Translations under genes and position numbers: made by a program
Assembly: GCF_009877425.1 (NCBI RefSeq)
Contig: NZ_WXEY01000002.1
Location: 52,960-76,959 of the forward strand
Source: Heliomicrobium undosum
GTDB lineage: Bacteria; Bacillota; Desulfitobacteriia; Heliobacteriales; Heliobacteriaceae
Length of the DNA stretch: 24,000 nucleotides
Direction of reading: 5' to 3'
In this document: one piece after another, positions 1 to 24,000 of the stretch
How the letters are laid out: each line of letters opens with the position of its first letter
Numbering within the stretch: position 1 is the first letter of the stretch
The notes under the pieces: model-generated
The model's input: the letters and a program-made list of their open reading frames with translations, nothing else
The model's database searches: none
Told to the model about the DNA's origin: nothing

Positions 1-483
<483 letters not shown>

Positions 484-508
484 ACTACAGCCTCTAGGAG
501 CGTGTCTC

Positions 509-961
509 ATGGGCAATTACCACTTGGCTGGCACGGAATACGTCACCTCCGACCCCCGGGAAACCATCCTGGGGGTCGCCCTCGCTTCCCTGATCGGCCA
601 GCAGGGGATCCTCAGCCTGAAGACAGGCCAACATACCGCGATCTGGCGGAGCGCTTGCGCCATTGACGGCGTCATTCGGCGGGAAGAACGGATCGAAGAA
701 GGCCACTTGACTGTGGAGCAAGTGGCCTTCCAATTGATTCCCCGGACCTTTACGGAAGAACCGGGGCTGAAAAGCGATGTGAAAGCGGAACCCGAAGCCG
801 AAAGGGATGCAGAAGTAATAAAGGATGCTGAAGGGAAACCGCAGCGTAATCCGAATTGGGAAGTCACCCTGCCCGTCGATCAGTTTGTCGAGGTGGAGGT
901 CTTCCCCCGGGAGACGAACCTGCATTTTCAAGGCTACACCTGGTCATGGAGGCCTCGATGA
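509..961 (+). CDS. Hypothetical protein (150 aa), no family recognised
   Basis: ATG at 509 lies 9 nt after AGGAG (495-499). Third codon positions are GC-rich like the neighbouring genes. The stop TGA (959-961) overlaps the ATG (958-960) of the next gene as ATGA, which suggests translational coupling. No recognisable motifs. Confidence 0.5.
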   Translation: MGNYHLAGTEYVTSDPRETILGVALASLIGQQGILSLKTGQHTAIWRSACAIDGVIRREERIEEGHLTVEQVAFQLIPRTFTEEPGLKSDVKAEPEAERDAEVIKDAEGKPQRNPNWEVTLPVDQFVEVEVFPRETNLHFQGYTWSWRPR

Positions 962-1773
962 GCCCTATCCGGCTGGTGGCCATGGACCTGGACGGCACAC
1001 TCCTTGACGAGAAGCGACGCATACCCGAACCGGTTACCCGGCGGATCGCCGAGCTTCGGAGCAAGGGCGTCATCTTTACCGTGGCGACGGGACGGATCTA
1101 CCCTTCGGCGTTGCCCTATGCCAAGCAACTGGAATTGCAGGCGCCGGTGATCACCTGCAACGGCGCCATGATCCGCCACCCCGCAGACGGCCTCATCATC
1201 TGCCACCGGACAGTGGAGGCGAAACAGGCCCTAGCGGTGCTGCAATTTTTGAAAGAAAAAAACAGTGACGCCCTGCGCTATTCCTTTCACGGCGACGAGG
1301 TGTATACTGACACGCCGCATGAGTACACAACCAGCTATGAGCGTGGACTTGGCCTTTCTTTCACTTTTGTCGATGACCTGACCGCGCACCTTGGCAAGGA
1401 GCCGGAACGCCATCCGACCATGTTTGTCCTGATGACGGATCCGGCGACCACACCGGCGTTGACGCAAGAAATCTTGGCGCACCTCAACGGCGCCGTCACC
1501 ATCACCAATTCCCACGACTACTTCATCGAAATCCTTCATCCTGAGGCGTCAAAAGGGGCGGCGCTGGCCCAACTGGCTGCGTCGTTCTCAATCGACCGGA
1601 GTGAAGTGCTTGCCATCGGCGACAACCAGAACGATCTGAGCATGATCCGTTGGGCCGGCCAGGGCGTTTTTGTGGCGAACGCGCCCAAGGCACTGCATCA
1701 CGAGGCCGATTATGTCACCTCCGCTCGCAACTCTATGGGCGTATTGGAGGCCTTGAACCGCTTTTTCCCCTAA
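958..1773 (+). CDS. Cof-type HAD-IIB family hydrolase (sugar-phosphatase-like)
   Basis: HAD motif I is present in IRLVAMDLDGTLLD, and motif IV in AIGDNQNDLSMIRWAG..VANA, with the cap region between them. Start is taken at ATG 958 (ATGA overlap with the upstream ORF); ATG 946 is an alternative. The 856 start in the ORF track is unlikely. Confidence 0.85.
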   Translation: MSPIRLVAMDLDGTLLDEKRRIPEPVTRRIAELRSKGVIFTVATGRIYPSALPYAKQLELQAPVITCNGAMIRHPADGLIICHRTVEAKQALAVLQFLKEKNSDALRYSFHGDEVYTDTPHEYTTSYERGLGLSFTFVDDLTAHLGKEPERHPTMFVLMTDPATTPALTQEILAHLNGAVTITNSHDYFIEILHPEASKGAALAQLAASFSIDRSEVLAIGDNQNDLSMIRWAGQGVFVANAPKALHHEADYVTSARNSMGVLEALNRFFP

Positions 1774-1798
1774 GTTTTTTCGGTAATGGATGATCTAT

Positions 1799-1934
1799 TT
1801 TTGTTCGCGTGATTGTTTACGCGTAATGAACAAGTCGTATCAGCTATATATGGTTCTTTATGCGCCAATGTCCCTGTCGGTCCTTTGTGCCTTTGTTCGC
1901 CTTTTCTAAGAGGATTTGACAATCGATTTGTCGA
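1799..1934. promoter_or_regulatory. Iterated TTGTTCGC-like motifs upstream of the parM-like gene (candidate centromere-like or operator array)
   Basis: TTTGTTCGC occurs at 1799-1807 and again at 1892-1900. Related copies are TTGTTTACGCG (1813-1823), inverted TGAACAA (1827-1833) and TTTGTCG (1927-1933). The near-palindrome GACAATCGATTTGTC (1918-1932) contains AATCGATT and overlaps a TTGACA hexamer (1916-1921). AGGATTTGA is repeated at 1911-1919 and 1961-1969. Confidence 0.3.
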
Positions 1935-1975
1935 AAGAAACGCTAAAGTACATGTACCGGAGGATTTGAAGCGCA

Positions 1976-3085
1976 ATGAATATGCATGCGGCCCGAGTAC
2001 GACAGTTGCCGGGATTTGAACCGGGCGAGGGAAAGAATCTGACCGTAGGGCTCGACATCGGTTTCGGCTATGTCAAGGTCGTTGCCGGAAACGGCCGCTG
2101 GGCGCTTTTTCCCAGCATCGTCGGCGAAGGCCGGGAACTGCACATCCTGTCCGGCTTTGGCTCCAACGATCCCATGGACAACCTTGTCGTTGACGTGGAC
2201 GGACGGCGCTATTTTGTGGGCAATCTCGCCCTGCGCGAGACGGAAGCGGAACTCGACATCGACCCCGACAAGATCTTCAACATTGATTTTGAAGTGCTCG
2301 TCTACACGGCGTTGGCCCTGGTCAGTGACAAGCCTGATCAGGATGTAAACATCTACCTTGGTCTGCCGATCAACTTTTACCGTACCCAGAAAGCGCGCTT
2401 TGAGGACAAGCTCCGCGCCCACCAGATGTCCCGCTTCGTCAAAATCCTGGGACAGGACGTGCGGCTGATCCGCATCCGCAACTTCGAGATTTTCCCCCAG
2501 GCCGGGGGCGCCATCTTCAACCAAATCCTCGACTTCCGCTCCGAGGTCCGCACACCCCGGCTCGCCCGAGGCAAGATCGGCATCATCGACGGGGGAACGA
2601 AGACAACCGACTGCATCTACATGGAAGACCTGAAGTTCGTCGACCAGCGCAGCTATTCAGTCAATGATGGCGGCACCCACAAGATTCTTATGGATATTCG
2701 GGACTTTTTGATGAAAAACTTTGATCATTACTATCCCCGTCTCGCTGAAGTCGACCAGATGCTCCGGGAACGGAAGGTGGAGGTCAAAGGGAAGGTCTAT
2801 GATCTCTCCTCGGTGATCGACGCGTCGGCCTCCCGTGTGGCGAGAAAAATCGTCCGGGAGATCGCGGCGAAATGGCCGAACCACATGGAATTCCGGGCCA
2901 TGATCCTCGTCGGCGGCGGCGGCTATGTGATGCATCCCTTCCTAAAGGAGACCTTCCCCGATATCCTCCTCGTCCAGGACGAGTTTGAGGGTGAAGCGGT
3001 GGCTGGCGATTGGAACGTCATCCAGTTCGCCAATGCGCTCGGCTTCTTAAAACTGGCCGTCATGCGCTACGGAGAAAAGAAATGA
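1976..3085 (+). CDS. ParM/StbA-family actin-like ATPase (Alp-type bacterial actin)
   Basis: All the actin-fold nucleotide-binding motifs are present: phosphate-1 GLDIGFGYVKVV, connect GLPINFY, PQAGGA, phosphate-2 GIIDGGTKTTD, adenosine ILVGGGG, and C-terminal FANALGF. GGAGG sits at 1959-1963 upstream of ATG 1976 (ATG 1982 is an alternative start). Confidence 0.8.
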   Translation: MNMHAARVRQLPGFEPGEGKNLTVGLDIGFGYVKVVAGNGRWALFPSIVGEGRELHILSGFGSNDPMDNLVVDVDGRRYFVGNLALRETEAELDIDPDKIFNIDFEVLVYTALALVSDKPDQDVNIYLGLPINFYRTQKARFEDKLRAHQMSRFVKILGQDVRLIRIRNFEIFPQAGGAIFNQILDFRSEVRTPRLARGKIGIIDGGTKTTDCIYMEDLKFVDQRSYSVNDGGTHKILMDIRDFLMKNFDHYYPRLAEVDQMLRERKVEVKGKVYDLSSVIDASASRVARKIVREIAAKWPNHMEFRAMILVGGGGYVMHPFLKETFPDILLVQDEFEGEAVAGDWNVIQFANALGFLKLAVMRYGEKK

Positions 3086-3438
3086 GGCATTTCCGCATCG
3101 ACCTTCGATTGGAAGAAGGCAATCCCCGGGAGGCCCAACTCATCTGGTGGCTTGATCAGTTGAAGGACCCCGCTGCCGTCATCCGGCAGGTTCTGCTCGG
3201 CAACGGCGTTCCCCCTTGGGTCGCTCAGCCGTACCCGGCCATTTTCACGCCCCAGCCTGCGACCCCGTCCACCCTGCTGACCTCGTCGATAAAGGGGAGC
3301 CAGAATGGCGTGTTCGTGGAGAATGAGGAGGAGGACGCCGAGTCGCTACTCGTGGGGCTGTCCGAACTGGATGAGGCGAATGAAGAGGAACTGGATCCTG
3401 AAACAATAAAAAAGGGACTCCAAAACGTATTCAGTTAA
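3082..3438 (+). CDS. Small protein with a ribbon-helix-helix-like N-terminus and acidic C-terminal tail; candidate ParR-like adaptor
   Basis: ATG 3082 overlaps the parM-like stop TGA 3083-3085 (ATGA), with GGAG 7 nt upstream. The N-terminus MRHFRIDLRLEEGNPREAQLIWWLDQLKDPAAVIRQVLLGN has a strand-helix-helix pattern. A Pro-rich linker follows, then the acidic tail ENEEEDAESLLVGLSELDEANEEELDPE. The position downstream of the actin gene matches parM-parR order. Confidence 0.6.
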   Translation: MRHFRIDLRLEEGNPREAQLIWWLDQLKDPAAVIRQVLLGNGVPPWVAQPYPAIFTPQPATPSTLLTSSIKGSQNGVFVENEEEDAESLLVGLSELDEANEEELDPETIKKGLQNVFS

Positions 3439-3450
3439 AAAGGAGATACC

Positions 3451-5418
3451 ATGAGCATAGCACAGGAACCTAACGGCAAGGCAAGCGCCATTGCCAACGG
3501 CAATCCCAGCACGGCTGGCAACGGTCAAGGCAATGCCGGCGCTGGTGGCAAGGGGAGAGGCGGCGCGAATGCCCACGCTGACGGTAACGGCAAGGGGAAG
3601 GCCAGCGCCAAAGCCGTGCCGACTCCCATCGCCGTAGCGAACGGCGACGCCACGCCTGCCCCCGCAGTAGTTGCAAACGGCAACGCTAAGGCGCCCGTGA
3701 GCCGTCCGAAAAAGAACGGCTACCGTCCCCGCCGCGGCAAGACAAAACCGAAGCCCAAGTCGACCCTGCCGACAGTGAGCGTCATCCCCCTCGGCGGCGT
3801 TGGCGAAGTGGGCAAGAACATGCTCGTCATCGAGTATGGCGACGACATCATCGTCATTGACTCGGGCGTCAAGTTTCCCGGCGAAGAACTGCTGGGCATC
3901 GACCTGGTCATCCCCGATATCACCTATCTCGTCCAAAACGCGGACAAGGTGCGGGGGATCTTCCTCACCCATGGCCACGAAGACCACATCGGCGGTCTGC
4001 CCTTCACGCTTAAGCAAATCCAGGTGCCCGTCTACGGGACCCGGCTGACTCTGGGCCTCGTCAAAAACAAACTGACCGAACACGGCCTGATCCGCGACGC
4101 CAAGCTCCATGAGATCACCGCCGACGATGTGGTCAACGTGGGCGCGTTCCAGGTGGAGTTCTTCCGCGTCAACCACTCCATCCCTGACGGCATCGGCATC
4201 GCCGTCCGCACTCCGGCGGGGTTGATCGTCCACTCGGGCGACTTCAAGCTTGACCAGACGCCGGTCGACGATAAGGTCCTCGAATTCAGCAAACTTGCCC
4301 GTTACGGCGATGAGGGCGTCATGCTCTTCATCTGCGACTCCACCAATGTGGAGCGGCCGGGCTACACCCCGTCGGAACGGACCGTCGGCGACACCTTCCG
4401 CTCTGTCTTCGCCAAGACGGACAGCCGCATCATCATCGCCACCTTCGCCTCCAACGTTCACCGCATCCAGCAGGTGATCGACACGGCGGCCGAGTTCAAC
4501 CGCAAGGTGGCTGTCGTGGGCCGCAGCATGGTGACCGTAGTCGACGTGTCCCAGCAGCTTGGCTACCTGAACATCCCGAAAGGCATGCTGATTGAGGCCG
4601 AGGAGATCGACCGCCTCCCCGACAACCAGGTCACCATCATCACCACCGGCTCCCAGGGTGAGCCGATGGCGGCGCTGACCCGCATGGCCACCAACAACCA
4701 CCGCCAGGTGGCGATCCGCCAGGGCGACACGGTGATCATCTCGGCCACGCCGATCCCGGGCAACGAAAAACTCGTCTCCCGGACCATCGACAACCTCTTC
4801 CGCATCGGCGCCGACGTGGTCTACAAGGAAGTGGCCAATGTTCACGTCTCCGGCCACGCCGCCCAGCAGGAGATTAAGCTCATGCTCAACTTCCTGCGCC
4901 CCAAATACGTCATCCCCTTCCACGGCGAGTACCGGCACCAGGCCACCTTCGCCAAGCTGGGGCAGACGATGGGCATCCCTGACGAGCATATCCTGCGCGT
5001 TAACATCGGTGAACGCTACGAAATGAACGAGGAAATGGTCCAAATGACCGGCACTGTCGAGGCCGGCAGCGTCATGGTCGACGGTATCGGCGTCGGCGAC
5101 GTGGGCAATATCGTCCTGCGCGACCGTCACCACCTGGCCCAGGACGGCGTCGTCATCGCTGTCGTCACCATCGACAAGGAAAACGGCAACGTCCTTGCCG
5201 GACCGGACCTCGTCTCCCGCGGCTTCGTCTTCGTCCGCGAGGCCGGCGACATGCTCGGCGAAGCCAAGTCCCGCGTTAAGGATGCATTGACCGGCCGCAA
5301 CACGGGCACGACGGAGTGGTCGGTGCTGAAGAACCTGATCCGGGATACGCTGAATGAGTTCTTCTACCAGAAGACGAAGCGGCGGCCGATTGTGTTGCCG
5401 ATTATCATGGAAATTTAA
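3451..5418 (+). CDS. rnj: Ribonuclease J (beta-CASP metallo-beta-lactamase RNase) with a ~107-aa low-complexity N-terminal extension
   Basis: The conserved core starts at VSVIPLGGVGEVGKNMLVIEYGDDIIVIDSG. It carries the MBL motif HGHEDHIGG, beta-CASP blocks (GDFK.D, SGHA) and the C-terminal domain. AAAGGAGA lies 5 nt upstream of ATG 3451. Total length is 655 aa, versus about 555 aa for typical RNase J as I recall. Confidence 0.92.
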   Translation: MSIAQEPNGKASAIANGNPSTAGNGQGNAGAGGKGRGGANAHADGNGKGKASAKAVPTPIAVANGDATPAPAVVANGNAKAPVSRPKKNGYRPRRGKTKPKPKSTLPTVSVIPLGGVGEVGKNMLVIEYGDDIIVIDSGVKFPGEELLGIDLVIPDITYLVQNADKVRGIFLTHGHEDHIGGLPFTLKQIQVPVYGTRLTLGLVKNKLTEHGLIRDAKLHEITADDVVNVGAFQVEFFRVNHSIPDGIGIAVRTPAGLIVHSGDFKLDQTPVDDKVLEFSKLARYGDEGVMLFICDSTNVERPGYTPSERTVGDTFRSVFAKTDSRIIIATFASNVHRIQQVIDTAAEFNRKVAVVGRSMVTVVDVSQQLGYLNIPKGMLIEAEEIDRLPDNQVTIITTGSQGEPMAALTRMATNNHRQVAIRQGDTVIISATPIPGNEKLVSRTIDNLFRIGADVVYKEVANVHVSGHAAQQEIKLMLNFLRPKYVIPFHGEYRHQATFAKLGQTMGIPDEHILRVNIGERYEMNEEMVQMTGTVEAGSVMVDGIGVGDVGNIVLRDRHHLAQDGVVIAVVTIDKENGNVLAGPDLVSRGFVFVREAGDMLGEAKSRVKDALTGRNTGTTEWSVLKNLIRDTLNEFFYQKTKRRPIVLPIIMEI

Positions 5419-5431
5419 TTAGAGCGAAAAA

Positions 5432-5471
5432 GCCTTCGTTAGCTTGGATAAAGCAACGAGGGCGTTTTTTT
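5432..5471 (+). terminator. Rho-independent terminator of rnj
   Basis: Stem GCCTTCGTT (5432-5440) pairs with AACGAGGGC (5455-5463), including one G-U pair, and is followed by T7 (5465-5471). Confidence 0.75.
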
Positions 5472-5528
5472 GAGGATCACCCTATTAAGTGTATCGCTAA
5501 ATGCTATGGAGACAGACCTTACAATGCC

Positions 5529-5561
5529 TTTTTCGTCATAGAAAAAGCAATTCCTGTCCTG
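5529..5561 (+). repeat. Copy 1 of a 33-nt intergenic repeat (hairpin plus AAAAGCAATTCCTGTC core)
   Basis: TTTTTCGTCATAGAAAAAGCAATTCCTGTCCTG matches 10978-11010 at 27/33 positions, including an identical 16-mer. It contains the hairpin CTTTTTC-gtcata-GAAAAAG. Confidence 0.5.
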
Positions 5562-5569
5562 TTCACCTT

Positions 5570-5983
5570 TCATTTCACCTTCGAGATCGACAAATGAAGA
5601 CGATAGTTGCCGTAACGCAGAATGTCATCCAACAACCGGTCCAGGCTCTCTGTGTTCTCCAGGCAGGCTTTCAGCCAATAACAACCGTCGCCGCTGATAC
5701 GGTGGGATTCGACGATAGCTGCTTCCTGTGTGATGAAGTCCTGAAAGGCCTTATGGTGATTGGTCTTCATGGAAACGGTGATCATCGCCACAATCGGGAG
5801 GCCGATCTTCTCCTGGTTGACTTTGATGGTGAAGCCTTCGATCACGCCGATCTCTTCTAACCGGCGAATGCGGCTTGCCACCGCCTGACCGGTCATGTGG
5901 ACCAACTCGCCGATTTCTTTCCATTGCAAACGGCTGTTCTGTTCTAATAGTCGCAGGATTTCGCGATCCGTTTGATCCAGCAT
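5570..5983 (-). CDS. Lrp/AsnC-family transcriptional regulator
   Basis: MLDQTDREILRLLEQNSRLQWKEIGELVHMTGQAVASRIRRLEEIGVI is the AsnC-type HTH, followed by a C-terminal RAM/AsnC ligand-binding domain. Start is taken at ATG 5983 (GTG 5989 is an alternative). The 6034 start would add an atypical 17-aa extension. Confidence 0.85.
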   Translation of the reverse strand: MLDQTDREILRLLEQNSRLQWKEIGELVHMTGQAVASRIRRLEEIGVIEGFTIKVNQEKIGLPIVAMITVSMKTNHHKAFQDFITQEAAIVESHRISGDGCYWLKACLENTESLDRLLDDILRYGNYRLHLSISKVK

Positions 5984-6107
5984 GTCCACTCGAATCCTTT
6001 CAAGATGAAAAGAATAGGGGCAAAATCCTTCCATCGGACAATCGTCTTGTCATCGGCGCCGATCTAGAATGAGAGGAGAGATCCGAAAAACGATGGAGGG
6101 GTTTTGG

Positions 6108-6884
6108 GTGAAAATACGGCTGATCCGGCACGCCACCGTCTTACTCGATATCGGGGGCCAGAAGATACTGGTCGATCCCATGCTGAGCCCGGCGAGGGCC
6201 ATGGAACCTGTTGTTCATTCTCCGAATCGGCAACGGAATCCTCTTGTGGAGCTTCCCCTTTCAACAGAAGCACTGTTGGATGTCGATGCCGTGCTGCTGA
6301 CCCATACGCACCGGGATCACTTCGATGATGAAGCGGCGAAAAGACTGCCCAAGGACGTTCCGGTATTTTGCCAGCCGTCCGATGAAGGGAAGGTAAACGA
6401 TTTGGGCTTTGCTTCCGTCCATCGCGTTGACGATCGGTTGGATTGGGGCGAGATCACCTTAATCCGAACAGGTGGACAGCACGGAAGGGGGGAAATGGCA
6501 GAGAGGATGGGACCGGTATCGGGTTATGTGATCCAAGCGACGGGGGAACCGTCGCTCTACATCGCCGGTGACACGGTCTGGTGTCCCCCAGTCGAGGCTA
6601 CCCTGGATCAATATCGACCTGCGATCAGCATCCTCTATGGTGGCGCGGCACAGTTTCTCGAAGGCGGACCGATCACCATGGCCTGGGATGATGTTCTTCA
6701 GGTTTGCCGTAAAAACGCCGATATGAAGGTGGTCGTTATCCACCTGGAGGCCTTTAACCACTGTCTAGAAAGGCGAAGTGATCTAAAAAGAAAACGCGAT
6801 GAGCATGGTCTGTCTGAGCGTATATCGGTTCCTCTCGACGGTGAATTATTGATCTTCCCCAAAACGACTCCGGTTTCAGGATAA
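6108..6884 (+). CDS. MBL-fold metallo-hydrolase
   Basis: (V)KIRLIRHATVLLDIGGQKILVDPML and the metal-binding motif LLTHTHRDHFD. GTG 6108 lies 8 nt after GGAGG (6095-6099). ATG 6093 and ATG 6069 are alternative starts. Confidence 0.8.
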   Translation: MKIRLIRHATVLLDIGGQKILVDPMLSPARAMEPVVHSPNRQRNPLVELPLSTEALLDVDAVLLTHTHRDHFDDEAAKRLPKDVPVFCQPSDEGKVNDLGFASVHRVDDRLDWGEITLIRTGGQHGRGEMAERMGPVSGYVIQATGEPSLYIAGDTVWCPPVEATLDQYRPAISILYGGAAQFLEGGPITMAWDDVLQVCRKNADMKVVVIHLEAFNHCLERRSDLKRKRDEHGLSERISVPLDGELLIFPKTTPVSG

Positions 6885-6980
6885 GAAGTCCTGGCTAGGT
6901 TGTAAGGACAAACAGCAATAAAAAGCTACCGTCAAAAAAGAGAAGTGATTGTTGCAAATGCAGCCAATTTACCCTCACGA

Positions 6981-7036
6981 AAATCGCCCTCTGCCTCTTC
7001 AAACGATGAGATGAGGCGGAGGGCGATTTTGTTTTT
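6981..7036. terminator. Bidirectional rho-independent terminator between the MBL hydrolase (+) and thioesterase (-) genes
   Basis: 17-bp stem AAATCGCCCTCTGCCTC (6981-6997) pairs with GAGGCGGAGGGCGATTT (7013-7029) with one wobble. It is followed by TTTTGTTTTT on the + strand and flanked by an A-run, giving a U-run on the - strand. Confidence 0.7.
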
Positions 7037-7098
7037 GACGATTGTAGAATGATTGGCCCAAAAAAGCGTTACACCCGAAAGTAGATATGGGCGTCCAG

Positions 7099-7530
7099 TT
7101 AGGAAGATGCTGAAGAAAAGAATGCTCGGTTCACTTCTTCGAACAGGGTCGGCTTGCCATTCTGGACACAGACGCCGGTTGCCTTCGCCCGCAGCACCAG
7201 TTTTTCATCGGGAAGACGGTACAGGTCCTGAAGGAAGACAAGCCGCAACCGGCCTTCTCGGATAATGTTCATGCGGACGACGAAACGGTCTCGGCTGCGC
7301 AACGGCAGTTTGTAGTCCGCCTCGATCCGGATGAGAACCAGGTCTTTTCCTTTGGCATGGAGACCGGCAAAGTCAATCCCTTTGGCGTATAGAAACTCAT
7401 GCCGGGCATGTTCCAGGTAGTGCAGGTACACAGCGTTGTTGACGACCCCTTGCAGATCACACTCATAGTCACGCACCTGAAAGGCCACTTCGTACTGGTA
7501 GGCAGTGTCGGAAGTGATGTTTTTCATCAT
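7099..7530 (-). CDS. Acyl-CoA thioesterase, 4HBT/YbgC-like hot-dog fold
   Basis: MMKNITSDTAYQYEVAFQVRDYECDLQGVVNNAVYLHYLEHARHEFL fits the YbgC/FadM-type N-terminal catalytic block. GGGAG lies 8 nt upstream of ATG 7530; the upstream part of the tracked ORF (to 7596) has no support. Confidence 0.8.
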   Translation of the reverse strand: MMKNITSDTAYQYEVAFQVRDYECDLQGVVNNAVYLHYLEHARHEFLYAKGIDFAGLHAKGKDLVLIRIEADYKLPLRSRDRFVVRMNIIREGRLRLVFLQDLYRLPDEKLVLRAKATGVCVQNGKPTLFEEVNRAFFSSASS

Positions 7531-7666
7531 GATACCAACTCCCTGTTGCGAATTCTGGATAGATAGTAATGTAAACAATAGCGAAGTGGAAAGCAAGGGA
7601 GTTAATCAGCAGGGGGAGAAAAACGGTGTTATCGGTTGGTTAGGTGACGGAGTAGTTTCGTTTACC

Positions 7667-9205
7667 TTATCCCTGGGCACCCCGGTGTTCCATTTGCCGG
7701 CTCTCTTCGTAGGTAGCGGCAGCTTCGTCCTTCCCTTCCGGCAACTGATCGATCTGCTTCAACAGAAATTGTTGGAGATCGATGCCGGTGGTGGTCTTCA
7801 GCACATCGGGCAGTCGGGTCATCAGTTCGGTCACATAATTGGTCACCTTCGAGGCGCCGGCGTTGTTGCCGTTGCCGGAATCGACGATGGTGATGCGTTC
7901 GATGCGGCTGAGCGGTTCGGCGATATTGCGGGCGATCTCCGGCATCTTCTCGATCAGTTTTTCCATGATCACCAGGGTCATGGCAGGCTGCTCGTACTTC
8001 TTATAGGCTTCCCCGAGCGCTTCGATAGCTGCCGCCTCGGCCATGCCTTTTTCCCGGATGATCTCGACTTCGGCCATCCCTTCCAGGCGCCTGGCTTCCG
8101 CCGCTGCGCGGCCTTTGGCTTCAATGGCCGCCGCTTCCGCCTGGGATTCCTGGATTTTTTGATACCGTGCGGCGTCGGCCTGGCGTTCGACCTGGAACTG
8201 CTCGGCTTCCGCCTGTTTCTTCACGGTCGCTTCCAGTTCTTTTTCTTTCCGCTCAGCTTCTTTTTGAGCCAGTTCCGTCTCTTTTTCCTTGCGGATGATG
8301 TCGATCTGCATCTTCTCGCGCTCGGCCTGCTGTTTGATGCGCAGGCCTTCGATTTCATAGGCCAGATCGGCGTTGGCGCGCGCCGTTTCCTGTTCCTTTT
8401 TGTAGCCCTGGATTTTCAGGTCCGTATTTTTGCGCTCTTCCGCCACATCGGCGTCAGCGCGTAGTTGGGCCGCCTGACCATCTTTGACGGCTTCCGCCGT
8501 TTGCACTTCCGTTTCCTTGCGCGCGCGGGCTTTTTCGATTTCGGCGTCGCGGCGCGCCCGCGCTTCGGCGATTTCGGCTTCTTTCTTCACTTCAGCCACG
8601 CGCTCTTTGCCGAGGGCTTCCAGGTACCCGTTGTCATCAGAGATCTCCTGGATGGTCAGAGTCTCGATCAACAGGCCCATTTCAGCAAAGTTCTCTTTGG
8701 CGCCGAGCAAAATTTCTTGAGAGAAGCGCTCCCGGTCGCGATAGACCTCCTCTACGGTCAGGCGGGAGATGATCTCACGCAACTTGCCGCTTAGGACTTC
8801 GTGGGCGATCGTGCGGATTTTCAAAACCGTTTCATTGGCATTTCCGGCGTTGAAGCGCTCAAGGGCAGCCAGGATCGATTCGTTCGTGTCGCTCTTCACT
8901 TTGATGACGGCGACGCCGCTCACATTGATATCGACGCCCTGGGTGGTGTAGGCCTTGCGAACCCTTACCTCCAGGTTGATCGATTCCAGTGAGATGACGT
9001 CGACCTGATAGAGGATGGGAATGATGATGCCGCCGCCGCCGGCGATGACGCGCAAGCTGTTGTTCGGTCCTTTGATCACCAGGGCTTTTCCGGTCGGCAC
9101 TTTGCGCCACATGGAAAGCACGCCGAAGACGATCAGCAGAAGAATAAAAACAATGCCGCTGACGATGGAGGCGCTGGGAAGAAGCTCACCGATAACGTCA
9201 AACAT
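7667..9205 (-). CDS. floT: Flotillin (SPFH/band-7 domain protein, FloT/YuaG-like)
   Basis: 512 aa. It has an N-terminal membrane hairpin (IVSGIVFILLLIVFGVLSMW), an SPFH domain, and a long Glu/Ala-rich coiled-coil (EAEIAEARARRDAEIEKARARKE...). AAGGAGGG lies 7 nt upstream. The gene sits directly downstream of an NfeD-like gene, as in B. subtilis yuaF-floT. Confidence 0.9.
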   Translation of the reverse strand: MFDVIGELLPSASIVSGIVFILLLIVFGVLSMWRKVPTGKALVIKGPNNSLRVIAGGGGIIIPILYQVDVISLESINLEVRVRKAYTTQGVDINVSGVAVIKVKSDTNESILAALERFNAGNANETVLKIRTIAHEVLSGKLREIISRLTVEEVYRDRERFSQEILLGAKENFAEMGLLIETLTIQEISDDNGYLEALGKERVAEVKKEAEIAEARARRDAEIEKARARKETEVQTAEAVKDGQAAQLRADADVAEERKNTDLKIQGYKKEQETARANADLAYEIEGLRIKQQAEREKMQIDIIRKEKETELAQKEAERKEKELEATVKKQAEAEQFQVERQADAARYQKIQESQAEAAAIEAKGRAAAEARRLEGMAEVEIIREKGMAEAAAIEALGEAYKKYEQPAMTLVIMEKLIEKMPEIARNIAEPLSRIERITIVDSGNGNNAGASKVTNYVTELMTRLPDVLKTTTGIDLQQFLLKQIDQLPEGKDEAAATYEESRQMEHRGAQG

Positions 9206-9219
9206 ATGTTTTTCCCTCC

Positions 9220-9735
9220 TTAGAGTTTGGCGACGAGGTTGATATGTTTTTCGACTTTGATGATCACCACGTCATCGCCGGCGAGGATCTCTTTCCGATC
9301 AAAGGAACGGGCTGGGGCGCGGTGCCGGACGCCCTTGATCAGGTAGGAGACCTCGCCGAGTTCTTCTCCCTTCATCGAGGTCAATGCCGTCCCTTGCACG
9401 CCGGTAATCTTTTCGCTTTCAATGGTTGTCGTGCTTTCCCCTTCTTTGAGGGGACCGATGACAAAACGTTGGATCAAAAATGAGACGATCAGGCCGCAGG
9501 CCAGCGCGGCGATCCAGCGCGCCGGCATGGATAATCCTTTTGTCATCATGCCAACACCGCCAAAAACGGTGACAAAGGCGAAAATCGATTGTGGACCTAG
9601 CGGCAAAAAATGAGCAGCCGAATCGTCGAAAAGGTCAAGGTCTAGATCAAAGGCTGCAAAGAATTCGCCAAAGATAAATGAAAGGATGGTCATGGCAGCG
9701 CCGACGCCGAAACATACCTGAAAAAAGGTTTCCAT
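9220..9735 (-). CDS. NfeD-like membrane protein (YuaF-like flotillin partner)
   Basis: METFFQVCFGVGAAMTILSFIFGEFF... contains several TM segments, followed by a C-terminal soluble OB-like domain (GVQGTALTSMKGEELGEVSYLIKGVRHRAPARS...GDDVVIIKVE). AAGGAGA lies 9 nt upstream of ATG 9735. The tracked ORF start at 9879 falls inside the promoter. Confidence 0.75.
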   Translation of the reverse strand: METFFQVCFGVGAAMTILSFIFGEFFAAFDLDLDLFDDSAAHFLPLGPQSIFAFVTVFGGVGMMTKGLSMPARWIAALACGLIVSFLIQRFVIGPLKEGESTTTIESEKITGVQGTALTSMKGEELGEVSYLIKGVRHRAPARSFDRKEILAGDDVVIIKVEKHINLVAKL

Positions 9736-9849
9736 AACATTCGATCTCCTTGATTCAGACGTCTTTGATACAGAACGGGAGTCTTTTAGCGGCTCACCTC
9801 CTGGGGCTTTGGAAAGATGAGATGAGATTCCCAAAATAGGTATGTTATA

Positions 9850-9879
9850 ATTATATTTAGAATTATCTTTCAATGTCAA
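9850..9879 (-). promoter_or_regulatory. Sigma-A-type promoter for nfeD-floT
   Basis: The minus strand reads TTGACA (9879-9874), an 18-nt spacer, then TATAAT (9855-9850). Both hexamers match the consensus, and they lie about 115 nt upstream of the nfeD start. Confidence 0.65.
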
Positions 9880-9987
9880 GAAAAATATGTAAATAATAGA
9901 TTCGAATGTAAGAATAATAATTGATTAACGACAAAAACGATATTGGACAATCGGAAAGAGGGCTCACAAAAGAACTTATGGCAAAGA

Positions 9988-10024
9988 AAGAACCGACGTC
10001 AGCGCTTAGCTTCCGTCGGTTCTT
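9988..10024 (-). terminator. Probable terminator of the NlpC/P60 gene
   Basis: Perfect 11-bp stem AAGAACCGACG (9988-9998) pairs with CGTCGGTTCTT (10014-10024). On the minus strand it is followed by the moderately U-rich TCTTTGCC.... Confidence 0.55.
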
Positions 10025-10107
10025 ATTGTGTACCGGAATATTTCGCTCCCCTGGCTGCGGCGGAGGCGCCCCTCCGTATCGAATAGATTCAAAGATTGTG
10101 TTTGGTA

Positions 10108-10899
10108 CTACATGATTACTCTTCGAGCGCAAATAAAAGTTTTCGAATAATATTTATCATTCATATCGCTGATGATAACCCCCTTGTCCAGGGTAGAACA
10201 GTGCAGGAATTTTCCTTCGCTCAAATAAATGCCTACATGCCCGATTCGATCAATGCCCTTTTTGTTTTGCGTGTCACTGTTCCAGAAAAACACGAGGTCT
10301 CCACTTCGGAGTTGCGCTTTTTCAACACTTTTACCTTGGATGGACTGTTGCGCAGCCGTACGATTCAGTTGTATGTGATTTACCCCGTACACGTACTGCG
10401 TAAAGCTTGAACAGTCAAAGGCAGTGGGGGTCATCGACTTGGCGCCATATTTATAGGGCTTGCCCAGCAGTTTTTTTCCTGTAGAGACGAGCGCATTGAT
10501 GATTTTTTGCCGTTCATCATTGTTGGCGCTTTGCGCTGATTGGATCGGTTGCATTACGTTCTGAGGTAAGTTCGAGGTAGGTAGAGGTTGCATTGCGGTT
10601 TGGGCTGAAATCGAGGGAGAGAGAGGTTGTGTGCTGCTCGTTTTAGACTTTTGCTGAATTGGAAGATTTAATAGTTGTCCTATTTTTAAACTGTTTGGAT
10701 TTTTTAATTGCGGATTCGCTTCAATGAATTTATTTACACTTACGCCGGCATGTTGGGAAATCGACCATAAGGTGTCGCCGGATTTTACTGTGTATGTATG
10801 ATCGTCGGCAAAAGCTTGATTCGGAACAGATATTAAAAACATGGTTAATACAATGGGGCAAAAAAAATATACGCATATCTTATCGTGTTGTTTGTTCAT
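10108..10899 (-). CDS. Secreted LysM-domain NlpC/P60 peptidoglycan endopeptidase
   Basis: Signal peptide ending AFA-DD. LysM domain YTVKSGDTLWSISQHAGVSVNKFIEANPQLKNPNSLKIGQLLNLP. Ser/Gln/Pro-rich linker. NlpC/P60 domain with catalytic Cys in FDCSSFTQYVY and His in GHVGIY. AAAGGAGA lies 7 nt upstream. Confidence 0.88.
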   Translation of the reverse strand: MNKQHDKICVYFFCPIVLTMFLISVPNQAFADDHTYTVKSGDTLWSISQHAGVSVNKFIEANPQLKNPNSLKIGQLLNLPIQQKSKTSSTQPLSPSISAQTAMQPLPTSNLPQNVMQPIQSAQSANNDERQKIINALVSTGKKLLGKPYKYGAKSMTPTAFDCSSFTQYVYGVNHIQLNRTAAQQSIQGKSVEKAQLRSGDLVFFWNSDTQNKKGIDRIGHVGIYLSEGKFLHCSTLDKGVIISDMNDKYYSKTFICARRVIM

Positions 10900-10977
10900 C
10901 GATAGTTCTCCTTTGAAGTGAATCTTCGCAGTGAGTCAATCTTTCTCGTGAAAGGCGCCGGTGATCGTTTCTATGCG

Positions 10978-11010
10978 TTTTTCGACGTACGAAAAGCAAT
11001 TCCTGTCTTG
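10978..11010 (+). repeat. Copy 2 of the 33-nt intergenic repeat
   Basis: TTTTTCGACGTACGAAAAGCAATTCCTGTCTTG matches 5529-5561 at 27/33 positions. It contains the hairpin TTTTCG-acgta-CGAAAA. Confidence 0.5.
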
Positions 11011-11113
11011 GGGAAAAAAGAAATCGATACAACTCGGAATATGCGATCACTTGCCGGAGAATACTGGCAGGTGATTGAAAAGGCAAAACGATGGTGCGAA
11101 GGAGTTCGGTTTG

Positions 11114-11740
11114 ATGAAGGTATTACTGGTCAACGGCAGTCCCCATGAAAAAGGGTGCACCTATACGGCATTGTCCGAAGTGGCCGGCGCGTTGGAAAAA
11201 GAGGGTGTGGAAACAGAAATCTTTCAAGTCGGAAAAAATCCGATCGCCGGTTGTCACGGTTGCTTCGCCTGTCAGAAGACAGGGAGATGCTTTATGAAGG
11301 ACCCAGTCAATGAATTTTTAGACAAGGCGGCAGAGACGGACGGCTTTGTTTTTGGCTCGCCGGTGCATTTTGCTTCCGCTTCCGGCATGTTGACGTCCTT
11401 CATGGACAGGGTGTTTATTAGCGGCCTTCGGAGCGGACTGTTTGCCTACAAGCCCGCAGCGGCTATCGTCAGCGCTCGTCGCGGCGGAACCACCGCGACA
11501 TTCGATCAGATCAATAAATATTTCACCATTTCGCAAATGCCGGTCGTATCGTCTCAGTATTGGAATATGGTGCACGGAAATACGCCGGAAGAAGTCAAGC
11601 AGGATTTGGAGGGGATGCAGACCATGCGCACCCTCGGCAACAATATGGCTTGGTTGTTAAAATCCATTGCAGCAGGAAAAGCGGCAGGTGTGGCGTTTCC
11701 GGAGAGAGAACCACGGGCGATTACAAACTTTATACGGTAG
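11114..11740 (+). CDS. Iron-sulfur flavoprotein-like NADPH-dependent FMN reductase family protein
   Basis: MKVLLVNGSPHEKGCT is the flavodoxin-like FMN_red N-terminus. It is followed by the compact Cys motif CHGCFACQKTGRC (C-x2-C-x2-C-x5-C) typical of Isf-type proteins. AAGGAG lies 9 nt upstream of ATG 11114. Confidence 0.85.
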   Translation: MKVLLVNGSPHEKGCTYTALSEVAGALEKEGVETEIFQVGKNPIAGCHGCFACQKTGRCFMKDPVNEFLDKAAETDGFVFGSPVHFASASGMLTSFMDRVFISGLRSGLFAYKPAAAIVSARRGGTTATFDQINKYFTISQMPVVSSQYWNMVHGNTPEEVKQDLEGMQTMRTLGNNMAWLLKSIAAGKAAGVAFPEREPRAITNFIR

Positions 11741-11761
11741 CCCATAAAAAAGCAAAAAAAT

Positions 11762-11807
11762 GCCCTCCGCCTGTTTATCTATTTGCATAGAAGGCCGGAG
11801 GGCTTTT
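11762..11807. terminator. Probable bidirectional terminator between the flavoprotein (+) and ybjQ-like (-) genes
   Basis: GCCCTCCG (11762-11769) pairs with CGGAGGGC (11796-11803) around a large loop. TTTT follows on the + strand and an A7 run precedes it, giving a U-run on the - strand. Confidence 0.5.
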
Positions 11808-11820
11808 AAGTTCTCGCGAA

Positions 11821-12135
11821 CTATCTGATTTTTACCGCTGTCCCGCTGGCAGTGACCATTAACATGCCATCACGGATCACCTCATAATCGATATCAATGC
11901 CGATCACGGCATTAGCGCCGAGACGATGGGCCTGTTCTTTCATCTCCCGAATGGCGATTTGACGGGCCTCGTTGAGTTTTTCCTCATAAGCGCCGGAACG
12001 CCCGCCGATCACGTCTGTGATGCTCGCCAGAAAGTCCCGAACAACATTTGCCCCCATCACGGCCTCTCCGGCGACAATGTCCAGGTAATCCGTGATTGAG
12101 CGCCCCTCGATGTTATGTGTGGTGGTAATGATCAT
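11821..12135 (-). CDS. YbjQ family protein (UPF0145/DUF74, heavy-metal-binding-like domain)
   Basis: [51 protein letters not shown]...[12 protein letters not shown] is the characteristic full-length YbjQ pattern (104 aa). AAGGAGG lies 8 nt upstream. Confidence 0.85.
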
Positions 12136-12208
12136 TTCTTCGACCTCCTTATCCTGTTATTCAGATCATATCAGAAAACAGCCGGATTTAACCATGTATG
12201 TCACGTTG

Positions 12209-12240
12209 ATTTCACCACATATTTCACCATATATTCCACA
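12209..12240. repeat. Tandem 12-mer ATTTCACCA(C/T)AT x2 plus a partial third unit
   Basis: ATTTCACCACAT (12209-12220), ATTTCACCATAT (12221-12232), ATTCCACA (12233-12240). On the minus strand each unit reads TGgTGAAAT, resembling a duplicated extended -10 upstream of ybjQ. Confidence 0.5.
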
Positions 12241-12264
12241 AAAACAACAGCCCGTTCGAAGCTA

Positions 12265-12307
12265 GAAAACCCTCTCCCGCTTATACCAAAGCCGGAGAGG
12301 GTTTTTT
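12265..12307 (+). terminator. Orphan rho-independent terminator with no annotated upstream + strand gene
   Basis: Perfect stem GAAAACCCTCTCC (12265-12277) pairs with GGAGAGGGTTTTC-type arm (12294-12306). GGAGAGGG is followed by T6 on the + strand; a weaker U-run (TTTTC) follows on the - strand. Confidence 0.6.
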
Positions 12308-12474
12308 CAATGCTGTTGCAAGGGAGACCGACCGCGCTCGATACGACCAAGACAACAGTTGTAAGCAAAACGAAGCAAATCGTTTCTAGCATTTACGATG
12401 GAGAGATAACTGGCCGAGAAGGGGAACTTCTACATTGGTATCACCAAAGAAATTAGCGTAAAATATTAATCGAC

Positions 12475-12497
12475 ATGATAATATTATATATTATCAT
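12475..12497. promoter_or_regulatory. Perfect 23-bp palindrome, Fur-box-like operator candidate upstream of the methyltransferase gene
   Basis: ATGATAATAT-TAT-ATATTATCAT has 10-bp perfect arms. The inner 19-mer GATAATATTATATATTATC matches the classical Fur box GATAATGATAATCATTATC at 14/19 positions. It overlaps a possible -10 (TATTAT, 12489-12494) about 45 nt upstream of ATG 12539. Confidence 0.4.
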
Positions 12498-12538
12498 AAA
12501 AACACTGATTTGTCAATAGCTTTTTATTAGGAGGTTTC

Positions 12539-13456
12539 ATGATGACGATTCATCGTTCCAGCATCACAGCGCTGATGAGCGCATATGTGCGGGCTTATCA
12601 CTCGAAGCGCGATGCTAATCCGATCTTTGACGATTTCTTCGCGGAACGGTTGTTTACGGTAGAGGAGCGTTCATCGATTGAAAGCAACCTGGTCGCTGCG
12701 TTGCCCTTTTTTGATCCAGAAAGAGTCACATCATGCCCCGATGCGGATGCCGCATTGTCGTTGGTCATTCGGGCCATGAACGCAACCACCGTAATCAGCC
12801 GCGCGCGTTACACCGAGGATGTATTGGCAAAGATGGTCCATGAGGGTGTGCAGCAGTATGTGATCCTCGGGGCGGGTATGGACACCTTCGCCCTCCGGCG
12901 GTCCGATATGTTAGGGCAAATCGAAGTCTTCGAATTAGACCACCCCGCCACCCAGGCCGATAAACGCAGGCGCCTTGAACGCGCCGGAGTGTCCTGTCCG
13001 GAGCGATTGCATTTTATTCCCATCGATTTCACGACAGAGAGACTGCCGGATGCGCTAAACAGGTCACGGTATTCCCCTGAAAAAAGCACGCTCTTTAGTT
13101 GGCTGGGCGTCACCTATTACCTGACCGGCGAAGAGGTGCTTCGCGCGCTGCGGGATATCGCCACCCTGTCACCGGGAGGCAGTGCGATCATCTTCGACTA
13201 CATGGATGCCGACGCGCTGGATCCCCGGAAAGCATCTATGAGAATGCAGAAGGTGCAGGCGATCGCCGGTCGTTCCGGCGAACCGATGAAGACAGGCTTT
13301 GATCCGCGCAGTTTGGCGGAAGACCTTGCGAAAACCGGCTTGCTTGTTAAGGAAAACCTGTGTCCTGCCGATATAGAAGAGCGCTATTTTAGAGGACGCA
13401 TCGACGGGTGCCACGCATTCGAACATGTGCATTTCGCGTGGGCTGTTGTCGCATAG
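12539..13456 (+). CDS. Class I SAM-dependent methyltransferase (LCMT/TIGR00027-like O-methyltransferase family)
   Basis: N-terminal ITALMSAYVRAYHS...DPIFDDFFAERL, SAM motif I QYVILGAGMDTFALRR, then VFELDHP, IPIDF and LFSWLGVTYYL. AGGAGG lies 6 nt upstream of ATG 12539. Confidence 0.85.
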   Translation: MMTIHRSSITALMSAYVRAYHSKRDANPIFDDFFAERLFTVEERSSIESNLVAALPFFDPERVTSCPDADAALSLVIRAMNATTVISRARYTEDVLAKMVHEGVQQYVILGAGMDTFALRRSDMLGQIEVFELDHPATQADKRRRLERAGVSCPERLHFIPIDFTTERLPDALNRSRYSPEKSTLFSWLGVTYYLTGEEVLRALRDIATLSPGGSAIIFDYMDADALDPRKASMRMQKVQAIAGRSGEPMKTGFDPRSLAEDLAKTGLLVKENLCPADIEERYFRGRIDGCHAFEHVHFAWAVVA

Positions 13457-13511
13457 AGGCGGGGATATCGTTACGTAGAGAGGCCTCCTCCGACTCGTAC
13501 AGATGTGTCTG

Positions 13512-13757
13512 TCATTGATCCCGCACATCCTGCTGGGACAAGCCTTGCCAAAAGGCGATGGCGATGCCTGACCAGACAAAGGTGGCATAGGAAGCATCAA
13601 TCCCGGCGATGATCGAAAAGGCGACACCGGTCAGGCTGACGGCAAGGTAGCCGGCAAACCCTTTTGTCATCTGCTGTGGTTGGGGTATGCGGTTTCGCAA
13701 TCCGTAACCGATGACAAAGGCCGTCGCCACCGTGATGATCAGGATGAGCAAAGGCAT
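13512..13757 (-). CDS. Small hydrophobic membrane protein (81 aa, about 3 TM segments), unknown function
   Basis: AGGAGGTG lies 7 nt upstream of ATG 13757. The product MPLLILIITVATAFVIGYGL...GFAGYLAVSLTGVAFSIIAGI...ATFVWSGIAIAFWQGL is hydrophobic. It is transcribed divergently from the ligase operon. Confidence 0.55.
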   Translation of the reverse strand: MPLLILIITVATAFVIGYGLRNRIPQPQQMTKGFAGYLAVSLTGVAFSIIAGIDASYATFVWSGIAIAFWQGLSQQDVRDQ

Positions 13758-13874
13758 AGCGCGCCACCTCCTATCTACGCCTCCGGCTGAAACGTCCCCT
13801 CCGAGGGGCGTTTTCTTTATGCTCCCCTTGGCGCCTTTGTACAAACCGAAATCTCAATGCCTGAGGCGTTTCAC

Positions 13875-13889
13875 TGAACAGCGTGTTCA
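13875..13889. promoter_or_regulatory. Perfect 6-3-6 palindrome TGAACA-GCG-TGTTCA in the control region of the ligase operon
   Basis: TGAACA (13875-13880), GCG, TGTTCA (13884-13889). The flanking sequence has GT(T)TCAC-like direct repeats (gtttcac, tgttcac, ttcttcac). Confidence 0.35.
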
Positions 13890-13992
13890 CATTCCGGTGT
13901 TTCTTCACACACAAAGGCGGCTCACCAGCCAGGGGGGCTTTACATATAGTGCTATAGACTTGGGGAGGGGGTGTGAACCGATCATTCTCGGC

Positions 13993-15042
13993 ATGCTCGT
14001 TCATCCCCGAACCATTCGGGAAAATTTCCGTGGCAACCGGCTATTTTTCGGGCAGATGGCGCTGTTGGGGAAGACAATGGATATCACCCTGGTCGTTTTC
14101 CCGCCAAAGCATGTCGACTGGCAGCGCTGTCACGTGAAGGGGTATGTCTATGACAGCCGGAGACAGCGCTGGATTCTGCGACGAACGCCCATTCCGGATG
14201 TCGTCTATGACCGCTATATCCCCCATGATTTGCAAACAGCCAGGGTGATCTCCTGCAGGCGGGCCTTCCAGATGCGGGGGATTCCCATCTTCAATCCCCC
14301 CTTCGGCGGCAAATACGGTGTCTACCGGCGACTGCTCAATGATCCGGCCATCGCTCCCCACCTGCCGGAAACGCGATTGCTCATGGGAGAGCGGGGGTGG
14401 TCATCCAGGCTGGCAGCATGGCGGAAGGTGTACCTCAAACCGGACAAGGGATCAAAAGGCAAGGGGATCATCCGCATGTCCCTAGCTGGAGAAGAAGAGG
14501 TCGTCGTCGAGCCAACGGGCGGGCAGAGACAGTACTTGCGACGCAAGGCAGCCTGGCGGTGGCTCAAGAGCCGGACGTTAGGGCAGCGCTACCTGATCCA
14601 GCGGGCCATCGAACCGGCTTGCTGGAAGGGGCGCATCTATGACCTGCGCGTCCTGGTCCAGCGGGAGATGCGCGGGCAATGGGAGGTCACTGGGGGCAGC
14701 GCGCGGGTGACGGGCAATGGGATCACCTGCAACCTGCACACCGGCGCCAGCGCCGCGCCGCTTTCGGAGGCGCTGGCAGAGAGCGGTGTTGAGGTGACGG
14801 CGGAACAGGTTTTTGCGCTGTCCCTGCGCATCGCCCACGCCCTGTCCCGCCACTACCCGGGACTGGCGGAACTAGGGCTCGACTTCCTGGTTGATCGCGA
14901 AGGCAGGGTATGGTTTTTAGAAGCCAATTCACGCCCCGGGCGGAGCATCTTCAGTCGCATCGGCGACTTGCAAGGGCGCCTCACGGCGGTCCGCCGGCCC
15001 TTGGAGTATGCGCGGTATCTGGCAGGGAAAGAGGCCGGGTGA
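13993..15042 (+). CDS. YheC/YheD-family ATP-grasp ligase, paralogue 1
   Basis: Shares blocks with the next two ORFs: VYLKPDKGSKGKGI (ATP-Lys loop), YDLRVLVQ, TCNLHTGASA, and ELGLDFLVDREGRVWFLEANSRPGR (Mg/ATP E-x-N). The start is uncertain. ATG 13993 is the first ATG after the divergent gene. TTG 13960, or ATC/ATT 13981/13984 downstream of GGAGGGGGTG, are alternatives. The 13711 start overlaps the opposite-strand gene and is rejected. Confidence 0.8.
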   Translation: MLVHPRTIRENFRGNRLFFGQMALLGKTMDITLVVFPPKHVDWQRCHVKGYVYDSRRQRWILRRTPIPDVVYDRYIPHDLQTARVISCRRAFQMRGIPIFNPPFGGKYGVYRRLLNDPAIAPHLPETRLLMGERGWSSRLAAWRKVYLKPDKGSKGKGIIRMSLAGEEEVVVEPTGGQRQYLRRKAAWRWLKSRTLGQRYLIQRAIEPACWKGRIYDLRVLVQREMRGQWEVTGGSARVTGNGITCNLHTGASAAPLSEALAESGVEVTAEQVFALSLRIAHALSRHYPGLAELGLDFLVDREGRVWFLEANSRPGRSIFSRIGDLQGRLTAVRRPLEYARYLAGKEAG

Positions 15043-15046
15043 GAGC

Positions 15047-16381
15047 ATGGGCACCATCTACCTGACGGCCCACCAGGCCGGGACAATCGGCGTCGAAGCG
15101 GGGAAAGCAGTCCTCATCCGCGCCGGCGTGCTCTCCTGGCAGGCAAATGTCCGTGTCGTTTCAACCAAACTGCAGTCCCCGCTCGCTCCGGGCGTGCTGT
15201 CCGGCCTGCACTGGCCTGCCGATCTACCCTATCAACTCACCTACTCGAAAGAGGAGCAGGCCTTTGTCGCCGGTCCTCTGCTCGGTATTTTTTCCTACCG
15301 TTATCCAAACAAATCCTACCTCTGGTCGTCTCACTTAAAAGAAACCCAGCGCTACGCCCGTGACTTGGGCGTTATTGCTGTCGTTTTTAGTCCTCAGGAC
15401 ATTGATTGGGGGGAGCGGACGGTGACAGGCGTCATCCTCGTCGGTGATGAGTGGCGCAAGAAGACCTTCCCCATCCCCCGGGTCGTCTATAACCGAATTC
15501 CTTCGCGAAAGGTAGAGAACCTGCCGGAGGTCATCGACTGCAAAAATCATCTGCTCGAAATACCGGGCCTGATTCTCTTCAACCCCCGCTACCTCGACAA
15601 GTGGGAGACCCACCGTCTGCTCCAGCAGCACGTCGCCGTCCGGTCGCTTCTGCCGGAAACGCGCCTGTTGCAGAAAGCGGAGGATATCTGGCCCTTGCTT
15701 AAAGAGCACCGCGTCGTCTACATTAAACCGATCCATGGGACCCAGGGATATGGCATCTACCGGATCGGCCTCCACCCGTCAGGGGGGTACTCCTGGATCG
15801 GCTGCCAATCGGCGGTCACCCTGGGGCTGGCGTACACGCGAAACGCGATTGAAGCCAAGATCAAACGGCTCCTTGAACGAACCGCCTATGTGGCGCAGCA
15901 GGGGTTGCGCCTGGCCTTGATCGAGGGGGCGCCCTTCGACATCCGCCTGCTGGCGCAGAAAGACGGCCGAGGGAAATGGGGGATTACCAAGGCGTTCGGC
16001 CGGATTGCCCCGCCGGGCAAGTTCACCTCCAACCTCAGCCAAGGCGGAAAGGCGATGGGCATCCTCAATTCCTTGAAGGCCGCCTCGCTGCCGCCGAAGC
16101 GAAAACGGTCGACCATCCTCAGAGAATTGCAGCGGTGGGGGGGAGCACTGCCCCGCATCTTGGAGGAGAGCGCTGGATTTACACTGGGGGAATTGGGGCT
16201 AGACATGGCAATTGACCGAAGCGGCAAGGTCTGGTTGCTGGAAATCAACGCCAAACCCTTCAAACGGCTCGACGAAGGGGAGGGGGATCCGCGGCTCGTC
16301 CGTCTTTCCCTGGAGCGGCCAGTCGTCTATGGGCGCTTCCTGGACGGATTTGAGGACGAAGGAAGGGGCCGATCTCCATGA
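15047..16381 (+). CDS. YheC/YheD-family ATP-grasp ligase, paralogue 2, with a unique ~85-aa N-terminal extension
   Basis: ATG 15047 lies 4 nt after the stop of paralogue 1. Blocks: VYIKPIHGTQGYGI, FDIRLLAQK, TSNLSQGGKA, ELGLDMAIDRSGKVWLLEINAKPFK. The N-terminal MGTIYLTAHQAGTIGVEAGKAVLIRAGVLSWQANVRVV... has no counterpart in paralogues 1 and 3. Confidence 0.85.
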   Translation: MGTIYLTAHQAGTIGVEAGKAVLIRAGVLSWQANVRVVSTKLQSPLAPGVLSGLHWPADLPYQLTYSKEEQAFVAGPLLGIFSYRYPNKSYLWSSHLKETQRYARDLGVIAVVFSPQDIDWGERTVTGVILVGDEWRKKTFPIPRVVYNRIPSRKVENLPEVIDCKNHLLEIPGLILFNPRYLDKWETHRLLQQHVAVRSLLPETRLLQKAEDIWPLLKEHRVVYIKPIHGTQGYGIYRIGLHPSGGYSWIGCQSAVTLGLAYTRNAIEAKIKRLLERTAYVAQQGLRLALIEGAPFDIRLLAQKDGRGKWGITKAFGRIAPPGKFTSNLSQGGKAMGILNSLKAASLPPKRKRSTILRELQRWGGALPRILEESAGFTLGELGLDMAIDRSGKVWLLEINAKPFKRLDEGEGDPRLVRLSLERPVVYGRFLDGFEDEGRGRSP

Positions 16382-17484
16382 CGGGGCCTTATGTAGGGAT
16401 TCTGGCCGCCGGCGAAGGGTCGAAAACAGCACCTTTTGGCCGGTGGTCGCCGGCGATCGCTGAAACAGTGAATGCCTTGCGCCTGCGGGGGATCAATGCC
16501 GTCGCCGTGGCTGTCGACGACCTGGGACAGAAACGCTTCGTGAGGGTCTGGCGGCCGGGGGTGGGGCATCGTTGGCATGGGGAACTCAAGGCAGCGCCAA
16601 AAATCCTCTACAACCGCATCCTCAACCGCAGCCGGGAGCACCGGCCTGAGGTGCAGTCACTCTTGCGCACTTTAACACAGCAGGGGGATATCCTTTTCAA
16701 TCCAGGCTACCTGTCAAAGGCTGTCCTCTACCGTCACCTGTCCGGCAGCGCAGTGGCTGACTACCTGCCGGAAACGTCGCTGCAGCCGGCGCCGTCAGAC
16801 GTGCTGGCTATGCTGGCGCGCCGCTCCTGCCTGTATCTGAAACCGGTCGACAGTTGCGGCGGCAGGGGGATCTTTCAGATCCGTCAGAACGGTCCCGCCT
16901 GGCAGGTGACGGAGGTCCGCAAGAAGATCGCCCTTACGTCTTCCTTCCATGAAAGGCAGGAACTGCTGGCCTGGCTCGACCGTCTGCTACACCGGCGTGA
17001 GTACCTGTGCCAGCAGGCCTTGTCGCTTGATCGCATCGATGGCCGGCCCTATGACTTTCGCGTCCTCGTCCAAAAAGATGGTCGGGGCCGCTGGACGTAC
17101 GTTGATGCCGGTATCCGGCTGGCTGCGCCCGGTCACGTGGTTACCCACCGTCCCAACGGAGGGCGGATCCTTCGCCGGGAGCAGTTGCTGCGCCTCCGAT
17201 TCGACCGCTTTCGTTGGAAAGCCATTGAATCAGAAATAGCGGCAGCGGCCATCGCGGCGGCCCGCGCACTCGAGGCAGGCAGCGGAGAGCACTTTGGGAT
17301 TTTGACATTGGATATGGGCTTAGAACGGACTAGTGAACGTTTATGGCTCCTGGAGATCAACGCCAAGCCGGGACGTTTTGACGAACCCTGGATTCAACTG
17401 AAAAGCGACTACCTGCTGGCATCGTACATCAGACATCTGGCGGCCCGGAGGGGGGAGTTTCATGAAAATATATATTCACCATGA
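16378..17484 (+). CDS. YheC/YheD-family ATP-grasp ligase, paralogue 3
   Basis: ATG 16378 overlaps the stop TGA 16379-16381 (ATGA). Blocks: LYLKPVDSCGGRGI, YDFRVLVQKDGRGRW, THRPNGGRI, ILTLDMGLERTSERLWLLEINAKPGR. Confidence 0.85.
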   Translation: MTGPYVGILAAGEGSKTAPFGRWSPAIAETVNALRLRGINAVAVAVDDLGQKRFVRVWRPGVGHRWHGELKAAPKILYNRILNRSREHRPEVQSLLRTLTQQGDILFNPGYLSKAVLYRHLSGSAVADYLPETSLQPAPSDVLAMLARRSCLYLKPVDSCGGRGIFQIRQNGPAWQVTEVRKKIALTSSFHERQELLAWLDRLLHRREYLCQQALSLDRIDGRPYDFRVLVQKDGRGRWTYVDAGIRLAAPGHVVTHRPNGGRILRREQLLRLRFDRFRWKAIESEIAAAAIAAARALEAGSGEHFGILTLDMGLERTSERLWLLEINAKPGRFDEPWIQLKSDYLLASYIRHLAARRGEFHENIYSP

Positions 17485-18955
17485 ACCAAATTCAAGCGTA
17501 TCGGAATTGACGCGTCGGCTGTCTGCTCGCGGCGTCAACGTGACCGCCGGCCGGCAGGGGCCGGAAGAACCGGTCGACTGGTGGATCGAATGGGGGGCAG
17601 GGAGGGAGAGTCAATCGGCAGCCGCCCAGAGGCTGTTCAATGCGCGGGCGGTCGCTTCCCCGGCGACCGATTTTGATACGGTGGAAACGGTGCTGCAAAA
17701 AAATCACCTGCAGGCGCTGCTCGGGGAGGATCCCAGCCGTTGGCCCCTCTCCGTCTGGCCGAAGGAATACCTGATCTATCTATGGGATTGCCGCGTTGTC
17801 GCCGTTCAGCGTAAGGTCTTGATTACACAGCAACTGCGCGATCTGCTGCCTAACAAATCGGTGGCGCCTGCCTTTCACTGGGTCGAACAGTTGACACCCT
17901 GGGAAGAGGAACGGATGGTCAGCGCAGCCATCCGGGCGCTACACTGCCTGGGTATTGATTTTGGCAGAGTCCACCTGGGCGTCAACCGCTCCCGCGGCCC
18001 CATCATCCTCGGTATCGACCCGGCGCCTGTGGTCCGCAAGAGGCTGGCCCAGGCTTACGCTGAGGCGATCGCAACGTCCATCCGGGAGTGGCAGGAAAAA
18101 GCGTCTGTGACCATCGGCTCTGACCCCGAGTTCATGCTCTCCCTCGTTCCCGGTCGGCGCATGGTGCCGGCCTCCCGGTTTTTTCCGCGCACGGGGACGG
18201 TCGGTTGCGATAACCGCAGAGCCTTCGGGGCATCCGACGACCTGCCCCTGGCTGAAGTCCGCCCGGCGCCGGCCGAAAACGCGGTTGAGGCGCTCCAGCA
18301 GTTGCGCAACGTCCTCAATGAGGCGAACCGCCTCTGTCCCTACGCCAACATCGCCTGGGTGACCGGATCAGAACCCTACCCCGGTTATCCGACAGGCGGT
18401 CACATCCATTTTGGCGGACTACAGCCGAACAGCCGTCTCATTCGCGCACTTGATCAATACTTGGCATTGCCGCTGCTTTATCTGGAAAACCCGGAGACGG
18501 CTGCCCGGCGTCGCCAGTTCTACGGCGCCCTCGGCGATTTCCGTGTGAAGCCTCACGGTTTTGAATATCGCACCCCGGGATCATGGCTGGCTTCTCCGGA
18601 GACAGCCTGGATCGCCCTGCACCTGGCCGCTGTTGTGGCCCAGCACTACCGGAGGTTGGAACGGTGGGACTTCCTGCTGCCGGAGGCACAAGAGGCATTT
18701 TACAGTGGGAAGCGAAAAGCGCTCATGCCCCTGTTGCGGCAGACGCTGCTCGATTTGGTCGCCCTTGACGATTCAGAAACGATGCGCCGCCTGGCCCAGC
18801 GGATCTGGACGATGGCCGAAGAAGAGGGCTATGTCCAGGAGGACATCGATATCCGCCGCGCCTGGAAACTGCCCGTTGGGATCCATCGCTACCGGTATGT
18901 CCCTCGTCCCCGCTACAGCATCTCCTGGCTAGGCGGCAGCGCCAACCGGATCTAA
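17462..18955 (+). CDS. Fusion protein: N-terminal ATP-grasp-like (probably degenerate) domain plus C-terminal COOH-NH2 ligase (GS/GCS2-like amidoligase) domain
   Basis: ATG 17462 overlaps the end of paralogue 3 by 23 nt. The N-terminal ~210 aa end in AIRALHCLGIDFGRVHLGVNRSRGPIILGIDPAP, which is ATP-grasp C-subdomain-like but lacks E-x-N. The C-terminal ~280 aa carry IGSDPEFML, LAEVRPAP, YPTGGHIHFG and HGFEYRTPGSW, the motif set of carboxylate-amine ligases of the phiEco32-like COOH-NH2 ligase type as I recall it. Confidence 0.75.
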   Translation: MKIYIHHEPNSSVSELTRRLSARGVNVTAGRQGPEEPVDWWIEWGAGRESQSAAAQRLFNARAVASPATDFDTVETVLQKNHLQALLGEDPSRWPLSVWPKEYLIYLWDCRVVAVQRKVLITQQLRDLLPNKSVAPAFHWVEQLTPWEEERMVSAAIRALHCLGIDFGRVHLGVNRSRGPIILGIDPAPVVRKRLAQAYAEAIATSIREWQEKASVTIGSDPEFMLSLVPGRRMVPASRFFPRTGTVGCDNRRAFGASDDLPLAEVRPAPAENAVEALQQLRNVLNEANRLCPYANIAWVTGSEPYPGYPTGGHIHFGGLQPNSRLIRALDQYLALPLLYLENPETAARRRQFYGALGDFRVKPHGFEYRTPGSWLASPETAWIALHLAAVVAQHYRRLERWDFLLPEAQEAFYSGKRKALMPLLRQTLLDLVALDDSETMRRLAQRIWTMAEEEGYVQEDIDIRRAWKLPVGIHRYRYVPRPRYSISWLGGSANRI

Positions 18956-18992
18956 AAAAACCCTGCGGGATCATGCCCGACAGGGTTTTTTT
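18954..18992. terminator. Bidirectional rho-independent terminator shared by the ligase operon (+) and the MCP gene (-)
   Basis: A7 run, then stem CCCTGCGGG (18961-18969) pairing with CCCGACAGGG (18976-18985) with one bulge, then T7 (18986-18992). Confidence 0.8.
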
Positions 18993-19001
18993 CCTAAGGT
19001 C

Positions 19002-19832
19002 TCAAACCAGTTCTTGCGCCATTTCCGTGAGTCGCTCCGCCATGCGACTGATCTGGTCCAGGGCCTGGGTGATGTTTTCCGCCATGTGCACCTGAGCCTG
19101 GGTGATCTTGTTCAGTTCTTCGCCCTCTTTGGATACGGTCAGGATCAGTTGATGGATGCGGCTCAACGTGCCTGCGATCTGATCGGCTGAACTGGCGCTG
19201 TCCTGGGCCAGCTTTTGGATTTCCCCGGCCACGACGGCAAAGCCGAGGCCCAACTCGCCGGCCCGAGCGGCCTCTATGGAGGCGTTCAATCCGAGCAGGC
19301 GCGTCTGATTGGCCACCTTGCGGATGAATTTGACCACATCGTCAGTGGCGGCGACTTTTTGTTTTGCCTCCGTTGATGTCTCATTCAGCGCTGTGTTGGC
19401 TTGGGCCAGATCCTGCGAGGACTTGGCGATGATGCCAGCGGAGGCGTTTATCTCCTGGACAGAGGCGTTTAGCTCTTCCGCCATAGCTTGCAAAGCCACT
19501 TGGCGGTGAATGGGGGTCGCGAAGGCCACGGCGCCCAGGATCTCGCCGCCGGGACCGGGAATCGGCCAGCCGATAGCCATATAGTCAACGCCGTAGACAG
19601 ACTTGTCTACCTTGCGGGTGACGCGCCGGTTTTCATTGATGGCAATATAGGCTGCCGTCGTCGAGGGCAACGTATCGCCAGGGCGGATGCGGAGATTGAG
19701 GTCGGGCGCCGGGGTATAGGACAGGACCTTCAGGTTGCGGTCACAAACGGTAACGGAAGCGGCGTGAGGCAGGATTTCATTGATGTGTTTGTTGATAGCT
19801 ACAAAATGATCCAGCAAAGTCATGTCGCTCAT
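19002..19832 (-). CDS. Soluble methyl-accepting chemotaxis protein with a short signalling hairpin and a ~105-aa N-terminal sensor-like domain
   Basis: Highly conserved MCP tip [35 protein letters not shown]. No TM segment or signal peptide. 276 aa. GGAGGAG lies 5 nt upstream of ATG 19832. Confidence 0.88.
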
Positions 19833-19846
19833 CCAGACTCCTCCAT

Positions 19847-19952
19847 ATTCGATTGCCCGATTCGATTACCCAGTTGGCTTACTCCATTTGATCATCCAGT
19901 TTGCGCACCCGTTCATTCACCCGATTCCATTACCGGAACCCATTATTGCCCC
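19847..19952. repeat. Degenerate tandem array of about eight ~13-nt units (consensus ATTCGATTACCCG)
   Basis: Units: ATTCGATTGCCCG (19847-19859), ATTCGATTACCCAG (19860-19873), TTGGCTTACTCC, ATTTGATCATCCAG, TTTGCGCACCCG, TTCATTCACCCG, ATTCCATTACCGG (19924-19936), AACCCATTATTGCCCC (to 19952). The first two units are identical at 12/13 positions. Confidence 0.5.
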
Positions 19953-20065
19953 TATGCAACCGCTATAAAAGGGGAGAAGCGGCGACATTCGCGAATAGGG
20001 GAGGCATAGATTAGATACGGCATATTTATCTGAATATATCACCAATTTAGGCCTCACCTGCATTT

Positions 20066-20094
20066 ATGATAAACACAACTCCCTTCTTGGTCAA
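20066..20094 (-). promoter_or_regulatory. Candidate sigma-A promoter for the MCP gene
   Basis: The minus strand reads TTGACC (20094-20089), a 17-nt spacer, then TATCAT (20071-20066). This implies a leader of about 225 nt containing the tandem array. Confidence 0.45.
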
Positions 20095-20136
20095 CGTACG
20101 ATTTCTTTTGACAAAGTTCGCAAAGGGGCAAAACCC

Positions 20137-20165
20137 TTGCTAGTGAATGAAATAACATTTATAAA
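20137..20165 (+). promoter_or_regulatory. Candidate sigma-A promoter for gap
   Basis: TTGCTA (20137-20142), a 17-nt spacer, then TATAAA (20160-20165), about 100 nt upstream of the gap start. Confidence 0.3.
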
Positions 20166-20269
20166 AATAAAGACATACTAAATGCCCATTTTTCGCGCTT
20201 AAAAGCAGGAAATCAGAAGTGCGGGTCGAAATAGTGTCACCGAATTGTTACGTAAGGAGTGCATTATTG

Positions 20270-21274
20270 TTGGCCGTAAAAGTGGGGATTAACGGCTTCG
20301 GCCGTATCGGGCGCAACGTTTTCCGGGCAGCCGTTGACCGCGATGATGTGGAGATCGTCGCCGTCAACGTTACCTCGGATCCGCAAACGACAGCCTATCT
20401 GATGAAGTATGACTCCGTTCATGGCACTTTTAACGCCGATGTGAAAGCCACGGAAGACAGCATCATCGTCAACGGCAAACCTGCCCGCATCGTGTCTGAT
20501 CGCGACCCCGCTCGGCTTCCTTGGGGCGATCTGGGCGTTGATATTGTTATCGAGTCGACGGGGAAGTTCAATAAAGGGGAAGAAGCGGCCAAGCATCTCG
20601 TCGGCGGCGCCAAAAAGGTGATCATCACAGCGCCCGCCAAAAACGAGGACGTCACCATCGTGATGGGCGTCAATGACCATATTTACGACCCGGAGCGGCA
20701 TCATATTATCTCCAACGCCTCTTGCACGACCAACTGCCTGGCGCCGGTAGCCAAGGTGCTCCACCGTGAGTTTGGCATCGTAGAAGGCCTGATGACGACG
20801 GTCCACGCCTTTACCAACGACCAGCGCATCCTCGATGACGCCCATAAGGACCTGCGCCGCGCCCGCGCCCTCGACCTCTCCATCATTCCCACGACCACCG
20901 GGGCTGCCAAGGCCGTCTCCCTCGTCCTCCCTGAACTGGAAGGCCGGTTGAACGGTTTTTCCCTGCGCGTGCCTGTTCCGAATGTTTCTGTCGTCGACCT
21001 CGTCGTCACCCTGGAACGCTCCGTCGATAAGGAGACGATCAACGAAGCGCTCCGCGCTGCGGCCAAAGGGGATATGGAGGGGATCCTCTCCGTCTGTGAC
21101 GAGCCCCTCGTCTCCAACGATTTTCTGGGCACCCACTACTCGTCCATCGTCGACGCCTTGTCCACCATGGTCACATCAGGCCGCATGGCCAAGGTTGTCG
21201 CCTGGTATGACAACGAGTGGGGCTATTCCTGCCGCGTCCTTGATCTGGCGGCGAAGGTGGGGAAACAACTGTAG
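20270..21274 (+). CDS. gap: Type I glyceraldehyde-3-phosphate dehydrogenase (GapB-like features)
   Basis: (M)AVKVGINGFGRIGRNVFRAA, active site SNASCTTNCLAP, then TTVHAFTNDQ and WYDNEWGYSCRV. TTG 20270 lies 10 nt after AAGGAG (20254-20259); TTG 20267 is an alternative start. The 20219 start has no support. Confidence 0.92.
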   Translation: MAVKVGINGFGRIGRNVFRAAVDRDDVEIVAVNVTSDPQTTAYLMKYDSVHGTFNADVKATEDSIIVNGKPARIVSDRDPARLPWGDLGVDIVIESTGKFNKGEEAAKHLVGGAKKVIITAPAKNEDVTIVMGVNDHIYDPERHHIISNASCTTNCLAPVAKVLHREFGIVEGLMTTVHAFTNDQRILDDAHKDLRRARALDLSIIPTTTGAAKAVSLVLPELEGRLNGFSLRVPVPNVSVVDLVVTLERSVDKETINEALRAAAKGDMEGILSVCDEPLVSNDFLGTHYSSIVDALSTMVTSGRMAKVVAWYDNEWGYSCRVLDLAAKVGKQL

Positions 21275-21382
21275 GTCGAGTGTAGGTTGAGGAAAGCCTC
21301 CTGTAAAAATGCCGCCGTTGCGGATGGGATGTAGGAAGATCGCGCTCCTTTGTCGAACCTGTGAGGGGTGAGGAGGTGCCTT

Positions 21383-21553
21383 ATGGAAGCGCGCTGCATG
21401 CTCTGCGGAAAGAAGGACGAAATCGACAAAAACCATCCCAAGTGGTCCGATTTTCAAGGAAAAACGAAAATCACTGGATACATATGCCTGCGTTGTACGG
21501 CCAAGATTAATTTTGAGGCCAATGAGTCGCAAAAGGTACCTAAACCGATGTAG
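21383..21553 (+). CDS. Small CxxC...CxxC zinc-ribbon protein (YlaI/DUF2197-like, tentative)
   Basis: MEARCMLCGKKDEIDKNHPKW...GYICLRCTAKI carries two CxxC pairs. AGGAGG (21371-21376) lies 6 nt upstream of ATG 21383. Confidence 0.6.
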   Translation: MEARCMLCGKKDEIDKNHPKWSDFQGKTKITGYICLRCTAKINFEANESQKVPKPM

Positions 21554-21554
21554 G

Positions 21555-21580
21555 AACGGCGAAAGCCGTTTCTCTTTTTT
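21555..21580 (+). terminator. Rho-independent terminator after the zinc-ribbon gene
   Basis: GAACGGC-GAAA-GCCGTTTC hairpin with a GAAA tetraloop, followed by TCTCTTTTTT. Confidence 0.65.
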
Positions 21581-21611
21581 GGGGATAACTGATCCGAGTG
21601 CGCTTGGCGTA

Positions 21612-21641
21612 TTGACAGGATGGGCGGGGAAAGAGTATATT
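21612..21641 (+). promoter_or_regulatory. Sigma-A-type promoter for corA
   Basis: TTGACA (21612-21617), an 18-nt spacer, then TATATT (21636-21641). The leader is short (about 30 nt), leaving no room for an M-box riboswitch. Confidence 0.6.
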
Positions 21642-21678
21642 GGATCCGGGTCAGGCGGACCTTGGGAGGTAGAACGAA

Positions 21679-22650
21679 ATGATCAAGACCTATATTTTCG
21701 ACGCGCAGCAAGACAAGGTCCTCCATGATATCAACCCTGATCAATTGGAGCAATGGCTCGCTTCCCCTGACAACCTGATCTGGATCGATCTCTATGATTA
21801 TGACGCCGACGAGGTCAACCAGGTGGCCCGTGTCTTCGACTTTCACCCGCTGGCCATCGAAGACGTGCTCCATGCCAGCCCCCGCGCGAAGGTTGACCGG
21901 TATGACCGCTACTTTTTCTTCGTCTTCCACGCCCTCCGCTATGACGAAGAAAGCGACGATGAGTTGACCCTCTTCGAATTGGACGTTTTTTTAGGCAAAA
22001 ACTACATTGTCACGCTACACCGCTCCGCATTGCCGGCTGTTGGGCGTGTGGCGTACCACTGCCTGCGGGGAACGCGTCTGATGAACCGCGGTCCCGACTA
22101 CCTCATCTACGCCATCGTCGACGGCATCATCGACGAGTACTTTCCTATCGTGGAACGACTCGGCGACCGGATCGACGAACTGGAAGATGAACTGTACATC
22201 AATCCGGCCCGCGAGACGACGGACGAGATGCTGGCGCTGAAACGAACCCTGCTCCTCTTGCGCAAGACTGTGCTGCCCCAGAAGCGGATCTTTTCCAACA
22301 TCAACGGCCGCTACTCTTTCGAGGTGCGGGAAGACAACCGCCCCTATTATCTCGATTTGGTGGACCATATCGAGCGGATCTCCGACACCATCGACACCTA
22401 CCGCGACCTCGTCAATAGCGCTATGGACACCTATTTCTCGATTATCTCGAACCGGACGAACGAGATCATGCGGGTGCTGACGATCATCTCTACCATCTCC
22501 ATGCCGTTGACGGTCGTCACAGGCGCCTTCGGGATGAACGTGCCCATCCCCGCCCATGAGAACCCCTTCATGTTCTACGCCATCTGGCTGAGCATGGCAG
22601 CCCTATCGGCAGGGATGATTTATTGGTTCCGGCGAAAGAAGTGGATATGA
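21679..22650 (+). CDS. corA: Magnesium/cobalt transporter CorA
   Basis: 323 aa. The cytoplasmic domain is followed by two C-terminal TM helices with the signature GAFGMNV (GMN motif). GGAGG lies 9 nt upstream. Confidence 0.92.
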   Translation: MIKTYIFDAQQDKVLHDINPDQLEQWLASPDNLIWIDLYDYDADEVNQVARVFDFHPLAIEDVLHASPRAKVDRYDRYFFFVFHALRYDEESDDELTLFELDVFLGKNYIVTLHRSALPAVGRVAYHCLRGTRLMNRGPDYLIYAIVDGIIDEYFPIVERLGDRIDELEDELYINPARETTDEMLALKRTLLLLRKTVLPQKRIFSNINGRYSFEVREDNRPYYLDLVDHIERISDTIDTYRDLVNSAMDTYFSIISNRTNEIMRVLTIISTISMPLTVVTGAFGMNVPIPAHENPFMFYAIWLSMAALSAGMIYWFRRKKWI

Positions 22651-22663
22651 GTTTAAAATAATG

Positions 22664-22705
22664 AAGAGACGCTATTCCAATCGCGGAATGGCGTCTCTTT
22701 TCGTT
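22664..22705. terminator. Bidirectional terminator between corA (+) and the protease gene (-)
   Basis: Long hairpin AAGAGACGCTATTCC-aatcgc-GGAATgGCGTCTCTT (22664-22699), followed by TTTCGTT on the + strand and flanked by an A/T run on the other side. Confidence 0.7.
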
Positions 22706-22723
22706 CGTTCACTCTTCCTTGAA

Positions 22724-23656
22724 CTAAAATCGGAAAAAACCATAGCCATAATCCTTCCGGTCTCCGATGGCGACGGCGTGTTCCAGCATGAACTGGCGCA
22801 CATCAGCTGGGGCAGGGGGGGCGCCGGATTTCTTCCGTCTTTCTGCCATCAGCAGGGCGGCGGCGCCAGTGATATGGGGCGCGGCCATACTGGTGCCGGA
22901 AAGGCGCACATAGCGGTTCAAAGGGTAGGTGCTTAGGATGTTGACACCCGGAGCGGCAAGGAACAATTCCGGTCCTTGGCTGGAAAAGGGGGCCCGTTTG
23001 ACGCTGCGGTCGACGGCGGCTACCGTGAGCACCAGATCGGCCCAGCGCCCCGGATAATCGATGGAGTCCTTTGTGAACGCTTTTGAAGCATCGTTTCCGG
23101 CAGCGGCTACAAAAGTGACCCCTGCCTGATTGGCTTTTTCCATAATGGCGCGCAGTTTGGCGTTCGGCTTTTGGCTCCCGAAGGATAGGTTGAGCAGATG
23201 AATTCCATTGTCAAGCGCCCATTCAATAGCGGCGATGACATGCTCCTGGCCGCCTTCTCCTTTTTCATCGAGCACCTTGAGCGCGTACAGTTGGGTTTTC
23301 GGGGCGACTCCGACGATGCCGATGCCGTTGTCCGAGCCCGCGATGATCCCTGATACATGGGTGCCATGGCCATGATCATCGGCATAGTTGTCATTATTGT
23401 CGAGAAAGTTGTAGCCTCCCCGGATATTCTCTTTCAAATCGGGGTGCGCCCTATCGATGCCTGTATCCAAGACAGCGACACGAATGTTTTCGCCCTTAGA
23501 TCGGAGCCATTGCCGGGGTGCGTTCATCAGCTTAATGCCGTAATCGATCACCTGTCCGGGCACTCGGTCCATAATCCGGTGGATGGTGAGAGGGAAGAGG
23601 TGGTTTTTTCCGTACTGTGGCAGTCCAGCGCCTCGGGCTGTGACGAGATCACTCAT
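22724..23656 (-). CDS. S8 (subtilisin-family) serine protease, intracellular ISP-like (no signal peptide)
   Basis: Catalytic triad in VAVLDTGID, HGHGTHVSG and SGTSMAAPH. The N-terminus resembles Bacillus intracellular serine protease (LPQYG....IKLMNAPRQWLRSKGENIRVAVLDTG). AAAGGAG lies 8 nt upstream of ATG 23656; the tracked upstream extension to 23851 is hydrophobic junk. Confidence 0.88.
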   Translation of the reverse strand: MSDLVTARGAGLPQYGKNHLFPLTIHRIMDRVPGQVIDYGIKLMNAPRQWLRSKGENIRVAVLDTGIDRAHPDLKENIRGGYNFLDNNDNYADDHGHGTHVSGIIAGSDNGIGIVGVAPKTQLYALKVLDEKGEGGQEHVIAAIEWALDNGIHLLNLSFGSQKPNAKLRAIMEKANQAGVTFVAAAGNDASKAFTKDSIDYPGRWADLVLTVAAVDRSVKRAPFSSQGPELFLAAPGVNILSTYPLNRYVRLSGTSMAAPHITGAAALLMAERRKKSGAPPAPADVRQFMLEHAVAIGDRKDYGYGFFRF

Positions 23657-23834
23657 GCAAAAAAGCTCCTTTCCCACAAGCAGCGACGTAGTCGTGATCC
23701 AACTTATGGAAAAGAAGGTTGTATCGTTCCCGTCTGGTTCGACAAAAGCGGTGAAAAAACGAAAGAGGAAAGCAGAGGGAATCGACGAATAGGATAGTGG
23801 ATAAAAATGGAAATATATTCCGGGGGTGCTTGCC

Positions 23835-24000
23835 ATGGGGATGTTGGTCAAACTCTTTCAACGGCGCGGTAGTGGATGGAATGACCCGTCGCCGGGAGAA
23901 TTGTCATTGCCGCCGGGCTTGGGAATTTCCGACCAGTGGAACGGAGCGGGCTATGAGGGATTTCGCAAGCCGGGAAAGCAGGAACCGCAGCTCTATGATG
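23835..24000 (+). CDS. Possible 5' part of an unknown protein (runs off the window)
   Basis: ATG 23835 lies 6 nt after GGGGGTG, and the frame stays open to nt 24000 (MGMLVKLFQRRGSGWNDPSPGELSLPPGLGISDQWNGAGYEGFRKPGKQEPQLYD). No family recognised. Confidence 0.3.
   Translation, partial: MGMLVKLFQRRGSGWNDPSPGELSLPPGLGISDQWNGAGYEGFRKPGKQEPQLYD

Follow-up and report, generated by a model that had tools for sequence, protein, structure and literature searches.

The locus studied here raises the question of why an actin gene of the ParM type should be found, together with a small partner gene, among housekeeping genes on the chromosome of Heliomicrobium undosum. When the region was first annotated, the pair was taken to be either a domesticated cytoskeletal module or a remnant of an integrated element, on the premise that type II partition cassettes are normally carried by plasmids or phages. 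That premise is out of date, since chromosomal ParM systems were described in 2024–2025, including the cParM of Desulfitobacterium (PMC12270681) and the CorMR system of Anabaena (bioRxiv 10.1101/2025.06.27.661541). We favor, with moderate confidence, the interpretation that the pair is a vertically inherited, Heliobacteriaceae-specific chromosomal ParMR-type module, composed of a filament and its adaptor and co-transcribed with rnj.

The window, which is the whole stretch of 24 kb analyzed, belongs to the H. undosum chromosome. By reading its ORFs, the actin gene was placed from an ATG at 1976 to a TGA at 3083–3085 (369 aa) and the small gene from an ATG at 3082 to a TAA at 3436–3438 (118 aa), the ATGA at 3082–3085 being the stop of the one overlapping the start of the other. 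The ATG of rnj follows at 3451, 12 nt past the stop of the small ORF, with AAAGGAG as its ribosome-binding site. The coding features are:

1976–3085, plus strand: ParM/Alp-type actin-fold ATPase, 369 aa, GTO91_02300 (Pfam ALP_N and MreB-like_C)
3082–3225, plus strand: N-terminal domain of the partner, aa 1–48, with an amphipathic beta-strand pattern and two helices (conservation, dN/dS, AF2)
3226–3357, plus strand: P/S/T-rich linker of the partner, about aa 49–92 (unalignable; dN/dS, pLDDT)
3358–3438, plus strand: acidic C-terminus of the partner with the amphipathic helix LSELDEANEEELDPETIKKGLQNVFS, then the stop codon (invariant residues, dN/dS)
3451–5418, plus strand: rnj, RNase J, 655 aa, third gene of the unit (TIGR00649 and Pfam domains)

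Pfam and NCBIfam matches identified the flanking genes as the C-terminus of guaB (IMPDH, 2e-51), a Cof-type HAD hydrolase, and RNase J. The GC content of the pair is 0.57, within the 0.50–0.64 of its neighbors, and no integrase, replication, or phage genes were found within the 24 kb. All of this agrees with the first-pass annotation, which had described the ORF layout, the ATGA coupling (kept in five lineages, see below), the parM-parR-like gene order, the flanks, the native composition, and the absence of mobile-element genes in the same way. Rfam gave no match anywhere in the window, and a literature search with the locus tags returned nothing.

The assignment of the actin, named 'ParM/StbA family protein' in RefSeq, to the ParM/Alp type is firm. 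In Pfam, it matched ALP_N (PF17989; E = 2.4e-32, 112.6 bits against a cut-off of 26.3), MreB-like_C (2.2e-14, 54.5 bits against 27.8), and Alp7A_like_C (5.8e-5, 23.4 bits against 22), and PHROG 691, annotated as 'partition protein', matched it at 4e-54. A phmmer search of the PDB returned pCBH ParM (1.7e-26), Dh-cParM1 (1.3e-15), and CorM (7e-5). When the AF2 model (pLDDT 80.5) was compared with the PDB by Foldseek, ranks 1–27 were occupied by ParM/Alp-type structures only (ParMs, Alp7A, Alp12, Ta0583, CorM, BeeR), the best matches including pCBH ParM, Dh-cParM1, pSK41 ParM, Ta0583, Alp12, BtParM, CorM, Alp7A, and R1 ParM, and MamK, PilM, MreB, and DnaK/Hsp70 ranked below them. The ParM/Alp identity proposed at the outset was thereby borne out. 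An identity as MreB, Hsp70, PilM, or a sugar kinase was rejected, as ParM/Alp-type structures outrank MreB, PilM, and Hsp70 and the sequence search concurs. The scores were below membership for the NCBIfam models 'plasmid segregation protein ParM' (NF010498; 70.7 against a cut-off of 417), PRTRC system protein D (TIGR03739; 74.7 against 214.8), and FcmB (NF052678; 34.4 bits against 300), the last of which we take to stand for CorM.

The nucleotide-binding motifs of the actin, among them phosphate 1, phosphate 2, and adenosine, are intact; they read DIGFGYVK (27–34), PQ (174–175), IDGGTKTTD (204–212), and GGGG (313–316), and residues D27, G29, K34, D205, G207, K209, T210, and G313–315 are invariant even in comparison with relatives at 25–30% identity. 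Additions specific to the clade are ~22 extra residues at the N-terminus, which include a conserved QLPG motif, and an insert at ~337–349. The dN/dS of the actin (0.02–0.03) equals that of the rnj core and is lower than that of the HAD gene (0.10), so the actin is as constrained as an essential RNase. Its nearest plasmid or phage relatives share at most 27% identity, and pattern-limited scans of a viral and a metagenome contig collection detected no close relative.

The small ORF is a real gene, because it is conserved with its overlap in five lineages and purifying selection acts on both its N-terminal and its C-terminal module (dN/dS 0.05–0.23); the initial reservation that it might not be conserved can be dropped. 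Across the five lineages, 23 of the first 46 residues are invariant, with a dN/dS of 0.11–0.23 in the N-terminal domain, and along the stretch F4-R5-I6-D7-L8-R9-L10 the hydrophobic positions are kept and the polar ones variable. The AF2 monomer, a poor model (pLDDT 52), has helices at 15–27 and 30–38 and leaves the N-terminal strand region unstructured. The linker differs in length and cannot be aligned between lineages, with a dN/dS of 0.5–1.4 and pLDDT <50. In the C-terminus, L96, D105, P106, E107, K110, G112, L113, and F117 are invariant in the five lineages, dN/dS falls to 0.05–0.10 within Heliomicrobium, and the AF2 monomer has a predicted helix at 106–117. An acidic tail and helix of this kind are also present in the partners of the Dh-cParR1 family, in pCBH ParR, and in the partner at locus L008.

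As judged by the searches made, the partner is an orphan specific to the Heliobacteriaceae. It had no match in Pfam, NCBIfam, or PHROGs, none in the PDB by sequence or profile search, and none by fold when the AF2 monomer was used; when 1.84 billion representatives were searched exhaustively with a profile, heliobacterial sequences alone were recovered. Its HMM found no homologue when run on the ORFs from 88 related loci, and comparison by hhalign with the cParR1 family or with the L008 partner gave nothing significant. As far as can be read from the sequence, the partner has the layout of ParR adaptors, among them pCBH ParR and Dh-cParR1, homology to ParR being undetected. The N-terminal domain may adopt a ribbon-helix-helix fold, a candidate that fits the residue pattern. 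Of the two features originally ascribed to this protein, the acidic C-terminal tail is conserved and ends in an amphipathic helix, while the ribbon-helix-helix N-terminus is in accord with the residue pattern but finds no family or PDB match and no significant hhalign result.

Some properties of the partner count against a ParMR-type reading. No similarity to any ribbon-helix-helix or ParR family was detectable, the AF2 monomer (pLDDT 52) is a poor model without fold matches, and the N-terminal domain carries no net positive charge. The terminal helix, IKKGLQNVFG, also looks like membrane-targeting helices, among them that of MinD.

Between positions 1700 and 3500, parC-like repeats were found as chance-level pairs only, and a tandem-repeat search detected no array near the locus or elsewhere in the window. 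In H. gestii, the space between the HAD gene and the actin gene is just ~80 nt. Two candidate centromeres were rejected. Of the three GGATTTGA copies spaced at 50 bp, one is a promoter-like −35, one belongs to the ribosome-binding region, and one is coding, the first alone being conserved; the AACGGCAA repeats within the 5' part of rnj encode N-G-K in frame and are missing in two lineages. Compared with a ParMRC cassette, the locus has the small co-oriented adaptor gene adjoining the actin gene (through the ATGA overlap), no adjacent parC repeat array was found, and its neighborhood is chromosomal and conserved instead of belonging to a plasmid or phage. The missing parC-like array counts against a ParMR-type reading. 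The locus does have what characterizes cParMR systems, namely, a chromosomal ParM-type actin and an adjacent putative ParR, conserved in relatives, and it is an additional example of these already described systems.

Of the six Heliobacteriaceae lineages found, five keep the synteny of actin, small ORF, and rnj; the contig of the sixth stops within the actin gene, so that the junctions were readable in five, and all five have the start-stop overlap between actin and partner. The matches listed by a scan of a genome collection were mostly distant relatives. The outer flanks of the trio vary between lineages, with mobile-element genes in none of them. The cob genes-guaB-actin neighborhood is found in H. 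undosum, H. modesticaldum, H. gestii, one MAG, and assembly L088, and on the short contig of assembly L004 only NfeD/Band7 lies upstream of the actin. The locus keeps its chromosomal position even between species in which the actin has diverged to 70% identity, and both ORFs are intact in every lineage read. The housekeeping context and gene order seen initially in one genome are therefore conserved family-wide, including the synteny beside rnj that had been suggested as a check, and the locus sits in a conserved chromosomal neighborhood without mobile-element genes, not inside a prophage or integrated plasmid.

The unit formed with rnj is bounded by two further features:

1909–1938, plus strand: conserved block AGAGGATTT-N12-GTCGAAAGA, candidate sigma-H-type promoter (five-lineage alignment, consensus match)
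5432–5471, plus strand: hairpin and U-tract, likely terminator of the actin-partner-rnj unit (fold energy)

The third gene scored 652 bits with TIGR00649, the NCBIfam RNase J subfamily (cut-off 400). Its codons 1–108 encode a low-complexity G/N/A/K extension ending in a basic patch, and the long low-complexity part is missing in two more distant lineages. In the five heliobacterial lineages with contigs reaching beyond the pair, rnj lies directly 3' of it, with a gap of ≤52 nt in each case; it was near none of the 79 loci of distant actin relatives examined and was absent from beside the actin in five Desulfitobacteriaceae loci. On the plus strand, no terminator-like site was found from 1773 to 5418. 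The hairpin at 5432–5471 has a fold energy of −26.2 kcal/mol (z = −3.15) and, because of the flanking A-tract, is probably bidirectional. The short gaps, the lack of a terminator before this hairpin, and the conserved order support the co-transcription of the pair with rnj, as had been surmised.

The 30-bp block at 1909–1938 is the sole conserved block upstream of the actin and is present in all five aligned lineages. It resembles a sigma-H promoter, whose consensus is RNAGGAWWW / RNNGAATWW (PMC8510167), from which it departs at two specified −10 positions (T to A, W to G), and it may function as one. The motif AGGAWWW-N11/12-RNNGAA occurs four times in the window, against 0.29 expected. The assignment to sigma-H depends on resemblance to a consensus whose −10 is imperfectly matched, and one of the four motif matches stands before the gene for GAPDH, a housekeeping enzyme; both observations count against the ParMR-type reading.

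Among the known systems, the best match to the actin is pCBH ParMRC, from the Clostridium botulinum plasmid pCBH (PDB 6ixw/6izr; phmmer 1.7e-26, Foldseek 1.5e-21). Here too an actin is followed by a small adaptor, and the layout of pCBH ParR (125 aa, layout taken from its pCLK homologue) is shared: a beta-strand and two helices come first, then a linker and an acidic stretch, and an amphipathic helix closes the chain. However, the actins are 24–26% identical and the adaptors have no detectable homology. The pCBH system is plasmid-borne, with an upstream parC of 130 bp bound by an experimentally validated ParR (PMC6599009). Its adaptor gene lies ~475 nt downstream and does not overlap, whereas the heliobacterial partner overlaps by ATGA, and the heliobacterial locus is chromosomal, has no parC-like repeats, and continues into rnj.

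Dh-cParMR-1 of Desulfitobacterium hafniense (PDB 8x1i) is, like the heliobacterial pair, chromosomal and highly conserved within a family of spore-forming Bacillota; in both, the actin has 369 aa, and its stop codon and the start of the orphan partner gene behind it overlap by 4 nt. That partner is built of the same parts, an N-terminal domain and a linker that varies, followed by an acidic tail of the 'EE-D-P/E' type carrying a hydrophobic helix (VIGEEEDxxVL.F in the family), and experiments have shown that Dh-cParM1 polymerizes (Ali et al. 2025, PMC12270681). Nevertheless, the two actins are not orthologues, since they share 25% identity and are no closer to each other than to plasmid ParMs. 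The partners cannot be aligned (hhalign probability <1%), and the Desulfitobacteriaceae cParM1 loci stand beside spore genes, with sigma-A type TATACAAT promoters and no rnj.

CorMR of Anabaena sp. PCC 7120 (PDB 9rmi) is likewise a chromosomal, lineage-restricted, ParMR-derived pair whose actin has an N-terminal extension. It has a function other than plasmid segregation, in which CorR brings the filaments to the membrane and Min controls the system (bioRxiv 10.1101/2025.06.27.661541). CorM is distant from the heliobacterial actin (phmmer 7e-5; FcmB 34 bits against 300). R1 ParMRC, the archetypal type II plasmid partition system, shares the order of actin-fold ATPase and adaptor, with an adaptor C-terminal helix that binds the filament (PDB 4a62 among the matches); identity in the structural alignment is 14%, and the heliobacterial actin scores 70.7 against the NCBIfam ParM equivalog cut-off of 417. 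The parC of R1 has ten iterons around the promoter.

Under the ParMR-type interpretation, the 369-aa protein would be an actin-fold polymerase that binds ATP and belongs to the ParM/Alp group, and the 118-aa protein would be its dedicated adaptor. The N-terminal domain of the adaptor, probably a dimeric ribbon-helix-helix-like structure, would bind the cargo, most likely DNA, the disordered linker would serve as a tether, and the acidic C-terminus with its terminal helix would dock on the actin filament, as the ParR C-terminal helix does on ParM. The pair and rnj would be transcribed from the conserved sigma-H-like promoter, with transcription ending at the hairpin 3' of rnj.

The main competitor, which we regard as unlikely, is a repurposed cytoskeleton with a non-DNA cargo, similar to CorMR, in which the actin would still polymerize, the adaptor would tether filaments to the membrane by its terminal amphipathic helix, or to another cellular structure, and no centromere would exist. 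The lack of parC-like repeats, a partner with no detectable DNA-binding family signature and an N-terminal domain that is not basic, the N-terminal extension and insert specific to the actin clade, and the pairing of a bactofilin with relatives of the actin group in other Bacillota all speak for it, as does the precedent of CorMR, a membrane shape system acting via an adaptor amphipathic helix (bioRxiv 10.1101/2025.06.27.661541). However, the N-terminal domain has the alternating beta-strand and two-helix pattern typical of ribbon-helix-helix adaptors, its outward polar positions differ by lineage, as expected of co-evolving DNA contacts, the terminal helix, with its Q, N, and K, is rather short and polar to be a membrane anchor, and a centromere could sit elsewhere on the chromosome. 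That the pair is a partition cassette left behind by an integrated plasmid or prophage, as considered in the first-pass annotation, and is now decaying and without function is extremely improbable and close to refuted. ParM/Alp cassettes are best known from plasmids and phages, PHROG 691 is a strong match, and the nearest solved relative is plasmid-borne; against this stand the intact ORFs in every lineage, an actin dN/dS of ~0.02, the stable position among species with actins down to 70% identity, the native composition and absence of integrase, replication, and phage genes in the 24 kb, and the failure to find mobile-element relatives closer than 27% identity.

Two further possibilities give rnj a functional part. 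The filament and adaptor might position or scaffold RNase J and so organize RNA decay spatially, for example, if the acidic adaptor tail bound RNase J at its basic N-terminal extension. This proposal, improbable as a whole, is consistent with the actin-partner-rnj order in all five readable lineages while the outer flanks vary, with the very short intergenic gaps, and with the unusual N-terminal extension of heliobacterial RNase J, whose basic patch is conserved. Yet rnj is near none of the 79 related-actin loci and absent from the Desulfitobacteriaceae cParM1 loci, a shared operon alone may stem from insertion of a cassette behind a promoter, and the long low-complexity extension is missing in two distant lineages that keep the adaptor tail. 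On similarly long odds, the pair could be a transition-phase or sporulation cytoskeleton under a sigma-H-type promoter, which lost its plasmid role and acquired a chromosomal or RNA-processing function with RNase J, such as tethering RNase J via the basic extension or moving a chromosomal region in forespore formation. If so, the fixed place in the rnj operon would reflect a functional partnership and not an accident of insertion.

To our knowledge, a cellular role is known for only one chromosomal ParM system, CorMR. The heliobacterial pair offers a clean extra case, being vertical within one family, provided with its own orphan adaptor, and fixed in a unit with rnj. Because H. modesticaldum, in which the pair is HM1_2411/2412, is genetically tractable and is not known to carry plasmids, the locus is a practical one for probing chromosomal ParM function. 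Additionally, the unrelated-looking adaptors of Heliobacteriaceae and Desulfitobacteriaceae have in common an N-terminal domain, a freely evolving linker, and an acidic tail with 'EE-DP' and a helix. ParR-like partners overlooked by sequence methods could be sought by this layout.

One more element was noted between the promoter-like block and the ribosome-binding site of the actin gene:

1948–1957, no strand assigned: perfect 10-bp palindrome GTACATGTAC, possible operator

At ≤1 mismatch, 0.17 occurrences of this palindrome are expected per window. It is roughly kept in H. modesticaldum and H. gestii but not in the two more distant lineages, which weakly suggests a possible role as an operator.

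The gene positions and the ATGA overlap described in the first-pass annotation were recovered exactly (1976-3085 and 3082-3438), and the genes of this region are as follows:

509-961, + strand: unannotated ORF of 150 codons, between guaB and the HAD gene
ATG 1976 to TGA 3083-3085, + strand: actin ORF, 369 codons
ATG 3082 to TAA 3436-3438, + strand: small-protein ORF, 118 codons, its start overlapping the actin stop as ATGA
ATG 3451, + strand: start of the RNase J gene rnj, 12 nt past the small-protein stop, with an AAAGGAG site in front

Domain matches also agreed with the flanks named there (guaB, HAD hydrolase, and RNase J). Upstream of the actin gene are the guaB C-terminus (IMPDH, 2e-51), the conserved 150-codon ORF, and a Cof-type HAD hydrolase. 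The 509-961 ORF, which is absent from the first-pass annotation, has no match in Pfam; gene calls of 117-150 aa correspond to it in H. modesticaldum, in H. gestii, and in a further heliobacterial assembly (L088). The actin is GTO91_02300, already named "ParM/StbA family protein" in RefSeq, and the small protein matches GTO91_02305 of Heliomicrobium (Heliobacterium) undosum at 100% identity.

The assignment of the actin to the ParM/Alp type, rather than to MreB or Hsp70, was confirmed by Pfam, by PDB sequence search, and by fold ranking. It exceeded the Pfam cut-offs for ALP_N (2.4e-32), MreB-like_C (2.2e-14), and Alp7A_like_C, and was matched by PHROG 691 "partition protein" at 4e-54. The best PDB matches were ParM of the Clostridium botulinum plasmid pCBH (1.7e-26) and the chromosomal Dh-cParM1 of Desulfitobacterium hafniense (1.3e-15), followed by pSK41 ParM, the Anabaena CorM, and Ta0583. 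The AlphaFold model (pLDDT 80.5, pTM 0.84) gave a consistent ranking, with ParM-type folds on top and MamK, MreB, PilM, and Hsp70 lower. Because it fell below the NCBIfam equivalog cut-offs for ParM (NF010498), PRTRC-D, and FcmB, however, the protein is of ParM/Alp type but outside these families. The nucleotide-binding motifs (phosphate 1, phosphate 2, and adenosine) and a PQ dipeptide include residues that stay invariant down to relatives of 25-30% identity. Two features are clade-specific: an N-terminal extension of ~22 residues, in which a QLPG motif is conserved, and an insert around residue 340.

The small protein had no match in Pfam, NCBIfam, PHROG, or a PDB profile search, and a profile search of 1.84 billion representatives returned three heliobacterial clusters only, plus one low-complexity artefact. 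The alignment of five orthologues splits into three parts: a conserved N-domain of ~48 residues (MRHFRIDLxLEEGNPxEAxLIWWLDQLKDPxxxIRxVLLGxGxPPW), a P/S/T-rich linker that is unalignable among the five, and a conserved C-terminus, L..L...EE..DPE(T/I)(I/V)K(K/E)GL..(V/A)F(G/S). Pairwise dN/dS was 0.11-0.23, 0.5-1.4, and 0.05-0.10, respectively. This is a real gene, made up of two modules under constraint with a free tether between them, as expected for an adaptor. In residues 1-10, the conserved hydrophobic F4, I6, L8, and L10 alternate with the variable polar R5, D7, and R9, and two helices follow, which is suggestive of a ribbon-helix-helix protein but only as a residue pattern. The monomer model was poor (pLDDT 52; helices 15-27, 30-38, and 106-117), and a fold search with it gave no match. 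Of the earlier description, the ribbon-helix-helix-like residue pattern and the acidic tail stand, and the ORF is conserved; no match to a ribbon-helix-helix family or fold was found.

Five lineages have the order actin-partner-rnj: the species H. undosum, H. modesticaldum (where the pair is HM1_2411/2412), and H. gestii, plus one MAG of the Heliobacteriaceae and another assembly; in a sixth heliobacterial lineage the upstream neighborhood matches and the contig ends within the actin gene. The trio is constant while its surroundings differ, with guaB directly 5' in the MAG, NfeD/Band7 5' in two assemblies, and gene content 3' of rnj varying between species. The suggested co-transcription with rnj is supported by partner-to-rnj gaps of <=52 nt and by the lack of any + strand terminator-like site ahead of the predicted hairpin at 5432-5471. 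None of the 79 genome loci with a related actin (25-32% identity) among the matches listed has rnj nearby, so the linkage is specific to heliobacteria.

It had also been considered that the pair might be a remnant of an integrated element. As noted then, the window holds no integrase, replication, or phage genes, and the GC content of the pair falls inside the local range. The actin dN/dS of 0.02-0.03 is the same as in the RNase J core, the HAD gene has a higher value, and the best plasmid or phage relatives of the actin reach <=27% identity. Given these values and the stable trio, a remnant is very unlikely. The evidence best supports a filament and adaptor module of ParMR type on the chromosome, transcribed with rnj, which would have become fixed before these heliobacteria diverged and would work in the ParMR manner. 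With neither a centromere nor a mobile replicon, the pair does not qualify as a ParMRC partition system; it fits a class defined only recently, the chromosome-encoded ParMRs (PMC12270681). The cargo may be DNA at some remote site, the membrane, or RNase J. The kind of system and the RefSeq name of the actin are already known; two papers on chromosomal ParMs (PMC12270681; bioRxiv 10.1101/2025.06.27.661541) mention neither heliobacteria nor RNase J, and a literature search on the heliobacterial locus tags found nothing.

Repeat and tandem-repeat searches detected no iteron array at the locus. The sole 5' block conserved in all lineages, AGGATTT-N11/12-GTCGAAA (1909-1938), fits the sigma-H consensus RNAGGAWWW / RNNGAATWW (PMC8510167) save two specified -10 positions (T to A, W to G). 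A relaxed form of it, AGGAWWW-N11/12-RNNGAA (...GTCGAAA in most cases), was expected 0.29 times in the window but found at four sites, each of them intergenic:

1911-1935, + strand: relaxed motif site
5555-5532, - strand: relaxed motif site
11004-10981, - strand: relaxed motif site
20207-20230, + strand: relaxed motif site

Sites stand 5' of the actin operon, a LysM-NlpC/P60 gene, and GAPDH, and the one before the LysM-NlpC/P60 gene has a conserved counterpart in H. gestii (near 11601 of L087). The comparable lytE of B. subtilis has a sigma-H promoter. The motif probably represents the promoter class of an alternative, sigma-H-like factor; since another site precedes GAPDH, the sigma-factor assignment of the 1909-1938 block is a lead only. 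The - strand copy in 5419-5555 lies just past the Lrp/AsnC gene stop, ~60-100 nt before the bidirectional terminator common to rnj, and could drive a short non-coding transcript; this stretch has no Rfam match.

Related systems have adaptors of similar layout. ParR of pCBH, which binds its own parC in vitro (PMC6599009), resembles the heliobacterial protein in having a strand, two helices, a linker, an acidic stretch, and a terminal amphipathic helix. The Dh-cParM1 sequence, partly rebuilt from a PDB alignment, served as query for its family, which is kept across Desulfitobacterium, Desulfosporosinus, Dehalobacter, and Syntrophobotulus:

L090, 7001-8610: Dh-cParM1-family locus
L091, 7001-8649: Dh-cParM1-family locus
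L092-L094: further Dh-cParM1-family loci

Just 3' of every member, overlapping or abutting it, is the gene for a partner of 141-260 residues. This partner has an N-domain, a linker that varies, and the C-terminal motif "VIGEEEDxxVL.F", which is present twice in D. hafniense. The family also occurs in Peptococcaceae MAGs, well outside Desulfitobacterium, and its neighbors are spore-related, with the gerA operon at one locus and DUF421/DUF4363 at three. Unlike the heliobacterial operon with its sigma-H-like block, the cParM1 genes of Desulfitobacteriaceae have sigma-A type TATACAAT promoters. The actin is 25% identical to Dh-cParM1 and not its orthologue, nor that of CorM. A small Anaerolineae contig (L008, 1-5154), used as architectural comparator, looks like a mobile-element ParMR cassette; alongside HTH genes of excisionase type, it encodes a ParM/Alp protein of 29% identity, a P-loop ATPase whose FtsK-like match is weak, and a 108-aa ribbon-helix-helix-like partner with an acidic tail ending in "EEDPELAARLDAQLKEFFGEE". 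The acidic, DP-capped helix tail common to the heliobacterial protein and the compared adaptors is striking. Profile-profile comparison of the heliobacterial partner with the L008 partner and with the cParR1 family was not significant, and the likeness is taken as an analogy of architecture, with homology not claimed.

At the N-terminus of the heliobacterial RNase J itself is a low-complexity extension (~108 aa, rich in G/N/A/K), closed by a conserved basic patch, RPKKNGYRPRRGKTKPKPK:

Window 3451-3774: extension region, 5' part of rnj
L085, 8386-8700: extension region in a comparison locus
L087, 8365-8830: extension region in H. gestii

Its length is very variable (~10-150 aa), and distant lineages keep the basic patch only. 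The GenBank rnj calls in H. modesticaldum and H. gestii begin 230-440 nt later and look mis-annotated, because the frame upstream of the called starts is open, and an N-terminus MSI(A/T)QEPNGK with its ribosome-binding site is kept there in three species.

Other neighbors accompany more distant actins. Many Desulfobacterales relatives (e.g., L015, L021-L023, L032, L034-L035, L040) have a ~253-aa gene just 3', regarded here as LarB-like; the L015 copy alone has a confirmed Pfam AIRC (PF00731) match, and the others were assigned by sequence similarity. A bactofilin-like gene lies directly 3' of a related ParM/Alp gene (27-30% identical) in several MAGs of Bacillota, Symbiobacteriaceae, and Fermentithermobacillaceae:

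L033, 7077-7625: bactofilin-like gene
L037, 2042-2581: bactofilin-like gene
L063, 7057-7620: bactofilin-like gene
L077, 7057-7740: bactofilin-like gene
L080, 7102-7653: bactofilin-like gene

Three of the five (L037, L077, and L063) were called by Pfam PF04519, and L033 and L080 by clear sequence similarity to L037. This pairing places two cytoskeletal polymers side by side.

Follow-up and report, generated by a model that had tools for sequence, protein, structure and literature searches.

A predicted four-gene ligase operon in Heliomicrobium undosum and its possible action on the spore coat

Introduction

What is joined to what by the products of four ligase genes that lie side by side in Heliomicrobium undosum? 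The genes are in the 24,000-nucleotide stretch of DNA that we analyzed (the window), and their families are familiar by name. YheC/YheD-type proteins are conserved enzymes associated with the coat, for which no chemistry has been established, and the COOH-NH2 ligase that is paired with them (PF14395) comes from a family without a characterized member. In the literature, we found no substrate, product, or expression data for members of either PF14398 (the YheC/YheD family) or PF14395. The families and a predicted link to the spore coat are already known, as both have Pfam entries and a contextual prediction has been published. For PF14395, the phage phiEco32-like COOH-NH2 ligase type 2 family of the GS/GCS2 superfamily, a contextual prediction was reportedly made by Iyer et al. 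in 2009. The operon is a member of this computationally predicted system, and its function, too, is predicted from sequence. Our preferred answer, to which we assign a probability of roughly 0.6, is that this is a mother-cell sporulation operon whose products would form a complex of several amide-bond-forming enzymes at work on the developing spore coat.

Organization of the operon

Four ORFs on the + strand, at ~13981/13993-15042, 15047-16381, 16378-17484, and 17462-18955, are predicted to be translationally coupled and to form one operon. We refer to the first three products as Y1 to Y3 and to the fourth as G.

13789..13814, + strand: terminator-like hairpin, GAAACGTCCCCTCCGAGGGGCGTTTT and then a T-rich run, with a 10-pair stem, 5' of the operon promoter
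13922..13950, + strand: predicted sigmaK/sigmaE-type mother-cell promoter, with -35 TCACC (13922-13926), a 16-nt spacer, and -10 CATATAGT (13943-13950)
13962..13973, + strand: Shine-Dalgarno sequence GGGGAGGGGGTG of ORF1, whose core GGGGGTG (13967-13973) is invariant in five Heliobacteriaceae
13981..15042, + strand: ORF1 (Y1), short YheC-like ATP-grasp ligase, ~349-353 aa, PF14398 E 1.6e-68
15047..16381, + strand: ORF2 (Y2), long YheD-like ATP-grasp ligase, 444 aa, PF14398 E 3.6e-71
16378..17484, + strand: ORF3 (Y3), short ATP-grasp ligase, 368 aa, PF14398 E 1.5e-63
17462..18106, + strand: N-domain of ORF4 (G), aa 1-215, degenerate, shortened ATP-grasp-like fold, AF2 pLDDT 87.8
18113..18955, + strand: C-domain of ORF4, aa 218-470 plus tail, PF14395 COOH-NH2 ligase with a glutamine-synthetase/GCS2 fold
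18954-18992, both strands: bidirectional intrinsic terminator, A7-stem-loop-stem-T7

The spaces between the genes are 0-4 nt. After the TGA of ORF1 (15040-15042) there is a gap of 4 nt before the ATG of ORF2 (15047), which has the Shine-Dalgarno sequence GGGAAAGAGG upstream. ORF3 is coupled translationally to both of its neighbors, with an ATGA overlap on the ORF2 side (16378-16381) and a 23-nt overlap on the ORF4 side (17462-17484, with GGAGGGGGGAG upstream). The original prediction gave the coordinates of the four ORFs correctly and these junctions exactly. It also claimed a strong bidirectional terminator, and indeed the sequence at 18954-18992, which is common to the operon and the convergent gene at 19002-19832, folds with -27.9 kcal/mol (z = -4.7), while 0 of 200 shuffled sequences did as well. 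The hairpin at 13789..13814 probably insulates the operon from + strand transcription that comes from upstream.

The claim that did not hold up was ATG 13993 as the start of ORF1. This codon is not kept as a start (it is GTA in H. mobile and ATT in Heliorestis). The conserved GGGGGTG lies 7 nt 5' of ATC 13981, and the conserved peptide IILGxLVHP starts at this ATC. For this reason, the length of 235 bp that was given for the upstream region is only approximate.

The ligase domains

ORF1, ORF2, and ORF3 are YheC/D ATP-grasp paralogues, as had been proposed: in the Pfam profile search, they match PF14398 (ATPgrasp_YheCD) with 231, 240, and 215 bits against a gathering cutoff of 26.8, over positions 1-255, 3-255, and 4-235 of the 255 in the profile. 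The orthologues go by "YheC/YheD family endospore coat-associated protein" at NCBI, and ORF3 is annotated as a YheC/YheD family protein (GTO91_02375). ORF2 has an extra beta-rich domain at its N-terminus (aa 1-76; 15047-15274), and its ATP-grasp region is at aa 176-432. The AF2 model of ORF2 (pLDDT 91.8) has an ATP-grasp fold, and its best matches in the PDB are RimK (4iwx, E 3e-12) and GshB (1gsa, E 1.4e-11). The YheC/D profile aligns by its K-loop to GshB and by its D...ExN block to TTLL6. The nearest solved relatives (RimK, GshB, ArgX/LysW, graspetide ligases, and TTLL6/TTL) are enzymes that attach amino acids to peptides or to the tails of proteins.

The catalytic blocks were said to be intact in all three paralogues, and they are: the motifs YLKP..G..G.GI, FD.R, and LD...E.N..P are found in each. 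Furthermore, K185, K227, Q284, D298, R300, D386, E399, and N401 are present without exception in the 124 related Y proteins. Given that the mutual identity of these proteins is just 25-35%, the invariance of these eight positions argues that catalysis has been retained in every Y paralogue. Y1 and Y2 are each more closely related to proteins of other lineages than to the remaining paralogues in the window (the placement of Y3 is less clear), so these two are old and probably not redundant.

ORF4 combines two quite different domains. Residues 218-470 match the whole of PF14395 (profile positions 1-254 of 254, E 2e-103, 345 bits against a cutoff of 25), Foldseek matches this domain to glutamine synthetase and to YbdK (1r8g), and D221, E223, E265, R267, H314, H316, R350, R351, E368, and R370 are invariant, all of which confirms the predicted GS/GCS2-like carboxylate-amine ligase domain. 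The N-terminus had been described as ATP-grasp-like, which is half right. The fold search agrees (Foldseek matches to MdnB/C, PsnB, RimK, DdlB, and ArgX, E ~1e-5), but the catalytic residues are missing: across relatives there is no conserved Lys loop or E-x-N, and only G164 is invariant. The N-domain has no match in Pfam, and hhalign against YheC/D gives a probability of 35% over aa 145-189. We rejected it as a functional member of the ATP-grasp family, as it has the likeness of fold alone, without the catalytic Lys or E-x-N. It is probably a docking or scaffold domain. The operon is then predicted to encode four active ligase domains and one probable docking domain, with no fifth catalytic module.

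Promoter and genomic neighborhood

The promoter blocks at 13922-13950 are invariant in an alignment of the upstream regions of five Heliobacteriaceae, and we assign them to the sigmaK/sigmaE type by the consensus from B. subtilis, which may not hold for heliobacteria. A search for the pattern recovers the promoter in H. undosum as well. The C at position 4 of the -35 element is a mark of sigmaK in B. subtilis (PMC517825). A promoter motif of this kind (AC-N15-18-CATAnnnT) is present in 52 of 59 non-redundant related clusters, as compared to 38 of 468 control ORFs (8.1%); the positions that the motif does not constrain are also kept among related clusters. Within a 17-kb Paenibacillus locus with a Y cluster, it is the sole match. 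Apparently, the operon is switched on late in spore formation.

Y and G genes are found together repeatedly: among the 76 related loci with upstream sequence, the gene directly 5' of G is a Y gene in 71 cases and cotE in 5, although the 89 comparison loci include many metagenome contigs that are related to each other and do not count as independent. Each cluster has three to five distinct Y paralogues. In about 20 clusters, which belong to Alicyclobacillus, Paenibacillus, Aneurinibacillus, Phosphitispora, and metagenomic lineages, the first gene is cotE. The CotE proteins that are linked in this way end in long acidic tails, with a median of 16 D/E in the last 35 residues. The ligases themselves are strongly basic (median pI 9.94 for Y and 9.65 for G, all of them above 8, as compared to a median of 5.95 in controls), which could reflect targeting to the coat rather than the charge of the substrate. 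We did not find CotE in heliobacteria, even though they have the operon, and this is in line with PMC9147875; CotE is therefore not the universal acceptor.

Within the window, the neighbors of the operon are housekeeping genes and not sporulation genes. The original prediction noted the absence of nearby NRPS, Mur-ligase, precursor, or exporter genes, and this is accurate for the four proteins and their neighbors. From this it inferred stepwise non-ribosomal assembly, which stays a conjecture. It also suggested that the product might be attached to an envelope or spore component. With the predicted mother-cell promoter and the recurrent linkage to cotE, the spore is now clearly favored over the envelope in general.

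Discussion

If the operon encodes a spore-coat ligase complex, then it would be transcribed in the mother cell from the sigmaK/sigmaE-type promoter. Coat assembly takes place in the cytoplasm of the mother cell, and ATP is available there. Y1 to Y3, as ligases of the RimK/GshB/TTL class, would each turn a carboxylate into an acyl-phosphate and then couple it to an amine, which is most likely that of an amino acid. G, as a glutamine-synthetase/GCS2-type enzyme, would form a further amide or isopeptide bond, and its degenerate N-domain would probably dock it to a Y partner. We infer that the enzymes act in sequence. The most likely acceptor, ahead of any free metabolite, is an acidic polypeptide associated with the coat.

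Alternatively, a cascade of L-amino-acid ligases might build a free short peptide or polyamide, or a poly-amino-acid, that is deposited in or around the spore, with no protein modified. The ATP-grasp and GCS2 families contain many small-molecule ligases, and some of these (GshB, Ddl, and YbdK) are among our fold matches; the three to five distinct paralogues per cluster resemble a cascade with one bond per enzyme, such as MurC-F; and the heliobacterial operon has no conserved acceptor gene inside it. On the other hand, beyond GshB, the closest relatives in sequence and fold (RimK, TTLL6, ArgX/LysW, and graspetide ligases) have protein or peptide tails as their substrates, exporter and tailoring genes are absent from the window neighborhood, and the universal basic charge and the direct adjacency to cotE fit an acidic macromolecular partner better. 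Also, YheD is physically in the coat (PMC7725329). Overall, we consider a free product unlikely. It seems improbable that the amino acids are added to a glycopolymer or to peptidoglycan, whether in the spore cortex or in a teichuronopeptide-like wall polymer, as is predicted for the TupA-like ATP-grasps that would decorate surface polysaccharides (PMC13419641). Basic enzymes could bind anionic polymers, there is a Mur-ligase gene near the Phosphitispora cluster, and in 43 loci a gene for a triple M14-like (Peptidase_M99) carboxypeptidase lies convergently to G. However, both of these neighbors are on the opposite strand, and the M99 gene belongs to a block in which unrelated flanking genes (trkA/trkH) are conserved to the same degree. 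None of the four ORFs matches TupA, and PF14398 is their only above-threshold ATP-grasp match. The cortex lies outside the mother-cell cytoplasm, where ATP-dependent ligation could not take place. The precursors would have to receive their modification ahead of export, and the operon has no linked gene for a flippase or glycosyltransferase among its window neighbors.

Might these proteins be structural components of the coat that were once enzymes? Galperin and colleagues described conserved coat "enzymes" as "not necessarily active" (bioRxiv 10.1101/2022.02.25.481979), and the N-domain of ORF4 is degenerate. Nevertheless, eight invariant catalytic or ATP-binding positions across all of the Y proteins, and ten invariant active-site residues in G, would be unexpected without catalysis, and we consider this explanation highly improbable. 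A ligase module that derives from phage or serves in defense, with no link to sporulation, is scarcely credible. PF14395 does carry the name of a phage protein, and ORF4 has a weak PHROG match (phrog_3815, E 1.5e-12). But there are just two phage matches, both distant (29-43% identity over part of the query), and the predicted promoter is of the sporulation type. Synteny with GAPDH and CorA is stable among the Heliobacteriaceae that we compared, as it is with an S8 protease in H. mobile and H. chlorum, and there are no mobile-element genes beside the cluster and no marked compositional anomaly. Since PADLOC gave 0 matches for the four proteins, we also rejected an anti-phage defense system.

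To return to the spore-coat complex, three handles lead to a testable hypothesis: the conserved late mother-cell promoter, the ancestral place directly 3' of cotE, and the positive charge of the enzymes as against the acidic tail of CotE. The hypothesis is that an acidic coat protein receives amino-acid tails or isopeptide cross-links at the expense of ATP. If it is true, it would be a new class of covalent chemistry in spore-coat maturation and a bacterial counterpart to tubulin polyglutamylation and pupylation. A more specific version, which we think is rather doubtful, is that the Y-G module both tails and cross-links: the RimK/TTL-like ligases would lengthen or decorate the acidic tail at the C-terminus of a morphogenetic coat protein, after which the GS-type ligase would link a carboxylate of this tail to a lysine in a second coat protein. 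The substrate would be CotE where cotE is immediately upstream and another acidic protein in heliobacteria. The coat would thereby become covalently bonded in a pupylation-like way, with no need for a transglutaminase.

Comparison with known systems

RimK is the poly-alpha-glutamate ligase of ribosomal protein S6 and extends its acidic C-terminal tail. RimK and E. coli GshB are the best structural matches of ORF2, whose K-loop aligns to GshB, but the identity is 18-19%, the domains added at the N-terminus are not alike, and no known partner resembles S6. We rejected a RimK-related identity: TIGR02291 scores 15.4 bits against a cutoff of 314, and other NCBIfam matches are far below their cutoffs. 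The eukaryotic TTL/TTLL enzymes also act on acidic tails. Like ORF1-3 they are basic, the Mg-binding block LGxD...W.lE.N.(K/S)P and the K-loop align to TTLL6 and TTL, and there are faint Pfam TTL matches; however, the likeness of ORF1-3 is confined to the catalytic core. Membership in TTL/TTLL was rejected too (PF03133 gives 15.6 bits against 20.1 for ORF1 and no match for ORF2 or ORF3).

LysX/ArgX with LysW and the graspetide ligases (MdnB/C, PsnB) are precedents for ATP-grasp enzymes that use Glu/Asp carboxylates in a peptide or in a carrier protein. These are among the top fold matches of ORF2 and of the ORF4 N-domain, but at 9-16% identity, and there is no gene for a carrier protein or precursor peptide inside the operon or beside it. 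A graspetide (RiPP) system was rejected because there is no precursor-peptide gene beside the ligases; apart from the terminator, the flanks contain just a small membrane-like ORF that is not conserved. Assembly by a cyanophycin synthetase, Mur-type ligases, or an NRPS was likewise rejected, as neither the proteins nor their neighbors have a Mur-ligase or NRPS domain.

The two families themselves offer closer comparisons. ORF4 matches the full length of PF14395 and adjoins YheC/D ATP-grasps, as the family description gives for Firmicutes; it differs in that it has an extra ~215-aa degenerate ATP-grasp-like N-domain, and its phage relatives are distant. The Bacillaceae-type yheA/yheB locus of Aquibacillus has a single YheD-like gene (452 aa) and no PF14395 ligase, whereas the H. 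undosum operon has three paralogues along with this ligase. In B. subtilis, yheC and yheD are expressed in the mother cell as part of the sigmaE regulon, with SpoIIID as an activator (PMC517825), in contrast to the sigmaK-type -35 element of the H. undosum operon, and YheD is a basement-layer coat protein (PMC7725329). What the H. undosum operon shares with B. subtilis YheC/YheD is the family (PF14398), the presence of short (Y1, Y3) and long (Y2) forms, and, by prediction, a promoter of the mother-cell type.

Operon structure and neighborhood

The four ligase genes of the original prediction lie on the + strand where it had placed them, and its claim of tight packing is exact at each junction: TGA at 15040-15042 is followed by ATG at 15047, ORF2 and ORF3 share ATGA at 16378-16381, and ORF3 and ORF4 overlap across 17462-17484. 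A purine-rich Shine-Dalgarno (SD) sequence precedes the start of every downstream ORF.

Features of the operon and its flanks
13789-13814, +: terminator-like hairpin
13922-13926: TCACC, invariant block
13943-13950: CATATA.T (CATATAGT), invariant -10 block
13981 or 13993-15042, +: ORF1, YheC/D ATP-grasp gene
15047-16381, +: ORF2 (GTO91_02370 by protein look-up), YheC/D ATP-grasp gene
15047-15274, +: extra N-terminal domain of ORF2 (aa 1-76)
16378-17484, +: ORF3 (GTO91_02375 by protein look-up), YheC/D ATP-grasp gene
17462-18955, +: ORF4, COOH-NH2 ligase gene; product 100% identical to a Heliobacterium (Heliomicrobium) undosum protein
18954-18992: stem-loop with A7 and T7 flanks

A strong bidirectional terminator had also been proposed, and the stem-loop at 18954-18992 agrees with this: it folds with -27.9 kcal/mol (z = -4.7), and given its flanks it is able to serve both convergent genes. 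A scan of the window against Rfam turned up no RNA elements. The convergent gene (19002-19832, -) encodes a 276-aa protein with an MCP signaling domain only, in which Pfam detected no sensor or transmembrane region. H. mobile, H. chlorum, and Heliorestis lack the gene at this site; in them, GAPDH is the next gene after the operon.

The proposed arrangement of three YheC/D genes and then the ligase gene (Y-Y-Y-G) is conserved in H. mobile, H. chlorum, Heliorestis acidaminivorans, Heliorestis convoluta, and one Heliobacteriaceae MAG. GAPDH lies downstream in all of these whose contig reaches that far. In H. mobile and H. chlorum, CorA and an S8 protease come next. The genes upstream are not conserved among these bacteria. 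We considered two neighbors as partners, the upstream LCM-family methyltransferase (12539-13456) and a small divergent membrane ORF, and rejected both because other Heliobacteriaceae do not keep either of them beside the cluster. Elsewhere in the window, 1976-3085 (+) is a chromosomal actin-like gene (ALP_N and MreB-like_C, ParM/Alp7A-type), with a homolog near the equivalent cluster of Heliorestis convoluta (locus L091, 16352-17410). Genes of this type are usually borne by plasmids or phages.

Four predicted catalytic domains

As predicted, the first three proteins belong to the YheC/D ATP-grasp family (Pfam PF14398, E values of 1e-63 to 1e-71). No NCBIfam model reached its cutoff for the operon proteins, and single-sequence searches matched no solved structure. 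The three paralogs are 27-33% identical, and all retain the catalytic blocks (the Lys loop, FD.R, and LD...E.N..P). Among 124 full-length relatives drawn from 90 loci, K185, K227, Q284, D298, R300, D386, E399, and N401 (ORF2 numbering) are invariant in all 124. In alignments of the family profile, the K-loop matches E. coli glutathione synthetase and the Mg-binding block matches TTLL6 and TTL. The AlphaFold model of ORF2 (pLDDT 91.8) has RimK (E = 3e-12), GshB, graspetide ligases, ArgX bound to LysW, and Ddl as its nearest folds. Given the invariant residues, the profile alignments, and these fold matches, ORF1-3 are very probably all active ligases of the RimK/GshB/TTL class. They score below the RimK, GshB, and TTL families' own thresholds. 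Y1 and Y2 (the products of ORF1 and ORF2) are each closer to proteins of other lineages than to the other paralogs of the window, so the duplication is old; for Y3, the nearest matches from outside the heliobacteria are less clear-cut. ORF3 has a near-identical counterpart in H. modesticaldum.

The extra domain of ORF2 is confidently modeled (beta-alpha-beta-beta-alpha-beta-beta) and may be a substrate-binding module. This beta-rich domain, with one invariant Gly, is common to long YheD-like paralogs. It matches no Pfam family, and one homolog gives sub-threshold matches to double-psi-barrel domains (Molydop_binding and CDC48_N).

ORF4 had been described as a fusion of an ATP-grasp-like domain and a carboxylate-amine ligase. 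The ligase half is clear: residues 218-470 cover the PF14395 (COOH-NH2_lig) profile from end to end (E = 2e-103), and it has ten invariant acidic, His, and Arg residues of the kind typical of GS/GCS2 active sites. At E <= 1e-3 this ligase family counts 2,769 representatives, which makes it moderately large. The predicted ORF4 structure (pLDDT 87.8, pTM 0.90) matches glutamine synthetases and YbdK on the one hand and the ATP-grasp enzymes MdnB/C, PsnB, RimK, DdlB, and ArgX on the other. So the fold agrees with a fusion, but the N-terminal domain (aa 1-215) lacks both the conserved Lys and E-x-N. It has no Pfam match, its sole invariant residue is G164, and it aligns weakly to the YheC/D profile (35% probability, aa 145-189). 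We interpret it as an ATP-grasp remnant that has degenerated and probably serves as a docking domain, and we therefore predict four catalytic domains for the operon, not five.

A putative mother-cell promoter

Among five Heliobacteriaceae, the overall alignment of the sequences upstream of the operon is poor (mean column identity of 48%), and three blocks are invariant: TCACC, CATATA.T 16 nt downstream of it, and the SD sequence GGGGGTG. Judged from the sequence, TCACC-16-CATATA.T has the architecture of B. subtilis sigmaE/sigmaK promoters. The -10 element is common to both sigma factors, and a C at position 4 of the -35 element marks sigmaK (PMC517825). Heliobacteria encode both sigmaE and sigmaK (PMC9147875), and in B. 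subtilis, yheC and yheD are sigmaE-dependent and activated by SpoIIID (PMC517825). The hairpin at 13789-13814 lies just upstream of the putative promoter and probably insulates the operon from read-through.

We sought the pattern AC-N15-18-CATAnnnT from -250 to +150 around the first cluster gene of 59 non-redundant loci. It is present in 51 (52/59 once the window, left out by a mechanical ORF start, is added), as compared to 38 of 468 control ORFs. The free positions are conserved too, as CATAT.AT (T in 31/36 and A in 31/36). In a 17-kb Paenibacillus locus with five YheC/D genes (L090), the sole match is 110 nt ahead of the first gene.

The window has two further matches to AC-N17-CATAnnnT, and three per window is not significant (it was reached in 15 of 100 shuffles). 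One, at 9973-9999 (-), is about 95 nt upstream of a 219-aa ORF (9220-9879, -) with a flotillin-like gene after it. The second, at 23701-23727 (-), is within the 5' end of a mechanically called S8 subtilase ORF (22724-23851, -), so the true start of that ORF may be later. Either the 219-aa ORF or the subtilase gene could be a sporulation gene.

We also compared the start of ORF1 (13962-13995) with loci L001 (about 4500-4600) and L003 (4486-4520). The ATG at 13993 aligns with GTA in H. mobile, ATT in Heliorestis, and GTG in H. chlorum. Seven nt beyond the invariant SD, ATC ATT (13981-13986) begins the conserved peptide IILGxLVHP, and in H. mobile the first canonical start is only found 24 codons further on. 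The protein collection contains ORF2-4 and has no exact match to ORF1 with either the ATG-13993 or the TTG-13960 start. It is possible that ORF1 initiates at a non-canonical ATC or ATT.

Linkage to cotE and the charge pattern

We scored the neighborhoods of 80 metagenome loci, nine genome loci, and the window with custom HMMs. Directly upstream of the ligase gene is a same-strand YheC/D gene in 71 of the 76 loci with at least 1 kb of upstream sequence and cotE in the other 5, though many loci are mutually related and these counts overstate their independence. cotE comes first in about 20 clusters: cotE-Y-Y-G in Alicyclobacillus, cotE-G-mutS-mutL in Paenibacillus and Aneurinibacillus, cotE-cotE-Y-Y-Y-Y-G in Phosphitispora, and C-Y-G-Y-Y-Y (C being cotE) and other orders in metagenomes. 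The overall pattern of neighborhoods extends over several families of Bacilli and Clostridia. In the Paenibacillus locus L090 (strain 32O-W, 5381-12279), the five YheC/D paralogs are in a row with a GNAT acetyltransferase, and the cluster adjoins cotJA-cotJB-cotJC and ytrH/ytrI.

CotE (PF10628) homologs occur within the class Clostridia, in Phosphitispora (a tandem pair), Thermincola, and Peptococcaceae MAGs (L009 1235-2422; proteins P0293, P0305, P0329, and P0343); a 2012 survey saw no CotE in clostridia (PMC3533761).

All four operon proteins in the window are basic (pI 9.2-10.6, versus 4.9-7.8 for their neighbors). Across the loci, every YheC/D protein (n = 124, median pI 9.94) and every ligase (n = 85, median pI 9.65) is above pI 8, as are 25% of control ORFs (n = 340, median pI 5.95). 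All 21 cluster-linked CotE proteins have long acidic tails: their last 35 residues include a median of 16 D/E. Acidic C-terminal tails are the targets of RimK, TTLLs, and LysX/ArgX. The pairing of basic ligases with acidic CotE tails is suggestive of charge complementarity.

In 43 loci (L005 and 42 other "YG" loci), a gene for a triple M14-like peptidase lies convergent with the ligase gene, a median of 12 nt beyond its stop; in L005 (9617-11959, -), this is a 780-aa protein with three Peptidase_M99/AstE_AspA repeats. M14 enzymes strip polyglutamate tails in eukaryotes. We set aside a "de-tailing" partner because synteny in those loci is just as strong for the unrelated flanking genes trkA/trkH, and the linkage may simply reflect the relatedness of the loci.

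What does the operon do?

The reading with the most support is that the operon encodes a coat-directed ligase complex, which would act late in the mother cell and form several amide bonds on an acidic acceptor. CotE cannot be the universal substrate: our profile search found no heliobacterial CotE, and none has been reported (PMC9147875). Any acceptor in heliobacteria would be a different protein.

The ligases might instead make a free peptide, as the original prediction allowed, but we think this less likely, and it seems less likely still that they modify the cortex or a glycopolymer. That the proteins are purely structural is unlikely because their catalytic residues are invariant. An origin in phage or defense systems is also unlikely: PADLOC matched no model to the operon proteins, the phage relatives are distant (PHROGs gave a weak ligase match only), and the chromosomal synteny is stable.

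Iyer et al. (2009) reportedly made a contextual spore-coat prediction for both Pfam families, and the open literature that we searched for YheC/D, PF14398, and PF14395 yields coat localization and regulon data and no biochemical characterization. The operon is thus a further example of known, biochemically uncharacterized families, to which our analysis adds the conserved putative promoter, the anchoring to cotE, and the charge pattern.

What the first reader, a model, noticed from the sequence alone, without database searches (positions are those of the whole stretch)
17462..18955. Unusual fusion: apparently inactivated ATP-grasp-like domain joined to a GS-like COOH-NH2 ligase domain
The first ~210 aa end in a typical ATP-grasp C-subdomain string (AIRALHCLGIDFGRVHLGV..RGPIILGIDPAP). 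However, the E-x-N metal/ATP motif kept by the three upstream paralogues (LLEINAKP, FLEANSRP) is replaced by LGIDPAP, and the Lys-loop block is not evident. The C-terminal ~280 aa carry IGSDPEFML, EVRPAP, GGHIHFG and FEYRTPGSW, consistent with a glutamine-synthetase/GCS2-like amidoligase. A dead ATP-grasp module fused to a live ligase could act as a substrate or partner docking domain. It might hand over an intermediate made by the three active ATP-grasps.
Basis: partly seen in the sequence, partly recalled or inferred. Interest (0 to 1): 0.65.

Follow-up and report, generated by a model that had tools for sequence, protein, structure and literature searches.

The report
Dead ATP-grasp fused to live amidoligase
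This heliobacterial gene joins a gutted, non-catalytic copy of an ATP-grasp enzyme to an intact glutamine-synthetase-like ligase; the pairing is real but is standard for a family widespread in spore-forming Firmicutes, and what it makes is still unknown.

Summary
ORF 17462-18955 (+) encodes 497 aa. Residues 218-470 are a full-length PF14395 "phiEco32-like COOH-NH2 ligase type 2" domain (E 2e-103). Its model matches the GS/YbdK fold, and 11 charged residues are invariant in 78/78 relatives. Residues 1-214 hit no Pfam or NCBIfam model, yet they fold confidently as an ATP-grasp: all top 50 PDB matches are ATP-grasp enzymes.

New here: the N-domain is sequence-homologous (whole-library E about 1e-15 to 1e-20) to small phage RimK-like ATP-grasps. 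Those phage proteins keep every catalytic motif. In phiEco32 and other phages they sit in the same cassette as a separate PF14395 ligase. Aligned to them, the window protein has lost the nucleotide-clamping (RAGNYA/lid) domain, both basic residues, the ExR Arg, the Asp and ExN (now G-I-D).

The fusion is not unusual. All 80 complete related loci have both halves in one ORF. In about 66 of about 77 ligase-bearing loci a YheC/D ATP-grasp gene lies directly upstream. About 22 loci carry cotE upstream, and mutS/mutL often lie downstream.

Best reading: a live ligase carries a pseudo-ATP-grasp as a docking scaffold in a sporulation-linked multi-ligase system. Function is inferred. Interest is moderate.

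The parts
17462..18955 (+). Complete gene for the 497-aa fusion protein (stop included). The start ATG is preceded by the RBS-like string GGAGGGGGGAG at 17447-17457. The gene overlaps the end of the upstream YheC/D gene by 23 nt.
   Evidence: the 100%-identical protein P0001 and an 86%-identical Heliobacterium gestii orthologue are
17462..17713 (+). Residues 1-84: pre-ATP-grasp-like subdomain. Predicted elements are strand 2-7, helix 14-22, strand 26-30 and strand 40-44 (the last carrying the IxWG motif). It also holds the 'lN..a....(d/s)K' linker block. N60 is kept in 74/78 relatives. The linker Lys is F71 here and is Lys in only 9/78.
17714..17761 (+). Residues 85-100: a short, lower-confidence linker that occupies the place of the missing RAGNYA/central (lid) domain of ATP-grasp enzymes.
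   Evidence: Alignment A5 shows a gap of about 50 columns against the phage ATP-grasps. There are 47 profile positions against 116 RimK residues between the two colinear HMMER blocks. pLDDT is 61-63 here.
17762..18103 (+). Residues 101-214: remnant of the protein-kinase-like C-subdomain of the ATP-grasp, followed by a long connecting helix (193-213). Catalytic positions are changed as follows: E102-Y103-L104 stands in place of E-Y-R. H171 (nt 17972-17974) stands in place of the strand-4 Asp. G184-I185-D186 (nt 18011-18019) stands in place of E-x-N. The LG(L/I)DFG motif and P189 are kept.
18113..18871 (+). Residues 218-470: PF14395 COOH-NH2 ligase type 2 domain (GS/GCS2-like fold). Invariant in 78/78 relatives: D221, E223, D250, E265, R267, H314, H316, R350, R351, E368, R370.
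18872..18952 (+). Residues 471-497: C-terminal tail. It is disordered in the model (pLDDT <50 from residue 485). It ends in an R-x-S-x-S..W/G motif that relatives share, sometimes after long Ser/Asn/Arg-rich inserts.
13993..15042 (+). YheC/D-type ATP-grasp paralogue 1, with intact K-loop, DLR, LGLD and ExN (FLEANSRP). The mechanical ORF starts at 13711, but orthologues (331-362 aa) and a terminator-like hairpin at 13789-13814 point to a start near 13960-13993.
15008..16381 (+). YheC/D-type ATP-grasp paralogue 2 (LLEINAKP). It overlaps paralogue 1 by 35 nt.
16378..17484 (+). YheC/D-type ATP-grasp paralogue 3 (LLEINAKP). It overlaps paralogue 2 through ATGA and overlaps the fusion gene by 23 nt, which suggests translational coupling in a four-gene operon.

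Best explanation
The gene encodes a two-module protein.

Module 2 (residues 218-470) is a catalytically competent ATP-dependent carboxylate-amine ligase of the glutamine-synthetase/GCS2 fold, in the phiEco32-type 'COOH-NH2 ligase type 2' family (PF14395). By analogy with that fold, it should activate a carboxylate as an acyl-phosphate and pass it to an amine.

Module 1 (residues 1-214) is a pseudo-enzyme. It is a homologue of the small RimK-like ATP-grasp ligases that phages encode next to their own type-2 ligase. It has lost the nucleotide-clamping RAGNYA/lid domain and all conserved ATP/Mg ligands. It keeps the pre-ATP-grasp subdomain and the C-terminal subdomain, which are the parts that in RimK, LysX/ArgX, PsnB and MdnC hold the peptide or protein substrate and make the oligomer contacts. 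The two modules are predicted to pack rigidly together.

The most likely role of module 1 is therefore a non-catalytic scaffold. It would dock the peptide or protein substrate, and/or the neighbouring active YheC/D ATP-grasp ligases, onto the live ligase domain.

The four-gene operon (three YheC/D paralogues plus this gene) would carry out successive ATP-dependent amide-bond ligations. The genomic link to cotE and the known spore-coat location of B. subtilis YheD suggest this happens in the mother cell during sporulation, on a coat or spore-envelope component.

Shown: the domain identities, the loss of the ATP-grasp catalytic apparatus, the conservation of the ligase residues, the fixed fusion, and the gene linkage. 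Inferred: the docking role, the substrate, and the timing in sporulation.
For: Architecture:
- PF14395 covers residues 218-470, E 2e-103, across the full model.
- The full-length AF2 model has pLDDT 89.7 and pTM 0.91.
- Foldseek against PDB returns GS (8ool, E 5e-7) and YbdK/GCS2 (1r8g, 1tt4; TMt 0.45-0.50), and also RimK, MdnB and ArgX.
- The N-domain-only model gives 50 of 50 top hits to ATP-grasps.
- The best viral structural matches are a phage COOH.NH2 ligase type 2 (E 3.8e-9) and a phage ATP-grasp (E 5.5e-8).

Homology of module 1:
- The N-domain profile finds 3117 proteins at E<=1e-3. These include stand-alone 230-325 aa proteins (E about 1e-15 to 1e-20) that are PHROG 2599 RimK-like and exceed the Pfam RimK cut-off.
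- The profile also scores the ATP-grasp of Alcaligenes phage QDWS535 at 41.7 bits.
- phiEco32 has gp86 (PF14395) and gp80 (ATP-grasp) as separate genes in one cassette. QDWS535 is arranged the same way.

Decay of module 1:
- End-to-end alignment A5 shows the RAGNYA segment deleted, K to F71, EYR to EYL, GAVD to GRVH, and EVN to GID.
- Across the family these columns are unconserved: position 71 is K in 9/78; position 171 is K16/H12/T10/D9/E8; position 184 is G25/S13/D13; position 186 is D36/N15/E12. The ligase residues are 78/78.
- The defining residues of ATP-grasp enzymes are taken from PMC4431377.

Linkage:
- A YheC/D gene lies directly upstream on the same strand in about 66 of about 77 ligase-bearing loci.
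- cotE is upstream in about 22 loci, and mutS, mutL and miaB are frequently downstream.
- The two halves are never split in 80 complete loci.
- Metagenomic protein P0205 is a triple fusion of N-domain, PF14395 and YheC/D.
- B. subtilis YheD is a SpoIVA-dependent basement-layer coat protein (PMC7725329).
Against: - No experiment or structure exists for any PF14395 protein; a profile search of PDB sequences finds none. The chemistry and substrate are therefore extrapolated from the fold.
- The docking role rests on analogy with substrate-binding surfaces of other ATP-grasps. I could not inspect coordinates or run a multimer prediction.
- In five Paenibacillaceae/Tepidibacillus loci, and in one second copy in a Syntrophomonadaceae genome, no YheC/D gene lies within 8 kb. 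The ligase may therefore not strictly need YheC/D partners.
- Module 1 shows no detectable sequence affinity to YheC/D beyond a weak profile-profile signal.
- The window itself contains no cotE, and no sporulation promoter was established.
- Some family members keep one or two of the acidic ligands (D or E at 171 in 17/78, E at 184 in 4/78). Residual metal binding in some lineages is not excluded.
Confidence: 0.6

Rival explanations
1. The N-domain is a heteromerisation module, not a substrate dock. As a lid-less ATP-grasp it would pair with the active YheC/D paralogues through the usual ATP-grasp dimer or tetramer interfaces. This would tether the GS-like ligase into a multi-ligase complex so that intermediates are channelled.
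For: - Adjacency to a YheC/D gene on the same strand is near-universal, with overlapping stop and start codons.
- The triple fusion P0205 places YheC/D in the same polypeptide.
- The structural neighbours RimK, Ddl and PsnB are obligate oligomers (established knowledge; hits).
Against: - The N-domain belongs to a different ATP-grasp lineage from YheC/D. Sequence searches show no signal, and profile-profile probability is only about 41-46%. Conserved homotypic interfaces are therefore not expected.
- The Paenibacillaceae loci keep the N-domain although no YheC/D gene is nearby.
- No interaction prediction could be run.
Confidence: 0.25
2. The operon makes a small soluble peptide-like metabolite, such as a non-ribosomal oligopeptide, cofactor or storage compound. 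It is not a spore-coat modification. The cotE neighbourhood would then be mere synteny.
For: - Linked ATP-grasp and COOH-NH2 ligases are commonly read as successive steps in peptide-derived metabolite synthesis (PMC4431377).
- The phage cassettes combine these ligases with GAT-II, a peptidase and gamma-glutamyl cyclotransferase, which points to small-molecule or glutamyl chemistry.
- In Heliobacteria and Syntrophomonadaceae the cluster is not next to cotE.
Against: - The family is confined, as far as sampled, to endospore-forming Firmicute lineages.
- It sits directly downstream of cotE in about 22 loci from several families.
- YheD, a homologue of the partner enzymes, is physically in the coat.
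- The closest structural relatives of the N-domain are peptide- or protein-modifying ATP-grasps: PsnB, MdnC, ArgX and RimK.
Confidence: 0.2
3. The N-domain is still an active but highly atypical ATP-grasp enzyme. It would bind ATP with substitute residues, or borrow a lid from a partner in trans.
For: - Position 186 stays polar or acidic (D/N/E in 63/78) and D166 is nearly invariant (72/78).
- A basic residue (R/K101) is kept in 64/78.
- A few relatives (L059, P0205) retain a RAGNYA-sized insert.
Against: - The RAGNYA domain, with its Lys/Arg and glycine-rich loop, is physically absent in the window protein and most relatives.
- The linker Lys, the ExR Arg, the strand-4 Asp and the ExN Glu are all unconserved.
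- The conserved residues that remain (N60, Y103, G164-L165-D166, P189) are also conserved in the active phage enzymes outside the ligand set. They look structural.
Confidence: 0.05
4. The fusion is an artefact: a frameshift, a mis-assembly or a gene-calling merger of two adjacent genes.
For: None was found beyond the general possibility. A few short N-domain-only proteins (117-249 aa, for example P0129) exist among metagenomic representatives.
Against: - The ORF is uninterrupted in the window.
- An identical protein and an 86% orthologue are on record.
- Both halves lie in one ORF in 80 of 80 complete loci across many families.
- AF2 predicts a single rigid two-domain body with pTM 0.91.
- The short N-only proteins are best explained as fragments from short contigs.
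Confidence: 0.01

Closest known systems
phiEco32 gp86 and other phage 'COOH.NH2 ligase type 2' proteins (Pfam PF14395; PHROG 3815)
   Same: The C-terminal domain belongs to the same Pfam family (E 2e-103). The best viral structural match is the Salinivibrio phage CW02 type-2 ligase (E 3.8e-9, TMt 0.61). It has the same GS/GCS2-like fold and shares the G-x-D-P-E, GGH-x-H and F-E-Y-R motifs.
   Different: - The phage proteins are stand-alone, about 255-270 aa. They are only about 28% identical and match the Pfam model partially.
- Their cassette partners are Amidoligase_2, GAT-II, a peptidase and gamma-glutamyl cyclotransferase, not YheC/D.
- The window protein carries an extra 215-aa N-terminal module.
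Phage RimK-like mini ATP-grasp ligases (PHROG 2599, annotated 'ribosomal protein S6 glutaminyl transferase'; e.g. phiEco32 gp80, Alcaligenes phage QDWS535 gp39)
   Same: They are homologous to the N-domain over its whole length (whole-library E about 1e-15 to 1e-20). Shared motifs are I(R/N)WG, lN..a, (E)Y(R)V.V, LGLDFG.V and the closing Pro. In phages they are encoded in the same cassette as a PF14395 ligase.
   Different: The phage proteins keep the linker Lys, a RAGNYA domain with its basic residue and G-rich loop, ExR, IRxxxxG, GAVD and EVNxxPG. The window N-domain has lost all of these and is covalently fused to the ligase.
E. coli YbdK / GCS2 carboxylate-amine ligases and glutamine synthetase
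   Same: The C-domain has the same fold (1r8g, 1tt4 and GS structures, E 5e-7 to 3e-6, prob 1.00). A phage PF14395 member also passes the Pfam GCS2 cut-off. By analogy the chemistry is ATP-dependent acyl-phosphate ligation.
   Different: The window family has no sequence-level match to any solved structure. The substrate is unknown. TM-scores are only 0.45-0.5 on the target.
B. subtilis YheC / YheD (Pfam PF14398), spore-coat-associated ATP-grasp proteins
   Same: The three upstream genes belong to this family and have intact catalytic motifs. The family is linked to the spore coat (PMC7725329), and the cluster often follows cotE.
   Different: - The fusion protein's own N-domain is not a YheC/D member. 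It has no PF14398 hit, and profile-profile similarity is only weak.
- From my own knowledge, not tested here, B. subtilis has yheC-yheD without a PF14395 partner.
RimK, LysX/ArgX, PsnB and MdnC (peptide- or protein-modifying ATP-grasp ligases with solved structures)
   Same: These are the best structural neighbours of the N-domain (TMq 0.55-0.66). RimK is also the best sequence-profile match, through two colinear blocks (E 0.08-0.25).
   Different: All of them are active enzymes with a lid domain and complete ligand set. The N-domain lacks about 70 residues between the two blocks.

Membership tests
PF14395 COOH-NH2 ligase type 2 (phiEco32-like) | Significant full-length match to the family profile | tested here: met
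   E 2.1e-103, 345 bits against a cut-off of 25. Residues 218-470 cover model positions 1-254 of 254. PHROG 3815 'COOH.NH2 ligase' E 1.6e-12.
PF14395 COOH-NH2 ligase type 2 (phiEco32-like) | Conservation of the family's charged or metal-binding residues, which implies an active enzyme | tested here: met
   D221, E223, D250, E265, R267, H314, H316, R350, R351, E368 and R370 are invariant in 78/78 relatives. Mapping them to the GS ligands (E-x-E, H-x-H, E-x-R) is inference from motif resemblance.
Glutamine synthetase / GCS2 carboxylate-amine ligase superfamily | GS-like catalytic fold | tested here: met
   Foldseek against PDB: GS 8ool E 5e-7; YbdK 1r8g E 1.9e-6, TMt 0.45; 1tt4 TMt 0.50; prob 1.00. 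A phage PF14395 member hits Pfam GCS2 at 25.5 bits, above the cut-off of 21.
Glutamine synthetase / GCS2 carboxylate-amine ligase superfamily | ATP-dependent ligation of a carboxylate to an amine | not testable with these tools
   Needs an enzyme assay. No member of PF14395 has a solved structure by sequence search.
ATP-grasp superfamily (as a fold / homologous group) - N-domain | Pre-ATP-grasp domain plus protein-kinase-like C-domain topology, with detectable homology to bona fide members | tested here: met
   - 50 of 50 top PDB hits are ATP-grasps.
- RimK is the top sequence-profile hit, with two colinear blocks.
- Stand-alone PHROG 2599 / Pfam RimK proteins are hit at whole-library E about 1e-15 to 1e-20.
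ATP-grasp enzymes (catalytically active) - N-domain | RAGNYA (central/lid) domain with a basic residue at the end of strand 2 and the ssxGbGl loop (PMC4431377) | tested here: not met
   This segment is absent. A 16-residue linker (85-100) replaces about 50 aligned columns. There are 47 profile positions against 116 RimK residues between the conserved blocks.
ATP-grasp enzymes (catalytically active) - N-domain | Lys in the linker between the pre-ATP-grasp and RAGNYA domains (PMC4431377) | tested here: not met
   The window has F71 at this position. The column is Lys in only 9/78 relatives, whereas all nine aligned stand-alone phage homologues have Lys.
ATP-grasp enzymes (catalytically active) - N-domain | [quoted passage not shown] | tested here: not met
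   The window has E102-Y103-L104 where the phage homologues have E-(Y/F)-R. In alignment A5, Arg survives in only some relatives (L006, L023, L025, L043, P0205).
ATP-grasp enzymes (catalytically active) - N-domain | Acidic residue in strand 4 of the kinase-like domain (PMC4431377) | tested here: not met
   The window has H171. The column reads K16 H12 T10 D9 E8 R6... among 78 relatives. RimK D248 and the phage GAVD motif align here.
ATP-grasp enzymes (catalytically active) - N-domain | ExN motif at the end of strand 5 (PMC4431377) | tested here: not met
   The window has G184-I185-D186. Column 184 reads G25 S13 D13 A6 E4, and column 186 reads D36 N15 E12. The phage homologues are invariant EVN.
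PF14398 YheC/D ATP-grasp - the three upstream genes | Profile match plus intact K-loop, DxR, Asp and ExN | tested here: met
   E 3e-68, 4e-71 and 1.5e-63. The motifs YLKPDKGSKGKGI / YDLRVLV / LGLDF / FLEAN and their equivalents are visible.
PF14398 YheC/D ATP-grasp - N-domain of the fusion | Profile match to the family | tested here: not met
   - No PF14398 hit for the window N-domain or for 62 relatives.
- An HMM built from 150 YheC/D sequences scores no better than shuffled controls.
- hhalign gives only score 35 and probability 41-46%, although this is above 40 column-shuffled controls, which reach at most 19.

The most novel reading that the evidence does not exclude
Endospore-forming Firmicutes carry an ancient, phage-related multi-ligase system at or near the cotE-mutS locus. 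Its GS-like ligase captured its former ATP-grasp partner by gene fusion and stripped it of its ATP-binding lid. It now uses that module as a substrate- or partner-docking pseudo-enzyme. Together with 1-4 YheC/D ATP-grasps, it builds a ribosome-independent peptide tag or cross-link on a spore-coat or envelope component. This would give the long-orphaned YheC/YheD coat proteins a biochemical role.
Probability: 0.3. Interest if true: 0.6.

Novelty: new variant of a known kind. Interest (0 to 1): 0.4.

Why it matters
- It gives a domain assignment to about 215 residues that Pfam and NCBIfam leave blank in a protein family present in many hundreds of Firmicute species.
- It documents a clear pseudo-enzyme: an ATP-grasp with its lid deleted and its ligands randomised, but its fold under selection.
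- It ties a Firmicute operon to the phiEco32-type phage ligase cassette, where the same two components are separate genes.
- Linkage to YheC/D ATP-grasps is near-universal and linkage to cotE is frequent. Together they make a concrete, testable proposal for the unknown biochemistry of the YheC/YheD spore-coat proteins.
- It does not reveal a new kind of system, and no function is demonstrated.

Tried and rejected
1. Pfam and NCBIfam scans of the N-domain alone, and of 62 relatives at E<=10, gave only scattered noise. Three ATP-grasp families were each hit once at E 0.03-0.06.
2. BLASTP of the N-domain against the three paralogues, and a YheC/D HMM against the N-domains, gave no signal above reversed or shuffled controls. 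The idea that the N-domain is a decayed tandem copy of its neighbours was dropped.
3. The upstream LCM-family carboxyl methyltransferase (12539-13456) was considered as a fifth member of the system. It is not conserved upstream in the other heliobacterial loci, and a terminator-like hairpin intervenes. It was rejected.
4. Weak hits of the C-terminal helical region to TetR_C domains and to PDB entry 3qfi (E 0.03-0.16) were treated as chance.
5. The key reference, Iyer et al. 2009 (Mol Biosyst 5:1636; PMC3268129), is not held in the library. I could not check whether the N-terminal domain or the cotE linkage is already described there. My recollection that this paper predicted spore-coat or capsule peptide modification for YheC/D is unverified.
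It was redone with subsequences of allowed proteins.
7. A sigma-E/sigma-K promoter upstream of the operon was looked at by eye only, and nothing convincing was seen. The sigma-70 scan is uninformative.
8. Literature searches for 'inactive' or 'degenerate ATP-grasp', and for RimK ligand residue numbers, returned nothing useful.

Full report
**1. What is there**

The window carries an uninterrupted ORF at 17462-18955 (+) of 497 aa. It is the last gene of a tight four-gene, same-strand cluster. The other three ORFs are 13711/13993-15042, 15008-16381 and 16378-17484. They overlap one another and the fourth gene by 35, 4 and 23 nt. A strong RBS-like GGAGGGGGGAG lies 4 nt before the ATG at 17462.

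All three upstream proteins are PF14398 YheC/D ATP-grasps (E 3e-68, 4e-71, 1.5e-63). They have an intact K-loop, DxR, Asp and ExN.

The nearest named orthologues are from Heliobacterium gestii (86%), Heliobacillus mobilis (63%), Heliorestis and Heliophilum. The window therefore comes from a heliobacterium.

**2. The C-terminal half**

Residues 218-470 match Pfam PF14395 ("Phage phiEco32-like COOH.NH2 ligase-type 2") over the full model (E 2e-103). They also match PHROG 3815 "COOH.NH2 ligase".

No member of this family has a solved structure detectable by sequence. A 78-sequence alignment gave a confident AlphaFold model (pLDDT 89.7, pTM 0.91). Foldseek places that model with two groups of structures. 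One group is glutamine synthetases (8ool, E 5e-7) and the GCS2-type ligase YbdK (1r8g, 1tt4; TMt 0.45-0.50). The other is the Salinivibrio phage CW02 type-2 ligase (E 3.8e-9, TMt 0.61).

Eleven charged residues are invariant in 78 of 78 relatives: D221, E223, D250, E265, R267, H314, H316, R350, R351, E368, R370. Three motifs resemble the GS metal and phosphate ligand motifs: G-x-D-P-E-F, G-G-H-I-H-F and F-E-Y-R-T-P. That resemblance is my inference from established knowledge of GS. This half looks like a working ATP-dependent carboxylate-amine ligase.

**3. The N-terminal half is an ATP-grasp**

Residues 1-217 hit nothing in Pfam or NCBIfam. The same is true for 62 relatives scanned individually.

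Even so, the full model also matches RimK, MdnB and ArgX. A separate model of residues 1-214 (pLDDT 86.2) gives 50 of 50 top PDB hits to ATP-grasp enzymes: PsnB, MdnC, ArgX, Ddl and RimK (E 5e-8 to 1.5e-6; TM 0.5-0.66 on the query).

An HMM of the N-domain ranks four RimK sequences first among PDB chains (E 0.08-0.25). The match comes in two colinear blocks:
- profile 53-80 aligns with RimK 86-113, the "lN..ai....dK" linker;
- profile 128-167 aligns with RimK 230-268, "..GVDIL....PLVMEVNASPG".

Between the two blocks the profile has 47 positions and RimK has 116 residues.

**4. A sequence-level relative that settles the active-site question**

Searching the N-domain profile against 1.84 billion representative proteins gave 3117 hits at E<=1e-3. 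The fusion proteins themselves are among them. So is a large set of stand-alone proteins of 230-325 aa (E about 1e-15 to 1e-20). These stand-alone proteins:
- keep an E-x-N-x-x-P motif (31 of them among the top 150 hits);
- belong to PHROG 2599, annotated "ribosomal protein S6 glutaminyl transferase" (E 1e-32 to 1e-66);
- exceed the Pfam RimK cut-off.

tblastn with one of them finds 315 phage genomes, including phiEco32 itself.

In phiEco32 the cassette reads gp86 (PF14395), gp84 (Amidoligase_2), gp83 (GAT-II), gp80 (this ATP-grasp) and gp77 (gamma-glutamyl cyclotransferase). Alcaligenes phage QDWS535 has the same set, and its ATP-grasp scores 41.7 bits against the N-domain HMM.

**5. Scoring the losses**

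PMC4431377 lists the defining catalytic features of ATP-grasp modules:
- a Lys in the linker between the pre-ATP-grasp and RAGNYA domains;
- a Lys at the end of RAGNYA strand 2, together with the ssxGbGl loop;
- an Asp in strand 4;
- ExN at the end of strand 5.

Alignment A5 aligns the window N-domain end to end with nine stand-alone phage-type proteins that keep all of these. Their motifs are sK, v.aR..hsG.Gi, EYRVHV, IRxhxxGw, LGLDFGAVD and vlEVNtaPG. In the window protein:

| Feature | Window protein |
|---|---|
| Linker Lys | F71 |
| RAGNYA segment (about 50 columns) | a 16-residue, low-confidence linker (85-100) |
| ExR (EYR) | E102-Y103-L104 |
| IRxxxxG motif | absent |
| Strand-4 Asp (GAVD) | G-R-V-H171 |
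| ExN (EVN) | G184-I185-D186 |

Family-wide, these columns are unconserved:
- position 71 is Lys in 9/78;
- position 171 is K16/H12/T10/D9/E8;
- position 184 is G25/S13/D13/A6/E4;
- position 186 is D36/N15/E12.

The residues that are conserved are N60, Y103, A156, G164, L165, D166 and P189. The active phage enzymes also conserve them, outside the ligand set, so they look structural.

Two relatives still carry a RAGNYA-sized insert but already lack ExN. They are the locus L059 protein and the metagenomic protein P0205. This suggests stepwise decay.

The N-domain is therefore a pseudo-enzyme.

**6. The N-domain is not a copy of its neighbours**

BLASTP finds no similarity between the N-domain and the three YheC/D paralogues. 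A YheC/D HMM scores the N-domains no better than shuffled sequences. Profile-profile comparison gives only score 35 (probability 41-46%). That is real, since 40 column-shuffled controls reach at most 19, but it is weak. The N-domain therefore comes from the phage/RimK-like lineage, not from YheC/D.

**7. How general the fusion is, and where it sits**

The 80 best span Heliobacteriaceae, Syntrophomonadaceae, Alicyclobacillaceae, Paenibacillaceae, Tumebacillus, Kyrpidia, Symbiobacterium, Thermincola and others.

In all 80 complete genes both halves lie in one ORF. The one exception is cut by a contig end.

Clustering all neighbouring ORFs shows only two families conserved across lineages: the ligase, and YheC/D (72 loci, 163 genes). 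A YheC/D gene lies directly upstream on the same strand in about 66 of about 77 ligase-bearing loci, and up to four more flank it.

In about 22 loci from several families a CotE-like gene lies upstream. mutS, mutL and miaB frequently follow. The order rny-...-cotE-Y-Y-LIG-Y-Y-miaB-mutS-mutL recurs. In Paenibacillus and Tepidibacillus the ligase alone sits between cotE and mutS.

P0205 fuses the N-domain, PF14395 and YheC/D in one chain.

B. subtilis YheD is a SpoIVA-dependent basement-layer coat protein, and YheC and YheD share an operon (PMC7725329).

The window itself has no cotE. Its flanks hold an LCM methyltransferase, an MCP-like gene, gap, corA and a subtilase. These are either not conserved with the cluster or are simple heliobacterial synteny.

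**8. Mechanism**

The following are shown:
- a conserved, apparently active GS-fold ligase;
- a covalently attached ATP-grasp homologue that cannot clamp ATP;
- predicted rigid packing of the two modules (pTM 0.91);
- obligate fusion;
- near-obligate adjacency to active YheC/D ligases;
- frequent adjacency to cotE.

The following are inferred. What remains of the ATP-grasp is the pre-ATP-grasp subdomain plus the kinase-like C-subdomain. In the closest structural relatives (RimK, ArgX, PsnB, MdnC) these are the parts that bind the peptide or protein substrate and form the oligomer interfaces. The module most likely serves as a docking scaffold for the substrate and/or the YheC/D enzymes. The operon as a whole would perform several successive amide ligations on a sporulation-specific target.

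I rate the architecture and pseudo-enzyme conclusion at about 0.9. I rate the docking and spore-coat function at about 0.4-0.5.

Rivals are:
- a pure heteromerisation module;
- synthesis of a soluble metabolite;
- a still-active atypical ATP-grasp;
- an annotation artefact (effectively excluded).

**9. Comparison with what is known, and novelty**

The C-domain is an ordinary though divergent member of PF14395. The upstream genes are ordinary PF14398 members.

I recall that Iyer et al. 2009 discussed linkage of ATP-grasp and COOH-NH2 ligases in general, and a spore or capsule role for YheC/D. That paper could not be read here. PMC4431377 cites it for such operonic linkages.

Three things appear not to be captured by current annotation (Pfam, NCBIfam and source names):
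- the identity of the N-terminal 215 residues as a lid-less, ligand-less ATP-grasp;
- its origin from the phage cassette partner;
- the regular cotE-...-mutS placement.

I therefore file this as a new variant of a known kind, not a new kind of system. It is also not "unusual" within its own family. Interest is 0.4: a tidy pseudo-enzyme case with a testable link to spore-coat biochemistry, but no demonstrated function and possible prior description.

Noticed in passing
Loci L006, L012, L023, L025, L042, L043, L047, L049, L050, L052, L054, L056, L059-L061, L066, L068, L070, L072, L074, L075, L080 (around locus position 5000-8000): A CotE-like gene lies upstream of the YheC/D-ligase cluster. In many of these loci it is directly adjacent, and mutS, mutL and miaB often follow. 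The order rny-...-cotE-Y-Y-LIG-Y-Y-miaB-mutS-mutL recurs in Alicyclobacillaceae and related bacilli. In B. subtilis cotE is directly followed by mutS-mutL (my own knowledge).
   Followed up: partly
L068, L070, L074, L075, L080 (ligase at about 7500-9500): In Paenibacillus and Tepidibacillus the fusion ligase sits alone between cotE and mutS, with no YheC/D gene within 8 kb. L053, a second copy in a Syntrophomonadaceae genome, also lacks YheC/D neighbours. I did not check whether YheC/D genes exist elsewhere in these genomes.
   Followed up: no
Protein P0205 (783 aa, metagenomic, truncated at its C-terminus): This is a triple fusion. It contains an N-domain that still has a RAGNYA-sized insert and EYR but reads ILDID instead of ExN, then PF14395, then a YheC/D ATP-grasp. 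It is both a Rosetta-stone link between the ligase and YheC/D and an apparent evolutionary intermediate.
   Followed up: partly
L059:7608-8366 (Thermincola ferriacetica MAG) and L012:7677-8366: The N-domains of these relatives keep an insert of about 40-60 residues where the RAGNYA domain would be (for example PYPLVGKWNNQTSGGVTEAVI...). Loss of the lid is therefore not uniform across the family.
   Followed up: no
window 13711-13993: The mechanical ORF for YheC/D paralogue 1 starts at 13711. That stretch overlaps a minus-strand ORF (13512-13844) and a terminator-like hairpin (13789-13814). Orthologues are 331-362 aa and begin at '..ILG(I/M)(L/M)VHP'. The real start is probably between 13960 (TTG) and 13993 (ATG), after the GGGGAGGGGG at 13962-13971.
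   Followed up: partly
window 12539-13456 (+): A Leucine carboxyl methyltransferase (PF04072, E 8e-48) gene lies directly upstream of the operon on the same strand. It would be a tempting partner for a carboxylate-modifying system, but it is not conserved upstream in Heliobacterium mobile, Heliorestis or Heliophilum.
   Followed up: yes
Alignment A1 columns about 550-670; window residues 471-497 (nt 18872-18952): Syntrophomonadaceae relatives carry long Ser/Asn/Arg/Thr-rich, low-complexity C-terminal tails. These tails end in a short conserved motif (R-x-S-x-SGP...). The heliobacterial proteins have the motif in compact form (RYSISWLGGSANRI). Its function is unknown, and it is disordered in the model.
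   Followed up: no
Protein P0193 (519 aa): A representative protein has two tandem copies of the phage-type ATP-grasp module with ExN intact. It also scores against the YheC/D HMM, which hints at intermediates between the two ATP-grasp lineages.
   Followed up: no
L008-L079 Syntrophomonadaceae loci (positions about 1200-6800): In Syntrophomonadaceae two YheC/D genes are separated by a conserved block of housekeeping genes of about 5 kb: a phosphofructokinase-like gene, a 3-hydroxyacyl-CoA dehydrogenase-like gene, a membrane protein and a YchF-like GTPase. All lie on the same strand. The cluster is therefore split there.
   Followed up: no
L083 (phiEco32 47258-59920) and L081 (Alcaligenes phage QDWS535): The phage cassette combines PF14395, Amidoligase_2 (PF12224), GAT-II, the mini ATP-grasp and, in phiEco32, a gamma-glutamyl cyclotransferase. 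In QDWS535 it also includes a peptidase. phiEco32 gp80 is 397 aa, so it has about 150 residues beyond the ATP-grasp core, and these have no Pfam hit.
   Followed up: partly
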